The notes: generated by a model from the letters alone, not told the origin. Numbered from the stretch's first letter, positions 1 through 64,000 are shown. The stretch: DNA of 64,000 nt from Methanocellales archaeon (GCA_038850275.1 JAWCLZ010000002.1:38993-102992), one strand, 5' to 3'. Numbers and translations: made by a program.

Positions 1-2
1 CT

Positions 3-890
3 AAAGAAATTGCAAAGATTGGCCCTCGCAATGTATTGATTAAAGGGGGGCATCTAGCTAGCGAGATGGTTGTTGATGTCCTCTATGATGGTAAAGAATA
101 TACTTATTTCAAAGCCCCGAGGATTAAAACTAAAAATCTACATGGCACTGGCTGCACATTCTCAGCGAGCATAACAGCTTACTTAGCAAGGGGATGCAGC
201 GTTAAAGAAGCAGTTGAATTTAGCAAGCGATTCATGGAGAAAGCAATCAAGTATAGCTTCAACGTTGGCAAGGGAAGCGGTCCAGTGAATCCAATGGCAA
301 ATTTATACTATGAAGCAGCGAAGCAAAAAGCAATTGAGGATGTGCAGGATGCAGTGAAAATTGTGGAGCAAAGCGAGGCTCTCGCAATGCTTATCCCAGA
401 AGTGGGTATGAATATAGTTTCAGTGCCTGAATATAGTATACATGGAAATGAAGTTGTAGGCGTGGAGGGAAGATTAACCTCTGTTTTAGGTAGACCGAGG
501 TCTCGTGGGTTTGCAAAACCAGGGGCTTCCAAGCACGTTGCTAGTGCAGCTCTAGAGATTTATAAAAGAAATCCTAGTTATAGAGCTGCCTTGAATTTGA
601 AATTCTCAGAGGAAGCTCTAGCTATATGCAGGGAAATGGGCTTGTTAATTTCAAGCTATGATCGAGGTAAAGAACCAGAGGAAATAAAGTGCAAAGAAGG
701 AATGAGCATCATATGGGGAGTAGAGCAAGCTCTTCTACAAACAAGTGGAAATATTCCAGATGTCATATATCATCGTGGAGACTGGGGTAAAGAACCAATG
801 ATAACTCTATTTGGCAAAAATGCTAAGGAAGTTGCTAAGCGAGCGGTGGAAATTGCTGAGAAAATAAGGGAAATGAAGTCATGGAAATGA
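3..890 (+). CDS. thiDN: Bifunctional ThiD/ThiN protein (phosphomethylpyrimidine kinase C-terminal part fused to ThiN thiamine-phosphate synthase domain); 5' end lies outside the window
   Basis: In-frame translation from nt 3 gives KEIAKIGPRNVLIKGGHL...HGTGCTFSASITAYLARG (ThiD C-terminal motifs), followed by ~180 aa ThiN-like domain; the ORF track only starts it at TTG 36. Confidence 0.7.
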   Translation, partial: KEIAKIGPRNVLIKGGHLASEMVVDVLYDGKEYTYFKAPRIKTKNLHGTGCTFSASITAYLARGCSVKEAVEFSKRFMEKAIKYSFNVGKGSGPVNPMANLYYEAAKQKAIEDVQDAVKIVEQSEALAMLIPEVGMNIVSVPEYSIHGNEVVGVEGRLTSVLGRPRSRGFAKPGASKHVASAALEIYKRNPSYRAALNLKFSEEALAICREMGLLISSYDRGKEPEEIKCKEGMSIIWGVEQALLQTSGNIPDVIYHRGDWGKEPMITLFGKNAKEVAKRAVEIAEKIREMKSWK

Positions 891-993
891 AGTCATGGAA
901 ATGAGTCGTGGACATAGAAATGAATCGTGGACATAGAAATGAATCGTGGACATAGAAATGAATCGTGGACATAGAAATGAATCATAGCCATCC
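870..993. repeat. Tandem repeat array: 2 x 14-bp (gaaatgaagtcatg), 1 x 19-bp variant, 3 x perfect 19-bp (gaaatgaatcgtggacata), 1 degenerate unit
   Basis: Read directly. It overlaps the thiDN stop codon and the convergent 3' intergenic region shared with corA. Confidence 0.9.
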
Positions 994-1950
994 AGCCCTG
1001 CGGAAATACCAAAGCATGGCTAAGGCTGGAATAGCTGATATAATAAGGAGAATTATAAGAGTGGTATATGGACCTAGAAAAGTCCAAGGTCCAGTTTCAA
1101 CCCCACCTGGTAGGGGTATGTTCATTCCATAGATTTGGGCTATCACTGTGGCTGGGATGGAAAGGGTGAAGAAAATAGTGAGAACAGCTAGTATTTTATT
1201 AGTCTTTTCCGTGCTTAACATAAAGTCGGTATCTTTATAGATTTCTATGATCTCTTTGCATTCATCTAAAGTTGCCCATACCTTGTCTATGTGATCCTCA
1301 ACATCACTAAAGTAAATGGAGAGGTCATCTTTAATGTAATGAGAAATTTCCCTAGACAATTCCTCAATAACACGTTTAAGTGGATAGGTAACTCGCCTTA
1401 AGCGAGCTATCCTCCGCCTTAAAATGGTTACTTCACGCACTGCTTCTACTTTTTCATCAAAAACTTTATCCTCAATATCGTCCAAGTCGCTTATAATCTT
1501 ATCTAAAATTGGGAACAATGAATCAACTAGTTGATCTATTATATAATACAAAAGATAGCCAGGTGACCTCAAAACCTCCGAGCGTGCTCTCTCATCGATT
1601 TTACACTTTTGAAATACTTCTGATAAAGGTTTTAAATCACTTGTTGAAATTGTGACTAAGTAGTTTTTCCCTAGGAAAATCGATAGCTGACTCGAGAACA
1701 TTCGTCCTTCAGCGCTGAAGGCAGGGAAGTGGAGTACAATGAATAAGTAATCTTCATATTTATCCACCTTAGGTAGCTGAACCTTTGAAATGCAATCATC
1801 TAATGCGAGGGAATGAAAGTGGTAGTTTTGAGCCAAAAAATTTATTTCCCTCTCAGTAGGTGCTTCTATATATACCCAGTTTAATTCCCCTTGGCTAAGA
1901 ATTTCCATTTCTCTCTCCTTATCTAACTTTGCTGATAAAATCTTTTTCAT
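982..1950 (-). CDS. corA: CorA family Mg2+/Co2+ transporter
   Basis: 322 aa; YGMN signature (IYGMNIPLPG) followed by two C-terminal TM helices; large N-terminal soluble domain. Confidence 0.85.
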   Translation of the reverse strand: MKKILSAKLDKEREMEILSQGELNWVYIEAPTEREINFLAQNYHFHSLALDDCISKVQLPKVDKYEDYLFIVLHFPAFSAEGRMFSSQLSIFLGKNYLVTISTSDLKPLSEVFQKCKIDERARSEVLRSPGYLLYYIIDQLVDSLFPILDKIISDLDDIEDKVFDEKVEAVREVTILRRRIARLRRVTYPLKRVIEELSREISHYIKDDLSIYFSDVEDHIDKVWATLDECKEIIEIYKDTDFMLSTEKTNKILAVLTIFFTLSIPATVIAQIYGMNIPLPGGVETGPWTFLGPYTTLIILLIISAIPALAMLWYFRRAGWL

Positions 1951-2495
1951 TTTCCTTGTCTCACGGCGTTGAATATATCTTGAATATCTTGACTATAATC
2001 GATTTTGCCAGGTGGATATGCTTTTTTACCTTCTATTACTTCCACTATGCAGCTCGCTACCTCCTCAGGGGTCTTATCCGTGGTGTCTATTTCATGTATA
2101 TTCTCAAGTCTATGGCGCTCGAGAGTTTCTATTAAAATTATATTAAGTGCTTCTGCCTCTACATTTTCATTTATCTTTTCCTCACTCCATTTTTTGACCT
2201 TTAAGCGTTTTCTAAGCAAGCTTGGCTTGGTTCTAAGTATTATTATCAAGTCTAAATCAAGGTGGTGAGCGAGATGTCCTTCAACTATATATCCCCCTTT
2301 TAATTCAGCAAAATATTTTTTAAGCCTAGGTATATCAACTATTAATGTATCGCGCTTCAAATCCCTTCCAATATAAAACTTTTTCCTCTTAATCAATGCA
2401 TTTAAGTCTATGATTTTGTAATTATATTTAGATTTCAGCACATTGCAAACTTGAGTTTTACCTGTTCCTGGGGTACCTGTTATGCCAATTCTCAT
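1947..2495 (-). CDS. Fap7/adenylate kinase isoenzyme 6-like P-loop NTPase
   Basis: 182 aa; MRIGITGTPGTGKT Walker A at the extreme N-terminus, typical of archaeal Fap7/AK6; 4-nt overlap with hisC. Confidence 0.6.
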   Translation of the reverse strand: MRIGITGTPGTGKTQVCNVLKSKYNYKIIDLNALIKRKKFYIGRDLKRDTLIVDIPRLKKYFAELKGGYIVEGHLAHHLDLDLIIILRTKPSLLRKRLKVKKWSEEKINENVEAEALNIILIETLERHRLENIHEIDTTDKTPEEVASCIVEVIEGKKAYPPGKIDYSQDIQDIFNAVRQGK

Positions 2496-3568
2496 CTCGC
2501 TTTGAATTCCTTAAGTGCTTCAACCAAGCGTTTGTTTTGCTCTTCAGTGCCAATAGTTATTCGCACTAGAGATTTAGAAGCTCCTCTGAATGACTGGCAG
2601 TCTCTAACTATTATTCCTTTTTTGAGTAAATATTCACATACCTCCTTTGAAGTATATGGCTTGACATCTATTAAAACAAAGTTTGCTTGAGATGGATAGA
2701 CCTTGAAGGGTATATTTTCATATAGATATTCCCTTCCCTTTTTCACTAATTCTATACTTCGCTTCAAGTGGTCTTCATCCTCAAGAGCTGCGATCGCTGC
2801 CTTTATGGCTATATTGCTCACGCTGAAGGAAATCGAAGCTTTGAGGTATGCTCTTGAGATTTCTTCATCCATTAATGCATAGCCAATTCTAAGTCCAGCT
2901 AGGCCATACATTTTGGAGAAAGTGCGTAATACCACTAAATTGCTATATTTCCCTACTATGTCTATCACAGAGGTATTGCCGAAGTCAGCGTAAGCTTCAT
3001 CCACTACTACAATTGCATTTACATTTTTCAATATTCTCTCCACATCTCTTCTATTCATAGCTGTTCCAGTTGGATTGTTTGGGGAGCATAGGAAAATTAA
3101 GCTCGTTCTACGGCTCACTTTTGAGAGGAGTTTCTCTATAGCTATGTTGAAGTTTTTATCTCGTTTAATGAAAACTGGCTTGCCATTGTTTAATATAGTG
3201 AATACTTCGTAGTAGGAAAAAGTTGGAATGGGTATTATTGCTTCAAGTCCTCTATCAATGAAAACCTTGGCAAGGGTATCAAGTATGCCATCCCCGCCGT
3301 TGCCAACTACTACGTTCTCAAGCTTGACATTGTATTTTGAAGCTAATGCTTCACGTAGTGATCTAGCATCTGGCTCTGGATATAGATAGACTTTTGAGGC
3401 ATATTTTTTAATTGCCTCCACGGCTCTTGGGCTTGCTCCAAGTGGATTTTCATTTGAAGCAAGCTTTATGATTTCTTCAGGCTTATGGCCATATTTTCTT
3501 GCCACTTCTTCCACGCTCAGCCCAGGAATATATTCCTTTATTCGATTGACAGCGGAGCGCATCTTCAT
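2492..3568 (-). CDS. hisC: Histidinol-phosphate aminotransferase
   Basis: 358 aa class I/II aminotransferase; SPNNPTG and RTFSKMYGLAGLRIGY PLP-lysine region. Confidence 0.8.
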   Translation of the reverse strand: MKMRSAVNRIKEYIPGLSVEEVARKYGHKPEEIIKLASNENPLGASPRAVEAIKKYASKVYLYPEPDARSLREALASKYNVKLENVVVGNGGDGILDTLAKVFIDRGLEAIIPIPTFSYYEVFTILNNGKPVFIKRDKNFNIAIEKLLSKVSRRTSLIFLCSPNNPTGTAMNRRDVERILKNVNAIVVVDEAYADFGNTSVIDIVGKYSNLVVLRTFSKMYGLAGLRIGYALMDEEISRAYLKASISFSVSNIAIKAAIAALEDEDHLKRSIELVKKGREYLYENIPFKVYPSQANFVLIDVKPYTSKEVCEYLLKKGIIVRDCQSFRGASKSLVRITIGTEEQNKRLVEALKEFKAR

Positions 3569-4818
3569 GATTCAGCCTCCCTCTCCCTCTCCCTCTCTAT
3601 TTCCTCGCTGGTTACCCTAGCCACTTTCGCTAGCTGGCGCTTGGTTATCACTAGAGGTGGGAGGAATCTCAATATTCTCTCAGAAGTGCAGTTAATTAAA
3701 ACTCCCCTCTCTCTAGCTCGATTTATGATTCCACTGCCCTCTACATTTAACTCTATTCCTACCATGAGTCCCAGTCCTCTTATATCGCGTACCAAATTTG
3801 ATGTGCACTTCTCCCTGAGCAAGCCTATGAAATACCCCCCCTTCTCCTTAGCTTTCTCCACTAATCTATCTCTCTTAATTGCTTGAATCGTGGCTAGAGC
3901 TGCTGCGCATGCAAGGGGATTGCCCCCAAATGTCGAGGCGTGGTCGCCTTTTTCAAATTTAGAAGCAATTTCTTCCCTTGCTAGCATTGCTCCAATTGGG
4001 AAACCACTGCCAAGTGCTTTAGCAAGTGTTAATATATCTGGCTCAATGCCAAAGTGCTCATAAGCAAACCACTTGCCAGTGCGACCAAAGCCAGTTTGCA
4101 CTTCATCCAATATTAGTAGGACATTTTTTTCATCGCAAATTTCTCTAACTTGCTTGAGGTAGTCTTTATCTGGAACTATTACCCCTCCCTCTCCCTGCAC
4201 TGGTTCAAGTATAACTGCAGCTGTATCTTGAGTTATTGCACTTGAAATTGCTTCGGGATTATTGTATTTCACAAATTTTACGCATGGTATTAAAGGTTCA
4301 AATGGCTTGCGATATCTCTCTTTATGCGTTACACTTAAAGCACCCATAGTTCGCCCGTGGAAAGAGCCCTCGCAGGCGATGATTTCCTTTTTGCCAGTTG
4401 CTTTTCTAGCTAGCTTAAGAGCAGCTTCATTTGCTTCTGCACCGGAGTTTGCATAGAATACTCTATCAAGCTTAGTTAGTTCAACTAGAGCTTCAGCGAG
4501 TTTCACCTGCTCCTCAGTGTAGTAGATATTTGAAATGTGCATGAGTCTTTGTACTTGTAACTTAATTGCTTCAACCACGAGGTCGTGGCAGTGTCCAGTA
4601 CTGCAAACCGCTAATCCAGCGAAGCAGTCGAGGTATTCCCTGCCTTCAACATCCCAAACAAGCGCTCCCTTTCCACGTGCTATTACTAAAGGCTGCCTAG
4701 TATAGGTTTGCATTATGCATTTTGCTTCTCTTTCAATTATTTCTTTAGTTCTCTCAATTTTCTCTTTGGTTCTAATAAAATCAACTCCCTTAATCTCGAT
4801 ATGGAATTTCAATCTCAA
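3565..4818 (-). CDS. argD: Class III aminotransferase (acetylornithine/LysW-gamma-L-lysine aminotransferase ArgD/LysJ-like)
   Basis: 417 aa; LILDEVQTGFGRTG PLP motif; GSFHGRT. Confidence 0.75.
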   Translation of the reverse strand: MRLKFHIEIKGVDFIRTKEKIERTKEIIEREAKCIMQTYTRQPLVIARGKGALVWDVEGREYLDCFAGLAVCSTGHCHDLVVEAIKLQVQRLMHISNIYYTEEQVKLAEALVELTKLDRVFYANSGAEANEAALKLARKATGKKEIIACEGSFHGRTMGALSVTHKERYRKPFEPLIPCVKFVKYNNPEAISSAITQDTAAVILEPVQGEGGVIVPDKDYLKQVREICDEKNVLLILDEVQTGFGRTGKWFAYEHFGIEPDILTLAKALGSGFPIGAMLAREEIASKFEKGDHASTFGGNPLACAAALATIQAIKRDRLVEKAKEKGGYFIGLLREKCTSNLVRDIRGLGLMVGIELNVEGSGIINRARERGVLINCTSERILRFLPPLVITKRQLAKVARVTSEEIEREREREAES

Positions 4819-5704
4819 GTAGATCTCTAGCTACAAGTGAATTACTGAATACCTTTCTCGCTTCTTCGAGAAGGGGTGTTGGATCAGCTGAATATCTAGA
4901 GCTTATATGGGTTAATATAAGCTGCCTCACCCCTGCTTTCTTTGCAATCTCCGCTGCTTCAAAAGCTGTGCTGTGCTTGGTTTCAATCGCCCAATCCTGC
5001 ATATCACTGGTGAGAGTGCCATCGTGTATTAAGAGATCTGCATTTTTACTTGCATTTAAAATTGCTTCACAAGGTCTAGTGTCACCACTATAAACCACAA
5101 TTCTACCCGCTCTAGGTGGACCTATTACTTCCTCTGGCTTTATAACTTTACCTTTAATATTTATAGTTTCACCCCTTTGAAGTTTGCCGAAAAGCGGACC
5201 TGGAGGTATGCCCAGTTCTATAGCTCTCTCTCTATTGAATCTCCCTTGCCTTGGTTTCTCCCTCAATACATAGCCCAAGCTGGGCACGCTATGCTCAGTT
5301 TTAACTGCCTCTATCCAATATTCCCCTCTATCTAGAGTGTCCCCGTGTTTAAGCTCAATTGCTTTAACTTCAAATGCAACATCATTGAATCCTAGCTTGG
5401 ATAGCAATTCTATGAATTCTTTTGCATATCTAGGGCCGTATATCTCAAGAGGCTGCACTCTGCCTTGGAAATTCATGGTCTGAAGTAGCCCTGGTATCCC
5501 AAGCACGTGATCCGCGTGGAAATGGGTTATGAAAATAGCTGTTAGATTCATCATCCCTGTTTTCCCACGCATCATTTGCTGCTGCGTGCCCTCTCCACAG
5601 TCGAACATTATGAGTTCTCCTTTTCGATTGATCAATATAGAACTTGGGTTTCTCTCTATCGTTGGAAGTGCACCTGCTGTGCCTAGGAATGTTACTCGCA
5701 GCAT
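4790..5704 (-). CDS. rnz: Ribonuclease Z (tRNA 3' endonuclease), metallo-beta-lactamase fold
   Basis: 304 aa; FDCGEGTQQQMMR and THFHADH motifs. Confidence 0.8.
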   Translation of the reverse strand: MLRVTFLGTAGALPTIERNPSSILINRKGELIMFDCGEGTQQQMMRGKTGMMNLTAIFITHFHADHVLGIPGLLQTMNFQGRVQPLEIYGPRYAKEFIELLSKLGFNDVAFEVKAIELKHGDTLDRGEYWIEAVKTEHSVPSLGYVLREKPRQGRFNRERAIELGIPPGPLFGKLQRGETINIKGKVIKPEEVIGPPRAGRIVVYSGDTRPCEAILNASKNADLLIHDGTLTSDMQDWAIETKHSTAFEAAEIAKKAGVRQLILTHISSRYSADPTPLLEEARKVFSNSLVARDLLEIEIPYRD

Positions 5705-5804
5705 GCGTATTTTTTAATGAAATGTTGTGATATTTGTAGCTTTTCGCTGTTTTCGGTGTTTTTGCTGGCAAAGCTATTAATTCCTTTGAGAAAGATTTAA
5801 ATGG

Positions 5805-6605
5805 GTGGATATTTTGCCGCGTGAACTTGGACTTTACTACATCTCAAAGCCAGATTCAAAGCTTGCTTGGTTTAAATTTCAATTGAGAGACGAAAAAGGC
5901 GCTGTTGCGAGATGCACAGATGTATTAGCTAAGAGAGGCGCTGATTTGATCTTCGGTTATTTCGAAGTAATGGAGAGAGGTAGAACTGGGAAGTACATTG
6001 CATTTGCTGAATTAAAGAAAGAAGCTGATTTGAATAACTTGGTCAAGAATTTAAAGAGCTTAGATGTTGTTCTAGATCTAGAGTACCACACAGCTAAAAA
6101 AGTGATCTTCCAAACCGCGGAATTCCCACTTACATTGCTCGGTAGCAGGGCATTTATAGCTCGCTCTGAAACCTTTGTAGAGATGATGAAAACAATTGAA
6201 GAGAGCTCCCATAGGCCGAGTGAGTTAATTTTCCTATCAGGATTAAAATCAGGCATGAATACCGCGAGGCATTTTTCTGAGAAAATAGGGCTAACTAGGG
6301 AGAATGCAATTGAAATCTTAATTGGACTTCTATTTGCAGCTGGCTGGGGGAAGCTATATGTTGACTTAGATCTCGATTCACTATCAGGCTATATTACAGT
6401 TAAGGATTCATTCATCGCTGACGCCTATGGAGCTGCTGCCTCGCCTAAATGTAACTGGTTAAGTGGCTTCTTAAGTGGTTTTTTCACAGTGATATTCAAA
6501 GAAGAAATATTCGTAAAGGAGATAAAATGCAAAGCAGTCAAGGGAGATGCTTGTGTACATCGAATGATGCGCGCTAGAGATAAAGAAGCGGAGGGGAGAT
6601 TTTGA
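5805..6605 (+). CDS. Hypothetical protein (possible N-terminal ACT-like and C-terminal V4R-like Cys-containing domain)
   Basis: 266 aa ORF with its stop overlapping the start of the next gene; domain guess comes only from weak composition and Cys pattern. Confidence 0.3.
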   Translation: MDILPRELGLYYISKPDSKLAWFKFQLRDEKGAVARCTDVLAKRGADLIFGYFEVMERGRTGKYIAFAELKKEADLNNLVKNLKSLDVVLDLEYHTAKKVIFQTAEFPLTLLGSRAFIARSETFVEMMKTIEESSHRPSELIFLSGLKSGMNTARHFSEKIGLTRENAIEILIGLLFAAGWGKLYVDLDLDSLSGYITVKDSFIADAYGAAASPKCNWLSGFLSGFFTVIFKEEIFVKEIKCKAVKGDACVHRMMRARDKEAEGRF

Positions 6606-8545
6606 TACAGCAGCCAAATGCAATTCTCGGGAACTCAAGAATATTGGTAACCATCGGCTCCAGAGGAGAGCTTTTAGCTTTTTTTTATCCTCGCATTGAT
6701 TATGCTCAAAATATTGAAGAATCTCTGGCTGGGGTTTATTCTGAGGGGAGAATGCTATGGGTAAATGAGGAATGGGAATCAAGGCAAGTTTATTTAGAGG
6801 ATTTAAATATCCTTCATACCAATTTACATCACCCATTGGGAATTTACATAGAAATCGAGGATATGGTTCTCCCTGAGGGAGCTGTGTTGGTTAGGAGGTT
6901 TAAAATTTCTACATGCAGAAATTTGAAGGCGAAGTTCTTCTACTATTTAAATTTCACTATTGGTGAGCATAGAACTAAGAACTCTGGATTTTGCGATCCC
7001 TCTGGAATTATAATGCATTATTGGCAGAACATAAACATTGGCCTAGCGAGCAATCCCAGTTTTGAGGAGTGGCAGATTGGTAAAGCCATAGATACAGCTT
7101 GGTGGACAAATGCCAAGCTGGATTCAGAAGATGGCTTTCTTAGGGGAAATAGAGAGGAAATAGGCTATGTGAATGCAAGTGTAAGTTGGAAACTCGATTT
7201 AACGCCAGAATGCAAAATGGAAATAATATTATTTCTAGCGGCAGCGAGCAATCGCTTTAACTTGAAGAAGGAGATTCAAAGAATTAAGGAAATTCCATAT
7301 GAAGAATTACAGACTCAAACCAAGAATCATTGGCTTCAGTGGCTCTCGAGGGCTAGGGAACTTAAATTGAAGGAGTATCAATCCATTTATAAACGCTCAT
7401 TGCTTGTGCTCTCGCTATTAAGGGATAAACAATTTGGCAGCTTCATAGCTGCTCCTGAGTTTGACCATTTCTATGAAAAAAGCGGGGGATATGGTTATTG
7501 TTGGAATAGAGATGCCACGCATATGGCTCTTGCTCTTGATGCAGCTGGTTATATTGAAGCTGGCGAGGCCTTTGCAGCTTGGTGCAGAAAAATGCAGCTT
7601 GAAGATGGCTCTTGGTTTCAGAGGTATTGGGTAAATGGCGAGCTTGCACCAAGCTGGGGGAACTTTGATTTCTCAACTCAACTTGATCAAGTTGGCTGCA
7701 CCCTGCATTTTTACCTAGAGCACGCTAGATATCTTCCTGACAAGTTGGGATATTTTCAATCAATATGGAAAAGCGTAGAGAGAGGAGCTGAATATATAAT
7801 GAGGAGAACAGAAAGGGGATTGCATGATATCTGCGTTGATCTATGGGAGAGCCACTTTGGATCCTTCACTTATACCAATGCAGCTCTATATAGAGGACTA
7901 TTAAGCGCGGCTGAAATTGCAAGCGCAGTTGGAGAGAAAAACCTAGCTGAGAAATGGCGAGCGAGAGCGATGTTGATCAAGCAAGAGCTTTTAAATAAAT
8001 TCTGGCTAAAGGAGGGGTATTTTGCGAGGGGAATAATCAATGGAAAGTTGGATAAAACCTATGATGCAAGTTTCCTTGGACTGCTCGAGCCATTTGAATT
8101 GTTAGACTTGAGAAACAACGAGGAGCGATCCATGCTAGAACAAGCCATCCTTTTAATTGAAAAGAAACTCGGGATTTATGTGAATGAAGGAATTGGAATA
8201 AAGCGATTTGAGGGTGATGAATACATAGGAGGGAATCCTTGGACTATTACTACTCTTTGGTATGCAATTGTACTTCTAAAACTCGCTAGTTTTTACTTGA
8301 ATAGCGATCAAGACAAGGCAGATCACTATTTTAAAAAAGCAGTTGCATGTATGGAATGGTGCCAGCGAGGGAGCACTAGCACTGGGCTTCTACCTGAGCA
8401 AGTTGATCGCTTCACTGGCAAACCAACTTGGGCAACTCCAATTGGCTGGGCTCACGCTTTAGTCATCAAATGCCTTCTTTTAATGGAGGAATTAAAATTT
8501 AGAAAATTGGAAATTGGGAAATTAGAAATTAGAAATCAAAATTAA
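6602..8545 (+). CDS. Glycoside hydrolase family 15 (glucoamylase/glucodextranase/trehalase-like) with N-terminal beta-sandwich domain
   Basis: 647 aa; GYCWNRDATHMALAL (GH15 W-x-RD catalytic region); (alpha/alpha)6-barrel-like C-terminal half; C-terminus extended by a low-complexity repeat (KLEIGKLEIRNQN). Confidence 0.8.
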   Translation: MIQQPNAILGNSRILVTIGSRGELLAFFYPRIDYAQNIEESLAGVYSEGRMLWVNEEWESRQVYLEDLNILHTNLHHPLGIYIEIEDMVLPEGAVLVRRFKISTCRNLKAKFFYYLNFTIGEHRTKNSGFCDPSGIIMHYWQNINIGLASNPSFEEWQIGKAIDTAWWTNAKLDSEDGFLRGNREEIGYVNASVSWKLDLTPECKMEIILFLAAASNRFNLKKEIQRIKEIPYEELQTQTKNHWLQWLSRARELKLKEYQSIYKRSLLVLSLLRDKQFGSFIAAPEFDHFYEKSGGYGYCWNRDATHMALALDAAGYIEAGEAFAAWCRKMQLEDGSWFQRYWVNGELAPSWGNFDFSTQLDQVGCTLHFYLEHARYLPDKLGYFQSIWKSVERGAEYIMRRTERGLHDICVDLWESHFGSFTYTNAALYRGLLSAAEIASAVGEKNLAEKWRARAMLIKQELLNKFWLKEGYFARGIINGKLDKTYDASFLGLLEPFELLDLRNNEERSMLEQAILLIEKKLGIYVNEGIGIKRFEGDEYIGGNPWTITTLWYAIVLLKLASFYLNSDQDKADHYFKKAVACMEWCQRGSTSTGLLPEQVDRFTGKPTWATPIGWAHALVIKCLLLMEELKFRKLEIGKLEIRNQN

Positions 8546-8570
8546 AAATTAAAAATTAATTATTATCTAT
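8500..8570. repeat. Low-complexity gaaatt(g/a)g / aaaatt tandem repeats at the GH15 3' end
   Basis: Read directly: ggaaattgggaaattagaaattagaaatcaaaattaaaaattaaaaatt. Confidence 0.8.
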
Positions 8571-9817
8571 CGATGTCTTTGAATTACTTCTTCATAAACC
8601 CTTATGGTTTCTCTAGCGGTTTTTTCCCAAGTAAAGTTATCAAGCACCCTCGCTCTTGCATTTTCGCCCAAGATTTTTCTAGTTACATCGATCTTCAATA
8701 ATTCTATTGTAAATCTTGCGATATCATTTGGGTCATATGGATTTATATGCGCTCCACATCTATTTGTGCCACTTGGTATAACTTGTTCCCTCAACCCAGA
8801 GGTACCAGTTGCTCCCACTACCACTGGCTTAGCCATACTCATTGCTTCAGTGCATACAATTCCAAATGGCTCATATTTCGAGGGAAGAACAACTACATCG
8901 CTCGCTGCGTAGTGCAATATTCTTTCCTCCTCGCTTACATATTTAAATTCAAGCACCACGCGATTTTGAATACCCAAGCTTGAAACCATGTGCTTAATCA
9001 TATCCTCTTGATCGCCTCTGCCGAGGATGACGAGCTTTGCATTTGGCACTTCTTTTAAAATCAATGGCATGGCTTGAACTAGACTATCCGCTCCTTTAAC
9101 CCAAGTGAGGCGGCCTACAAAGAGAATCATAAGTTCTCCTTTCTCAATTCCAATTGCTTCTTTAAATTTTAAGATCTCTGCCTCTCCATATTTAGCTGGA
9201 TTATACTTCATAGGGTCAACGCCATTGTATATCACTCGAATTTTCTTTTCATCATAGCCAAGCCTCATTAGTTCATCCCGCATTGCATAGCTCACGGTTA
9301 TAATTAAATCTGCTTCATTAGCAGCAAGGCGCTCTATAGCTTTAATGGTTGGAGATCCATTCCAAGCTCTACCCTGCTCGGTGGAATGCAGGTGGAATAC
9401 AAATGGGAGCTTCAATGCTTTTCTCACGATCAATGCTCCAATTGCAGAAAGCCAGTCATTTGCTACAATTATATCAAAAGCTCGCTTTTCCTTTTTAACT
9501 AAGTCATTGAGGAGCTTTGTGGATGAGAGAAAATTATAGAGCATGGTCTCGCAAAATAGCTCCCTCGCTCCCTCTGACCATTTCTTCACATCCTCTGGAA
9601 TCATGAGGGGTAGTATATCAGTTGCATCCACTAATAAGGGTCTATGTACCTCTAAGCCTTGAGATCTATATACAGTTGGATCATCCCCAGTATTTCTCGA
9701 GAAAATAGTTAAATTATGCCCTGACTTTATGAATTGCTTAGACATCTCCATAGCATAAGTACCTAGCCCACCTCTGAAGTATGGCGGGAATTCATCTACG
9801 AAGTAAAGAATATTCAT
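8567..9817 (-). CDS. Family 4 glycosyltransferase (glycogen-synthase-like / GT4 retaining glycosyltransferase)
   Basis: 416 aa; N-terminal GGLGTY motif; C-terminal EPFGIVCTEAMSMAKPVV (GT-B E-x7-E region). Confidence 0.75.
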   Translation of the reverse strand: MNILYFVDEFPPYFRGGLGTYAMEMSKQFIKSGHNLTIFSRNTGDDPTVYRSQGLEVHRPLLVDATDILPLMIPEDVKKWSEGARELFCETMLYNFLSSTKLLNDLVKKEKRAFDIIVANDWLSAIGALIVRKALKLPFVFHLHSTEQGRAWNGSPTIKAIERLAANEADLIITVSYAMRDELMRLGYDEKKIRVIYNGVDPMKYNPAKYGEAEILKFKEAIGIEKGELMILFVGRLTWVKGADSLVQAMPLILKEVPNAKLVILGRGDQEDMIKHMVSSLGIQNRVVLEFKYVSEEERILHYAASDVVVLPSKYEPFGIVCTEAMSMAKPVVVGATGTSGLREQVIPSGTNRCGAHINPYDPNDIARFTIELLKIDVTRKILGENARARVLDNFTWEKTARETIRVYEEVIQRHR

Positions 9818-10875
9818 ATTTCCACTCTCTTTTTCTCCTTTTCTAACTCTTTTATTCCCTTATTCTTAAACTCGATTTTCTTTCTATAATAACTCAGCGG
9901 ATGCGTTATTGAACTGCAGATTTTATCCCTCCCCAAGCAGTTCCCGTAAGTTGCCATTGTTGAACAGCTAGGCGTGGTATACGCAGTTCCGCTTTTACCT
10001 GAGATATGCTCAACTTGATACCTAGTTTTTCCTTCATCGAAATCTGGAAGGGCTTTGAAAACCTCTATTACCTCCTCAACCTTCATGCCTATGTTAAGTA
10101 GAAAAGCAGTTAGCGCGAACCTCGCTGAATGCGGTAGATTTATTCCCATACTTGTATTTCTCAATAAAGAAGCCATGCAGGGGGGAAAGCAATCGACCTC
10201 TACGCTCTGTAGCTTCCCATGTTCATAGCGTGACTTCTGCTTGAGAAGCCTAGCGCTAACCATATTTACTTCGCTTGAGAGGAGCTTTCTTATTTCCATA
10301 GGCACTTCCAGTGGAAGTGAATTTTGAATTTTTCTGCGAATGGCTTCCTGCATTAGCCTAGCGATTTCATTCTTAGAGATTGCCACTTTACCTAACTGAA
10401 GCCTTCTATTAACCAATTTCCACTTGGCATCTTGAATTCCACTTGCTAGATGAAGGTAAATAGGGAAGGGGAGATAGATTTGTGAATTCCAAATAACTTT
10501 GATTTTCAAGTCCTCGCAGATTTCTCTTAAGACATCGTTTTCTTCTTCTTTTAAATATTGATATGCAGCTTTGGCCTCAGCAAGTGCATATCTCCGGGTT
10601 AAATAGGGATCGTTTAAAATGGATATAATTATCCTTGCAATTGGATATGAATAAAGCTCCACTTCCAATAGAATCTCTTCTTTAAAATTAGGCTTTTTGA
10701 TTTCTCCATCTAGGGCTTGAAGTATTCTCTCCACTGCTCTTCTTCTAACTTTTTTTGCAAAATAGTCATCAGTCAATAAACTTTCAATTTTCCTATTGGA
10801 TTGCCTCACGAATTCATGAACCTTGGTGGTGAAGGGATATTTTACTAAAAATGGAAGCATCTTAATCTGTTTCAA
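9814..10875 (-). CDS. priL: DNA primase large subunit PriL
   Basis: 353 aa; Fe-S domain Cys pattern including CFPPCM; overlaps PCNA by 14 nt and the GT4 gene by 4 nt. Confidence 0.7.
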   Translation of the reverse strand: MKQIKMLPFLVKYPFTTKVHEFVRQSNRKIESLLTDDYFAKKVRRRAVERILQALDGEIKKPNFKEEILLEVELYSYPIARIIISILNDPYLTRRYALAEAKAAYQYLKEEENDVLREICEDLKIKVIWNSQIYLPFPIYLHLASGIQDAKWKLVNRRLQLGKVAISKNEIARLMQEAIRRKIQNSLPLEVPMEIRKLLSSEVNMVSARLLKQKSRYEHGKLQSVEVDCFPPCMASLLRNTSMGINLPHSARFALTAFLLNIGMKVEEVIEVFKALPDFDEGKTRYQVEHISGKSGTAYTTPSCSTMATYGNCLGRDKICSSITHPLSYYRKKIEFKNKGIKELEKEKKRVEI

Positions 10876-11620
10876 TTCTAGGAGCTATGAGATAGCTCAC
10901 TGAGCCATTGCCATTTGCTATTTCAAAATCGAATTTAACTGGATAGTCCTTGCCTAGATAAATTGTTACCTCCTTTGCCTTAGCAATTGCTTTGCTCACA
11001 TCGCTTAAGTAATCCAAGGAAAAGAGAGAGCGTACATCCCCAGCGCTGGTGAGGCTTATTAGCTTGTCCCTTGAGATTTCAAGGCGAACTTTATCAGTAT
11101 CCCCCTCTGCCTCCATGTAGAAGATATCGCCTTTCACGCCAAGTGCCATGTGGTCTCCAATTTTCTCACTTGCCTTCACTGCTCTGCGAAGCTCACTACC
11201 ATCAACCACTATTCTCGCAGGTAGTTCTAAATTTGGCACCTTTGGTTCTTTCCTAATTGTAGAGGGATCAAGCAATGAAAGGGTGTAGATAAGCCCACCT
11301 ATTTTTATTTTAAGCTTGTGAGCAACCTCATCGAGCTCAAGTTCCACTAAATCACCCTTATTAGCCATTCCAAGTATATCCCCAAGCTTGATGAGATCAA
11401 TTCCAATCTCGCCCTCCGTGCTTTCATATGATGCAAAAGCTTGAGGGCTTAAGCTAAAAGACACCATAGCGACATTCGCGGGATCTACAGCTCTTAATGA
11501 AATTCCATCCTTGCTTAGTTTAAATTTGGCTTCATCAACAAGCGTGGCAATTGCCTCGATTGAGTCCTTCAAAATATCTGCTTCAATAACAGCTTTGAAC
11601 ATCTTTCTCCTCTCCATCAA
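10862..11620 (-). CDS. pcn: DNA polymerase sliding clamp PCNA
   Basis: 252 aa; MFKAV... N-terminus and the length and two-domain layout typical of archaeal PCNA. Confidence 0.8.
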   Translation of the reverse strand: MMERRKMFKAVIEADILKDSIEAIATLVDEAKFKLSKDGISLRAVDPANVAMVSFSLSPQAFASYESTEGEIGIDLIKLGDILGMANKGDLVELELDEVAHKLKIKIGGLIYTLSLLDPSTIRKEPKVPNLELPARIVVDGSELRRAVKASEKIGDHMALGVKGDIFYMEAEGDTDKVRLEISRDKLISLTSAGDVRSLFSLDYLSDVSKAIAKAKEVTIYLGKDYPVKFDFEIANGNGSVSYLIAPRIETD

Positions 11621-11697
11621 TCGAAATCAAAATACAATAGACAGATGCTAAGTTATATTTTTCGCTTGCTTATTATTCCTTAATTATATCCGCTTTT

Positions 11698-12024
11698 TTA
11701 ATTGTACTCCCGCCAAGTTCTCTTGCACTTTGTACAGCGGAAGAAGCGAACTTCACTTTCATCACTCCTACGAAGCTGACGGATCCACCAATAGGCTTCT
11801 GAGTTGCCGCACTCAGGGCATTTTGCATTAGTCACTGGGAGAACTGCGAATTCATCCTCAATTAAACGCTGCAGCTTTTCACGTCCCTCAGTCTTGGAAA
11901 TGTAATGATTATTGTTGAATGGTATTTCCTCTCCACATTTTCTACATCGATATATCTTGAGTTCTCCCTCCCTCATAGGTAGCATGAGGCTTTTGCATTT
12001 AGGGCAGAATTCCACCATGGTCAC
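11698..12024 (-). CDS. tfs: Transcription factor S (TFIIS-like; RNAP subunit M paralogue)
   Basis: 108 aa; N-terminal CPKC...CRKC zinc ribbon and C-terminal CPECG...RCTKC ribbon with acidic RSDE loop. Confidence 0.85.
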   Translation of the reverse strand: MTMVEFCPKCKSLMLPMREGELKIYRCRKCGEEIPFNNNHYISKTEGREKLQRLIEDEFAVLPVTNAKCPECGNSEAYWWIRQLRRSDESEVRFFRCTKCKRTWREYN

Positions 12025-12087
12025 CAGAATAAATTGTAGATTTTTAATTAGTTGTAATTAATTATAAGCTTGATGGTCTCCATATTT

Positions 12088-12717
12088 TTATCTCTTAACA
12101 CTTACCCTTCCCTTGCTTTCAACTAACTTCAAACCAAGCTTGTTTAGATATTCTGCAGCCTCCCCGCTGCCGTGGATTAATAGCTCAGCGATGTCCCACA
12201 CTTCATCGATATCGCACGCTGTATAAAATGAATCATATGCTTTAAAGGAAAGTCCAGCTTCCAAAGCGATTCTTTTATGCTTTAAATAGCTTATTTCATA
12301 ATAATCAGCTCTATATTTAGAAGGATGCCTTACTAGCATTATATTCGTGCCCCCTCCCTTCCCAAAGGCTATGACTATGTCTTCCTTGCAAGCAATGATT
12401 TCATCTATATGCCTAGGTTGAATTAGAGGTAGATCTGCCATTACAATTAAAATCTCTTCTTTTGCTTTAGCGAATTGCTCATTGATAGCTTCACTTAATC
12501 CTTTATCGCTCACTTCAACCTCAACCTCGGCTTCTATATCCTCCAGCCCTTCTCTACTCATAGCGAGTACTTTAACCTCGCTTACCTTTGATTTCTTAAG
12601 CGCTTTTATCACATCCTTCAGCATCGCTAGAGCGAATTTTTCCCTCTCCTCTTGATTGAGGAGTGAGGCTAGTCTTGATTTAGCGTTTTGCTTTTTAAAG
12701 GGTATGATTGCCTTCAT
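12088..12717 (-). CDS. cofC: 2-phospho-L-lactate guanylyltransferase (F420 biosynthesis)
   Basis: Likely start is MKAIIPFKKQNAKSRL (internal Met of the 221-aa ORF); MobA-like NTP-transferase fold; sits next to cofGH. Confidence 0.75.
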   Translation of the reverse strand: MKAIIPFKKQNAKSRLASLLNQEEREKFALAMLKDVIKALKKSKVSEVKVLAMSREGLEDIEAEVEVEVSDKGLSEAINEQFAKAKEEILIVMADLPLIQPRHIDEIIACKEDIVIAFGKGGGTNIMLVRHPSKYRADYYEISYLKHKRIALEAGLSFKAYDSFYTACDIDEVWDIAELLIHGSGEAAEYLNKLGLKLVESKGRVSVKR

Positions 12718-12754
12718 TTTACCACAGCTAAGTTTTAATCTCCATTTTACCAAA

Positions 12755-12797
12755 GCTAAGTTAAATTAGTGATCAGTATAATTTTTTTATTGCGACT
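12755..12797. promoter_or_regulatory. Divergent AT-rich promoter region between cofC(-) and cofG(+) with TATA-like agtataattttttta
   Basis: Position and composition only. Confidence 0.25.
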
Positions 12798-13865
12798 ATG
12801 AATGATATTAGTATAAAAAGACGTGCCCTTCAAATCCTTGAGACACCTGAGGAAAAACTTCCTCTTCATAGACCAAGCTATGTTTCCTTCTCAAGAAATG
12901 TTTTTATTCCCCTCACTAATGTATGTAGAAATAAATGCGGTTATTGTGGATTTAGAAGAGATATTAATAGCAATGAGGCATACTTGCTCACCCCTGAAGA
13001 AGTAATTTCCATTTTTAAACGAGGCAAAGCAGCTGGGGCTACTGAAGCTCTTTTTACATTTGGGGAGCTACCTGAGTTGATTCCTGAGTTCAAAGAATGG
13101 CTGGGTAAACTTGGCTATGATAGAACAGTGGACTACCTCCATGACTTATGTAAACTAGCTCTAGAATATGGTTTGCTGCCGCATTCTAATCCAGGGATTT
13201 TAAGTTTTAGTGATATGAAAAAACTTAAATCGGTGAATGCTAGCATGGGCTTAATGCTTGAAACAACTGCAAAACTTAAAGCACATCGCTTGAGCCCTGG
13301 GAAAGCACCGGAAGAGAGACTAAAGGTCATTGAAAACGCTGGCAAGCTTCAAATCCCATTTACCACTGGGCTATTGATAGGAATAGGTGAAACTTGGGAG
13401 GATAGAGTTGATTCCCTGCTTGCAATACGCAAGCTTCAAGATCAATATGATAATATTCAAGAGGTGATAATTCAAAACTTCGTGCCCAAGCCAAGAACTG
13501 AGATGAGCGATCATCCACCTCCTAGTTTCGAAACCATGAAGAGAATGGTGATACTTGCTAGAGCAATACTTCAACCTGAGATAGCAATTCAAGTCCCCCC
13601 AAATATCTTTCCATATTCACTAGTTAAATATGGGGCAAATGACTTTGGAGGTATATCAGAGGTAACAATTGACTATATAAATCCAGAGGCAGCTTGGCCT
13701 ATGCTTAGTGAACTCAAGCGCCTTGCCAATGGCATTCCTCTTAGGGAGAGGCTGCCAATTTATCCGCGCTTTGTAAAGCGAAAGTGGTATAGCGATTTAA
13801 TAGGAGAATTAATTGAAAAATTAGCGAATGAAGAGGGATTTCGATCAAATGAAGTTGATTTGTAA
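12798..13865 (+). CDS. cofG: FO synthase subunit 1 (7,8-didemethyl-8-hydroxy-5-deazariboflavin synthase), radical SAM
   Basis: 355 aa; [10 protein letters not shown] radical SAM cluster motif. Confidence 0.85.
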
Positions 13866-14877
13866 TTCAAAACAAGAGGCTAAAAAACTGCTTAAATTGA
13901 ATCCATTTAAGCTATTCGCCCTCGCGGATGAGTTGCGGGAGGAACTTGTAGGTGAAATTGTAACCTATGTTATTAATCGAAATATAAATTTCACAAACAT
14001 CTGCCAAGCTAAATGCAAATTCTGCGCTTTCCACTCTAGAGGTGGAGATGGCTTTTTTTTAAGCTTGGAGGGAATTTTGAAAAAAGTGGAGGAAGCTATA
14101 AAGTTGGGTGCAACTGAGGTATGCATCCAAGGTGGTTTATATCCTGGGATGAAGCTTGAGGATTATTGCAATATAATTAGAGCAATTAAGGAGAACTATG
14201 ATATTCACATTCACGCCTTCTCGCCAATGGAAGTTTTACACGCGGCTCGAAATTCCAAGCTCTCAGTGGAGAGTACTCTAAGGATTTTAAAACAAAATGG
14301 CCTTGATTCAATGCCTGGCACTGCAGCAGAGATATTAAACGACCGCATAAGAAGAGAAATATGCCCTCGGAAGCTAAAAACTAGCGAGTGGATTGCAATT
14401 GTGAAAAAAGCCCATGAACTGGGAATTCCAACAACTGCAACGATGATGTATGGTCATGTTGAAAGCCCTGAGGATAGAATAAACCACATGTTTTTAATTC
14501 GAAACCTTCAGCGAGAAACACATGGATTTACGGAATTCATTCCCCTCACGTTTATGTCAAAAAACAATCCACTAGGTGAGAAATCCCCAGGCGCTAGTGG
14601 TCTAGAGGATTTGAGAGTAATAGCCTTAGCTAGACTTATCTTCGCTGGCGATCTTAAAAATATCCAAGCCTCTTGGGTGAAACTCGGGGTAAAGCTAGCG
14701 CAAGTTGCACTTCACTGTGGAGCAAATGACTTGGGAGGTACATTGATGGAGGAAAATATATCTAAATCAGCTGGGGCTAAAACTGGGGAATATTTATCTC
14801 CACAGGAATTTGTCAAGTTAATTAAAGCAGCTGGTAGAGTGCCTAGGCAGAGGAGCACTTTATATGAACTACTATAG
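13828..14877 (+). CDS. cofH: FO synthase subunit 2, radical SAM
   Basis: 349 aa; [10 protein letters not shown] motif; overlaps cofG (alternative start MKLICN at 13849). Confidence 0.85.
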
Positions 14878-14888
14878 GGAATTGAGAT

Positions 14889-15950
14889 ATGCGCATACTT
14901 AAACACCGACTTAGGGATCAAGAGGGCGAGATAACTATTGTGCCTGAATCTCTAGATGATCTATGGCATTTGAAATATGTACTTGAGAAGGGCGATTTAA
15001 TTTATGCAGATACAATGCGTAGAGCAGAGGTACCGGGGGATAAAATTCGGCCTGAGAAGGCTGAAAAGCGACCTGTGCGCTTGGGATTGAGACTTGAAAA
15101 TGTGGAGTTCCATAAATTTGCAAATCGACTCAGGTTAAGCGGTGTAATAGAGCAAGGGGTGGACATTGGGAGCTATCATACCATTAATATTGAGCCAAAT
15201 TCTGAGCTCTCCATAGTTAAAAAATGGGAGAAGGATCAAATTGAGCGCTTGAATGAAGCAGTGAAAGCGAGTAATCAACCTAAAGTTGCAATTATAACTA
15301 TCGAGGATGGAGAAGCAGTCTTTGGATTGGTTAGGCAATATGGAGTGGAAGAAGTTGCTTATGTAAAAGGCTCCAGGGGTAAAAGAGGAGGAGGAGATCC
15401 TAGGGGGGAATTCTTTAGCGAAGTGCTTGAAAAACTCAATTTGCTAGCAGCGAGCGCTGAAGTTTTTGTAATCGCAGGTCCAGGTTTTACTAAGAAGGAT
15501 TTCATTGCTTATGTAAAAGAGCGAAAGCCTGAGCTTGCAAGTAAATTCATGATGGAGGACACTTCATCCATAGGGACGAGTGGCTTTCAAGAGGTATTAA
15601 GAAGAGGCGCCATAGATCGCATTATCAAGCATTCTCGAATTACACAAGAAGCTATCCTCATCGAAAAACTACTGCGGGAGATAGCTAGAGAAGAGGGAAA
15701 GGGAAAAGCTGCTTATGGTATGGCTGAGGTTATTAAAGCTAGTGAATATGGAGCGATAGAAACCCTGCTTATAGTGGATGAAACTCTTCGTGCAGCTAGG
15801 GGAGGCGAGGGAAAAAAGGTGGAAGAACTTTTGAAGAAAGTGGAGAAAGCGCAGGGGAGAGTAGTTATATTTAGCAGTGAGTTTGAACCTGGCAAGAGAT
15901 TGCAAGCACTTGGGGGGATAGCTGCACTATTGAGATTCAAAGTTGATTGA
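14889..15950 (+). CDS. pelA: Protein pelota (Dom34 homologue; mRNA surveillance/ribosome rescue)
   Basis: 353 aa; N-terminus MRILKHRL...ESLDDLWHLKYVLEKGD; central and C-terminal eRF1-like domains. Confidence 0.8.
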   Translation: MRILKHRLRDQEGEITIVPESLDDLWHLKYVLEKGDLIYADTMRRAEVPGDKIRPEKAEKRPVRLGLRLENVEFHKFANRLRLSGVIEQGVDIGSYHTINIEPNSELSIVKKWEKDQIERLNEAVKASNQPKVAIITIEDGEAVFGLVRQYGVEEVAYVKGSRGKRGGGDPRGEFFSEVLEKLNLLAASAEVFVIAGPGFTKKDFIAYVKERKPELASKFMMEDTSSIGTSGFQEVLRRGAIDRIIKHSRITQEAILIEKLLREIAREEGKGKAAYGMAEVIKASEYGAIETLLIVDETLRAARGGEGKKVEELLKKVEKAQGRVVIFSSEFEPGKRLQALGGIAALLRFKVD

Positions 15951-16034
15951 TAGTGAATTGTTTTCTCCATGCAATTGAGATTGAATTTGCAATAAGTCTT
16001 CTTATCACACCTTCGGATTGGATAGCTGTAGTTT

Positions 16035-16364
16035 TCAACCGTACATCCTCGATGTGTCAGATGTTTCTTTAGATACTCCCTTCTTCAAAGTTTCTTCGAG
16101 TTCTTTAATATGAGAGTTCATCCATTCAGCAATGCTCTTGAACTGCGCTGGTGACATGCGAATGTCTATTATCAACTCTCGATTGATCTTCTGAAGCTTC
16201 ATAGCTCCAGTTGGTTCTTCAAGCATCTCAGGTACAAGTCGATCTACATAGAAGATCATCCTTCCCTCATCAGGGCTTAATCCACCGAAAACGCCATTTA
16301 TATATATTACTTTATATTCAGGACTCTTGGTTAGTTCAAATTTTACCTTATGCAATAAAATCAC
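16035..16364 (-). CDS. Hypothetical protein (DUF3467-like)
   Basis: 109 aa; no recognisable catalytic motif. Confidence 0.3.
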   Translation of the reverse strand: MILLHKVKFELTKSPEYKVIYINGVFGGLSPDEGRMIFYVDRLVPEMLEEPTGAMKLQKINRELIIDIRMSPAQFKSIAEWMNSHIKELEETLKKGVSKETSDTSRMYG

Positions 16365-16419
16365 CCTCCAAGTTATTTAGCCTTCACTCTCCAAGTTATA
16401 TTTAGCGCCTTCGCCTCCT

Positions 16420-18159
16420 CTAAGTAACAATGCCTTTTAATTTTTCTCTATATAGCTTGAGCATTTCAAGTGCCTCCTCCTCGCTGAGCTTACCCTGGAG
16501 GCACTCTGCTTCAAAGAAGCGCTTGGGGATTCTTACCTCAGTTAAGCTGAAGCCCTCTCGCTTTTTAAATTCATATTTAAGCTTGAAGATCTCTCTTCCA
16601 ATGTCAGCAAGCTCTTCCTTGGTTTTCTTAATCCCAAGGGCATCAAGTGCCCTGGAAACAATTTCTTCGCTGTAGACATTCCTCGCAAAGAGGCAGATAA
16701 CTAGAGAGTTCAACATAGCGCGAGTATTATCCTCGCAAATAATTGCATCAATGATCTGCTCCTTACTTAAGCGCTGCTTAGCAGCCTTTTGATCAATACT
16801 ATAACCAGCGTTATCCAAGTGACCGTGCCTAGGACCCACGATATGTCCTATTAGATTGGCATAGCCAGTGTGATACCCAGCGATCTCTAGTCCACCAAGT
16901 GCAATGGCAAAGTCCTCCCCTCCATATTTCTTCGCCGCTGCTATTACTCCCTCAGCTAGAGTTTTGTAGAATTCATTTGGCTGTTTAACGATCAACTCTA
17001 TAGCTTTCAAGTAACCCTCTACATCTCCCCATCGCAGCTGTACATTCATGGTGTCTCTCTTCGAAATCAAATGATTCTCATATGCTTCCGTTGCCCAGCC
17101 AAGCACCACTCCAGTGCTCAATGCATCTAAACCAAGGTGATCAACTCGCTCAATAAGGCGAAGCACTCCCTCAGCAAGTGGTATTCCTAAAAAGCTACCT
17201 AGAGCATAGATTGGCTCATAATCATATGGTATTAATTTGGTTTCAAATTCAAAGCCCTCTGCAAATGGAATGCGAAGCATGGCTATATGTATGCAGCCAA
17301 CTGGACAGGGAACGCATGCCATATGCCTTGTTAAGTAGTTCTCAGCAAAATGCTCGCCTGATATATAATCTGCATATTCAAATTGAGCAGTTTGTAGATT
17401 CCTAGTTGGTAAGGCTTTAAGTCGATTGAGTGCATTTACATTTATCGAAGTACCATAGTCGTGATATTTCTTTAACAAATCAGTTCCCACGATTAAATCA
17501 TAGATCTCTTTATATACTTCTTTATATTTCTCTAAATTTGCAATTGGAATCTCATGCGAGCCTGAGATCACAATTGCCTTCAAATTTTTGCTTCCAAAAA
17601 CAGCTCCTAAGCCAAGTCTACCGAAATGGCGATAAGTATCCACGTTGACATTTGCATATCTAACTTTTCTCTCCCCAGCGACTCCAATTCTAATTATACT
17701 TCGCTTCCCAGCTCCTGGCTCAATTTTTCGCAATATTTGTCCAACTACATATGCACTGCTAATTCCCCATATAGAGGATGCATCTTTGAATTTTACCTCG
17801 CCATCGTGGATGGAGAGATAAACTGGGCGCGGGGCTTTGCCTTTGATCACAATCGCGCCATAGTTTGCAAAGCGCATGGCAGCTGCCAATCTCCCCCCTG
17901 CGTGGCTCTCTCCAAGTTCATTTGTAAGCGGTGATTTAAACATAGCTACAACCTTTGTGCAAGTGGGAAAGATTGCTGAAAGTGGTCCAATAGCTAAAAT
18001 AATGGGGTTCTCAGGCGAGAATGGATCTATCCTCGGAGGGCATTCTTCAAGCAATAGCTTTGTGGCAACTCCACTGCCTCCTAGATATTTCTCAAAGAGA
18101 TCATAGCGATTCTCGACCTTAACTTTCTCCTCGCCTAGATTTATATAGAGTACCCTCAT
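16420..18159 (-). CDS. aor: Aldehyde:ferredoxin oxidoreductase family tungstoenzyme
   Basis: 579 aa; AOR N-terminal MRVLYINLGEEKV...YLGGSGVATKLL and Fe-S/pterin-binding Cys residues. Confidence 0.85.
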   Translation of the reverse strand: MRVLYINLGEEKVKVENRYDLFEKYLGGSGVATKLLLEECPPRIDPFSPENPIILAIGPLSAIFPTCTKVVAMFKSPLTNELGESHAGGRLAAAMRFANYGAIVIKGKAPRPVYLSIHDGEVKFKDASSIWGISSAYVVGQILRKIEPGAGKRSIIRIGVAGERKVRYANVNVDTYRHFGRLGLGAVFGSKNLKAIVISGSHEIPIANLEKYKEVYKEIYDLIVGTDLLKKYHDYGTSINVNALNRLKALPTRNLQTAQFEYADYISGEHFAENYLTRHMACVPCPVGCIHIAMLRIPFAEGFEFETKLIPYDYEPIYALGSFLGIPLAEGVLRLIERVDHLGLDALSTGVVLGWATEAYENHLISKRDTMNVQLRWGDVEGYLKAIELIVKQPNEFYKTLAEGVIAAAKKYGGEDFAIALGGLEIAGYHTGYANLIGHIVGPRHGHLDNAGYSIDQKAAKQRLSKEQIIDAIICEDNTRAMLNSLVICLFARNVYSEEIVSRALDALGIKKTKEELADIGREIFKLKYEFKKREGFSLTEVRIPKRFFEAECLQGKLSEEEALEMLKLYREKLKGIVT

Positions 18160-18160
18160 T

Positions 18161-18571
18161 TTAAAGCACCTCTATGGTTTCAAGCGCGAGTACATCATGC
18201 GGGCAGAACTTGGCACACCAGCCGCAGTGCGTGCAAGTAAGCGGTCTCCCCTCCCTATCGATGGTTATAGCTCGGATTAAACAAGCCTTTGCACATTCTC
18301 CACAAGAGTTGCACTTTGAGGCATCGAATTTATTTCCCCCTCCATCTCTTGCTAGAAGGGCTCCAGTTTTACATGCTCTCACGCAAGCTGGATCAGCGCA
18401 AGCTCTGCAAGCTATAACATTGAACTCGCTTTCAATTCCCCCAGCTGTAACCACCTTTATAGCGCTGTCATCAAGTGATACTTTTTTAAATCTATTGCGA
18501 GCGCACGCGAAAACACAGCTTAAGCAGCCTATGCACCGCTCTGGATTTTTAACCTTGATTCTTTTAACCAT
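18161..18571 (-). CDS. 4Fe-4S ferredoxin (AOR-associated electron carrier)
   Basis: 136 aa with 4 CxxCxxCxxxC-type clusters (CIGCLSCVFAC, CRACADPACVRAC, CNSCGECAKAC, CTHCGWCAKFC); 1 nt from the aor stop. Confidence 0.75.
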   Translation of the reverse strand: MVKRIKVKNPERCIGCLSCVFACARNRFKKVSLDDSAIKVVTAGGIESEFNVIACRACADPACVRACKTGALLARDGGGNKFDASKCNSCGECAKACLIRAITIDREGRPLTCTHCGWCAKFCPHDVLALETIEVL

Positions 18572-18587
18572 ATAAACTTATCAATTC

Positions 18588-18606
18588 ATTTTAAAAATAT
18601 AAAAAT
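18588..18606. promoter_or_regulatory. TATA-box-like element (ttttaaaaatataaaaatt) in a divergent promoter
   Basis: Centred ~27 nt upstream of the ferredoxin start codon (-), consistent with a leaderless transcript; arsA (+) starts 50 nt further on, preceded by a GGAGG RBS. Confidence 0.3.
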
Positions 18607-18655
18607 TGCTTTTGTAGGCAAAAATTTAGATAGAACTATCGAGATAGGAGGAAAT

Positions 18656-19864
18656 GTGAAGATCCCAAGAGTAATACTCTACACCGGTAAAGGCGGCACT
18701 GGGAAGTCTGTCATAGCTAGTGCCACTGCTCTTAAAACTGCGAGCTTGGGATATAAAACTATCATAGTATCCTCGGATCCTGCTCATACACTTATGGATG
18801 CTTTTGAAAAGAAAATAAGTGATTCTCAAACTGAAATTTGCGAGAACTTGTGGGCGATTCAAATAGATTCTATTAAAGAGATGCAGAAGAACTACGCAGT
18901 TATTCAAGAGTATCTAACCTCTGTGCTTTCAGCTAAGGGAATAGAGGAAACCCTAGCCTATGAAATAGCCACAATGCCTGGGATGACTCATGTGTTTGCA
19001 CTTCTCAAAATCGAGGAACTATTGAGAGAACAGCAGTTTGAGGTAATAATTCTCGATACAGTTGCAGCGGGCGAAGCCCTTAGATATATACATTTCCCCA
19101 AACTCTTCGGGAGCATAAGCAGAAAACTGATGAACATCGCAGGCTCAGTAGCTAGTGCAGCAAGAGTTATACAACCCCTCATAGGACTGCCTGCTCCAAG
19201 AAAAGAGGTATTCCAATCTGAGGTGGAGTTCATTAAGAGGCTTGAAAAACTAGGGGATATTCTTAAAGATTCAAACATCACGAGTTTAAGGCTTGTGGTC
19301 AACCCTGATTCCTTTAGCATTGAAAATACTCGAAGAGCTCTATTGCTTTCAAACCTATATGGAATAAATGTAGATCTAGCTATAATCAACAAAATCTTGC
19401 CAGAAGGAATAGGCGATCCATTTTTTAAAAAATGGATTGAGCTTCAGAAGAAATATATAGCTGAAGCAGAATCAAGTTTTTATCCACTTCCCATTAAAAA
19501 GGTAATGCTCTTCGAATCAGAGCTAAAGGGCATTGCTAGACTTAAAAAATGTGGAGATGAATTATTCCAGAATGAAAATCCCGCTATAGTTTACTTCAAA
19601 GGTTCTCCATTCAAAATCATTACTAAGGATAAAGAACTTGTTTTAATGGTCAAAGTTCCCTATGTAAGTAGAGAGATGATAAACGATATTGAAAGAATCG
19701 GAGATGAACTCTTGGTAAAGATAAACACCGAAGTTGGAGATATAATACGAATCATACCCCTTCCAACAGCTGCACTTCAAATGAAACTCTCAAGAGCTAA
19801 GCTTATAAACGATGAACTGCATATTACCTTTATTGATGAGAGAGAGGGAGAGCAGCGCTATTGA
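18656..19864 (+). CDS. ArsA/GET3-family P-loop ATPase
   Basis: 402 aa; GTG start after GATAGGAGGA RBS; YTGKGGTGKS Walker A; DTVAAGEALRY in the position of the ArsA DTAPTGH signature (a variant). Confidence 0.7.
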   Translation: MKIPRVILYTGKGGTGKSVIASATALKTASLGYKTIIVSSDPAHTLMDAFEKKISDSQTEICENLWAIQIDSIKEMQKNYAVIQEYLTSVLSAKGIEETLAYEIATMPGMTHVFALLKIEELLREQQFEVIILDTVAAGEALRYIHFPKLFGSISRKLMNIAGSVASAARVIQPLIGLPAPRKEVFQSEVEFIKRLEKLGDILKDSNITSLRLVVNPDSFSIENTRRALLLSNLYGINVDLAIINKILPEGIGDPFFKKWIELQKKYIAEAESSFYPLPIKKVMLFESELKGIARLKKCGDELFQNENPAIVYFKGSPFKIITKDKELVLMVKVPYVSREMINDIERIGDELLVKINTEVGDIIRIIPLPTAALQMKLSRAKLINDELHITFIDEREGEQRY

Positions 19865-19892
19865 GGATATCGCAAGGGGTGTGGCGAAGTTA

Positions 19893-20105
19893 ATGGCATT
19901 GCCTTTTTCTGAGACATTTGACCAAGTTCTCATAGAGAGTTTACCTAAGAAATATGCTCAAACTACTGAGCATCTTATAAATGCAAGAATTGAGTTCTTA
20001 AGTGCACTAAAGAGCTTGTTGGACTTGAAAATAGAGAGACTTAAAGAAGTTAGAGAGAAAATCAAAGAAAAACCTGAGAAAAAGGAAAAGGTAAAAGTGG
20101 AGTAA
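19893..20105 (+). CDS. Hypothetical small protein (70 aa from the internal ATG; K/E-rich C-terminus)
   Basis: The ORF-track version (19812) overlaps arsA by 53 nt; the ATG at 19893 avoids the overlap. Confidence 0.25.
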   Translation: MALPFSETFDQVLIESLPKKYAQTTEHLINARIEFLSALKSLLDLKIERLKEVREKIKEKPEKKEKVKVE

Positions 20106-20106
20106 A

Positions 20107-20781
20107 CTATAGCAGGGATACTAGGTCTTGAAGCACCGCTTTAGGGTTCTTCGCCTTCACAACACCAGAAGCTAATAGAACTCCCTCGCTTCCTAGCTCA
20201 ATTGCTGCTTTCACGTCCTCCCCCGTGGTTATCCCCGCACCGCAGAGTACCGTGACATCTTTGTTAATTGCCTTAACTGCTTGCACAGTACCCCGAACTA
20301 TCTCAGGCTCAGCCTTTGAAACTGGAATTCCACTCCCTATGAGCTGAGGCGGCTCAACTGCTAGTGCATAGGGAGCTAATGCTGCTACTGCTTTGCTTAC
20401 CGCTAAATTATTGGTGCATACAATGGTGAGTAAATCCAGCGCTTTAGCTCTATTTATGATCTCATCTATATCAGCAATTCGAAGGCGATGCTCAGAGTGA
20501 TTTAGCAATGTACCAATTGCTCCAGCGCTTTTAATAGATTCAAGCGTTACCCAACCAGTGTAACTCCCAGGGGGAACTGCATCAACGTGCTGCGCTAAGC
20601 AGGGGATTTTTACTTGTCTAGCAATCCAAGCTAAATCAGCGGTTTGAGGACAGATTGCAATTGAGATACCACTTTCCATAGCTACTTCTTCACAGGCTCT
20701 CGCAAGAGTAAGTCCTTTTTCTCCTACACTCTCAAGATAGGCCTTTAAATTAAGCACAATTACCGGGGGCTTGATTTTCAT
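20107..20781 (-). CDS. tpiA: Triosephosphate isomerase (archaeal short form)
   Basis: 224 aa; MKIKPPVIVLNLKAY...; archaeal TIM length. Confidence 0.85.
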   Translation of the reverse strand: MKIKPPVIVLNLKAYLESVGEKGLTLARACEEVAMESGISIAICPQTADLAWIARQVKIPCLAQHVDAVPPGSYTGWVTLESIKSAGAIGTLLNHSEHRLRIADIDEIINRAKALDLLTIVCTNNLAVSKAVAALAPYALAVEPPQLIGSGIPVSKAEPEIVRGTVQAVKAINKDVTVLCGAGITTGEDVKAAIELGSEGVLLASGVVKAKNPKAVLQDLVSLL

Positions 20782-20787
20782 CCTTAA

Positions 20788-21906
20788 CTACTCCACTTTT
20801 TGAAAGCGCCCCTGCAGCTTGCTTAGAATTTTTGGGAGAGTGGTATACTCCATGTCCTCCAGAGGCAAGCGATGTGGTTCAAATGGGCCGTGTCTACGCA
20901 TATATTCAGTTATCTCTTGAGCTTTCCTACGCGTGAAATCAAAAGCAGGATCATCGAATAAATCAACTGGGCCAACTAGCAAGCCATTTGCAAGCTGAAA
21001 ACCAGCGGCCGCAACTCTAGGTGGTCCATCAAAGCGAGTGCAGCGAGCATTGGTGAAGGAAACAGGCATTAAAGGGCCATTATGGCTACCCCTCATCCAA
21101 CCACTCACTAAATGTGGAAATGCAAAGGGCTCTAGTATTTCTCCAAGAGCAGGCAGTCCAGACTGCGCTCTCACTAAAGCAACTGGATCGTCCTTTCCCA
21201 CGTATTCCCCTGCGATTTGATAAAGCTTTTCAGTGCTTACAACTGCAACTGGTTCATCCTTGGGTAATTTAGGGTGGTTCTCTTTGGGGTAAACGCGCTT
21301 GATCACATATCTCGATTTTGCTCCTATTAAAGCTAGCAAGTCATACATCTCCTCAGGTGAGTCCATGAATACGCGCTTGTGCTCCAAGATATCCCATATT
21401 TCAAATCTAAACCCACCGTGCAGAGTTGGGTCAATTATTAAGCCAGCGGTGTTGAATGGATCTGCAAACATTCGATAAACTGGTAGGTTAAATGCCCCTG
21501 GCTCTGTTTTATCCATCATAAAAGCAACTATTGGCTCAGCTTTCCTCTCAGTGAACTCCATCTCAGCAACCCCAGGCCCCATACCTCGAACGTTTCCTGA
21601 GAATGCATCGCTCAAGAGATCTTGACCAGCTCCATAGAGCTTTAACTTCTTCGCAACCTCAGTTGCTTTAGTAAATGCCTCCCAAGCTAGGCCGTGGATT
21701 TCTGAGCTATCAACGCCTTTTCTATGGGTCATGATCAATTGTAGATCATCTCCAGCTCCCATTACGTGAAAGTCAACAAGCAAGCCTTTTTCCTTGGCCT
21801 TCTTTAGCGTTGCACGTGCACTTGCAATTAAATCTTCGTGAACACTCGCATGCCCTGGGTAGCCTCCTACGTCTGCTTTGATCAAACTCACAGTTATTTT
21901 TTCCAT
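20788..21906 (-). CDS. fbp: Fructose-1,6-bisphosphate aldolase/phosphatase (class V FBPase)
   Basis: 372 aa; N-terminal SLIKADVGGYPGH signature of the bifunctional FBP aldolase/phosphatase; operon with tpiA. Confidence 0.85.
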   Translation of the reverse strand: MEKITVSLIKADVGGYPGHASVHEDLIASARATLKKAKEKGLLVDFHVMGAGDDLQLIMTHRKGVDSSEIHGLAWEAFTKATEVAKKLKLYGAGQDLLSDAFSGNVRGMGPGVAEMEFTERKAEPIVAFMMDKTEPGAFNLPVYRMFADPFNTAGLIIDPTLHGGFRFEIWDILEHKRVFMDSPEEMYDLLALIGAKSRYVIKRVYPKENHPKLPKDEPVAVVSTEKLYQIAGEYVGKDDPVALVRAQSGLPALGEILEPFAFPHLVSGWMRGSHNGPLMPVSFTNARCTRFDGPPRVAAAGFQLANGLLVGPVDLFDDPAFDFTRRKAQEITEYMRRHGPFEPHRLPLEDMEYTTLPKILSKLQGRFQKVE

Positions 21907-21991
21907 TTACATCTCCTCTCTATTTTTTATATTAACGATATAAAGTTATATGGTTTATCACTAAGCACTTTATCCAAGCCTGAGCCACGGT

Positions 21992-22597
21992 CTAGAAGCC
22001 AACACTCTCTAGCCAGCGGGCTAGCTTTGCTAAGGATTTACCTCTATGGGATACCTTGTTTTTCTCTTCAACTGTAAGCTCAGCGAATGTTTTAGCTCCA
22101 TATAAAAAAATCGGGTCAAAGCCAAAGCCAAAACTGCCTCTTGCTTCATAGCCTATTTTGCCTCTAACTATTCCACTGAAAATTTTTATTCTTTCACCAT
22201 TGTGATAAGCCACGATTGATTTAAAACAAGCTTCTCTATCTTCGATTCCCTGCATTAACTTTAGCAATCCAGTGTTGCCAATTGTTTTGAAAACATATGA
22301 GGAATAAGGGCCTGGGAAGCCATTTAATGACTTAATAAACAATCCTGAGTCCTCAACGAACAAGGGTTTTTTCAATTTAGAATAGCAATACTCAGCACCA
22401 TATCTAGCGATTTCCTCCAAGCTATTAGACTGGATCTCAGGGTACCTTAGATCTCGCTGTATAATTTCGATGTTAAGTTTGCTTAAAAATTCTCTTGCCT
22501 CTTCAACCTTGCCTTTGTTGCTGGTTATAAAAAAGAGTTTCGATGGTTTATTTGATGGTTTATTCAATGTTTTATTCAATGTTTTATTCAGCAACAA
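21992..22597 (-). CDS. Non-canonical purine NTP pyrophosphatase (Ham1/RdgB, dITP/XTP pyrophosphatase)
   Basis: 201 aa; FITSNKGKVEE N-terminal motif; N-terminal 18 aa (LNKTLNKTLNKPSNKPSK) are encoded by a 12-bp tandem repeat. Confidence 0.8.
   Translation of the reverse strand: MLLNKTLNKTLNKPSNKPSKLFFITSNKGKVEEAREFLSKLNIEIIQRDLRYPEIQSNSLEEIARYGAEYCYSKLKKPLFVEDSGLFIKSLNGFPGPYSSYVFKTIGNTGLLKLMQGIEDREACFKSIVAYHNGERIKIFSGIVRGKIGYEARGSFGFGFDPIFLYGAKTFAELTVEEKNKVSHRGKSLAKLARWLESVGF
22533..22592. repeat. 4 x 12-bp tandem repeat (gatggtttattt/gatggtttattc/aatgttttattc x2)
   Basis: Read directly; lies in the ham1 start / bud32 stop overlap. Confidence 0.85.
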
Positions 22598-23174
22598 TAT
22601 ACCTCCCTCTAGCTTCTATCTCTTTAACCCTAGAAAGCACTTCTTCAGCGTGTTTAAATGATGATTTATAGCCTTTGATGAAGCTTGCAACTAGTTTTTC
22701 ATAATTAGAATGAGTGCTCTTGAATGTCTGGAAGAGCACGTGTACATCTACACCTCTTGCTTCTAGCTCTTGGCTGTAGAATGCCAATCCGAAGTCTATG
22801 AAGTAGATTTTATTATCGCTAAGTATCATATTTGAAGTAGTTAAATCCCCGTGGATTATACCAGCGTTGTGTAATCTCCCGACGAGTACGCCAATCCTCT
22901 CGCTGAGTTCCTCATTAAGGATGTATTTAAGTTGCTCCCCAGGTATGTATTCCATGGTAATTTCAAATTCATCTACATCGAAAATAATTGGAGTTGGAAC
23001 ACCACTCTTTCTAGCGTCAGAAGTAATCTTAGCCTCAGTTTTATTCCTCTCCCTCCTTAACGCTATATCGATCGCTTGCAATCTATATCGCTTAGAAATT
23101 CTTCGCTTCACTACAAAATCGCCTTTGAATTCCACTATAGCCTCTGCACCTTGTGCTCTCTCCATTCTCTCCAT
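22584..23174 (-). CDS. bud32: Kae1-associated serine/threonine kinase Bud32 (KEOPS complex)
   Basis: 196 aa; minimal RIO-like kinase: AIVEFKGDFVVKRR, HGDLTTSNMI, DFGLA. Confidence 0.75.
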   Translation of the reverse strand: MERMERAQGAEAIVEFKGDFVVKRRISKRYRLQAIDIALRRERNKTEAKITSDARKSGVPTPIIFDVDEFEITMEYIPGEQLKYILNEELSERIGVLVGRLHNAGIIHGDLTTSNMILSDNKIYFIDFGLAFYSQELEARGVDVHVLFQTFKSTHSNYEKLVASFIKGYKSSFKHAEEVLSRVKEIEARGRYIVAE

Positions 23175-23185
23175 TTTTCATCGCC

Positions 23186-24313
23186 TCAATAAATTTTCCT
23201 CCCTAATTCGCCTGTAATAGGAATTTTTTCCCCGCATCGCCTGCAGATTTTCTCAGATGTTATATCGTGATAAATTAGATTAAACCCCCTTCGTTGGATT
23301 AAAAGTGCACCGCATTTAGGGCTATAGGTATTCTCATATCTGTGCCCGAATACATTGCCAATATAGGGATATTTCAAGCCCTCTTTTTTTGCAATTTCAA
23401 CTGCTTTCTCCAGTGTTTTAACTGGCGTGGGATAATGATGAGACATTTTATACATGGGTGTGAAGCGAGTGAAGTGAATAGGGGTATCTTGCCCGAGGTT
23501 TTCATATACCCATCTCGCTAGAGCTCGAATTTCCTCCTCAGAATCGTTTTTCTCAGGGATTATTAAATTGACCACTTCAACGTGCATTCCAAGTTCTCCA
23601 GCCCTCCTCGTAGATTCAAGCACTGGCTGGAGCTTTGCTGAGCAGATTTCTTCATAAAATCTATCGCTGAATGCCTTTATATCCACTCGAAATGCATCTA
23701 AATAAGGAGAAATGTATTCCAATGCTTTAATTGTTATATAGCCATTGGTTACATAAACTGTGTATAAGCCAGCTTTCTTCGCAAGTTTTGCAATGTCATA
23801 GGTGTATTCAAACCAAATCGTTGGCTCGTTATACGTCCATGCGATACCCTTGCTTCCACTTGCAATTGCATATTCAATTACCTCTTCAGGTGGAATTTCA
23901 ACCACTAGACTTAGATCGGGTTTAGCATGGGAAATCCTCCAATTTTGACAGTGGATGCATCTAAAATTACATCCCAATGTGCCAAGTGAATATACCAAGC
24001 TCCCGGGGTGAAAATGATAAAGCGGTTTTTTCTCAATTGGATCTACATTTTCTGAGGAAACCCAGTTATATATGATGGAGTAAAGCTTGCCCTCTATATT
24101 CTCCCGAGTTAAGCAAAAACCTTTTTTACCCTGAGCGATGATGCATTCTCTAGCGCAGATATTGCATTTAACTTTATCCCCATCTCCATCGAGCTTTTCA
24201 TAGAGATAGGCTTCTTTCATTGATTCAAAAATAACTCTCTCCCTATATCTCTTTTTCTTGTGTTTTCGCAATATTATGTTTTCGCATAATCTCTTTTTCT
24301 TGTGTTTTCGCAA
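23186..24313 (-). CDS. AmmeMemoRadiSam-system radical SAM enzyme (AmrS-like, PFL-activase family)
   Basis: GCNFRCIHCQNW radical-SAM cluster; N-terminal CNICARECIIAQGKKGFCLTREN Cys-rich domain; probable true start is MKEAYLYEKL at 24220, since the upstream extension is encoded by a promoter-region repeat. Confidence 0.7.
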   Translation of the reverse strand: MRKHKKKRLCENIILRKHKKKRYRERVIFESMKEAYLYEKLDGDGDKVKCNICARECIIAQGKKGFCLTRENIEGKLYSIIYNWVSSENVDPIEKKPLYHFHPGSLVYSLGTLGCNFRCIHCQNWRISHAKPDLSLVVEIPPEEVIEYAIASGSKGIAWTYNEPTIWFEYTYDIAKLAKKAGLYTVYVTNGYITIKALEYISPYLDAFRVDIKAFSDRFYEEICSAKLQPVLESTRRAGELGMHVEVVNLIIPEKNDSEEEIRALARWVYENLGQDTPIHFTRFTPMYKMSHHYPTPVKTLEKAVEIAKKEGLKYPYIGNVFGHRYENTYSPKCGALLIQRRGFNLIYHDITSEKICRRCGEKIPITGELGRKIY

Positions 24314-24314
24314 T
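24248..24314. repeat. 26-bp direct repeat (tctctttttcttgtgttttcgcaata) x2 separated by 15 bp, plus a third gttttcgcataat half-site
   Basis: Read directly; lies in the divergent promoter between amrS(-) and gltX(+). Confidence 0.85.
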
Positions 24315-24365
24315 AATTACATAATTAATAAATTTATACTACATATTGGCAAAAATTATATCACA

Positions 24366-26066
24366 ATGCTTGATGTCAAGCGGTTAATTGAAAAATATGC
24401 TCTTCAAAATGCAATTAAATATGACTCAATACCCCTAGCTAGCGCTGTTATTGGCAAGGTAATGGCTGAACACCATGAGTTGAGATCTAGGGCAAAAGAA
24501 ATATCCACTCTAGCTAGGGAAGTAATCGCAAATGTGGAGAAATTATCTAAAGAAGAGAGAATCGCTCGACTAAAGGAAATTGCCCCTGAATTGCTAGAGA
24601 AAATGTGGATGGAGAAACATAGAGAGCATGGTTTACCTGAGCTAAAGGGAGTCACGCCAAATGGAAAAGTTGTGCTTAGAATCGCACCCAATCCAAATGG
24701 TCCACCGACTCTTGGCAATGCCCGAGGGATAATAATAAATCATGAATATGCAAAGCGCTACAATGGGAAATTTATAATGCGCTTCGACGACACTGATCCC
24801 GTGACTAAGAGACCAATGCTTGAAGCATATCAATGGTATTTAGAGGATGCTGAGTGGTTAAATGCAAAGCCTGATGAAGTTGTAATAGCTTCAGACCGCA
24901 TAGAGTTATATTATAAATATGCTGAGGAACTCATCAAACTTGGAAAGGCCTATGTATGCTTTTGCCCAAGGGAAGAGTTTAAAAAGCTAAAAGATGCAAT
25001 GCATCCTTGTCCCCATCGTGAAACTTCAATTGAGGAAAATTTAAAGCACTGGCAGAGCATGCTCAAGGGAGACTATGATACAGGGCAAGCTGTGCTACGC
25101 ATTAAAACAGATATCCAACATAAAGATCCAGCTCTTAGAGACTGGGTGGCATTTAGAGTCATAAAGGCAGATCATCCAAGAGTGGGGAGGAGATATATAG
25201 TCTGGCCAACGTTGGACTTTGAATCTGCAATTGAAGATCACTTGCTTGGCACTACGCATATAATACGCGGGAAGGATCTCATGGATAGCGAGAAAAGACA
25301 GAGATATATCTATGAATACTTTGGATGGTCTTATCCAATTACATTGCACTGGGGAAGAATTAAGATACATGAATTTGGCAAATTCAGCACAAGTGCAACT
25401 AGAAAGGCAATCGAAGAGGGAATATATACAGGCTGGGACGATCCTCGACTACCTATTATAAGAGCGCTTAAGCGCAGGGGCATAGCTCCTGAGGCAATTC
25501 GCCGCTTTATAATTGAAATGGGTATAACTGAAGCGGATATAGCTGTTAGCATGGAAACTTTATATAGTATAAATAGAAGTATCATAGATTCAAAAGCAAA
25601 TCGCTATTTCTTTGTCCACAATCCAGTTAAGATGCAAATCCTAGATTCGAGTCCAGTATTGGTAAAAGCACCTCTTCATCCTAAGGAGAAACGTGGATTT
25701 AGAGAAATTCAAGTTGGCAGCGAGGTATACATAAGTGAATTAGATTATAATAGCCTAGCAATTAAGCAAAAACTACGCTTGAAAGACCTATATAATATTG
25801 AGATTGAGAGTTTAAAGCCACTTGTTGCAAGATACATAGGTAATGACTTAAATTTAGTTAAACAAGGAGCGATGATAATACACTGGGTACCAGTTGATGG
25901 TATAAAGGTAAAGGTAATAGCACCAGATGGAATCTACGAGGGCATTGGGGAGAGAAATATCTTGAATGAAAAGGTGGATAGCATTGTGCAATTTGAGCGA
26001 TTTGCATTCTGTAGAATAGATAAAATAAGCGAGAGTGAGGTAATCGCTTATTGGACGCATAAGTAG
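24366..26066 (+). CDS. gltX: Glutamyl-tRNA synthetase (archaeal/eukaryotic type)
   Basis: Start at the MLDVKRLIEKYAL Met (24366); RIAPNPNGPPTLGNARG (HIGH-region equivalent); KFSTS (KMSKS equivalent). Confidence 0.85.
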   Translation: MLDVKRLIEKYALQNAIKYDSIPLASAVIGKVMAEHHELRSRAKEISTLAREVIANVEKLSKEERIARLKEIAPELLEKMWMEKHREHGLPELKGVTPNGKVVLRIAPNPNGPPTLGNARGIIINHEYAKRYNGKFIMRFDDTDPVTKRPMLEAYQWYLEDAEWLNAKPDEVVIASDRIELYYKYAEELIKLGKAYVCFCPREEFKKLKDAMHPCPHRETSIEENLKHWQSMLKGDYDTGQAVLRIKTDIQHKDPALRDWVAFRVIKADHPRVGRRYIVWPTLDFESAIEDHLLGTTHIIRGKDLMDSEKRQRYIYEYFGWSYPITLHWGRIKIHEFGKFSTSATRKAIEEGIYTGWDDPRLPIIRALKRRGIAPEAIRRFIIEMGITEADIAVSMETLYSINRSIIDSKANRYFFVHNPVKMQILDSSPVLVKAPLHPKEKRGFREIQVGSEVYISELDYNSLAIKQKLRLKDLYNIEIESLKPLVARYIGNDLNLVKQGAMIIHWVPVDGIKVKVIAPDGIYEGIGERNILNEKVDSIVQFERFAFCRIDKISESEVIAYWTHK

Positions 26067-26073
26067 TGATAAA

Positions 26074-26679
26074 ATGCTTCCTGAACATCTCCTTGCCTTC
26101 GCGGTTCTCATGACCCTTGCTTGCATTCTCTGGTCGATCTCAAGCTATAGCTTGCGAAGGGCTAAGCGTGTTACAATTTCTCATCTTGAAAAATTCGCGA
26201 ACCAAGTTAATGCAGTGCATAGTTATAGCTTATTGTTGGATTACGATAAAGCAAATGGAGTGCATCGCAACCATTGCTTTGAATATAAGCTCTATGAACA
26301 CCGAGGGGCTTGGCTATGTTTAACCATATTTCTCCAACAAACTTTTGATTTTTATATTAGAATTGCGAGGAAGTCCCTCAGGGAATCTATAGTAAAGGGA
26401 AAAAAAATAGATTTAGGAAGAGGAGATTTAATGCCTTTTATTGAAAACACAATTGCAATTAAAACTAGTGACTCAAAAATGGCTCAAAAACTACTTGATT
26501 TGACCACGCAGTCAATTGTTCTTCGCTTGTTTGAAGAATTCAAGATTGCTAAAATGGAGATAAATCAAGGAAAGATGAGGATAAACATAAGCGATCCAGA
26601 AATTGCGAGTGAAAAATACTTCAGTGAACTTCTTAATATAGCGATTGATTTAGCAGAACAAGTTGAAACTAGAGCTTGA
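26074..26679 (+). CDS. Hypothetical protein with N-terminal TM/signal-anchor
   Basis: 201 aa; hydrophobic N-terminus; no recognisable motifs. Confidence 0.3.
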   Translation: MLPEHLLAFAVLMTLACILWSISSYSLRRAKRVTISHLEKFANQVNAVHSYSLLLDYDKANGVHRNHCFEYKLYEHRGAWLCLTIFLQQTFDFYIRIARKSLRESIVKGKKIDLGRGDLMPFIENTIAIKTSDSKMAQKLLDLTTQSIVLRLFEEFKIAKMEINQGKMRINISDPEIASEKYFSELLNIAIDLAEQVETRA

Positions 26680-26737
26680 TTGATATTAAAAGAAAAATAT
26701 TTATTCAAATATGCTAATCAATCTATGAGGTAATTGG

Positions 26738-27988
26738 ATGGCAAAAATTTCATTGAAATATGGCAAAAGTGAAGTTGAAATTGAAATTCCAAGTCAGAAT
26801 CTACAGCAAATATTGAAACCCAATGAAATTCCTGCTCTTGGAGATGGAGAGATTGAGCGTGCTCTTCAAAATCCAGTTGCTTCAAAGCGGCTATCTGAAA
26901 TTGTAAAGCAGGGAGATAAAGTAGCGATAATTGTTAGCGATATTACACGTCCAGCTCCATCTAAGAAAATGCTACCACCCTTGCTTCAGGAATTGAACAA
27001 GGGGGGAGTAGCGGATGAAGATATCACTATTATCTTTGCATTGGGCATCCATCGCAAGCATACTATTGAGGAGCAAAAAAACTTGGTTGGAGAAGCGATT
27101 TATAATAGAATTAAATGCATCGATCACGATCCTCAGAATGTTGTAAGCATTGGTAGAACAAAGAATGGCACGCGAATTGAAGTATTCAAACCAATTTTCG
27201 ATGCAGATGTTGTAGTATGCACAGGGAATATTGAGTTCCACTACTTCGCAGGCTATAGCGGTGGAGCCAAAGCTATTATGCCAGGTGTATGCTCCAAGAC
27301 AACCATTCAAGATAACCATAGTCAAATGCTCCATCCAAAAGCAAGTGCTGGCATAATTGAAGGCAATCCTGTTCGCGAGGATATGGAGGAAGTGGGAGAG
27401 AAAGTTGGCATAGATTTTATTTTAAATGTGGTATTGAATGAGAAGAAGGAAATTGTAAAAGCAGTTGCAGGTCATCCTGTGCTTGCTCATCGCGAGGGCT
27501 TGAGATATGTGGATGCTATGTATAAAATACCCATTGAAAAGCCTGCGGATATAGTAATAGCCTCAGCCGGTGGCTTTCCAAAGGATATTAATCTCTATCA
27601 AGCTCAAAAAGCGCTTGAGAATGCTAAAAATGCAGTGCGTGAAGGAGGCACGATAATACTCCTTGGCGAGTGCAGCGATGGACTTGGCGAGCGGGTTTTT
27701 GAACGCTGGATCGAAGAGGCTTCCAATCCAGAGGATGTGCTTCAAAAGATTAAAACAAAATTCGAACTAGGCGGCCATAAACTCGGGGCAATAGCACTGG
27801 TGCGGAAGAAAGCTGAAATCTATATTGTATCAAAGCTATCAGAGGAACTCGCGAGGAAAGCATTTCTAACTCCATTTAGAGATGTACAGAGTGCTTTAAA
27901 AAATGCAATGCATAAGCATGGCAAAGATGCAAATATAATTGTCATGCCATATGGCGGCTCAACGCTGCCATTCCCTAGGAGGATATAA
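26738..27988 (+). CDS. larA: LarA-family protein (nickel-pincer-cofactor-dependent lactate racemase family; DUF2088 N-terminal domain)
   Basis: 416 aa; IIVSDITRPAPS and EFHYFAGYSGGAKAIMPG align with L. plantarum LarA VIISSDHTRPVPS / ESHFFAGFSGGRKSVLPG. Confidence 0.75.
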   Translation: MAKISLKYGKSEVEIEIPSQNLQQILKPNEIPALGDGEIERALQNPVASKRLSEIVKQGDKVAIIVSDITRPAPSKKMLPPLLQELNKGGVADEDITIIFALGIHRKHTIEEQKNLVGEAIYNRIKCIDHDPQNVVSIGRTKNGTRIEVFKPIFDADVVVCTGNIEFHYFAGYSGGAKAIMPGVCSKTTIQDNHSQMLHPKASAGIIEGNPVREDMEEVGEKVGIDFILNVVLNEKKEIVKAVAGHPVLAHREGLRYVDAMYKIPIEKPADIVIASAGGFPKDINLYQAQKALENAKNAVREGGTIILLGECSDGLGERVFERWIEEASNPEDVLQKIKTKFELGGHKLGAIALVRKKAEIYIVSKLSEELARKAFLTPFRDVQSALKNAMHKHGKDANIIVMPYGGSTLPFPRRI

Positions 27989-27989
27989 T

Positions 27990-28490
27990 ATGATTAGAAT
28001 AGATGACATCGATCTTAAAATCCTAGATTTACTAGTGCATGATTCCTCAAAAACTTTCAAGCAGATGGCGGAAGAGCTAGACATAGACCAACGCACAGTT
28101 AGCTCTAGGGTGAAGAAGCTTAAGAAATGTGGGATAATAGAGGAAATGGGTGCGCATATTAACTTCCAAAAGCTTTGGGGTGTATCAGTTGTCATAGGAA
28201 TCAATTTAGACCTTCAAAAGTCAAGCACAACTGCTTTTTTCAAAGAACTTATGTCCAAGGTGAAGAACAATCGCATTCGCTCTGTTTACGAAGGCTTCGG
28301 CAGCCACGATTTAATAATAATAATGACTGCTATTGACAATCAAGAGCTCAATGATATGCTTATGATAATTAAAAGCTTGAGTGGGATAAAGGACATAAAG
28401 GTAACGACCATTACCAATACATTAAGGCATCTCCACGTAGTACCAGATCCCGAGGATCTTAAGAAAGCTAGAATGAGGATTTTTGAGTGA
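27990..28490 (+). CDS. Lrp/AsnC family transcriptional regulator
   Basis: Start MIRIDDIDLKILDLL (HTH) with a C-terminal RAM domain; 1 nt after the larA stop. Confidence 0.75.
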   Translation: MIRIDDIDLKILDLLVHDSSKTFKQMAEELDIDQRTVSSRVKKLKKCGIIEEMGAHINFQKLWGVSVVIGINLDLQKSSTTAFFKELMSKVKNNRIRSVYEGFGSHDLIIIMTAIDNQELNDMLMIIKSLSGIKDIKVTTITNTLRHLHVVPDPEDLKKARMRIFE

Positions 28491-28921
28491 GGTATAGAGT
28501 GAGGCAGATATTCATAGCAGTTGGCGCAGTGATTAAAAATAGCGAAGGAAAGATATTACTTGTGCAGCATAAACCTGAGCGAGGGGGATATTGGAGAGGG
28601 AAGTGGATTTGCCCTGGGGGAAGATTGAGGCTAGGGGAATCCATTGAAGCTGGGATCAAGCGCGAGGTTAAGGAGGAAACTAATCTAGAGATCGAGCTTG
28701 AAGAACCATTAGTTCCCTTTGAGAGAATAGTTAAAAGAGGTAATAAGATAGAGCTCCACGTTATATATATAGATTACATTGCAACTATAGCTGGTGGGGC
28801 TCTAAAGGTTGGAAGCGATGTGGGAAAAGCTAAGTTTGCAAGCTGCGATGAAATTCGCGAGATGTGGAGCGAGCTTCACGAGGATACTCAAAAGCTATTG
28901 AAAATCGCAGGAATAATTTAA
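28487..28921 (+). CDS. NUDIX hydrolase
   Basis: 144 aa; Nudix box GGRLRLGESIEAGIKREVKEETNLE. Confidence 0.75.
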   Translation: MRYRVRQIFIAVGAVIKNSEGKILLVQHKPERGGYWRGKWICPGGRLRLGESIEAGIKREVKEETNLEIELEEPLVPFERIVKRGNKIELHVIYIDYIATIAGGALKVGSDVGKAKFASCDEIREMWSELHEDTQKLLKIAGII

Positions 28922-29063
28922 CCAAGGATAATTAATTAAAAGCAAATATTTTACTAATATTAGAAATTTTACCAAGATTTAGCTCTCAATTGTTAAAGAT
29001 TTCAAAAATTTTATATATTGCTTCATCATAATATGTTTTTAAAGATAAAAGGGGGAGTATAAA

Positions 29064-30236
29064 ATTCTCCTTGGGTTTACAAAGGAAAAGGAAGATGAAG
29101 AGATTAAAGCGTGGGAGCTCTATCAAGATTTATTTGAAAATACTCAGGATGCAATATTCAACTTAGATTTTAATGGCAACTTCACAGCAGTTAATAAAAA
29201 AACCGAGGAAATAACTGGCTACAGGCGAGAGGAATTAATTGGCAAATCCGTAGTTACAATTCTCCCAAATAGACTTCACGATCGAGCTATATCTAAAATC
29301 GCAGAACTAGAGAGTGGAAAATTACTTGGGCCTTTTTTGATTGAGCTTAAAACAAAAAAAGGCGCCAAGCCAGTTGAAATCACAGCTAGGTTGGTTAAAA
29401 TCAGGGATAAAATGATCGCCATTCAATGCATAGCTCGAGATGCAACAATAAGAGTTGAAATGGAGCGGGAACTTAAAGAAACTAGAGATCTTCTGGATAT
29501 AATCTTAAGCAACATAGATGAATCCATCTTAGTGGTAAATCGAAATTATGAGATTTCAAAAATCAAAATTAAAAATAACAATAAAGAGAAGGGAATAATA
29601 GGTAAATCTTGCTATGAATATCTCCATAATTTAGCTAATCGCTGCACGCAATATCCATGTCCAGTGGAAAGAGTATTTGAAACTGGCAAGCCATTTAGCA
29701 CAACTCACGTTCACTTCATAGAGGGCCAGCCACATATAGTGGAAATAGAAGCATATCCTCTATACGACTCAAGGGGAGTGGTGATTAAGGTAATTAAAGT
29801 CATGAGAGATGTTACAATAAAAAGAGAACTGGAACGCCAAGCTAGAGAGAGTAAAGAATTTTTAGATCAAGTTATCGAGAATGCATATGATATCATATTT
29901 GCACTTGACTGCGAGGGGAAATTTAAATTAATAAATCAAGCAGCGGAAAAAATAACTGGATATAAACGAGAAGAATGGATAGGAAAGCCCTTCTCAGAAA
30001 TCATAGCATCTGGATATCTCTCTATAGCTCTAGACAAATTCAAAAGGGCATTGAATGGTAGAGAGGTCAAGCCATTTGAAATTGAGATAAATAGCAAAGA
30101 TGGTAAAAGAATACCGCTAGAGATAAACGCAAGGCCAATCCGACAAGATGGAAAGATCTCAAGCGTGGTTTGCATAGCTCGAGATATCGCTGAAAGGAAA
30201 ACTGAACAAAAAGTGGAGGAATATGCTTCTCAATAA
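29064..30236 (+). CDS. PAS-domain sensor protein (>=3 PAS/PAC domains, no output domain); start codon unresolved
   Basis: The reading frame is open from the TAA at 29046. It encodes PAS S-box sequence (DAIFNLDFNGNFTAVNKKTEEITGYRREELIGKS) upstream of the first canonical start (TTG 29337). An AAAGGGGGAG RBS lies 6 nt before an in-frame ATT at 29064. Confidence 0.55.
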   Translation: MLLGFTKEKEDEEIKAWELYQDLFENTQDAIFNLDFNGNFTAVNKKTEEITGYRREELIGKSVVTILPNRLHDRAISKIAELESGKLLGPFLIELKTKKGAKPVEITARLVKIRDKMIAIQCIARDATIRVEMERELKETRDLLDIILSNIDESILVVNRNYEISKIKIKNNNKEKGIIGKSCYEYLHNLANRCTQYPCPVERVFETGKPFSTTHVHFIEGQPHIVEIEAYPLYDSRGVVIKVIKVMRDVTIKRELERQARESKEFLDQVIENAYDIIFALDCEGKFKLINQAAEKITGYKREEWIGKPFSEIIASGYLSIALDKFKRALNGREVKPFEIEINSKDGKRIPLEINARPIRQDGKISSVVCIARDIAERKTEQKVEEYASQ

Positions 30237-30375
30237 ACGTGAAAATATATTTGATTGGAAAAAGCTCACAATTGTAATTGAAAACTCATGCCTAAGCTGA
30301 ATAATCTGAATAAATCAAGCGAAATGGCAAATAGTGGGAGGCCCATCAGAGAGATTAAAGACCTAGGAGGGAACT

Positions 30376-31101
30376 ATGGAAGGTCTTAAAAAAGTAATGA
30401 TTGTTGACGATGAAAAAGATGTAGTGAATTTATTTGAGGAAATGCTCTCAGATAACTATCAAGTTATAAAGGCATATAGTGGTAAAGAATGCCTTGAAAA
30501 ACTTAAACTTCATAAGCCAGATTTAATTCTGCTTGATATATTGATGCCTGAGATGGATGGCTGGCAAGTACTTGATAAGATAAAGCAGGATGGGGAATTC
30601 AAGGATATACCAGTGATTATGCTAACAGCAGTTAAACCAGATTTCAGCATACTTCAAAAAGGCATTGAAAACTACATAGTTAAACCAGTGTCACGGAGCG
30701 ATCTCTTAAACACAATTAATAATTTCTTCCAAGCTAAAGAAAAAATGGCGCAGTTTGAAGCAAGAGCTCTAGCTATTGGCGTGGCAAGGAATTTGATAGA
30801 GGAATACAAGGAAAAAGCTAGGCGACTCGATGTTATCGAGAAACTATCAACACTTCTCAAGCAAATCTTCACCCAGAAAGCAATGGAAAGCAAAGAAAGC
30901 ACTCAAAACTTAATGAAGAGTTTGGATAGGGCAATTGATCTACAGAGAGAGGAAGTACATCGCCTTCAAGTTGAAATTGAAAAATACTTCAAAGACCCAA
31001 GTGAGCTAAGTGCATTCTTCGATGTTGTAGAGTGGAGTGCAAGGAAAAAGAAATATGAAGTAGCAGGCTTAGGGTATAAGCGAAGACAGTGGTTTAGCTA
31101 G
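30376..31101 (+). CDS. Response-regulator receiver (CheY-like) protein with a C-terminal helical (HalX-like) domain
   Basis: 241 aa; VMIVDDEKD, DLILLDILMPEMDG (phospho-acceptor Asp), KP; C-terminal ~110 aa predicted coiled-coil. Confidence 0.75.
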   Translation: MEGLKKVMIVDDEKDVVNLFEEMLSDNYQVIKAYSGKECLEKLKLHKPDLILLDILMPEMDGWQVLDKIKQDGEFKDIPVIMLTAVKPDFSILQKGIENYIVKPVSRSDLLNTINNFFQAKEKMAQFEARALAIGVARNLIEEYKEKARRLDVIEKLSTLLKQIFTQKAMESKESTQNLMKSLDRAIDLQREEVHRLQVEIEKYFKDPSELSAFFDVVEWSARKKKYEVAGLGYKRRQWFS

Positions 31102-31102
31102 G

Positions 31103-31378
31103 CTATGGCTTCTTCAAAGGGATTTCTATGAATGAAACCTTGACCTTCTCTCCCTTCTCACTCTGCACTTCCTCAGTACCAATTTTAATGTCCCCCACTG
31201 TTAAATCCTGCATGAATCTATTCCTAGCCACTTCCACCACGTCTACCGCTCTCGAGATTGCCCTTCCCCTTGCTTTAACAACAACTTCTTTTGCACCTTC
31301 ATTGAACTGCGTTACAGTTGCAAGTACATAGTTCATTATGGGTTTATCTCCAACGCGAATAACATTATCTTCTGGCAT
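31103..31378 (-). CDS. albA: DNA/RNA-binding chromatin protein Alba
   Basis: 91 aa; [14 protein letters not shown]...[18 protein letters not shown]. Confidence 0.85.
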
Positions 31379-31454
31379 CTTCGAAACCTCTGTGCAAATA
31401 TTCTATTTTGGATTAGATAAACCTTATCTCTTTTAAGCAGCAATTCGATATTCT

Positions 31455-32549
31455 GTGGTTAGTTTAGAGGAGAAGATAAAGGCAATAGAGGAAGAGCTTA
31501 GATGCACACCTTATAACAAAGCCACTGAAGCGCACATAGGGCGCTTGAAAGCTAAATTAGCTAGACTGCGCGAGGAATTAGAATCACAAGCTGCTAGGAG
31601 AACAATTTCGAGAGGGGCTGAGATAAAGCGCTGTGGTGATGCAAGAGTGGTTATAGTTGGCTTTCCATCTGTTGGGAAATCAACTTTGTTGAATAAAATT
31701 ACTAATGCAAAATCAGAGGTAGGCGAGTATGATTTTACCACTCTTAAAATAATTCCAGGTATAATGCTGCATAAGGGAGCGAGGATTCAAGTGCTGGATA
31801 CACCTGGATTAATAGAGGGCGCGGCTTCAGGAAGAGGTAGAGGTAGAGAGGTGATCTCCATCATAAGGAATTCTGATTTAATACTTCTTTTAATAGATGT
31901 CTTCAATCCACAGCAGCTGGAAATAATTAAGAGAGAGTTATACACTGCTGGGATTAGGATCAATGAAAAACCTCCTGAAGTATTTATAAGGAAAAAGGCC
32001 TCGGATGGTATAAAAATAAATTCTTTGGTGGAGCAAGAGTTGGATGAAAAAACTATAAAAAATGTGCTTAATGAGTATAGAATACATAGCGCTGAGGTAA
32101 TCATACGCCAGAAAATAACTCTAGAGCAGCTCATAGATGCAATTCTAGGTAATAGGAAATACATTCCCGCGATTGTAGCAATAAACAAAATTGACCTAGC
32201 AAGCAGGGAATACCTAGAGGCCGTAAAACTACCTGAGGATGCAATCTTGATCTCTGCCGAGAGAGAAATCGGCTTAGAGAAACTTAAGGATGAGATCTAC
32301 CGTGCTCTTGACTTCATAAGAGTCTATTTAAAGCCACCTGGCGAGAAAGTAGATATACAAGAGCCAATGATCCTCAAAAAAGGTGCTACGGTAGCAGAGG
32401 TCTGCGATCGCTTGCATGGAGAATTCAAGCAAAATTTCAGATATGCTCAAGTCTGGGGGGAATCTGTTAGATATAAAGGACAGAGAGTTGGGCTGAATCA
32501 CGAGTTGAAGGATGGAGATATATTAACAATTTTCATCAAACAGCGCTGA
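31455..32549 (+). CDS. DRG-family (Obg-like) GTPase with C-terminal TGS domain
   Basis: 364 aa; G1 GFPSVGKST, G3 DTPGLIEGA, G4 NKID. Confidence 0.8.
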   Translation: MVSLEEKIKAIEEELRCTPYNKATEAHIGRLKAKLARLREELESQAARRTISRGAEIKRCGDARVVIVGFPSVGKSTLLNKITNAKSEVGEYDFTTLKIIPGIMLHKGARIQVLDTPGLIEGAASGRGRGREVISIIRNSDLILLLIDVFNPQQLEIIKRELYTAGIRINEKPPEVFIRKKASDGIKINSLVEQELDEKTIKNVLNEYRIHSAEVIIRQKITLEQLIDAILGNRKYIPAIVAINKIDLASREYLEAVKLPEDAILISAEREIGLEKLKDEIYRALDFIRVYLKPPGEKVDIQEPMILKKGATVAEVCDRLHGEFKQNFRYAQVWGESVRYKGQRVGLNHELKDGDILTIFIKQR

Positions 32550-32621
32550 GATAAAAAATCGAAGACCTTTATATAAAATCAAAAACCTTATGAGAATAGA
32601 TAAGCTAATATAAAACAGAGC

Positions 32622-33569
32622 ATGCCCCTTCCAGATGTTCAAGCTACGAGGCCTGAGATATCCATAGATTTAACTAGGGTAGGTGTTACTGATGTTAAAA
32701 AAATTGTAGAAGTAGCTAGGGATGGGAAGCGCCCAATCGTGCTTATGTCAACCTTCAGTATTTTTGTAGACTTGCCTTCAAATAGGAAGGGTGCAAATCT
32801 TTCTCGAAATTTTGAAGCAATCGACGAGGTTCTAGAGGAAGCACTTGCCTCCCCTGTTTACGAGATCGAAGAGCTGTGCAGCGAAGTCGCTAGGCGTCTT
32901 TTATTGCGACATGAATATGCATCTCGCTCTGAGGTGAGGATGAAGAGCGAGTTGATGATTAAAAAGAAAACTCCAAAGACAGCTCTAGCTTGCCAAGAAG
33001 TAGTTGACATATATGCGCAGGCTGTGGCAACTAGAAAAAACGGCACGACTAAGGTTAAGAAAACCATAGGCGTGGAGAAACTTGGGATAACCGCTTGTCC
33101 ATGCGCTCAGGAGATCTCTAGGAAAAAAGCTAGAGATAAACTCAGGCAGCTTGGAATGGATGAGAAAAATGTGGAAATTTTCTTAAGAGAAATTCCAATG
33201 GCAACTCATAATCAGCGTGGTCGAGGTATAATCTTCATAGAAGTGGACGATGGATATGAAGTTCCAATTGAAAAGTTAATAGCAATTATTGAGCAATCCA
33301 TGAGTTCGCAAACATTTGAGCTACTAAAGCGGAAGGATGAAGCTGAGATCGTTGAAACAGCTCATAAAAATCCAAGGTTTGTTGAGGATTGCGTTCGCTT
33401 AATGGCTCAAAAAATCGTTAAAACTTTTCCAAAGCTCCCTGATGATGCAGTGGTAACTATAAGGCAGATAAATGAAGAAAGCATACATCGCCATAACGCA
33501 TTTGCTGAGCGCGTTGCCTCAATGGGGGAATTGAGAAAAGAATTAATTGCAGAAAGTAAGGCTTTTTGA
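32622..33569 (+). CDS. mptA: GTP cyclohydrolase MptA/FolE2 family (archaeal Fe(II)-dependent GTP cyclohydrolase for methanopterin/folate biosynthesis)
   Basis: 315 aa; N-terminal [20 protein letters not shown] resembles the FolE2/MptA N-terminus; CPCAQE Cys pair. Confidence 0.65.
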
Positions 33570-33595
33570 AATAAAATAAAAAATTAAATATAAAT

Positions 33596-34135
33596 TTATT
33601 TTTTAAGTGATTCCAGCGCTATTTGAACCATTTGCTTATACTGCTCAAGCTCACAGTTATAATGCTGCTTTGCCTTCAAAGCTTCTTCGCTATTTGAATT
33701 AAATATGCGCTCTAGTGTTTGTTTAGCAGTATCAAAAACCCAGATGTCCCGCGCAGATTCCTCTACAGCTTGAATTACCTCTGGTCTTATAGTTATAACC
33801 TCGCCATTCTCCGTCTTATAAAAAGCTGGTTTACCCACGACTGCTATGAAGCAAGGTGGATTCAACTTTGCAAGTGCTTGTGCAGCCTCAGGCTGATATT
33901 GCCCTGCGTGGATTGTGAAAGCACCAGTTGGATCAGCTATTCTAGCACGCCATGAATCGCTGCTTATGTTTTCCTTCTCAAGCAAGGTGCCAATTATGAA
34001 TAATCGATTGCATTTCGCACCAGTGGGAGTTAGCAGATATATAGGTGAATATTGATCCTCGCTTTCCTTGAAGATTAAATTTGAATCACTAAATTCCCTC
34101 GCGAAAACTCGCCTTGCGATTTCTCTCCTCTGCAT
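33596..34135 (-). CDS. rpap: RPA-associated protein (RPAP, COG3390 OB-fold protein)
   Basis: 179 aa; REIARRVFAREF...LLTPTGAKCNRLFIIGTL...DPTGAFTIHAGQYQPEAA pattern of haloarchaeal/methanogen RPAP; 4 nt from the rpa start. Confidence 0.7.
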   Translation of the reverse strand: MQRREIARRVFAREFSDSNLIFKESEDQYSPIYLLTPTGAKCNRLFIIGTLLEKENISSDSWRARIADPTGAFTIHAGQYQPEAAQALAKLNPPCFIAVVGKPAFYKTENGEVITIRPEVIQAVEESARDIWVFDTAKQTLERIFNSNSEEALKAKQHYNCELEQYKQMVQIALESLKK

Positions 34136-34138
34136 TTC

Positions 34139-35077
34139 CTATCCCTCCATAGCGGCGATTAATTCATCCACGCCGTCCTCGTAGAAGTTTTCAAGTCGAT
34201 ATACTTCCTCTGCAAGTATATATCTCCCAACCCTAGGCCCTCTTACTCGGAAATAGCGTCCCACTATTTCCCCTTTGATTTCATCTAATACAGCATTCGC
34301 ATCCAATGCAGCTAGAGCCATTTCCTTTGCGCTCTCCAACGTGGTTCCAGTGATTTGCTCCACCATTGCTCTATTTAGAATTATATCTTGTGTCTCTCTA
34401 CCAGTATCAATTACTGCTTTCACACGCAAGTCGTATTCCCCAGTAATTGACCCATGTTCAGCACAGATACCTCGAGTAAGAACGCGCTTGCAACTTGGAC
34501 AGCGCTTGATCAATCCACTTCCAGTTTGAATATCGATGAGCGCTCCCTCAAGCTCAACGATTGGATTGCTCACCTCAATCTCTTCAGCTATCTCCTTAAC
34601 TTTAGTTTTTCTATTGAATTTAACACTAAACCTTCCCTGCCATTCATCGCTCACAGCTCTTTTAATGTGATAGCACTTCCCCTCCTCAAGAGGTGGTAGA
34701 TTTGATTTAACCCAGTTGATGAATTTTATAACCCCTGTTTCATCGCCAAGCAAGCCCACTTGTTTTATCGCAGGATTCTCAGGCATCCAAAGCTGTATAA
34801 CTCTAACTTTCAAATCTACCCAGCTACCAGCTGCTTGAATCTGCTCAATCTTAGTTATACTTTCAGCTGGACTGTAAAATTGCTCCTTGGATAACTTAGA
34901 ACTGCGGAGCATTTGAGCTATTATGCTCTTCTTAGCCTCCTCCAGCGGCACTTTGAATTCATCGGTTAAGATCCTAAGCTTATCCTCTATATCCTTTTCA
35001 TTGCATTCAACTCCAAGTTCAGTGAAGCGATGACATAGCTCTTCAGTGATCTTCTTAGTTTCATTCATCTCCATCAC
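34139..35077 (-). CDS. rpa: Replication protein A (single OB fold + C4 zinc finger; RPA3-type)
   Basis: 312 aa; OB fold followed by CPSCKRV...CAEHG zinc ribbon; operon with rpap. Confidence 0.7.
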   Translation of the reverse strand: MMEMNETKKITEELCHRFTELGVECNEKDIEDKLRILTDEFKVPLEEAKKSIIAQMLRSSKLSKEQFYSPAESITKIEQIQAAGSWVDLKVRVIQLWMPENPAIKQVGLLGDETGVIKFINWVKSNLPPLEEGKCYHIKRAVSDEWQGRFSVKFNRKTKVKEIAEEIEVSNPIVELEGALIDIQTGSGLIKRCPSCKRVLTRGICAEHGSITGEYDLRVKAVIDTGRETQDIILNRAMVEQITGTTLESAKEMALAALDANAVLDEIKGEIVGRYFRVRGPRVGRYILAEEVYRLENFYEDGVDELIAAMEG

Positions 35078-35182
35078 CTTTTTTGCATTTTTTTGAACAC
35101 AAATTTTAAACTAGCTTGTGGGGTAATAAAGGTATGGATAGCGTAGTGAAAATAATATTCTTGTGCTAGGTTTGCTATTAAT

Positions 35183-35228
35183 TAATATTCCTAATGAGAA
35201 ATATTCCTAATGAGAAAACCTAATGAGT
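35183..35228. repeat. Tandem repeat tattcctaatgagaaa x2 + cctaatgag in the 3' UTR of the ACD-alpha gene
   Basis: Read directly. Confidence 0.8.
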
Positions 35229-35249
35229 GCTATCTAGAACTCAAGATTC

Positions 35250-36659
35250 TCAACTCAAGTTCCTCAACTTCCCAGCGTATTTAGCCCACTTATATAGAGC
35301 TGCTAGAGCAGCAACTGCCTTTTCAGGTGCGTAGAGATAGCATGGTATTCCCCTATCCTCGAGATATCTAGCAGCTTCTTCCACTTCTATATCTCCTGAA
35401 AGCGAGGCCACAATTGGCTTCAAAAGGCCTTCTTTTCTGCTTTCCTCCACTGCTTCAGCAATAACCCTAGCAAATACCCTAGGAGGGGTTATAACTGTAT
35501 GCCAATATCCAAATATTATAGCATGCACTCTAGGATCTCTAATTGCAATCTTTGCGGTTTCTGCTTGGACTTCTGGTGTTGAAGAGCCTGTTACATCCAC
35601 TGGATTTTTAGTGGAGCCAAATGGAGGTATATATTTGCGAAGTGCTTGCTCTAAATCAATGGGTATCTCCATCGCTTTTAATCCATAGTCATATAATGCA
35701 TCTGCAATTATAACCCCTAGGCCACCTGCGCTAGTATGGATCAAGATATTCTCACCCTCAGGTGGAGGGAGCATATAAAGTGCTCTTGCCCAGTCGAGGA
35801 ATTCATCTAGAGTTCGAGCTCTTATAACTCCACTTTGCTTGAATGCTGCTTCAAATATCTCATCTGCACCAGCTAATGCTGCAGTATGCGATGCTGCTGC
35901 TCTCCTTCCTAAAGGTGTTCGCCCTGCTTTAAAAGCTATGACTGGTTTGTTCTTTGAAACTTTCCTTGCAGCTTTAACAAATGCAAGTCCATCTTTAACA
36001 TCCTCCATGTGAATAGCGATCACCTTTGTATTTGGGTCTTGAGCGAAGAACTCTAGAAGATCGTCTTCATCGATATCAACTTTATTTCCCAAGCCAACGA
36101 TGGCTGAAACCCCTATCCCTCTAGATCGAGTGAAGCCAATTGCAGCCATTCCAACTCCACCGCTTTGACATATAAGGGCAATTCCACCTCTCTTTGTATA
36201 GGGCGTGCAAAAAGTTGCACATAAATCATTATAGGTGTAGTAATACCCAAAGATATTTGGGCCGAGGATTCTCACCCTAGCTTTTTTAGCGGTTTCAATT
36301 AACTGTTGCTGCAATTCCACGTTGCCAATCTCGGAGTAGCCAGAGGTAATTATAACAGCAGTTGGCACTTCTTTTCTACCCAGCTCAATAATTACCTCAT
36401 TGACCAAGCGAGCTGGCACTGCAATTATCGCTGTGTCAATGCTCTCAGGAATCTCTCCTACATTTCCATAGTACTTATATCCAAAAAGCTCTTCACCTGC
36501 TCTCGCTGGATTCACAGGGTATATTCTTCCCTTAAACCCGCCATCGATGATATTCTTCACAATTGAATAACCAACTTTACCAGGCTCACTACTGGCACCA
36601 ATTATAGCAATTGATCTAGCATTGAACATGCGATTTAAAATATCTATAGCGTTGTTCAT
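35250..36659 (-). CDS. Acetyl-CoA synthetase (ADP-forming) alpha subunit / CoA-binding succinyl-CoA-synthetase-like protein
   Basis: 469 aa; N-terminal RSIAIIGASSEPGKVGYSIVKN CoA-binding Rossmann motif; no fused beta (ATP-grasp) domain. Confidence 0.7.
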   Translation of the reverse strand: MNNAIDILNRMFNARSIAIIGASSEPGKVGYSIVKNIIDGGFKGRIYPVNPARAGEELFGYKYYGNVGEIPESIDTAIIAVPARLVNEVIIELGRKEVPTAVIITSGYSEIGNVELQQQLIETAKKARVRILGPNIFGYYYTYNDLCATFCTPYTKRGGIALICQSGGVGMAAIGFTRSRGIGVSAIVGLGNKVDIDEDDLLEFFAQDPNTKVIAIHMEDVKDGLAFVKAARKVSKNKPVIAFKAGRTPLGRRAAASHTAALAGADEIFEAAFKQSGVIRARTLDEFLDWARALYMLPPPEGENILIHTSAGGLGVIIADALYDYGLKAMEIPIDLEQALRKYIPPFGSTKNPVDVTGSSTPEVQAETAKIAIRDPRVHAIIFGYWHTVITPPRVFARVIAEAVEESRKEGLLKPIVASLSGDIEVEEAARYLEDRGIPCYLYAPEKAVAALAALYKWAKYAGKLRNLS

Positions 36660-36722
36660 AAGTTAAACTAATTTTACTTCATATTCTTATCCATTTTTGA
36701 TTTAATTTATATTTTTTATTTT

Positions 36723-37829
36723 TTAATTTGCACTCAAGATCTTGCTTCTCTTTCCAGCGTTGAGTTCAATTTCTCCATTGAAGCCTGCTTTGGCATAGCA
36801 ATCTAGAATTTTAACCTTGCATCCAACTTTAGGCTTAAGCTTGAGAAATTCATCTATCTTATCCATCCAGAGCGCGACTCTAATTGCCTCCCCACTTTTA
36901 TCTTTTATTTTAATATTCAAAACCCTTCCCTTGCTACCATCCCTTCGGGTGAATTCTCTAGGGAGTTCTATGTTAACGATTTCCCCTTCAATGTTATAGC
37001 TTTTATTAGCCTCTATCTCGCTAAGAAGAGTTATATTCTCACTATAATTAACATCAGTAGAAACCTTATGAATCTCCCCCCCTCTTCCAAGGTATAGCTC
37101 TATTCTACCATATTTCTCCTTAGAATAGACATTCTTGATTTCAATAACATCCCCGATCTTTAAATTCTCTACCTCAGTAGCTACATCGTTCCAGAGAGTG
37201 AGATATGCTTTACCTGTTTCATCTCCTAGTGTTAAACTTGCTAATTTGCCTTCTTTTCCATCTCGCCTTTGAAATGTCTTAACAGGTGTAATTTCCAAGA
37301 TCTTAGCGGTTAAATTAACCCCGAGCATCCCTGGTTTTATCTGAGCTATCTTCAGCTTTTCTACTTCTTGCTGCAGCTTGATGATCTCGAGCGATCCATT
37401 TCTACCAACGCTCACCTCTATCCCTAGAGTGCCTTTTTTAACATATCCATTAACTCTTATTCGACTCCCAACTTTAAGCTCGCCTGTTTTAACGAGATCT
37501 GCATATTCATCCCAGAGGGCAACTTTTATGGAGCCAGTTTCATCTTGGACTATGATATTAACAACTCTGCCAATGCTACCATTCTCGCGATTAAATTCCC
37601 TGCCCTCGAATATGTTCTTCACATATCCAGATAAGGTAATTCTCTTTTTCTCCTCGGTGATCTCAGCTATCTTCACAGTATTATCGTATCCTAAATCGTG
37701 TGCAACTAACAGCGCTGCTGTGATTTCATCGCATAGCCCACCCAATAATTCAATTTTCTCTGCAACGCGCTTGTTAAATTCCTCCAGAGAAATTCCCTCA
37801 AGTTTTTCATAGATCTCAAGCAAGTTCAT
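36723..37829 (-). CDS. Replication factor A-like ssDNA-binding protein with tandem OB folds
   Basis: 368 aa; three OB-fold-like repeats (GSIKVALWDE..., GKAYLTLWND..., GEAIRVALWMD...); no zinc finger. Confidence 0.6.
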   Translation of the reverse strand: MNLLEIYEKLEGISLEEFNKRVAEKIELLGGLCDEITAALLVAHDLGYDNTVKIAEITEEKKRITLSGYVKNIFEGREFNRENGSIGRVVNIIVQDETGSIKVALWDEYADLVKTGELKVGSRIRVNGYVKKGTLGIEVSVGRNGSLEIIKLQQEVEKLKIAQIKPGMLGVNLTAKILEITPVKTFQRRDGKEGKLASLTLGDETGKAYLTLWNDVATEVENLKIGDVIEIKNVYSKEKYGRIELYLGRGGEIHKVSTDVNYSENITLLSEIEANKSYNIEGEIVNIELPREFTRRDGSKGRVLNIKIKDKSGEAIRVALWMDKIDEFLKLKPKVGCKVKILDCYAKAGFNGEIELNAGKRSKILSAN

Positions 37830-37932
37830 TAGGAGGCTAAATGTTCTTCTGGATAATTAAGTTTATCCTCGAAAAATATTCTCGAAAAATATTTATCTTC
37901 CTTTCATTAAACCCAGAAATGGGGAAAATCAT

Positions 37933-39204
37933 TTGGTAGATTTTTCACCTGAAAATTTAAGGGTTATATTCCCAGTTGGAGGAGAGGCAAAGCGATTGCG
38001 CCCTCTTACCTCTGAGGTTTCCAAGGCTTGCGTTAGACTTGTGAATAGACCTTTAATTGAGATCTCCATGGCTAGTTTAGCTAAACAAGGGGTTCGCAAC
38101 TTCATCTTCGGTGTAAAGGGCTATGTGAATTATAAAAGCCTACATGATTATTTTAAAGAAGGAATTGGCTTTTCAACGCAATATAAGATTGAGCCAAGGG
38201 TTCACATCAAATATGCACCGAATGAAGATGACGTTGGAAGCGCTGATTGCGTGCGGAGATGCATTGAATATTACGATATACAAGAGCCTGTATTTGGGGT
38301 TCAAGGTGATAATATATTTGATATAGACCTTCAAGATTTAATTAACTACCACTGTGAGAAACAGGCTTTAATGACCATCGGGCTTACCAATGTAGAACAA
38401 GTTGAGGACTATGGAATTGCTGATTTGGATAAAAATCTTAGGATTAAAAAATTCGTGGAGAAGCCTAAGAAGGAAGAGGCTCCGAGTACTCTCGCTAATA
38501 CTGGGATATATCTCCTTAGCCCTCAAATTAGAGAAGTCTTTAAGGAAAAGCCCGTTAAAGATATGATCTTTAAGCAAAAGCGCCTTGACTTTGGCATGGA
38601 CTTCATTCCATATTTAATTGAAACCCAGAGAGAGGTATATGGGTATATCTTGAGGGGCACTTGGTATGATGTAGGTACACCTAAGCGCTATCTCGATGCA
38701 ATGATTCAAATTTTACACGGGCACTTAAAGTGCTTGAGTGATTTTGGAGGTAGAATCTCTGAGGATGAAGATATCTGGATTGAATGCTTGAGTTTAGAGT
38801 CAGAGAAAAGGAAAAATGAAATAATTGAGAAAATTCGCAGGGAGAAAATAAAAATCGAGGGCCCGGTTTTAATAGGGAGGCATTGTCAAATAGGGGATGG
38901 GGTTACAATTAAGAGTTCCTGCATCGATAACTTCACCATAATTGGTGATGGCTGCTATATAGAAAAAGCTGCTATTTTAGATCGAGCTAGAATTGGTGAA
39001 TATGCTGAGATTCAAGAGAGCATCATAGGGAGGCATTCAATAGTGAAATCCTCAAAGGCGAAGCCTACTAAAATCAAAGCAATAAGCGTGTTGGGCGATG
39101 ATGTTATCGTGGAGGAAGGCTGTGAGATCATTGCCTCTAAGATATATCCACATTTATGCGTTATTAGCGGTAAGAAACTGCTCTATGAAGACGTGGTTTC
39201 TTAG
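37933..39204 (+). CDS. Sugar-phosphate nucleotidyltransferase with C-terminal left-handed beta-helix domain
   Basis: 423 aa; VIFPVGGEAKRLRPLT...PLIE NTP-transferase signature; hexapeptide repeats in the C-terminal third. Confidence 0.7.
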   Translation: MVDFSPENLRVIFPVGGEAKRLRPLTSEVSKACVRLVNRPLIEISMASLAKQGVRNFIFGVKGYVNYKSLHDYFKEGIGFSTQYKIEPRVHIKYAPNEDDVGSADCVRRCIEYYDIQEPVFGVQGDNIFDIDLQDLINYHCEKQALMTIGLTNVEQVEDYGIADLDKNLRIKKFVEKPKKEEAPSTLANTGIYLLSPQIREVFKEKPVKDMIFKQKRLDFGMDFIPYLIETQREVYGYILRGTWYDVGTPKRYLDAMIQILHGHLKCLSDFGGRISEDEDIWIECLSLESEKRKNEIIEKIRREKIKIEGPVLIGRHCQIGDGVTIKSSCIDNFTIIGDGCYIEKAAILDRARIGEYAEIQESIIGRHSIVKSSKAKPTKIKAISVLGDDVIVEEGCEIIASKIYPHLCVISGKKLLYEDVVS

Positions 39205-39461
39205 TTTTTCCTTTTCTTCCCATTTCTCTTTCTTTGTCTATCTAAGAATTTTAGGAATTCAGCTGTGGCATCGCAGCATTTCTGAATTTGTTCAATAGTG
39301 AAGCCCTCATGCTTGTTGCAGAAAATAGGAGTATCTTCTTTTTCACCCTCTATAAGCCCTGCCCATATTTCTTTAGAAACATCTGAATCGCATTCAGCGA
39401 GACATTCAAATCTCACATTACCAACTCTAATGATCTTATACTTCCCTTTTTTAAGTTCCAA
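39201..39461 (-). CDS. Hypothetical small protein with basic C-terminal tail
   Basis: 86 aa; Cys residues and a KRKRNGKKRKN tail; 4-nt overlap with the upstream gene. Confidence 0.3.
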   Translation of the reverse strand: MELKKGKYKIIRVGNVRFECLAECDSDVSKEIWAGLIEGEKEDTPIFCNKHEGFTIEQIQKCCDATAEFLKFLDRQRKRNGKKRKN

Positions 39462-39573
39462 TACCTCGATCTTCAGTTTTCGAACAATTTTATCCTCAAT
39501 CCATTCCTATGTTACTATTAATATTTAAATTAACCCCAAAAATTATAAATTATTTTTTAATATTAATTTAATA

Positions 39574-40989
39574 TTAAAATTGAGTTAACTTCAGCTGCAT
39601 AGCTCTGCATTTCTCCCCAGGTATCTCAATTGGGTAAATCCCAGTTATGCATCCAAGGCATAAATCGTCAGCTGGAATTCCTATGGATTTGATCAAGCCA
39701 TCAAAGCTGATGTAATGGAGGGAATCAGCGCCCATTAAATATTCCACTGCTTCAATTGTTTTATGTGCTGCAATTAACTCTTCCCTAGTTGCCATATCTA
39801 TACCTAGATAACAAGGGGAGATGATTGGAGGGCTTCCAACGCGATAGTGCACTTTCTTAGCCCCTCCTTCTTTAAGCATGTTTATTATTCTACGTGAAGT
39901 AGTGCCTCTAACAATGCTATCATCCACTACTATAAGTCTTTTATTCTCAATATTCTGGCGAATTACATTCAGCTTGAGTAAAACTGCTGTTTCACGCATT
40001 TCTTGAACTGGCATGATGAATGTTCGACCGACATACCGATTTTTCATGAAAGCTTCAATAAAAGGTATTCCTGAGTACCGTGAATAGCCAATTGCAAAAG
40101 TAGTCCCTGAGTCTGGCACTGGTGCAACTGCATCTGCTTCAACCCCTGCTTCTCTAGCTAGGGTTTCACCTATTCTCAAGCGAACATCGTAAACCAAGCG
40201 ACCATCAATTATAGAATCAGCTCTTGCAAAATAAACAAATTCGAAGAAGCAATGAGCTGAATTCTTAGCTTTATAAAGATGATGGAATTCAGGTGGACTT
40301 CCATCGTTTCTCAGAATCACAACTTCACCTGGTTTTACATCTCTTATTAACTTTCCCTTAAGCGTGTCTATAGCCACGCTTTCACTAGCAATGATATAGC
40401 CATCATCGATCTTGCCGATGCAAAGAGGTTTAAAGCCACAGGGGTCTCTAATTCCAATTACCATTCCATCTATAAGTACAGTTATGGAATAAGATCCATT
40501 TAAACGGCGCATCAAAATGCGAATGGCCTCCAATGGATCATTTGTCTTTATTAATTCCTTTACCAAAATATGGGCAATAACTTCGGTATCCGAGGTTGAT
40601 AGAAAAACCCTCCCCTCTGCTTCTAATTCTCTGCGGAGTTCTCTAGAGTTAACTAAATTGCCATTGTGAGCAATAGCTAGCGTGCCATTTTTATAGTTAA
40701 CTAGCATTGGCTGGGAATTCTCTAAACTTGAGCTACCTGTTGTGGAGTAGCGTACGTGTCCAATGCCAATGTTGCCCTTCAATTGAGCAAGGCGAGCTTT
40801 ATCAAAAACCTCAGGTACAAGGCCCATGCCTTTATGGAAATTCATAGTATTAGAAAAAGTAGCTATACCTGCGCTCTCTTGGCCTCTGTGCTGCACAGCA
40901 TAGAGAGCATAGTAGATGTTTAATGCAGCTAGGTAGTCGTCTTTACCCGAGTTAAGGGCAACTCCAACTACTCCGCATTTATCATGCAA
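39574..40989 (-). CDS. purF: Amidophosphoribosyltransferase
   Basis: 471 aa; N-terminal MHDKCGVVGV (Ntn Cys), PRTase domain, C-terminal Fe-S Cys residues. Confidence 0.85.
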   Translation of the reverse strand: MHDKCGVVGVALNSGKDDYLAALNIYYALYAVQHRGQESAGIATFSNTMNFHKGMGLVPEVFDKARLAQLKGNIGIGHVRYSTTGSSSLENSQPMLVNYKNGTLAIAHNGNLVNSRELRRELEAEGRVFLSTSDTEVIAHILVKELIKTNDPLEAIRILMRRLNGSYSITVLIDGMVIGIRDPCGFKPLCIGKIDDGYIIASESVAIDTLKGKLIRDVKPGEVVILRNDGSPPEFHHLYKAKNSAHCFFEFVYFARADSIIDGRLVYDVRLRIGETLAREAGVEADAVAPVPDSGTTFAIGYSRYSGIPFIEAFMKNRYVGRTFIMPVQEMRETAVLLKLNVIRQNIENKRLIVVDDSIVRGTTSRRIINMLKEGGAKKVHYRVGSPPIISPCYLGIDMATREELIAAHKTIEAVEYLMGADSLHYISFDGLIKSIGIPADDLCLGCITGIYPIEIPGEKCRAMQLKLTQF

Positions 40990-41053
40990 ACTTCCACCTT
41001 AATTAAAATTAATTGACATTTGCTTACAAATATATTTCTAAAGATGATAGTAA

Positions 41054-41227
41054 CTAGTGAAGACCTGCTTTATCCTGCCATTCATAGCTCCTCCAGCGCT
41101 TCGATCTACCAAAGCCACATGAGGCGCAATAGCGCTTGCTTATGTTATAAGAAACGCTACCACAGCGCCTACATTTAACATGCACTGGAGTATGCCTCTT
41201 GCCCTTAGATGGCGTTCCTTTGCTCAA
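41054..41227 (-). CDS. rpl37e: 50S ribosomal protein L37e (TTG start; absent from the ORF track)
   Basis: Minus-strand translation from TTG 41227 gives (M)[56 protein letters not shown]. This matches the L37e C4 zinc-ribbon family. It sits immediately downstream of the Sm gene, as is usual in archaea. Confidence 0.8.
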
Positions 41228-41239
41228 TTCATCTCCTCC

Positions 41240-41458
41240 TTATGGTGAGACATAAACAATGGTATCTCCTCTTACCACGATTGTACCGAGTTTCTTGATC
41301 ACTTGACCATTGACTAATTCTTCAGCTTTATCCAAGACTAAGTTCATGTGTGGATCATAGCCTTGAAGTTCACCTCTGAACTCCCTTCCACCCTTGAGTC
41401 TAACTATCACAGGCATATTCAATGCTGCATTTAATATATCAAGAGGTCTCTGAGCCAT
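41240..41458 (-). CDS. Sm-like archaeal protein (SmAP/LSm)
   Basis: 72 aa; Sm1/Sm2 motifs ([26 protein letters not shown] ... [12 protein letters not shown]). Confidence 0.85.
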
Positions 41459-41653
41459 TGCTTTCCTCCATACCTCATTTGTATTCCCTTTATATATCTT
41501 ATATATATCTCTATATCTATATCTCTATCCCCACTGGCATTTATAAAGCCTTTGAGGGTTTAAATAAGCTTCGCTGATGAATTCTTTGGGTAAAACAAAA
41601 AATTTAAACTAATGGAATTATATATAACTTGAGAAAACTGGAGCGTTATATGA

Positions 41654-42142
41654 GTGAGAATTAAATCCCGTCATTTCTTGAGAGATGATGTGGCCAAGAA
41701 AATCATAAACCAGCTAGTGAATATCTTTGGTTCAGAGATCGCGAAGTTCTTTGAAGGCAAGCAGCTTGAGTTAGCTGAAACTGATGAGCAAAGTAAATTT
41801 GTTTTAGTGGATGGTGAACCATTGATTTTCCTATTTGAAGACCAGCCTTTCCTCACACTCAAGGGCGCGTTGAAATTGAAGCCCAAGAAGAGGAGAGTTG
41901 TGATCGACATGGGCGCAGTGAAATTCATCTCCAAGGGTGCAGATATAATGTGCCCGGGAATAGTGGATGCTGATCTTGATATTCAAAAGGGTGACTTAGT
42001 GATCGTTGTAGATGAAGTGCATGGCAAGCCGCTTGCAATAGGGAGGGCTTTGATCTCAGGTGATGAAATGATGAGCGATAGGGGAAAAGCCATTAAGTCA
42101 ATGCACTACGTGGGCGATAGAATCTGGAGGATGGAGATCTAG
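41654..42142 (+). CDS. PUA-domain RNA-binding protein (MCT-1/Tma20-like)
   Basis: 162 aa; GTG start; C-terminal PUA domain (ISKGADIMCPGIV...). Confidence 0.6.
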   Translation: MRIKSRHFLRDDVAKKIINQLVNIFGSEIAKFFEGKQLELAETDEQSKFVLVDGEPLIFLFEDQPFLTLKGALKLKPKKRRVVIDMGAVKFISKGADIMCPGIVDADLDIQKGDLVIVVDEVHGKPLAIGRALISGDEMMSDRGKAIKSMHYVGDRIWRMEI

Positions 42143-42206
42143 ATCAATGCTTTAAGCAGAAAATCATAGTCCCAGCTATAGCTATAGAGCTGAGAGTTGC
42201 ATTAAA

Positions 42207-42746
42207 ATGGCTTGGGCAATTTGGATAACTGGTTTACCTAGTTGTGGGAAAACTACTATTGCAATTAAAACTAGAGAGATGCTTGAAAAAAACGGTGTAA
42301 AGGTGAAAATTCTTCAGCTTGATGAAATTAGAAGGGTTATAACTCCCAAGCCAAGGTATACAGAGGAGGAAAGGGATATAGTTTATGCTTCACTTGCATA
42401 TATGGCTAAGCTATTAACAGAATCAGGTGTGAATGTGATCATCGATGCCACTGCGCATAAGCAGAGATATAGAGATCTCGCAAGACAACTCATCCCCAGC
42501 TTTTTAGAGATCTATGTTAAATGCCCACTTGAGATCTGCATTGAGAGGGAGAGGACAAGATTCGCGGAGTATTCACCTCGAGATATATATAAAAAAGCTC
42601 GATTGCCAAGTGCAACTGTGCCAGGAGTAAACGTGGTTTATGAAGAGCCAGAGAATGCGGAGGTAACAATTGATTCAAGCAAACTCAGCCCTGAGGAGGC
42701 TGCGGATAGAATTATTAATGCAATTTTAGAGAAAGGATGGATTTGA
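42207..42746 (+). CDS. Adenylylsulfate (APS) kinase-like P-loop kinase
   Basis: 179 aa; ITGLPSCGKTT Walker A, LDEIRR and DATAHKQRYRD align with CysC GLSGSGKST / LDGDNVR / SFISPYRADR. Confidence 0.6.
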   Translation: MAWAIWITGLPSCGKTTIAIKTREMLEKNGVKVKILQLDEIRRVITPKPRYTEEERDIVYASLAYMAKLLTESGVNVIIDATAHKQRYRDLARQLIPSFLEIYVKCPLEICIERERTRFAEYSPRDIYKKARLPSATVPGVNVVYEEPENAEVTIDSSKLSPEEAADRIINAILEKGWI

Positions 42747-43564
42747 AGATGAATATTGAAAAATCAATCATAGAGATAGCGCAAGAAGTTCGAGATCGAG
42801 TTAGAGATTATGTCAAAGTGGATAAAACTTTTGGAGAGGAAATTGCCCGCCGAGGCAGCGATGTTACTAGGAAAATGGATTTATATGCAGAGAAAGCATT
42901 AGATGAGGCCTTAATGGCTCGTGATATACGGGCAAGGATAATCTCCGAGGAACTTGGGGAGAGAATAGTACCGCAGGATAAAAAGCCAGAGTGTACCTTG
43001 GTTTTTGACCCAGTGGATGGCTCAACCAATGCATTACTTGGCATTCCATATTACTGTGTCTCCCTAGCCTATTCCCCAAAGGTCAAAGATGTTTCATTTC
43101 ACGACATAGAGATAGGCGTAGTATGCGATGCTAGTGGCAAAACATATAGCGCGGTCAAGGGCAAAGGAGCAGCTTTAAATGGAAATAAGTTGTTCCCGAA
43201 GAAGTATCAAAAGCACAAGTTAGTGATGGCAATTTATACATATGGTGCAAGTAAAATACCAATGGGAGTAATCGAGCTTGAGAAAAAAGTCATCGTGCGC
43301 ATCTTCGGTGCAATTGCACTTGACCTCTGCTTGCTAGCTGAGGGCAAGCTGGATGCTGTGATTGAATCGAGGAATTTAATTAGCGCCCACGATGTACTAG
43401 CAGCTTGGCTCATTTTAAAAGAAGTAGGGGGGAGGATAACGGATTTGAATGGGAACGAGCTTGATTTAGAGGTGACTGCGAGGGGTTTCTCTTTAATTGC
43501 AACAATTGATGAAGCAACGCGGAGTGAGATATTTGAAAAGCTCAAGCTCAAGGGATTTGTTTAG
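42737..43564 (+). CDS. Inositol-monophosphatase/FBPase/CysQ family phosphatase
   Basis: 275 aa; DPVDGSTNA and the WDxAAG-equivalent (AHDVLAAWLI) IMPase-family motifs; overlaps the APS-kinase-like gene. Confidence 0.75.
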   Translation: MDLKMNIEKSIIEIAQEVRDRVRDYVKVDKTFGEEIARRGSDVTRKMDLYAEKALDEALMARDIRARIISEELGERIVPQDKKPECTLVFDPVDGSTNALLGIPYYCVSLAYSPKVKDVSFHDIEIGVVCDASGKTYSAVKGKGAALNGNKLFPKKYQKHKLVMAIYTYGASKIPMGVIELEKKVIVRIFGAIALDLCLLAEGKLDAVIESRNLISAHDVLAAWLILKEVGGRITDLNGNELDLEVTARGFSLIATIDEATRSEIFEKLKLKGFV

Positions 43565-44114
43565 TTGAAAAACTCAATAGCAGTTCTTCAAAGGAATCAT
43601 AAACCAACTTCCATTTTCCCATGGACTCAGTTCTCATTAAAATAGTATTCAGCTCTGGAAAAATACCATTGATGGCTTTTAAATCTCTGACTTCATCATC
43701 TATAAAAAAAGCCTCCCTTGGATCTATATTATAGCTTGTGAGATAATGACGCACACACTCAGCCTTGGTATAGCAGCCATAGGAGTTATAAGGCATTAGA
43801 TATATTCGCTCGATTTCATATTCATTCTTAGCCTCATAATATCTCTTGAAAAATCTATCAAGCGCGATCTTAGGGTGCTCTAAGATTTGGGTAACTATTT
43901 TCCAGTGGTTCTCGCAGATTAATACAATTTTAACATTGCTGAGTACTAAAAATTGAAGGAAATCACTTGCTCCTCGCGTTTTTATTATAATTCCATCTTC
44001 AATGTTCCTATTAAGCTGAAGTCTATTCATAAGAGAGGTGAAGCAATATTTCCCATCGCTTCTGCGCCAGAGCGTTCCATCGCCATCGAGAAAAGCAACT
44101 TTATAAGCATTCAT
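43548..44114 (-). CDS. HAD-superfamily hydrolase
   Basis: 188 aa; motif I FLDGDGTLW. Confidence 0.6.
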   Translation of the reverse strand: MNAYKVAFLDGDGTLWRRSDGKYCFTSLMNRLQLNRNIEDGIIIKTRGASDFLQFLVLSNVKIVLICENHWKIVTQILEHPKIALDRFFKRYYEAKNEYEIERIYLMPYNSYGCYTKAECVRHYLTSYNIDPREAFFIDDEVRDLKAINGIFPELNTILMRTESMGKWKLVYDSFEELLLSFSTKQIP

Positions 44115-44126
44115 TTACAATCAAAG

Positions 44127-44687
44127 TTATATTTGCAATTTTAAATAACTTTTTAAAATGGGAATACCCCATATGGCAATTAAACCTAGGGTTATAATGA
44201 TCTTTCTAAGCAATGGTATACCTTTGATTATATTCCAAATCGCTTCAGCCATCGATTGAGTCTTGGAGACTCCCCCGTAAGCGATGTTATCACGCTGCAC
44301 ATAAACATGATCTATCTGCACAATCAAAGTTGAGTTAATCTTAAGGTATTCCTGGACAGATTTAATTAGAATTGCTCTATCCTCGCAATCTCCCCTTCCA
44401 TTCTTCAAGGTCTCGCTAGGAGTTGCCCAATATTCTAAGTTGTAATAAACATCATAGTCACTTGCATAGGGTATCTTGCTCAACACATATTCCTCAACTG
44501 AGCTATTGCTATTTGTAGCTTCCATGGCAAGTTCAATCACACTTGGGTCAAATGGGTCTATGAGGGACTCTAAGCCACGTTGTGCTCTATTGATCTGCTC
44601 TATAGCTAATGATATATTTGGGAAGAGCACTATTAACACTAATGAAATTGAAATTATGAACTTGGCTGCTATAAATTTAAGCCTCAT
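44127..44687 (-). CDS. Secreted protein with transglutaminase-like core (Cys-containing GRGDCEDRAIL)
   Basis: 186 aa; N-terminal signal peptide MRLKFIAAKFIISISLVLIVLFPNISLA. Confidence 0.4.
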   Translation of the reverse strand: MRLKFIAAKFIISISLVLIVLFPNISLAIEQINRAQRGLESLIDPFDPSVIELAMEATNSNSSVEEYVLSKIPYASDYDVYYNLEYWATPSETLKNGRGDCEDRAILIKSVQEYLKINSTLIVQIDHVYVQRDNIAYGGVSKTQSMAEAIWNIIKGIPLLRKIIITLGLIAIWGIPILKSYLKLQI

Positions 44688-44753
44688 GCCACGAATTTTA
44701 GTTAAGAATTTATGCGATAAAATTTTTACCTAAGACCGATAGATTAATTTTGA

Positions 44754-45245
44754 ATGTCTCAGAAGTCTCAAAAATCTATTAAACCAGAGGATCAAAGGAT
44801 AATATCTGAGCACGAGCGATGGCAGCTGCTATGTAAGCTTGAGAAAGAATTAACATTCGCAGGGGTAAGTGTGCCTGAGTCCCTGGAGATCAAAAATGAA
44901 GTTTTCCCTCTTAAGAACTATATCTTTGAAATGGTGAAGCGAAAGGGAACGATTTCAAAGGAGGAGCAAGAAGCTGCTTATAGCTTAATTGCTGAGTTAA
45001 AGCGTAAGAGGAAAGCCTTAATTGAGGAGATAAAAAAAGCTCCTATAACTAAGGAGATGGGAAATCAACTTCTCCAGCAGATATTTGGAATCGATCGCGC
45101 CATAGAGATCCTCTATAACTTAGATAAACCCAAGCCATCACTCGTTGAAGAGGTGAAGAAAGCTAGAGTTGCTGATGAACGAAGATGGCTTGATTTAATA
45201 AAGAGGATCTCCAAAAAAGACCAATGGGATGAGAAATTGCTTTAG
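44754..45245 (+). CDS. Hypothetical coiled-coil protein
   Basis: 163 aa; K/E-rich helical; no motifs. Confidence 0.3.
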   Translation: MSQKSQKSIKPEDQRIISEHERWQLLCKLEKELTFAGVSVPESLEIKNEVFPLKNYIFEMVKRKGTISKEEQEAAYSLIAELKRKRKALIEEIKKAPITKEMGNQLLQQIFGIDRAIEILYNLDKPKPSLVEEVKKARVADERRWLDLIKRISKKDQWDEKLL

Positions 45246-45271
45246 TTTATTGATAGGTTTTAAGCTTTAAT

Positions 45272-46087
45272 TTATTGATAGGTTTTAACAACCATCACTT
45301 GACAAGGTGATTCCGCGACTACTTTATCTGCAACTGCATCTAGCAAAGCAGCATAGTTTCTATCTCTCTCAGTTGAACCAAGCATTATCAAGTTATATTT
45401 CCCCTCCCTAGCTTCTCTCAAGATCTCCTCGCTTGGCGAGCCAAATAAAACCTTTGCTTGACTTGGTACATTCAATCTCTCAAAGTGAATCTTAGCTCTA
45501 TTAATTATATTCTCAGCACTTGAGCCTCCCTCCCTCAAATTCGCTACATATAAGACAGTTGCTCTCCCTCCGTGTTTTTTAGCTAAATTAGCAGCTATTT
45601 CAGCTGCTTTCTCCGCGTGTTTATATCCAGAGGTTGGCACTAGAATTTGATTGCAATCCAAGCTTACATATTTGCGATAGCTCACCACTGCAACATCACA
45701 AGTGGCATAGCGAAGCACTTCATCCACGATATTTCCAAACAACACACCCTCAGGTTCTAAGCGCTGGCTCGAGCCCATTAAAATTAAATCGCAGCGGTCA
45801 ATCCTCGCTTCCTTAACTATTACTTCTGGGATCGATCTTGCTATGACGATTTTTGGTCTAGCTGCAATACCATTTTCAATTGCAACCGCTGCTGCTTCCT
45901 TCACTAAGTTGCGCGCTCTATCTAGTTTTTCCTCAGCTAGAGTTAATGGATGAGGCTGAGGCACAGCTATGACGTGTAATATTGTTAATCGAGCATTTGA
46001 AGTTAATAGATCCAAGGCTAATCTCACTAGTTCTCTCGCGGTGAGAACATTGCTCACTGGAATGAGGATATTTTTATACATATCCAA
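45272..46087 (-). CDS. Tandem universal stress protein (two UspA domains)
   Basis: 271 aa; two repeats each with ILVPTSG/ATCDVAVV-type Usp motifs. Confidence 0.75.
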   Translation of the reverse strand: MDMYKNILIPVSNVLTARELVRLALDLLTSNARLTILHVIAVPQPHPLTLAEEKLDRARNLVKEAAAVAIENGIAARPKIVIARSIPEVIVKEARIDRCDLILMGSSQRLEPEGVLFGNIVDEVLRYATCDVAVVSYRKYVSLDCNQILVPTSGYKHAEKAAEIAANLAKKHGGRATVLYVANLREGGSSAENIINRAKIHFERLNVPSQAKVLFGSPSEEILREAREGKYNLIMLGSTERDRNYAALLDAVADKVVAESPCQVMVVKTYQ

Positions 46088-46198
46088 CTATTAATTACAA
46101 TTACAATACTTAAATGCTACGTACTATTAGAATACATGTACTATAGATACATGCAATACTCGAACTAGAATTATAAATTCAAATTGCTCAGCTTATTT

Positions 46199-46855
46199 TT
46201 AAGCGCCAAATCTTCGGTTTCTACGTTGGAAATCTCTAATTGCTCTTAGAAAATCTATTTTTCTAAAGTCCCTCCAGCTGATATCTGTGAAGTAAAGCTC
46301 TGAGTAAACTGCTTGCCAAATTAAAAAATCAATCAAGCGCTTGCTATCTGCCCTTATTATTAAATCTGGCTCTATCTTGAAGGTTAAATGGGCCTCGATT
46401 AATTTCTCATCTATATCTTCAACTTCTATCTCCCCCGCTTTGACCTTCTTCATTATCTCTCTAATAGCATTTGTTAATTCATATTTACCTCCATATCCAA
46501 TTACTATTGTGAGCTGAGGCTGACCAGTTTTAATCTCTTGCTGCTTACCCTTGGTAAATATCGCTATGCCTATTTTAGCCATTGAGAATACTTTAGATGC
46601 AGTACTCAAAAGACTTTCCTCAACTTTTTTATTAAGATCCCCTACTTCAACAATGCTAATGTAAACAGTAATATTTTGAATTCCAATTTCACTGCACCAT
46701 TCAACAAATGCTTTAAGGCGCTTCCAAGCATTTTCCTCCATCAAGTTATCCTCAGATATAACTAAAATAATATGCTTGGGGACTCTGCCTTTTTTAACCT
46801 GCTCTAGGATTCTCCTCTCATATATCGCGGTAGCTATTTCTTTCACTATCCTCAA
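46199..46855 (-). CDS. cis-Prenyltransferase (UppS) family protein with degenerate catalytic motifs; candidate non-catalytic Nus1/NgBR-like subunit of a heteromeric cis-prenyltransferase
   Basis: 218 aa. The C-terminal half aligns with E. coli UppS (TIVIGYGGK; DLIIRADSKRLIDFLIWQAVYSELYFTDISWRDF; terminal RFG as in the R-x-G motif). The N-terminal DGNGRWA and FSSENW motifs are replaced (ISEDNLMEENAW; ISIVEV). Confidence 0.6.
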   Translation of the reverse strand: MRIVKEIATAIYERRILEQVKKGRVPKHIILVISEDNLMEENAWKRLKAFVEWCSEIGIQNITVYISIVEVGDLNKKVEESLLSTASKVFSMAKIGIAIFTKGKQQEIKTGQPQLTIVIGYGGKYELTNAIREIMKKVKAGEIEVEDIDEKLIEAHLTFKIEPDLIIRADSKRLIDFLIWQAVYSELYFTDISWRDFRKIDFLRAIRDFQRRNRRFGA

Positions 46856-46890
46856 CTCTACAGAAAGTTTATTGACTTTTAAGGATTTAA

Positions 46891-48204
46891 ATGATTAGCG
46901 TGCGCGAGGAAGTTAAAAAGCAACTTTCTTATATATCACTTGGCTTTTCAGCACTCGCGATTCCCTTTCTTGAACCTTGGCAGATTATATTCGCAATTGC
47001 TATCATTACCATCTTAATCATATACATTCCACCTAGAACTAGGTTTTTCACAGCAATAGCTCGAGAGATAGATTTAAAAGCGGGTTTTTTAATCAATGCA
47101 ACGCGTTATAGCCTCTCATTTCTCATCCTAGCGATTCTTGTTTTGATAAACTTCCCCTTGTATTTACTTAGTGCTACAATTGCAATCGTTGCATTTGGAG
47201 ATGGATTAGCTACCGTAGCTGGCTTGGTAGGAGATTTAAAGCAGGAGAAAACTCTTAGAGGTAGCCTTACCTTTTTAATCTTAGGAAGCATAGCTGCATA
47301 TCTATCTTGCTCTTGGTATATACATTGGAGAGCTACTCAAGTATCTCTTGAATCCATATTCTTCTTAGCTGTAGTAGGAAGCGCAGTTGGAGCTTTGATA
47401 GAAGCTGTTTCCACTCAAACTAACCAAGGTTTAACAGTTCCAATTGGTAGCGCTATGGCAATGTGGTTTTTTTCAACCTTGAATTACTCAGTCTCCCCTA
47501 TTTATTTGCTACTTGCGCTATCATTAACGCTTTCAATTGGCATTGCATCTTATAAATCAAATATAGCTGATTTAAGCGGCGTGTTAAGCGGCACGCTTTT
47601 GGGCATGCTGATAATCATATTCACCGATCTACGTTGGTTTCTAGTTCTCCTAGCTTTTTTAATCCTTGGGTCTGGGTTCACCAAGTATAAATATGCCTAC
47701 AAGCTCTCCATAGGCGTGGCTCAGAGCAAGGGAGGTGCTAGGGGGGCGAGTAATGTCTTTGGCAATGGATTATCTGCCTTGTTTTTTGCAATTGCATATG
47801 GTGTTTATAAACAGGAGTTATTCCTATATGCCTTTTTAGGGGCAATATCAACTGCCACTGGTGATACACTAGCGAGTGAAATTGGAGGAACAAGTAAAAA
47901 ACTCCCTGTTTTAATTACTAATTTAAAGCCAGTGCCCCATGGTACAAGTGGGGGGATAACCCTACTTGGCGAGCTTGCTTGCGCACTTGGAGCTGCTTCG
48001 ATTGGGATGTTAGCTATAGCCTTGGCAATGGGTAGTGATTTAGAGCTATTGATATTCACTTTAATAAGTGGAATAGCCGGTGCTAATATAGATAGCTTGC
48101 TTGGAGCCACTCTTGAGAAAAAATATCTCTCGAACTCGATGACAAATCTAGCTGCCACTTTCTTTGGAGGATTAACCTCAGCTACCTTCTTCCTCCTCCT
48201 TTGA
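46891..48204 (+). CDS. Polytopic membrane protein (>=10 TM); C-terminal half DUF92/COG1836-like
   Basis: 437 aa; very hydrophobic; SKGGARGASNVFGNG region resembles DUF92; starts 35 nt from the cis-PT-like gene in divergent orientation. Confidence 0.4.
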   Translation: MISVREEVKKQLSYISLGFSALAIPFLEPWQIIFAIAIITILIIYIPPRTRFFTAIAREIDLKAGFLINATRYSLSFLILAILVLINFPLYLLSATIAIVAFGDGLATVAGLVGDLKQEKTLRGSLTFLILGSIAAYLSCSWYIHWRATQVSLESIFFLAVVGSAVGALIEAVSTQTNQGLTVPIGSAMAMWFFSTLNYSVSPIYLLLALSLTLSIGIASYKSNIADLSGVLSGTLLGMLIIIFTDLRWFLVLLAFLILGSGFTKYKYAYKLSIGVAQSKGGARGASNVFGNGLSALFFAIAYGVYKQELFLYAFLGAISTATGDTLASEIGGTSKKLPVLITNLKPVPHGTSGGITLLGELACALGAASIGMLAIALAMGSDLELLIFTLISGIAGANIDSLLGATLEKKYLSNSMTNLAATFFGGLTSATFFLLL

Positions 48205-49765
48205 GGATATAAACTAGAGCTAAAATTGCAATTACTGCAATTGCAACCTCGAATCCAGGTGCTACTCTACGAGTGGGTGTTGGTTGGGGAGGCGTGGGAG
48301 TTTGAGTTGGCAAGCTAGTTGGAGTTGGGGTTACCTCATCGAGATTTGTGATCGCAATTGTACTTGATTTTGCTATAGCGCGATAGTTTTTAATATCCAT
48401 ATAGGTTGAGGTTGCTTGAGGTAGAGTAAAAGAACGATTAGTTATGATCTCGATCTCATATTTCAATGAAGCACTTTCACCTGCCTTTAAAACCAAGGTG
48501 TTTGAAACTAAACTACCATTAATTAACTTAGTGCTTTCCAAGGGTATTTCATCTGAGATGTTAACAGCACAGGTTCTATCCCCTGAGTTCATAGCGGTAA
48601 TCGTTATGTTAATTCTACTCCCATTTTTAACAACTGTATTATCAGCTGTCTTCGTCAGCTCAATATATGGCCCGTGGACGATTAATTTGGGCTCCTCAGA
48701 TTCGATTGAGTAATTAACTCCATTGTAAGTAAAATTGGCAGTTGCCTTTGGAAGAGTATAAGTACCTGGTTTTAATGGTATCATCACATAAAATGGAATT
48801 AATCTCTCTTTCTCAACCCCTGGTTCAAGTACATCGATCTTCATATTAGTCTGACCGCTTTTGAGTTTGAATTCACTTAAAAGGGAATCGTTTATTACCA
48901 CGTCGTAGACTGGGAAGCTTCCATGGTTGCGTATAACCACAGTTACCCCTGAGGTTTCATCCATATATATACCTGTTTCAGTTGGAGTTGGAGTTAAATA
49001 TCCCACGCTACCGGAAACCAATTTTATTATTTCAATCATGGATTCTATCTCTATTGCCTTTGAACCACTCCAAGTATAGGATATATTCTTTGCATCATAG
49101 CCAGTGGCAGTTACATTTATGTAGAGCGTGGTTTTATTAAGCAGTGATGGAGCATTTAATGTTAAGAGTATATCTGGTACTTGCTCACCTCTTTTTATCT
49201 CACTATAGCTCTTAGTTGTCTCCCCCATTATCACTTGCATACCACTAGTATCGATGTTCAATTTAACATCCCCAGCTCTCGCTCCTTTATATGAACCTGG
49301 AGAATCGCTCCCAGTGTTTTTGACCTTCACTGTTACTTGAATATATCTATTTGCTTTATAGCTATTTGCATCAGTGGTTACCTCTATGGAGAGCTCAGGT
49401 AATCCTCTTAAGGTAACATATAGATCGACATAGGCTTTATTAGGGGGCTCGATATATACATTGGAAACATCTATCCAGATTTCATCTTCTCCATTGTAAT
49501 TCCAATGATTGCTTGGATAAACATTCATAATTCTCTGGTCGAGGTAAACCCCATCTTTATAGAGCTTTAGCTTAACACTTTTAATATCACCACTTACAGT
49601 GAAATCCGCGGCTTCAATTGTATAATTTCTAAAATTAGCTTTATCCCCCCAGTAAAGCTTTGCAGATTGCTGAGATTCCATCTCAATTGGAGCTGAGTAG
49701 CTTTTGCAGATATATGGAAGGGTAAATGCAAATAAAGCAAGGAATAACGCTATTCTCCAGTTCAT
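48182..49765 (-). CDS. Secreted surface glycoprotein with PGF-CTERM archaeosortase sorting signal
   Basis: 527 aa; N-terminal signal peptide; >=12 N-x-S/T sequons; TPTPT...PTPPQPTPT linker; C-terminal VAPGFEVAIAVIAILALVYIL + GGGRR (PGF motif, TM helix, basic tail). Confidence 0.7.
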   Translation of the reverse strand: MNWRIALFLALFAFTLPYICKSYSAPIEMESQQSAKLYWGDKANFRNYTIEAADFTVSGDIKSVKLKLYKDGVYLDQRIMNVYPSNHWNYNGEDEIWIDVSNVYIEPPNKAYVDLYVTLRGLPELSIEVTTDANSYKANRYIQVTVKVKNTGSDSPGSYKGARAGDVKLNIDTSGMQVIMGETTKSYSEIKRGEQVPDILLTLNAPSLLNKTTLYINVTATGYDAKNISYTWSGSKAIEIESMIEIIKLVSGSVGYLTPTPTETGIYMDETSGVTVVIRNHGSFPVYDVVINDSLLSEFKLKSGQTNMKIDVLEPGVEKERLIPFYVMIPLKPGTYTLPKATANFTYNGVNYSIESEEPKLIVHGPYIELTKTADNTVVKNGSRINITITAMNSGDRTCAVNISDEIPLESTKLINGSLVSNTLVLKAGESASLKYEIEIITNRSFTLPQATSTYMDIKNYRAIAKSSTIAITNLDEVTPTPTSLPTQTPTPPQPTPTRRVAPGFEVAIAVIAILALVYILKGGGRR

Positions 49766-49952
49766 CTTCTATCTTATCATAATTATGATTGATTTCTATA
49801 TATATTTTTTGAGTTTTCAAACAAAAAATTCATAAAATTTATAATATATATCAAATTTCTAATTTTTTTTGATTTTAGATTTCTCTTTGCATAAACTTTT
49901 TATGCATTGTAGATGAATTCACTTGAACTAAAAGTAAAATAAGGGTGAAAAA

Positions 49953-50210
49953 TTGGGTAGAAAAGAAGTGATTCAAGAAATGCTTAAATTACTAGAGAAA
50001 TATCCAGATAAAGCACCTCATCTACCATGGGGCTTGAAAAACTGCCCAATGTGTAGAAGCGACTGCTGCAAATGGATAAGCAAATGCAGAGCTCGAGATC
50101 GCTATCTAGAGCCTCCTTATTGCAAAGTGGTATTCTATGAAGATGGCGAGTGGAATATTGAAAAATTGAGGCAGTACTTGCGTGGGTTAATCAATGCAGA
50201 ACAAACATAA
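49953..50210 (+). CDS. Hypothetical Cys-rich small protein
   Basis: 85 aa; CPMCRSDCCKWISKC. Confidence 0.3.
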   Translation: MGRKEVIQEMLKLLEKYPDKAPHLPWGLKNCPMCRSDCCKWISKCRARDRYLEPPYCKVVFYEDGEWNIEKLRQYLRGLINAEQT

Positions 50211-50244
50211 AGCTTATTGGATAAGAGAGTGCAAATGTTCTTAA

Positions 50245-50319
50245 GGGGCAGTGGGGTAGCCTGGTCTATCCTCGAGCCTTTGGGAGGCTTGGACCGCAGT
50301 TCAAATCTGCGCTGCCCCA
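50245..50319 (+). tRNA. tRNA-Pro (anticodon UGG), no encoded CCA
   Basis: Manual fold: acceptor GGGGCAG/CTGCCCC, D-loop AGCCTGGTCTA, anticodon stem GAGCC/GGCTT with loop TTTGGGA (U33, UGG, G37), T-arm CGCAG-TTCAAAT-CTGCG, discriminator A. Confidence 0.8.
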
Positions 50320-50457
50320 TTTTTGATAATTCAATTTTAATTTTAATTTCAAAATTAAATTTTAATTTTTTAAAATGATGATATTATGATGAGTTTATTA
50401 TCAATTTTGATATTGTGATAACAAAATTTATTTTATAAAAATTAGATTTTATTTATA

Positions 50458-51597
50458 ATGATTGCAGATGCAAAAGCTCAGTTGAGCATGGACTTCCTAG
50501 GTGGATTTGTAATACTCTTCTTCAGTTTAGTAACAGTTTTAATATTTCTACCAACTTTATTCAGCACTCTTCAAAACCCAAGCATAGATCTCCACCCAGT
50601 GGCATATAGAACAAGTGTATTACTCGCAGAAGACCCAGGTTGGTGGAGCAATATCACAGTTGGCGAGCAAGGCTACAACTGGGAAGATCACTTGAACTAT
50701 ACTAGTAGAATTGGCCTTGCAAGCGTTAAATATGGAAAGGGAGATGCATGTATATTGGATAGAAATAAAACTCTAGCGCTTCTCACTCTATATAATAAAT
50801 CGGATTCCACAAGCTATGGAAAAATTCAAGATCTCTTGGGCTTGAAAAGCTCAACGCGAAAATACGACTACAATATAACATTCAAAATCCTGCCATCGGG
50901 AGCGATATGGAAAATTAAGCGGAATGAAAGCGGAGTATATAAAGAATATAATATGACATTTGGCAGAGAAATACCAAACTCTGGCAATGTGGAGAAAGTG
51001 GTGCGCATATTAAGAATTTATAAAGGATTTTACCCTGAATACATGCCATACATAGTCCCAGGTATAAACCCAGAGGAGAGGTGGTATCCAAACTGGCCAG
51101 ATGGATATTATCCCTTTGATGATATAAATGACGATGACAAAGGACAGTTTGACCACCCGCTCTTACTGAGCTATCCACTGGGGTATTTCAAGATATATAA
51201 TTTCGGCAGAGAGCCAAGTGCTACAGCTGTAGACGATCTCGACCTATATGTAACAACTGATCTCACTCAAACTGAAAATCGTTTATTGCACGCGAATCCC
51301 AACCTCGTGGTTTCTTGGAACAACAACACCGGCTGGAGCGGGCCATATTGGAATGGCACTGATTGGAGCATAGACCCAGGTACTGGTTTGAAGTCACGCA
51401 ATTTCGAAGAAGAAATCAATAGCAAACTTGAAGACCTAAATGCTAGCGATGGACAGCTATTTTTGCTTTCAATTAAATATCACAATGCACAAGGAGATGT
51501 CTCTGCACCCAATGCAGTGACTTGGCTTGAAGATCCTTGGCTGCCAACGGGAGAAGACATTCGTGGATTATTCAAACTGGAGGTATGCATATGGTAA
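50458..51597 (+). CDS. Class-III-signal (type IV pilin-like) secreted protein, gene A of the pilin/adhesin operon
   Basis: 379 aa; N-terminus MIADAKAQLSMDFLGGFVILFFSLVTVLIF fits the archaeal prepilin Q-x-S-x-[ED]-F-L + hydrophobic helix pattern; many N-glycosylation sequons; W/Y/D-rich ectodomain. Confidence 0.5.
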   Translation: MIADAKAQLSMDFLGGFVILFFSLVTVLIFLPTLFSTLQNPSIDLHPVAYRTSVLLAEDPGWWSNITVGEQGYNWEDHLNYTSRIGLASVKYGKGDACILDRNKTLALLTLYNKSDSTSYGKIQDLLGLKSSTRKYDYNITFKILPSGAIWKIKRNESGVYKEYNMTFGREIPNSGNVEKVVRILRIYKGFYPEYMPYIVPGINPEERWYPNWPDGYYPFDDINDDDKGQFDHPLLLSYPLGYFKIYNFGREPSATAVDDLDLYVTTDLTQTENRLLHANPNLVVSWNNNTGWSGPYWNGTDWSIDPGTGLKSRNFEEEINSKLEDLNASDGQLFLLSIKYHNAQGDVSAPNAVTWLEDPWLPTGEDIRGLFKLEVCIW

Positions 51598-52187
51598 AAA
51601 GCGAAGCACAGGTTTTCACCCTCGAGGGCTTGGGCGCGGCTGTGATAATAATGCTTGCATTATACTTCATGCTTCAATCCCCAGTTATCTTCACCCCTCC
51701 AACTGCGCAGCATTTAAATGTTCAACTTTCCCAACTCGGTAGAGATGCACTTCTAGCGCTTGATATAGAAGTGCCTAGCAATAGTACTCTTGCTAATTAT
51801 ACTTTGAAGAGCTATTTAAAAGCAATTAATAAAAGCGACCTTAAGATTCCAACTCAAATGAGAAAAGACCTATGCTCTCTTCTCCCGAGGAATGTGATGT
51901 TTAACGTGGTTTTAAGCTATGTTAATTTAAGCGGGGTAAACATAAGCGAGGGGAATTATACCATGCTAAATATCACCACTCTTATCTTAAATTCTGATAA
52001 TACTACTGAATTCATAACCAATCTCACGCCTCCTCAGGATTCCACAACTGCTAGCCATTTAGTAGTGCTCTACGATAGCGAGCTTAGCGAGGACTCGCCA
52101 TTCAAAGTAAATGCAACTGAAATGGGAACTGAGCCTGAGAGAATACCCCACGTTATAGAGGTGAGACTTGAGCTATGGTATGTTTAA
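51585..52187 (+). CDS. Class-III-signal pilin-like protein, gene B
   Basis: Start MHMVKSEAQVFTLEGLGAAVIIMLALYFML; ~11 sequons in ~200 aa; overlaps gene A by 13 nt. Confidence 0.5.
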   Translation: MHMVKSEAQVFTLEGLGAAVIIMLALYFMLQSPVIFTPPTAQHLNVQLSQLGRDALLALDIEVPSNSTLANYTLKSYLKAINKSDLKIPTQMRKDLCSLLPRNVMFNVVLSYVNLSGVNISEGNYTMLNITTLILNSDNTTEFITNLTPPQDSTTASHLVVLYDSELSEDSPFKVNATEMGTEPERIPHVIEVRLELWYV

Positions 52188-52600
52188 GAAATGAAGAAGG
52201 GCAGATCATAATATTATTTGGATTTTTAATAGCAGCTAGCTTAATCGTATTAGCTGTGCTTTTAAATACTGTGCTATTCTCAGGCCAGCAGGCAGTCGTT
52301 GGGGAGTTTACCTTCCCTAAATATGAGATACAGGATATAAGGCTTCAAACTCTAGAGCAAGCTAAAATTGCGGCAAATCGCTCGGAGTTTAAAAATGAAA
52401 CTATATTTAATGAGATAATTGAGCTATATAGTAAGCAAATCCTAGCATTATATAGCGAGAGGGGTGCTTATGCTTTAGTCACAATTAAGCCTGTGAAGAG
52501 TGGAGAGAATATAACTTGGGCTCAAGTCAAGGTAATCTACAACGATATGTATACTGATTACAAAAGTGTGGATGTGATCTATGATTTAAAGGGGGAATAA
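52175..52600 (+). CDS. Class-III-signal pilin-like protein, gene C
   Basis: 141 aa; RNEEGQIIILFGFLIAASLIVLAVLL (KGQ-type prepilin cleavage context + hydrophobic helix); overlaps gene B by 13 nt. Confidence 0.5.
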   Translation: MVCLRNEEGQIIILFGFLIAASLIVLAVLLNTVLFSGQQAVVGEFTFPKYEIQDIRLQTLEQAKIAANRSEFKNETIFNEIIELYSKQILALYSERGAYALVTIKPVKSGENITWAQVKVIYNDMYTDYKSVDVIYDLKGE

Positions 52601-52607
52601 TTGGAAT

Positions 52608-55600
52608 ATGAATAAAATGAAGAAGAATATGAATAGTAATACTAAGTGGAATAAATTTGTTAATAATACTCAAGCGGTAACTCCAACCTATGAATATATA
52701 ATACTCATTGGAATTTTAATCGTCTATATCACTCTCTTCCTCACTATTTACGCTGATGAATTTGGAATAGCACCTTTGAGAATCGCAATGCAAACGCAGT
52801 TCGAGGATATTGGCAATGATATTAGCTCAAAAGTCGTGGATATGTATATAATTGCACCTGAATCAGGCTATTTAAAAACCAAATTCTACATGCCTCAAGC
52901 AGTTGGTAAATATGAATATAAAGTTGAATTCAAAGAAATAGGACTTGACCAGCAAATTTTGGTTTCAGCGCTGAGGTTTGAGAAAGAAGTAATGATCACT
53001 TTAAATAAAATAGGCTCAAGCTTAGGACTAACTGGCTCTACTTATAGTTCCACTCCTGAGCACTGGCTTATCTATAGCATGAGCTCGCAATATGATCTAA
53101 CTCCAATTGCAGTTGCATATCCAAGGGAAGTCTCTTATAACCTCACTTCTGGGTGGAGTGATATAGTTGTTTTCGATGGAAGTGATTCAAAAGGTATAGG
53201 CGAGCTTCAATATAAATGGGACTTCAATGGCGATGGAATTGTAGACGCGACTAATGCAACTGAATATTATCAATACTCAGCTCCAGGTGTTTACAATGCA
53301 ACTTTAACAATCTATGATCCAATTTTAGATAGAGAAGCTTCAACAACTGTTCAAGTAAATGTTACCACTAGTTATATCGAGCCATCCATAGATGCCTATA
53401 AATATGTATCTCCAAGGAGCTTTGGAGTGGGTAAACCAAGTTATACAACTATAGTGCTCTATGGCAAGGGAATACCTCAAAATGAATCCCATATTGATGT
53501 AATGCAAGTGATAGATGTCTCAGGAAGTATGGATCCAGATTGGCTAAAGATAGCTGGCGGTGATCCAGAAACAGGCTACACTCCATTCTCAAATAAGAGT
53601 ATAAAGGGAACCGCTGGAAGCAAGATCTGGACTGAGAGCTTTAGTTTAACAAGCGCTGCTAATGAAACAATTGAAAAACTTCACGTTGAACTCTGGAATG
53701 TAAGCGGGAGTAATAATGTTGATCTCTACGTCAAGCCCCCAGGTGGAATTGCTGAGAGAGCGCAGACTATAACTCCTTGGTATGAGCGCTATGAAAAAGC
53801 AAATCCACCCTTAGGTAGCTATACCATCTACGTACTTGGAGACTTCCCAGTTGGGAGCCAGTCGTTTAAAGTGAATGTAAACAAGACCTCAAAGATTAGT
53901 ATAAGTGGAGCTGTGGATACCTACACTTGGAGCAATACCACTTATAATTTGAACGTGGCTAAGTGGATGGAGACATATATAACTTGGCCCACTAGCTCAG
54001 TCGATCTAAATCTATATTTAACCGACCCGAGCTCAGCAACTTATGCTCCAACTTCAGCAAATCTCTCTTCGCCCTCTCGCAATTGGGAGCGAATTTATCT
54101 CACTAATATAAAAGCTGGGGACTGGACAGTTGCAGTTTACAACAATGGGTCTTACCCCACTTATAATGTTACAATTCAAGCTTGGTGCATCGAAGAAAAC
54201 AAGGATCCCAAAGTGGATATAACCATGGATGGCTCTTCAACTGGTAAAAAAACCCCACATACCTTCACAGGTTTAACAGGCACTCATACCTTCACTGTGC
54301 CCAGCAGCGATTCAAAAGGACATCAATTTTGGAAGTGGAATGAAACTGGCTCTACAAGTAGAACGATAAGTGTGAGTTCAAGTGGAACTTATACCGCTGT
54401 ATATCGCCAGCCTCCACCTACCCCTACACCAACACCAACTTTCACAATTTCAAATCCAGGAGAGCAGACTGTGTATCGAGGCAGCTCGAAATCAATAAGT
54501 ATAACGGTAACAAGTTATTATGGCTATAACAAAGAGGTTAGTTTAAACGCTAGCGGAATGCCAAGTGGCACTACAATTACCTTCACTCCCGATAAAAAAA
54601 CGCCCACATTTAGCTCTACAATGACTATAAATGTGAGCGCGAGTACGCCAACTGGAAATTATCCAATAACAATCATTGGCACTGGGAGCGATGGATTAGT
54701 TAAAACTCAAACATTCACATTATATATACCTGATTTCTCAATAAGTGCTTCTCCCTCTTCGGGGAGTGTTAAAACCACGGGCGGGAGCACCAATTATACC
54801 ATTACCTTAACCTCGCTATATAAATTCGCAGGCAGCATCTCGCTCTCAATCTCAGGATTGCCAGCAGGTGCTAGTGCCACATTCAGCCCTAATCCAGTTA
54901 GCCTATCAGCTGGGCAAACTAAGACCTCAACCCTCACTGTTTCAGTGCCCCCTGGAACTCCAGTTGGAGATTATACCTTAACCATAACTGGCATAAGTGG
55001 AAGCCTCAGCCATTCAACAAGCGTAACTCTTAAAGTCATAATACCCCCACCTGGCTTGCTCTACTGGCTAGCTAGACTATATGAAATCTCACTCCCAAGT
55101 CCATGGATCAGCGCTAGAGCTGCTCCAGGTGTAGAGAGCTTCACTGGATATATACGCCTTGGCGAAACTCCAGTAACAAACTTTAGCGGCAATATAACTG
55201 CAAGCGAGCCGCCTAGGTGGGATAATACTGAGAGTCCAATCTTGATTAATGAATCCATTGAGAACTTCAAGATAAGTTTGAATTACTACGATGAATATGG
55301 GAATGAAAGTTTGCACTTCTGGGTAAGTAAAAATGGCGCTCCTCCAGTGCTAGTAGCTGGATTAATGGGTGAGTACTATGACAACATGGATTTAACCAAT
55401 TTGAAATTAACTAGACTAGACCCAGTGGTAGACTTCAACTGGGGCTCAGGCTCACCACATTCTTCAATTGAAGCTGATACCTTCTCAGTTAGATGGACTG
55501 GCTATGTTAAAGTGGATAGGTCTGAGACTTATACATTTTATGTAGTTACAGACGATGGAAGTAGGGTATGGGTTGATGATACGCTTATCATCGATTCTTG

Positions 55601-56792
55601 GATTAATCAATCAACGACTGAGCGCAGTGGAAGTATTTATCTCGCTGAGGGCTGGCATAAGATAAAATATGAATATTATGAGAACACTGGAAGTGCAACT
55701 GCTAGATTGCTATATTCCTCTCCAAGCACGCCTAAACAAGTTATACCGCAGGATCACCTGAGCCCAGTTAATATGAAGGGCAATGTATGCATAAATTATA
55801 CTGAGACAAATGTAATTGCACCTGCTACTTACACTATTTATATAACTGGAACTTTCCTCAGCGGTACAAAGGATTTTGAACTGCAAACCTATATGGCTAA
55901 ACTAGATGCAGCTAGGATAAGTGGTAAAACCTTTGAGGATATGTTGAATAGCTCTTCAGATAAATCTGGATTAGTTTCATTTGGTGGCAATGCAACTATT
56001 ATTAACCAATCAGATGTGAGGTTGATTCAAAGTCTAACTTATAGCCATAGCCTTGTTAAAGCTGGCTTCGATTTATTAGAGGCGCATAATGGCACGCCAG
56101 TGGGTGAAGCCATCTATGTTGCAGTTCAAGAGCTAAATAATTCCTCGGAGTTCTTCACTGAGAATGATCGCACTCGAGTGCCTGTGATAATCTTGCTCTC
56201 AGATGGACTGCCAACCCTCCCAGCAACCCTTGAGGAGATCTCTGAAAATAATTATACTCGAGCTATTCAATATGCCCTTGAGCAGGCTAATATTGCGAAG
56301 AGCATGGGTATTTTGATCTATGCAATTGGATTTGGAGTTGATGCTGACATGAATTTCCTCGCTAACATCTCAAGTGGCGAGGGCTTTTACTTCTTCGCTG
56401 CTACTAAAGAAGAGCTTCAAGCGATTTATCTGCAAATAGTTAAGGAACTTAGGGAATATGCTGGTAGAAATGTAGTGATCACTGATGTAGTGCCAGCTGG
56501 TATAAATGTAGTAAGCGCACCAGGAGCGAGTGAGATAATTAATAATGATGATGGAACTACAACTATTATCTGGAGAGTAGGTGGAGTTAAAATTTATAGA
56601 CATGGTCAAACACCACTGGTGAGGAGATTGGTGATATCAACTATGAGCACTGGTTCCACTAATGCCAATGTATATGGTCTCTCCAATGTTACTTATACCA
56701 ATGTTATCACAGGTGATCTAACCACTTTTGTATTTCCTGAGACGAATATCTACGTTAAACCAGTTGGCAGTGGACAGATGAGTATGGAGTGA
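52608..56792 (+). CDS. Giant (1394 aa) surface adhesin with pilin-like N-terminal TM segment, MIDAS motif, PPC-like beta-sandwich repeats, TP-linker, PA14 domain and vWA domain
   Basis: N-terminus ...TQAVTPTYEYIILIGILIVYITLFL is pilin-like. DVSGSMD is a MIDAS D-x-S-x-S motif at aa ~302. VDLYV / VDLNLYLT are PPC-type motifs. PPPTPTPTPT is a linker. The PA14 domain (aa ~917-1040) contains GEYYDNMDL...FSVRWTGYVK...YTFYVVTDDGSRVWVDD...GWHKIKYEYYE. The vWA C-terminal half (aa ~1100-1290) contains GNATI...NGTPVGEAI...ILLSDGLPT...ILIYAIGFG. Confidence 0.7.
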   Translation: MNKMKKNMNSNTKWNKFVNNTQAVTPTYEYIILIGILIVYITLFLTIYADEFGIAPLRIAMQTQFEDIGNDISSKVVDMYIIAPESGYLKTKFYMPQAVGKYEYKVEFKEIGLDQQILVSALRFEKEVMITLNKIGSSLGLTGSTYSSTPEHWLIYSMSSQYDLTPIAVAYPREVSYNLTSGWSDIVVFDGSDSKGIGELQYKWDFNGDGIVDATNATEYYQYSAPGVYNATLTIYDPILDREASTTVQVNVTTSYIEPSIDAYKYVSPRSFGVGKPSYTTIVLYGKGIPQNESHIDVMQVIDVSGSMDPDWLKIAGGDPETGYTPFSNKSIKGTAGSKIWTESFSLTSAANETIEKLHVELWNVSGSNNVDLYVKPPGGIAERAQTITPWYERYEKANPPLGSYTIYVLGDFPVGSQSFKVNVNKTSKISISGAVDTYTWSNTTYNLNVAKWMETYITWPTSSVDLNLYLTDPSSATYAPTSANLSSPSRNWERIYLTNIKAGDWTVAVYNNGSYPTYNVTIQAWCIEENKDPKVDITMDGSSTGKKTPHTFTGLTGTHTFTVPSSDSKGHQFWKWNETGSTSRTISVSSSGTYTAVYRQPPPTPTPTPTFTISNPGEQTVYRGSSKSISITVTSYYGYNKEVSLNASGMPSGTTITFTPDKKTPTFSSTMTINVSASTPTGNYPITIIGTGSDGLVKTQTFTLYIPDFSISASPSSGSVKTTGGSTNYTITLTSLYKFAGSISLSISGLPAGASATFSPNPVSLSAGQTKTSTLTVSVPPGTPVGDYTLTITGISGSLSHSTSVTLKVIIPPPGLLYWLARLYEISLPSPWISARAAPGVESFTGYIRLGETPVTNFSGNITASEPPRWDNTESPILINESIENFKISLNYYDEYGNESLHFWVSKNGAPPVLVAGLMGEYYDNMDLTNLKLTRLDPVVDFNWGSGSPHSSIEADTFSVRWTGYVKVDRSETYTFYVVTDDGSRVWVDDTLIIDSWINQSTTERSGSIYLAEGWHKIKYEYYENTGSATARLLYSSPSTPKQVIPQDHLSPVNMKGNVCINYTETNVIAPATYTIYITGTFLSGTKDFELQTYMAKLDAARISGKTFEDMLNSSSDKSGLVSFGGNATIINQSDVRLIQSLTYSHSLVKAGFDLLEAHNGTPVGEAIYVAVQELNNSSEFFTENDRTRVPVIILLSDGLPTLPATLEEISENNYTRAIQYALEQANIAKSMGILIYAIGFGVDADMNFLANISSGEGFYFFAATKEELQAIYLQIVKELREYAGRNVVITDVVPAGINVVSAPGASEIINNDDGTTTIIWRVGGVKIYRHGQTPLVRRLVISTMSTGSTNANVYGLSNVTYTNVITGDLTTFVFPETNIYVKPVGSGQMSME

Positions 56793-56796
56793 TGAG

Positions 56797-57588
56797 ATGC
56801 TAAACTCAAGAGAAGCAGTATCAGAAGTAGTTGGATATATGTTGATCTTCACCATAGTGGTGCTCTCCATAGGATTGATGTATGTCTATGGCTATCCCAT
56901 TTTAGAGGACCTTCAAAATAGAATTCGCTTTCAAAACGCTGAGCAGGGATTTGCAACTCTACAGGCTGATTTAGATAGAGTGGTATTTGACCAAGCACCT
57001 ATTAAGACCACGAGGATAAACACAGGTGGGGGATCCATTCAAGCTGCTTCCTCAGGGGATAGAATTAACATAGTGGTTAACATTAGCGGGGAGAAGAAAT
57101 ATGAAGTTACAAGGGAACTTGGAATCGTGGAATATCGCCACTTGGGGAAGAGAATTGCCTATATAGATGGCGGGGTATTCATAAAAGAGGGCGAGCGCTC
57201 TTATCTTCGAATTCCACCTAAGATCTATGTTTACAATGACACTGAGACCTCTAATCTAACAGTTATAATCTCAATTTTCTCGATATACTGCAAATATCCC
57301 ACGATGGGTGGGGGCGAGAGGGTATCAGTGTTGAGTAAATTTAATAGGTCGAGCACGAGTGCTTATATCAATCAAAGCTTTAACTCTAGCTTGAGCAATG
57401 TAACCATAGTTATAAATAGTAGTTTATACGCTGATGCTTGGGAAATGCACTTTAGCAATCTCAAAGAGCGGGCATACGTTGGGATAGAGGTCACGAGGTT
57501 GAATTCCACTCACGTGAGAGCAGTAATTCCATTCAATAGAGTGGTCATCGCTGAGAATAAAGCTGATGTAGAGGTATTCTCTAGTTAA
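56797..57588 (+). CDS. Type IV pilin-like protein (DUF1628-like N-terminal domain), gene E
   Basis: 263 aa; MLNSREAVSEVVGYMLIFTIVVLSIGLMYV closely resembles the haloarchaeal/euryarchaeal pilin consensus R-A-V-S-E-V-I-G-V + hydrophobic helix; starts 5 nt after the adhesin stop. Confidence 0.55.
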   Translation: MLNSREAVSEVVGYMLIFTIVVLSIGLMYVYGYPILEDLQNRIRFQNAEQGFATLQADLDRVVFDQAPIKTTRINTGGGSIQAASSGDRINIVVNISGEKKYEVTRELGIVEYRHLGKRIAYIDGGVFIKEGERSYLRIPPKIYVYNDTETSNLTVIISIFSIYCKYPTMGGGERVSVLSKFNRSSTSAYINQSFNSSLSNVTIVINSSLYADAWEMHFSNLKERAYVGIEVTRLNSTHVRAVIPFNRVVIAENKADVEVFSS

Positions 57589-57595
57589 TTTATTT

Positions 57596-57631
57596 GATGA
57601 AGCTCTCTAGTTAATGAAGCTCTCTAGATTC
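57596..57631. repeat. 18-bp direct duplication of a start-codon region (atgaagctctctagtt / atgaagctctctagat)
   Basis: Read directly; the first copy encodes MKLSS* and the second is the start of the radical SAM gene. Confidence 0.8.
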
Positions 57632-58492
57632 AAGTCTCCTCAGCAAGCACTTTGCACTTGCTTGCCAAAGTATAACTTGAATCCCTATCTAGGGCGCTGT
57701 GAGCACGCTTGCATATATTGCTATAGCGTGAAATTCCCAAGTTTCAGGGGCAAGACTAGGCCTAGATTGAATCTTATTGATGATATTGAATCAATGGCTA
57801 GGAATACCAAGCCCAAGCTACCTATTATGATCAGCGATGCCACTGATCCCTATCAACCGCTTGAGAAGCAATATGAGATCACGAGATATTGCTTGAAAGT
57901 GTTGATAAAATATGGCTATCCCCTTTTGATTTTAACTAAATCTGATCTTATAACTCGCGATATTGATATTCTCAAGAGCGCTCGATGCATAGTTGGAATC
58001 ACGATTACAACTCTAGATGAAGAGCAAGCTAAGATGATTGAGCCAAATGCTCCATCACCTATCAAGCGCCTTGCAGCACTTGAAAAACTTACCGAGGCTG
58101 GCCTGCGTACCTTTGCAAGGATAGATCCAGTTATTCCTACTTTTAATGATCGCGAGGAAATGCTAGAGAAATTAATCAATGAAATTGCTATTGCTGGGGC
58201 TAAGCAAATAACTGTGAGTACCTTGAAACCAGTTCGAGGTTTTTTCACCTCACTTGCTAGAATTGATTTGGAGCTTTCAAAGCGCTTGCGCTCAATTTAT
58301 GATCAAGGGGAGTGCATTCTTGGGTATAGATATTTACCAATTGAGATTCGCAGGAGTATTATTTTAAGGCTATATAGAATTGCCTCCAAGTTTAACCTAG
58401 CATTTGCATCTTGCAGAGAGGGTTTATCGCATTTGAATACTACTCTCTGCGATGGCTCAAGCGAGCTGCGGTTTATCGAAAAATATATTTAG
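57614..58492 (+). CDS. Radical SAM protein, SplB/DNA-repair-photolyase-like family (COG1533)
   Basis: 292 aa; CEHACIYCYS (C-x3-C-x-YC) cluster motif. Confidence 0.6.
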   Translation: MKLSRFKSPQQALCTCLPKYNLNPYLGRCEHACIYCYSVKFPSFRGKTRPRLNLIDDIESMARNTKPKLPIMISDATDPYQPLEKQYEITRYCLKVLIKYGYPLLILTKSDLITRDIDILKSARCIVGITITTLDEEQAKMIEPNAPSPIKRLAALEKLTEAGLRTFARIDPVIPTFNDREEMLEKLINEIAIAGAKQITVSTLKPVRGFFTSLARIDLELSKRLRSIYDQGECILGYRYLPIEIRRSIILRLYRIASKFNLAFASCREGLSHLNTTLCDGSSELRFIEKYI

Positions 58493-58526
58493 TTTGTTCG
58501 CTTATATTCGAACAAATGTGATTAAT

Positions 58527-58988
58527 ATGGCAAGTCCAATGGAAGTCTTTCAACTCTTACCTAAAACAAACTGCAAGCTATGTGGAGAGCCAAGTTGCAT
58601 GGCCTTTGCATTTAAACTCATCTCTAAAGAACATAAATTAGAGGACTGTCCCCCGCTTTACCAAGAGAAAAAATATGCTTCAAATAGAGAAAAACTTGAG
58701 GCAATCTTCAAAAAAGTGGAGAAAGCAGTTGAAACAGGCTTGATAATTCACTCTGAAAAATGCTTTGGATGTGGAAACTGCGTTGTAGCTTGCCCTGTGA
58801 ATGTAGCTGAGGACCCAACTGGCTCAGCTCTTGGTCTAGGGCCTAAAAACGATAAGGTAATATTGAAGGTAGTGAAAGGAGTTATTACCGCTAACAATGT
58901 TCAAAAATGCCGTAGATTTGGGCCAGATAGAATACTTTGCAATGGCTGCATCGTAACTTGTCCAAGCGAGGCAATTGAATTTGTTTAG
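58527..58988 (+). CDS. Ferredoxin-type Fe-S protein: N-terminal CdhE/AcsC-like putative Fe-S domain (PF04060-like) + 2x[4Fe-4S] domain (FwdG-like)
   Basis: Start MASPMEV; LPKTNCKLCGEPSCMAFAFKL resembles the N-terminal Fe-S domain of corrinoid Fe-S protein; CFGCGNCVVACPVN and CNGCIVTCP clusters. Confidence 0.55.
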   Translation: MASPMEVFQLLPKTNCKLCGEPSCMAFAFKLISKEHKLEDCPPLYQEKKYASNREKLEAIFKKVEKAVETGLIIHSEKCFGCGNCVVACPVNVAEDPTGSALGLGPKNDKVILKVVKGVITANNVQKCRRFGPDRILCNGCIVTCPSEAIEFV

Positions 58989-58996
58989 GTGAGAAA

Positions 58997-60181
58997 GTGG
59001 CTCTCTGTCCAGTTTGCTCTTGCCTATGTGATGATATTGAAGTTGTGAAAAGTGCTAACAATATAGAAAGCTTGAGCAACGCGTGTAGAAGAGGCACAGC
59101 TTACTTCTTAAACTTCAACGTTGATCGCCTAGAGCCAAGTATAGATGGTAAAAAAGTGGAGGTTGAGGAGAGCATAAAAAGTGCAATTACGCTGCTTAAA
59201 AATTCTAGAAAGGTATTGATCTATGGCCTAGCAAATGTAGATGATGAAGCGCAGAAAATAGCTTTTGAAATAGCAGATAAAATCCCCTCAATTCTAGGAG
59301 ATTCCTCTGTTTATAGCTTTCTTGTCAAAAAGATTTTAGCACGCGAGATAAAAACTAATACCCTTGACTATGTGAGAGACCACGCGGATACAATTATCTA
59401 TTGGGGCTCAGACCCAAGTAATTCCCACCCTCGCCATCTCTCGCGATATACCTATTATCCCAGAGGTAAATATAGACAGCGCGGTTGGGAGGAGGATAGA
59501 TATTTAATTGGCATTGATGTTAGGGATTCCTCAACTTCTAAGATGTTCAAAAAATTTTTAAAGATCAAGCCAAGTGAAGATGTGGATTTGATAAAAGCAT
59601 TGATAATCTCCCTCAGCGGTAAAATTCCAAATACCACTTTAGATAAAAAAACAATTTTAGAGCTCACTAGCCAGCTTAAAAAAGCAAAACATGGCGTGAT
59701 CTGCGCTGGATTTGGACTAGCGCAAGCGATATATAATAATCTCGAGCTCTTTAAGGAACTCCTTGCTAAGCTCAATGAAATTGGAGAATACATTGTAATT
59801 CCAATGCTCGAAGGAGCCAATGCCTTTGGATTTGAAAAGCTGATGTATGAGAAAAAAATTGACTCCACACTTGAGCAACTCCATAGGGCAATTTTAAATA
59901 GCGAAGTAGACCTAGCGCTTATCATAAAGTCAGACCCAGTTTCAGAACTGCCCAATCCTCTTCAAAAAGCTCTCTTAAAGATCCCCTTGATTGCAATTGA
60001 CTCCCGTAGGACTCTCACTTCAAGCAAGGCAAAGATTACAATACCAAGTGCAGCTGCAAGCATAGAGTTCAGCTGCTCCCTATATAGAATGGATGGAGTT
60101 ATGGTAAGAGGCGAAAAACTATTAGACTCTAGAGCAATGAGTGACGCAGAGGTCTTGAGAAGATTAAGAGAAGGGATTTAA
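58997..60181 (+). CDS. fwdB: Formylmethanofuran dehydrogenase subunit B-like molybdopterin oxidoreductase (FwdB/FmdB paralogue), possibly non-canonical
   Basis: 394 aa; N-terminal MALCPVCSCLCDDIEVV (FwdB C-P-x-C-x-x-L-C-D-D-I Fe-S motif); IIYWGSDPSNSHPRHLSR aligns with FwdB VVYWGCNPMHAHPRHMSR; the position of the W/Mo-ligating Cys (SVC) reads SVY here. Confidence 0.65.
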   Translation: MALCPVCSCLCDDIEVVKSANNIESLSNACRRGTAYFLNFNVDRLEPSIDGKKVEVEESIKSAITLLKNSRKVLIYGLANVDDEAQKIAFEIADKIPSILGDSSVYSFLVKKILAREIKTNTLDYVRDHADTIIYWGSDPSNSHPRHLSRYTYYPRGKYRQRGWEEDRYLIGIDVRDSSTSKMFKKFLKIKPSEDVDLIKALIISLSGKIPNTTLDKKTILELTSQLKKAKHGVICAGFGLAQAIYNNLELFKELLAKLNEIGEYIVIPMLEGANAFGFEKLMYEKKIDSTLEQLHRAILNSEVDLALIIKSDPVSELPNPLQKALLKIPLIAIDSRRTLTSSKAKITIPSAAASIEFSCSLYRMDGVMVRGEKLLDSRAMSDAEVLRRLREGI

Positions 60182-60182
60182 C

Positions 60183-60575
60183 ATGCCAATTAGCGAGTTC
60201 TTAATACACCCGGAGCATGAATTAACTCTTATTTTATATAGAGATATCTTCGTGGATGAAGCCATGCTTAAGAATAGATTCTCAAGCGAGCTTAAGCAAG
60301 CAGCGGCGTTTATTAGGCTTGATGAAGTGGATATTAAAAAAATTGGATTGAGGGAAGGCGGCAATGCAAGGATAAGTGGTTCTTCAAAAACCATTGTTGC
60401 GAGGGTGATAAAGGATCAAAAGCCCCATCAAGGATATGCATATATGCCCCTGAGTCCATGGTCAAACTCACTCTTGCACTTCGATGGCAAAAATTTAGCA
60501 GCCACGCGCGTGGCAAAGGTAAAAATATCCTACACCACGCTGCCTGTGACTGAGCTCAAAGAACTGCTAAGTTAA
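60183..60575 (+). CDS. fwdD: Formylmethanofuran dehydrogenase subunit D-like (molybdopterin dinucleotide-binding domain)
   Basis: 130 aa; immediately after the fwdB-like gene (1-nt gap); size and position typical of FwdD. Confidence 0.55.
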   Translation: MPISEFLIHPEHELTLILYRDIFVDEAMLKNRFSSELKQAAAFIRLDEVDIKKIGLREGGNARISGSSKTIVARVIKDQKPHQGYAYMPLSPWSNSLLHFDGKNLAATRVAKVKISYTTLPVTELKELLS

Positions 60576-60614
60576 ATTTTAGTTTTATATATTTCAAAAA
60601 CAAATTATTAGATA

Positions 60615-61742
60615 ATGAGGATATTTACCCAGTTAAGACCAGCGAAATGTGCGCTTTGTGGTGAGAGCTCGCTATTTATATCTGAGTTCTTAGGTGTTTG
60701 TGGTAACTGCATTAAAACTAAGTGGGATGAAAGCTTGCTCTATATTAAGAGGGCTCATAAAATAAGTAGAGAGCGATTCAACCTCCCCCTTGAGCCTCCG
60801 AGTAATGGGGTTAGCTGTGATTTCTGCGTTAATAAATGCAAGATTCCACTAGGTGGAGTGGGATACTGCGGCTTAAGGATGAATGAAGGAGGAAGGCTAA
60901 AGCACATAGCTGGCACACCGGAAATTGGAATACTGGAGTGGTATTACGATCCCCTTCCCACGAATTGCGTGGCAAATGAAATTTGCCCTGGATGTGCGGG
61001 CACTGGATATCCTAAGTATTCCTATTCGCAATATAAACCAGAATATGGCTATAAAAACCTCGCTGTATTCTACGGCGCTTGTACATTTAACTGCTTATTC
61101 TGCCAAAACTGGCATTATCGCTATCTCACTAATAAACGCGCACCTAGTTATTCAGCTAGAGAACTAGCAAGCAAGGTCGATCCTTTTACTTCTTGCATTT
61201 GCTACTTCGGTGGAGATCCAACGCCTCAACTTCCCCACGCTATTCAAACATCTAAAATAGCTCTTGAGGAAAACAAGAATAAAATCCTTCGAATTTGCTT
61301 TGAATCAAATGGTAGTATGTCGCGGTCTCTCTGCAAGCAAATCGCTGAGCTCTCGCTTACAAGTGGGGGTAATATAAAGTTTGATCTTAAAAGCTATGAT
61401 GAACATTTGAACATCGCTCTATGTGGAGTTACCAACAAGCAAACTCTTGAGAATTTCCAATACCTTGCTGAATTTGGTAAGCAGCGCAGGGAGCCAAGGT
61501 TTTTAACCGCGAGTACATTATTGATACCTGGCTATATTGATGCAAGCGAGGTTGAACAACTCGCGAAGTTCATAGCATCTCTAGACCCAGAGATACCTTA
61601 TTCTCTACTTGCTTTTTACCCTCAATTTTTCTTCACAAATCTCCCAACTACACCTAGGAAGCAAGCTGAGGAGTGCTTAGAAGTAGCGAGGAAAGCTGGG
61701 CTTAAAACTGTTTGGATAGGAAATATTCATCTACTTAGTTGA
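60615..61742 (+). CDS. Divergent AmrS/PFL-activase-family radical SAM enzyme with two extra N-terminal Cys clusters
   Basis: 375 aa; GACTFNCLFCQNW radical SAM motif; CDFCVNKCKIPLGGVGYCGLRMNEGGRL is homologous to the AmrS N-terminal domain of ORF 23186; additional CALCGE...CGNC zinc ribbon and CVANEICPGC cluster. Confidence 0.6.
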   Translation: MRIFTQLRPAKCALCGESSLFISEFLGVCGNCIKTKWDESLLYIKRAHKISRERFNLPLEPPSNGVSCDFCVNKCKIPLGGVGYCGLRMNEGGRLKHIAGTPEIGILEWYYDPLPTNCVANEICPGCAGTGYPKYSYSQYKPEYGYKNLAVFYGACTFNCLFCQNWHYRYLTNKRAPSYSARELASKVDPFTSCICYFGGDPTPQLPHAIQTSKIALEENKNKILRICFESNGSMSRSLCKQIAELSLTSGGNIKFDLKSYDEHLNIALCGVTNKQTLENFQYLAEFGKQRREPRFLTASTLLIPGYIDASEVEQLAKFIASLDPEIPYSLLAFYPQFFFTNLPTTPRKQAEECLEVARKAGLKTVWIGNIHLLS

Positions 61743-61765
61743 GAGATAAACAAAGAGGTGATTAA

Positions 61766-62680
61766 TTGGAGTCAGAGACCAAAAAATTGACTTACTCAGA
61801 CTATGTTGCTATCCTCGGAATGGGCTTTTTTCTTTTAATAGTGGAGTCCCTTGCATTATTTCTAGTGAGGCCTTTTCAAGAGAATAATATGCAGGTCTTT
61901 GAAGAACCAACGTCGATGTGGAATCCAGTTGCCTATATTTCAATAATCCTTTGCTTCACTATTTTCATATTAATAACCCTTCGATATGGGAAAAATTGGA
62001 TGATACAAGCTTTCATTGGATTCGCGGTGGTAACTACGCTTTTAATAATCTTCGATGTCTTCACCTCAAGATTACTTCCAAATACAATAGCTTTCCCTAT
62101 TGCTATTGCACTCACGGTTTCCTCAACTGTGCTTCTCTATAAATACCCAGAGTGGTATGTTGTAGATACCATTGGTGTAGTGATAGGTGCAGGTGCAGCA
62201 TCGCTATTTGGAATCTCCCTTGCAATAATCCCAACCATTGTTCTATTAATTACCCTCGCAGTTTACGATGCAATCTCAGTTTATAAAACCAAGCATATGA
62301 TTAAACTAGCTGAGGGGGTGCTTGCCCTTAAAATTCCAGTGTTACTCGTGATTCCTAAGAAGCGCAGTTTTTCCTATAGAAGACAAGCATCTCTAGGTAA
62401 AACTGGAGAGCGCGAGGCATATTTCATGGGCCTTGGGGATGCAGTTATACCTGCTATTTTAGTGGTATCAGCAAATGTTTTCATAGAAGAAGCCCCAGGG
62501 ATAATTGCAGCGATTAACTATCCAGCGCTTGGTGCAATGATTGGCTCGCTCATTGGTTTTTCAATGCTCATGACCTTCGTGGTCAAAGGCAAGCCTCAAG
62601 CTGGTTTGCCGTTGCTTAACACTGGTGCAATTTCAGGCTTCCTATTGGGGTGCTTTGCAAGTGGAATTATTCCCTTTTAA
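61766..62680 (+). CDS. Presenilin/signal-peptide-peptidase family intramembrane aspartyl protease (PSH-like)
   Basis: 304 aa; ~9 TM; catalytic YD (LAVYDAISVY), GLGD (FMGLGDAVIPAIL) and PAL (NYPALGAM) motifs in the canonical order. Confidence 0.7.
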   Translation: MESETKKLTYSDYVAILGMGFFLLIVESLALFLVRPFQENNMQVFEEPTSMWNPVAYISIILCFTIFILITLRYGKNWMIQAFIGFAVVTTLLIIFDVFTSRLLPNTIAFPIAIALTVSSTVLLYKYPEWYVVDTIGVVIGAGAASLFGISLAIIPTIVLLITLAVYDAISVYKTKHMIKLAEGVLALKIPVLLVIPKKRSFSYRRQASLGKTGEREAYFMGLGDAVIPAILVVSANVFIEEAPGIIAAINYPALGAMIGSLIGFSMLMTFVVKGKPQAGLPLLNTGAISGFLLGCFASGIIPF

Positions 62681-62688
62681 GTTGATCA

Positions 62689-63651
62689 TTATATTTGGTT
62701 CGCCCTTTCTTGCTTTTGATTTATAAGCGCTGCTAATCTGCTTTTAACCTCCTCGATCCCTTCTCCAGTGAGGGAGGACATCTTGAGTTCAGCAATGCTT
62801 GGCGTTTTTTGAAGTAAATCAGCTTTATTTGCAACCACTAGCACTGGGACTGTGATGAGCTCTTTTAACTCAGTAAGGAGATTAAGCTGTGCCTCTAGGG
62901 TATAGCCGCAGGTTTCAGTGGGATCTATTATGAAGAGAATCACATCTCCCACGTGGCGAATGGCAGCTATCGCTTGTCTTTCAATTTGATTCCTCTGGCT
63001 AAGTGGGCGGTCAAGGAGGCCTGGGGTGTCTATTACTTGATAGCGTTTTTTGCCAATGTGAAAATGTCCAACCATTATTCCCTTAGTGGTGAAGGGATAC
63101 TCAGCTATCAATGGCTTAGCGCTACTTACTCGCGCTACAAAACTTGATTTACCTACATTTGCATAGCCAGCGACTACGATGGTTGGCTCATCAGATATAG
63201 TTGGTATTCTCCGTAGTTTTTCCCTAGCTTCCGATAGAAACTCTAACTCAGCTTTAATATCGCTTATAACTGAGGCCATCCTCCCAAATGCTTGCCTCCT
63301 GAGTTTGGATGCATCTTCGCTCTCTTTTATTAAACCAATGTATTTGCGGGATAATTCCTTTATCTTCTTGGAAGCCCAGTTTACATTACATAGCGATTTC
63401 TTCAGCTTGTCAACTCCAACTAGGATATCCGCAAGTTCTCTATAGAAATCAGGTAGCTTATCCAAGCTCGGGAATTTCCTCACAACTAGGGATAGATTAT
63501 CTGCGAGTATATTGCCAGCTGTTAATACACTTGCTCTCTCGGCATCACTTATAGAGGTTGAAATTTTTCCCTTCCTTGCTCTCGCTGCTCTTCTAAAAGC
63601 TTTATCTATGAGTTCTTGAGCAAGTGGTATACTTGGTATTTGCTTGAACAT
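62689..63651 (-). CDS. NOG1-like GTP-binding protein (archaeal Nog1 family GTPase)
   Basis: 320 aa; N-terminal NOG1-type helical domain followed by G-domain G1 GYANVGKSS, G3 DTPGLLD, G4 NKAD. Confidence 0.75.
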   Translation of the reverse strand: MFKQIPSIPLAQELIDKAFRRAARARKGKISTSISDAERASVLTAGNILADNLSLVVRKFPSLDKLPDFYRELADILVGVDKLKKSLCNVNWASKKIKELSRKYIGLIKESEDASKLRRQAFGRMASVISDIKAELEFLSEAREKLRRIPTISDEPTIVVAGYANVGKSSFVARVSSAKPLIAEYPFTTKGIMVGHFHIGKKRYQVIDTPGLLDRPLSQRNQIERQAIAAIRHVGDVILFIIDPTETCGYTLEAQLNLLTELKELITVPVLVVANKADLLQKTPSIAELKMSSLTGEGIEEVKSRLAALINQKQERANQI

Positions 63652-63725
63652 ATTCCCTATTCTATCTCATTTCCATCAGAAAGAAGAAATTAACTTAAAA
63701 ATATATAAAAAATAATATAAAATAT

Positions 63726-64000
63726 TTACTTCTTCACATACAGCGTTCCTTTTCCATCTACTGATAAATCACCTGTGTACTTTAAATATTCTTTGCCATC
63801 TAAGATCTCTATGCCTTCAAATTTGAATGCAGGCAGCATTTCTAAGACTTTTCCCTCAATTCTAATTTTACCTCCCTTCATCTCTCCACCTGGAATTGTG
63901 GCATTGCCTTTTATTATTATCTCTCCACCACTCATGCTTAAACCAGCTAATATACCTGCGTTTCCATGGATTTCGATCTTACCCCCTGCCATTTTCTCGC
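63726..64000 (-). CDS. GXGXG-repeat protein (FwdC/glutamate-synthase domain-3-like), C-terminal part only; N-terminus lies outside the window
   Basis: Repeated G-x-I-x-I-x-G-N-A-G / MSGGEIIIKGNA / MKGGKIRIEG beta-helix repeats. Confidence 0.5.
   Translation of the reverse strand, partial: EKMAGGKIEIHGNAGILAGLSMSGGEIIIKGNATIPGGEMKGGKIRIEGKVLEMLPAFKFEGIEILDGKEYLKYTGDLSVDGKGTLYVKK

Follow-up and report, generated by a model that had tools for sequence, protein, structure and literature searches.

An fwdG2B2D2-type module of a Methanocellales archaeon encodes a FwdB-like subunit that lacks the canonical pocket residues

The roles of the pocket residues of FwdB in formylmethanofuran dehydrogenase are taken here from published work (PMC6926001 and PMC11656701). 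In M. wolfei FwdB numbering, used for the canonical positions throughout, canonical FwdB has C118-H119, with Cys118 as the W/Mo ligand, and M-R288-G-H290; His119 and Arg288 are catalytic, and His290 lies beside them. A paralogous cluster, named fwdG2B2D2, is constitutively expressed in M. acetivorans (PMC2838876). FhcB has lost Cys118, His119 and Arg288, and acts as a scaffold (PMC6926001). Molybdopterin-fold proteins without Cys118 were described in 2025 from hdrA clusters of Methanolobus, Methanosarcina and ANME-2/3, and these FwdB/FdhA-like proteins were proposed as non-catalytic electron-transfer parts (PMC12054007).

We analysed a window of 64,000 nucleotides from a Methanocellales archaeon (GCA_038850275.1, JAWCLZ010000002.1:38993-102992). 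Four co-directional ORFs on its plus strand, placed at the same coordinates by an earlier reading of the DNA without database searches (the sequence-only reading), encode a FwdG-like iron-sulfur protein (58527-58988; ORF call, Pfam and phmmer), a FwdB-like protein (58997-60181; ORF call, TIGR03129, phmmer and AlphaFold2), a FwdD-like protein (60183-60575; ORF call, PF01568 and NF042908) and a radical SAM protein (60615-61742; ORF call and the motif CTFNCLFCQNW). The first three genes are a self-contained operon, 58527-60575, with putative boundaries. By ORF and Pfam reading this operon holds G, B and D only; fwdA, fwdC and fwdF are absent from it. Inspection of the plus strand at 58480..58508 finds A/T-rich, TATA-like elements, aaaatatattta and cttatatt, which lie 20-47 nt ahead of the start codon of G and make a candidate promoter for the operon. 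A ribosome-binding-like site found in the same way, AGGTGA (58987..58992, plus strand), overlaps the G stop codon and sits 4 nt ahead of the GTG start codon of B, which suggests that translation of B is coupled to that of G. The D gene starts 1 nt past the B stop codon.

The three genes are orthologous to the fwdG2B2D2-type paralogue of formylmethanofuran dehydrogenase and represent it in Methanocellales. Their gene order, a PF04060-fused FwdG-type ferredoxin followed by B and then D, is shared with the M. mazei locus, and G-B-D order is present in 74 of 80 species-representative loci drawn from 444 confirmed relatives. G2 identity is 57-67% across 74 of the 80. The sequence-only reading was right to suggest a relation to fwd2-type GBD clusters as found in Methanosarcinales: M. 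mazei shares the gene order, with 40% identity in the B subunit. B2 shows 40-46% identity to the module family, versus 26-29% to solved canonical FwdB chains (Foldseek), and falls within the non-canonical radiation of a neighbor-joining tree. It carries the module B-family signature, including [IVL][FY]WG[SA]DPSN, and has the signature WGSDPSNSHPRH in common with the Methanosarcina module. The module is conserved in Methanotrichaceae, Methanolobus, Methanococcoides, ANME-3 and Methanosarcina.

G2 (58527..58988, plus strand, 153 aa) matches PF04060 at 1.1e-14 as well as Fer4 families. Residues 5-52 form an N-terminal CoFeSP/RnfB-type iron-sulfur domain, with a phmmer match to the CoFeSP large subunit, and residues 70-151 form a FwdG-type 2x[4Fe-4S] ferredoxin domain, matching FwdG chain 5t5i_G. 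The 12 Cys of G2 would hold three predicted clusters. B2 (58997..60181, plus strand, 394 aa, GTG start) is identified as a pterin-fold subunit by TIGR03129, PDB matches and its AlphaFold2 model. It scores 327.6 bits against TIGR03129, 0.2 bits short of the equivalog cut-off of 327.8, and matches no family in a Pfam profile search. By phmmer it matches 5t5i_B at E = 3e-49, and PDB FwdB chains overall at 3e-49 to 4e-50. The AlphaFold2 model has a pLDDT of 92.4, and Foldseek aligns it to 5t5m_B and 8rja_B at TM 0.90-0.92 (0.90 for 5t5m_B). The N-terminal [4Fe-4S] motif is intact, with C4, C7, C11 and C30 equivalent to M. wolfei C9, C12, C16 and C35, and of 50 positions invariant in canonical FwdB, 31 are retained. 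The earlier estimate that the protein is about 40 aa shorter than FwdB agrees with a difference of 38 aa from 5t5i_B, and its exclusion of a selenoprotein holds as well, the ORF having no in-frame TGA or other stop. D2 (60183..60575, plus strand, 130 aa) is a molybdopterin-dinucleotide-binding cap by PF01568 (2.6e-08); it matches the FwdD model NF042908 at 5e-10 and also PDB FwdD chains. Nucleotide/pterin-domain motifs retained in the module are WGSDPSNSHPRH, DVR, SDP and RMDG.

The pocket of B2 is remodelled at several places. The ligand loop is shortened to GDSSVYSF (aa 101-108; 59297..59320, plus strand). A pairwise phmmer alignment sets Tyr106 (nt 59312-59314) opposite Cys118 and Ser107 opposite His119, and only in this register does Tyr replace Cys at the ligand position, as had been claimed. 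Alignments of closer homologues instead place a 2-residue gap at a Cys-Gln pair (SSFCQG in the family, SSVY--S in the window), which corresponds to Cys118-His119 of M. wolfei FwdB, and Tyr106 then pairs with the Phe that precedes the Cys. Residue 106, Tyr in the window, is Phe in all five of the closest relatives, and the Cys-Gln deletion is shared by six independently assembled relatives. No ligand Cys is recovered by alignment, so the absence of Cys or Sec stands; Tyr as its replacement does not, given a shortened loop and a residue that the clade does not conserve. Further on, PMLEGANAFGF (aa 269-279; 59801..59833, plus strand; family alignments) replaces the canonical PMRGHYNVTGF and the family version PMVGHYNMRGF. 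Arg288 thereby becomes Leu271, His290 becomes Gly273, and the family-specific Arg becomes Phe. The family pocket motif, SSFC[QL]G ... PMVGHYNMRGF, is thus missing from B2, and the window clade has also lost the family-specific Tyr and an adjacent loop of about 15 residues. A residue is gained as well. In the family alignment, Cys360 (60074..60076, plus strand) replaces a Gly that is conserved in canonical FwdB as M. wolfei G391, in the segment E-x-E-G-T; the position is Cys in 6 of 6 clade members and Gly in 99% of 114 other family members. The clade-specific substitutions, Cys360 among them, are fixed among members that are just 65-84% identical. The view of the sequence-only reading that this is a non-canonical FwdB/FwdD-like pair without the ligand Cys or Sec, with its own FwdG-like subunit and without co-encoded fwdA or fwdC, is supported by these results.

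Losses on this scale could mark a decaying relic, a nascent pseudogene without function: active-site residues are gone, two loops are deleted, and the profile score falls just below the NCBIfam cut-off. The genes are nevertheless under purifying selection. Compared with L001, one of the two closest relatives, G2 is 94% identical with dN/dS of 0.07, and dN/dS is 0.13 for B and 0.15 for D; for B against the 65%-identical L002, the other, it is 0.08. These values disfavour decay. Reading frames are also intact in six independent assemblies, the AlphaFold2 model is confident, and substitutions specific to the clade show fixation instead of scatter. We consider a relic very improbable.

His119 and Arg288 are missing throughout the module family, and loss of the Cys recurs within it. 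It is absent from 23 of 221 family cluster representatives (about 10%), replaced by Ser in 8, Arg in 3 and Gly in 3, deleted in 5, and exchanged for other residues, Leu and Asp having been seen, in the remainder. Members without it include M. mazei (Ser), M. horonobensis (Arg), M. siciliae (Leu) and the Methanocrinis / M. harundinacea group (Ser). Members that have lost the Cys tend to have lost the family-specific Arg too (Fisher p = 4e-5, without phylogenetic correction). About 90% of the family retain the Cys plus this otherwise invariant Arg, and the ancestral module probably does chemistry at the Cys/Arg site. We take the Cys losses to be independent and recurrent, and the pocket to be dispensable across several lineages.

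Because Cys118, His119, Arg288, His290 and the loop of about 15 residues are lost, B2 should not function as a CO2-reducing formylmethanofuran dehydrogenase, and we infer that CO2-reductase activity has been lost from the window module. The three predicted [4Fe-4S] clusters of G2 and the one of B2 would form a four-cluster wire into the FwdB/FwdD pterin-fold pair. The reading we prefer, and to which we give about an even chance, is that the module persists as a redox-wire or scaffold protein, in an electron-transfer or structural role, with a vestigial or non-catalytic pterin pocket. NuoG, FhcB and the Hdr-associated Cys-less molybdopterin-fold proteins would be precedents by analogy. Points that weigh against it are the presence of the Cys and invariant Arg in 90% of the family and a gene-context survey that found no conserved neighbour or partner protein of the module.

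The newly fixed Cys360 and the accompanying substitutions could also mean that the site has been rebuilt and is not dead. The module would then be an active W/Mo-bis-pterin oxidoreductase, fed by the G2 wire and acting on a substrate other than CO2/formyl-methanofuran, with the metal held either without a protein ligand (as in arsenite oxidase) or on Ser or Cys360. Because the D cap and pterin motifs, lost in FhcB-type scaffolds, are retained here, a bis-pterin may still be bound and active. The purifying selection on these motifs, the strong conservation of the four-cluster wire (G 94% identical to L001, dN/dS 0.07) and the fixation of Cys360 with the other clade-specific substitutions at 65-84% identity all fit such an enzyme. 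So does the change of Cys to Ser in Methanocrinis and M. mazei, Ser being a known Mo ligand in DMSO reductases. A conserved metal site would not be expected to show Arg, Leu, Gly, Asp or a deletion at the ligand position in close relatives, however, nor residue 106 varying between Tyr and Phe inside the clade; the family Arg, His and Tyr of the pocket vanish along with the Cys, and gene context yields no candidate substrate. We regard a rebuilt enzyme as possible and rather unlikely.

The sequence-only reading described a truncated GXGXG gene about 3 kb away; neither a truncation nor a genome without fwdA and fwdC nearby survives comparison with relatives. The gene is the 3' end of a canonical fwdC (63726..64000, minus strand; TIGR03122 positions 161-260), whose frame passes the end of the window without a stop. 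The fragment 63726-63992 has no stop codon upstream of the ATG at 63992, and L001 and L002 each encode a full-length FwdC orthologue of 257 aa. It lies about 3 kb downstream of the module on the other strand and is the sole part of the canonical genes within the window. The homologous position in L001 and L002 holds fwdC and fwdA, complete or cut just by the end of the locus, plus the end of fwdB, in a separate, convergent operon downstream of the module. In these two closest relatives it is this canonical fwd..B-A-C operon that would encode CO2 reduction.

That proximity bears on another interpretation, in which B2 and D2 serve as alternative subunits on the neighbouring FwdA/FwdC and form an Fhc-like formyl-methanofuran hydrolase that releases or consumes formate without redox chemistry. 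Canonical fwdA/fwdC lie about 3-5 kb off in the clade, and L001 has an additional, divergent fwdC-like gene directly after its fwdD-like gene. The fold of B2 is nearly identical to that of FwdB, and FhcB shows that a catalytically dead B subunit can act as a scaffold (PMC6926001). In other lineages, however, the module is not near fwdA/fwdC; pure hydrolysis would need no strongly conserved four-cluster wire, and the A-B interface may be affected by loss of the 15-residue loop and by further changes. A hydrolase of this kind seems improbable to us.

The gene that follows the module encodes a radical SAM protein with the motif CTFNCLFCQNW and the extra Cys groups that had been reported for it. 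Cys32, 68, 71, 85, 118 and 124 each occur in 120 rows of an alignment, equal to all radical SAM homologues aligned; that alignment was mixed with 149 unrelated FwdB-like sequences, which blur the counts for the remaining Cys. Identity of the protein to the AmrS-like gene product encoded at 23186-24313 (the latter not scored against TIGR04337) is only 22%. It reaches 74.6 bits against the AmrS model TIGR04337, below the cut-off of 220, and also falls below the cut-offs of glycyl-radical-enzyme activases: 53 bits of 250 for PflA, 39 of 232 for YjjW and 33 of 131 for NrdG. Its best PDB match is PflA, over the core only (E = 2e-5).

The sequence-only reading had envisaged a Tyr-ligated molybdo/tungstopterin FwdBD-like protein matured by this radical SAM enzyme. 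The gene stands directly after the module in the window, and its adjacency is limited to exactly the clade with the remodelled site; in L002 its ATG and the stop of the fwdD-like gene share bases (ATGA), which suggests that the two are co-transcribed there. Its family is broad, however, with more than 6500 matches, and includes homologues 57-66% identical in Thermoplasmata, Baldrarchaeia, Actinomycetota, Aminicenantes and Zixibacteria, taxa not known for Fwd. Three contexts of 60-66% identical relatives (another Methanocellales MAG, a Thermoplasmata genome and a further metagenome contig) contain no fwd genes within 6 kb, and 77 of the 80 module loci have no radical SAM gene of this family within 8 kb, as far as the contigs reach. 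An inverted gene intervenes between fwdD and the radical SAM gene in L001. In L085-L087 a minus-strand gene precedes the radical SAM gene, and its stable partner is a presenilin-like gene downstream. A promoter of its own is suggested for the radical SAM gene of the window by a TATA-like box whose centre lies about 27 nt ahead of the ATG. With relatives in these unrelated, fwd-free contexts, and with Tyr106 replaced by Phe in the five closest relatives, the model of a Tyr ligand and a dedicated maturase is largely refuted, and we give it hardly any weight. The radical SAM gene and the module are very probably unrelated, adjacent through lineage-specific synteny in a narrow clade only.

Among known systems, the W-formylmethanofuran dehydrogenase of M. 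wolfei (5T5I/5T5M) has the same B fold (TM 0.90, 29% identity), N-terminal [4Fe-4S] motif, separate D cap and G domain with 2x[4Fe-4S]. The window B differs from it in lacking Cys118, His119, Arg288 and His290 and in being 38 aa shorter, the window G has the added N-terminal CoFeSP/RnfB-type domain, and the operon is without fwdA, fwdC and fwdF. The Methanosarcina G2B2D2 module is alike in gene order and in the iron-sulfur domain fusion of G (M. mazei, L088); full-length identity to the M. mazei B subunit is 40%, and His119 and Arg288 are missing in both. The window clade has in addition lost the Cys-Gln, the loop of about 15 residues and the family-specific Arg and Tyr, and its module is not accompanied by the ferredoxin-thioredoxin-reductase-like gene or by the hdrA-polyferredoxin genes that adjoin it in Methanosarcinaceae. 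FhcB of Methylorubrum extorquens (6S6Y) is a FwdB homologue that is recovered as a structural match of B2, and the Cys118, His119 and Arg288 that it has lost are lost in B2 too; the N-terminal [4Fe-4S] domain and D subunit, lost there, are retained and conserved in the window. The Cys-less proteins of hdrA clusters, compared by description, differ in belonging to a clade near FdhG/FhcB and in an hdrABC-mvhD-fdhB operon with no G2 or D2. NuoG, the 75-kDa subunit of complex I, likewise has a cofactor-less molybdopterin-fold domain in an iron-sulfur electron-transfer protein (TM 0.77); it is 14-15% identical to B2, and is a fused multidomain protein of a defined complex.

Six genes are packed tightly on the plus strand between 57.6 and 62.7 kb. 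A radical SAM gene (57614-58492) is followed by three genes that form the module of interest, encoding an iron-sulfur protein of 153 residues (58527-58988), an FwdB-like protein of 394 residues (58997-60181, with a GTG start preceded by AGGTGA), and an FwdD-like protein of 130 residues (60183-60575). Next come a second radical SAM gene, for a protein of 375 residues (60615-61742), and a gene for a presenilin-type protease (61766-62680). Residues 5-52 of the iron-sulfur protein form an N-terminal [4Fe-4S] domain as in the CoFeSP large subunit and RnfB (PF04060), and residues 70-151 form a FwdG-type 2x[4Fe-4S] domain that matches 5t5i_G. The product of the first radical SAM gene is related to PA0069/Rv2578c/DUF1848, far under cut-offs (136 bits vs. 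360); the gene is found in L001 but not in L002, the loci of the two closest relatives. Before it, in a run of genes (50458-57588) whose synteny extends to L001 and L002, the products have hydrophobic N-terminal segments of the kind usual in archaeal pilin-like proteins; one of them is a secreted protein of 1394 residues with Thr/Pro-rich linkers. Elsewhere in the window are a tungstopterin enzyme, aldehyde:ferredoxin oxidoreductase (16420-18159, minus strand), and two adjacent radical SAM genes (12798-14877, plus strand), the second of which has a CofH/MqnC C-terminal domain and may be the CofH of F420 biosynthesis. Since both features are encoded, the organism makes pterin cofactors.

The FwdB-like protein has no Pfam match, and its score to TIGR03129 is 327.6 bits vs. 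a cut-off of 327.8. It matches solved FwdB chains with E-values near 1e-49, and its predicted structure (pLDDT 92.4) has TM scores of 0.90-0.92 to 5t5m_B and 8rja_B. A sequence-identical protein is on deposit as a hypothetical protein from a Methanocellales MAG. The catalytic residues of FwdB, in M. wolfei numbering, are Cys118, His119, and Arg288 (PMC6926001), and the metal site is also lined by His290 (PMC11656701). A sequence-only reading of the window had proposed that Tyr replaces the Cys that ligates tungsten or molybdenum, and pairwise phmmer alignment indeed sets Tyr106 opposite Cys118 and Ser107 opposite His119. In alignments with closer homologs, however, the family sequence DDTSSFCQG corresponds to GDSSV[Y/F]--S in the window protein and in the five relatives nearest to it (65-84% identical), which together form a Methanocellales clade lacking the Cys. 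Cys-Gln is lost to a two-residue deletion, which leaves residue 106 aligned with the Phe that precedes the Cys. The loss of the ligand therefore stands, as neither alignment gives Cys or Sec in the loop, while the substitution by Tyr appears in the pairwise alignment only. Residue 106 is Tyr in the window protein only and Phe in the other five clade members, so it is not a conserved ligand; together with the deletion, this rules out a Tyr ligand. The protein is also not a selenoprotein, as the same reading had said, because its reading frame runs without interruption. Outside the ligand loop, Leu271 stands in for Arg288 and Gly273 for His290, Phe takes the place of an invariant Arg specific to the family (M. 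wolfei position 294), and a loop of about fifteen residues (TGFINRV.F..G...HGPE) is deleted. All known catalytic residues of the FwdB/FwdD pair are gone from the window module.

All three genes of the module are under purifying selection. Compared with L001, dN/dS is 0.13 for the FwdB-like, 0.07 for the FwdG-like, and 0.15 for the FwdD-like gene; for the FwdB-like gene compared with L002 (65% identical) it is 0.08. A decaying relic is one reading of a module with its catalytic residues gone, and we regard it as very improbable. The four Cys residues of the N-terminal cluster of the FwdB-like protein are retained, and it keeps 31 of 50 positions invariant in canonical FwdB (33 of 50 in the family generally). 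Among the clade's own fixed substitutions are three new Cys residues: C9, beside the [4Fe-4S] motif; C236, in five of six members; and C360, in all six, replacing an otherwise near-invariant Gly. The fixation of Cys360, together with retention of the FwdD cap and the pterin-domain motifs, favors the main rival explanation, in which a rebuilt site would make the module an active bis-pterin enzyme. We treat this as a tentative, minority reading.

To place the module among its relatives, one genome per GTDB species was scanned, yielding 444 confirmed relatives, of which the best 80 loci were examined. The same three genes occur in the same order in 74 of these 80 loci, which come from Methanotrichaceae, Methanolobus, Methanococcoides, Methanohalobium, ANME-3, and two Methanocellales MAGs. 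The most conserved subunit is the FwdG-like protein, at 57-67% identity. Methanosarcina was reached by additional search; in M. mazei, a ferredoxin with the FeS domain, the B subunit, and the D subunit are arranged identically, and the B subunit shares 40% identity with the window protein across the full length. The window trio is thus a member of the cluster that Rohlin and Gunsalus (2010) named fwdG2B2D2 and found to be constitutively expressed in M. acetivorans (PMC2838876). No functional study of the family was found in the literature searched, where only that naming paper and one description of an ANME MAG turned up. Clustering all ORFs of the 80 loci found no conserved neighbor of the module; neighbors depend on lineage, and none of them occurs in the window. 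Methanotrichaceae have BatA/vWA proteins, SUI1, and ornithine carbamoyltransferase; Methanolobus has hdrA, a hybrid-cluster protein, an FTR-like gene, aconitase, and citrate synthase. In several Methanosarcinaceae (M. mazei, 571-4054 of L088; also L029, L007, L054, and L070), the module comes after a small gene whose product is similar to the ferredoxin-thioredoxin reductase catalytic subunit. This gene adjoins a divergently oriented hdrA as well in M. mazei, L007, and L029, and in M. mazei a polyferredoxin gene comes after hdrA. The window has none of these three genes.

Compared with canonical FwdB, the whole fwdG2B2D2 family has Gln or Leu in place of His119 and Val in place of Arg288, with a new Arg six residues later. 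The ligand Cys is kept in 198 of 221 family cluster representatives and absent in 23, which instead have Ser (8), a deletion (5), Arg (3), Gly (3), or, in one case each, Phe, Tyr, Asp, and Leu. In the Methanocrinis/M. harundinacea group the position holds Ser (SSYSQG), with the G and D subunits intact. Within Methanosarcina it is Ser in M. mazei, Arg in M. horonobensis, Leu in M. siciliae, and Cys in other species (examples from the two groups are loci L009, L019, L024, L027, L044, L055, L061, and L068, and proteins P0505, P0484, and P0507). Members that have lost the Cys tend to have lost the family Arg too (Fisher p = 4e-5, without correction for phylogeny). Many FwdB-like lineages among the 1128 matches of the representative search likewise lack both the Cys-His pair and the Arg. 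Solo FwdB2-like genes without G or D partners occur in L003, L010, and L023, from tar-biofilm 'Halobacteriota' MAGs, and in L047, from another MAG. The gene adjoins hdrA in L003 and L010, both with Arg at the ligand position; L047 has Ser, and L023 keeps a loop Cys.

A GXGXG gene near the module had been described as truncated, with no fwdA or fwdC in the cluster. The fragment (63726-63992) has no stop codon upstream, and its frame is cut by the end of the window. Its orthologs in L001 and L002 are complete FwdC proteins (275-280 bits), so a truncated fwdC is ruled out. Beyond FwdC in these relatives lie FwdA (837 bits in L002) and then the C-terminus of a FwdB, which places a canonical fwd..B-A-C operon, converging on the module, at the homologous position; the window shows its fwdC end. 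This proximity bears on another alternative, an Fhc-like hydrolase formed with the neighboring FwdA/FwdC, which we consider improbable. The closest relative, L001, also carries an extra, divergent fwdC-like gene (9571-10332, minus strand; 253 residues; 105 bits to TIGR03122, vs. a cut-off of 130.65), inverted between the fwdD-like and radical SAM genes, with no counterpart in the window.

The radical SAM protein encoded at 60615-61742 scores under every curated cut-off (74.6 vs. 220 for AmrS, and lower still for glycyl-radical activases), and is 22% identical to the product of the window's AmrS-like gene. The family has more than 6500 matches, is named by no NCBIfam or Pfam model, and includes homologs 57-66% identical in Thermoplasmata, Baldrarchaeia, Actinomycetota, Aminicenantes, and Zixibacteria. 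In the alignment, the extra Cys groups seem to be traits of the family: Cys32, 68, 71, 85, 118, and 124 each had a count of 120 rows, equal to its 120 homologs. Because the alignment also took in 149 unrelated FwdB-like sequences, counts for other Cys residues, those of the radical SAM motif among them, are contaminated. Members, among them those of L081, L083, L084, and L085-L087, mostly have an N-terminal CxxC...CxxC, and homologs appear to share the AmrS-like Cys group plus the extra Cys at 118/124.

That this enzyme might be a dedicated maturase for the module was suggested from its position directly after fwdD. Among the best 80 loci of the 444 relatives, it adjoins the module only in L001 and L002. 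In three contexts, those of another Methanocellales MAG, a metagenome contig, and a Thermoplasmata genome, homologs have no fwd gene within 6 kb; they adjoin argG, DUF72, nitroreductase, or another radical SAM gene, all but argG being recurrent neighbors in other lineages. Arrangements within the clade are mixed. In L002 the ATG of the radical SAM gene overlaps the fwdD-like stop codon, making co-transcription likely there; in L001 the inverted fwdC-like gene intervenes; the window has a TATA-like ttttatatat (60583-60592) centered about 27 nt before the ATG. The presenilin-type protease always follows the radical SAM gene in the clade, and in L085-L087, where a minus-strand gene precedes the radical SAM gene, only the presenilin-like gene stays with it. 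Given this limited adjacency and these mixed arrangements, the association is clade-specific synteny rather than a family-level functional link. Across the loci compared, distribution and genomic context speak against the maturase, a model we would now give hardly any weight.

For the window itself the result is mostly corrective: its cluster is a new, strongly remodeled form of a known but uncharacterized paralog family, and the radical SAM link is an accident of synteny. The more useful lead is the family-wide pattern of residue loss. Members are annotated as formylmethanofuran dehydrogenase subunit B, D, or G, and they enter metabolic reconstructions of methanogens and ANME archaea as Fwd isoenzymes. 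The catalytic His and Arg are missing throughout the family, and about one member in ten, with model Methanosarcina species among them, is without the metal-binding Cys too, yet the genes are under purifying selection and constitutively expressed in M. acetivorans; for these reasons the family is probably mis-assigned in function. The absence of catalytic His and Arg across the family, with repeated loss of the Cys under selection, was not found stated in the literature searched. More speculatively, and as a reading that we consider rather unlikely, the family may be a distinct iron-sulfur/pterin-fold protein rather than a formylmethanofuran dehydrogenase, with its own pocket (Cys-Gln and the relocated Arg) and a role that outlives loss of the Cys; in the Methanocellales clade, Cys360 may be the center of a rebuilt pocket with a new cofactor environment or chemistry. 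A weaker extension would have the clade-specific radical SAM neighbor, which overlaps fwdD in L002, recruited to the module. Because Methanosarcina is genetically tractable, fwdG2B2D2 is an accessible target, and it could reveal what role a pterin-fold protein plays after CO2 reduction stops.

Our preferred reading, to which we give about even credence, is that the window module is incapable of CO2 reduction and persists as a protein for electron transfer or scaffolding. Its four predicted [4Fe-4S] clusters make up a conserved wire that ends at the FwdB/FwdD pterin-fold pair. Such a role has precedents in NuoG, in FhcB (PMC6926001), and in the Hdr-associated molybdopterin-fold proteins that lack Cys118 (PMC12054007).
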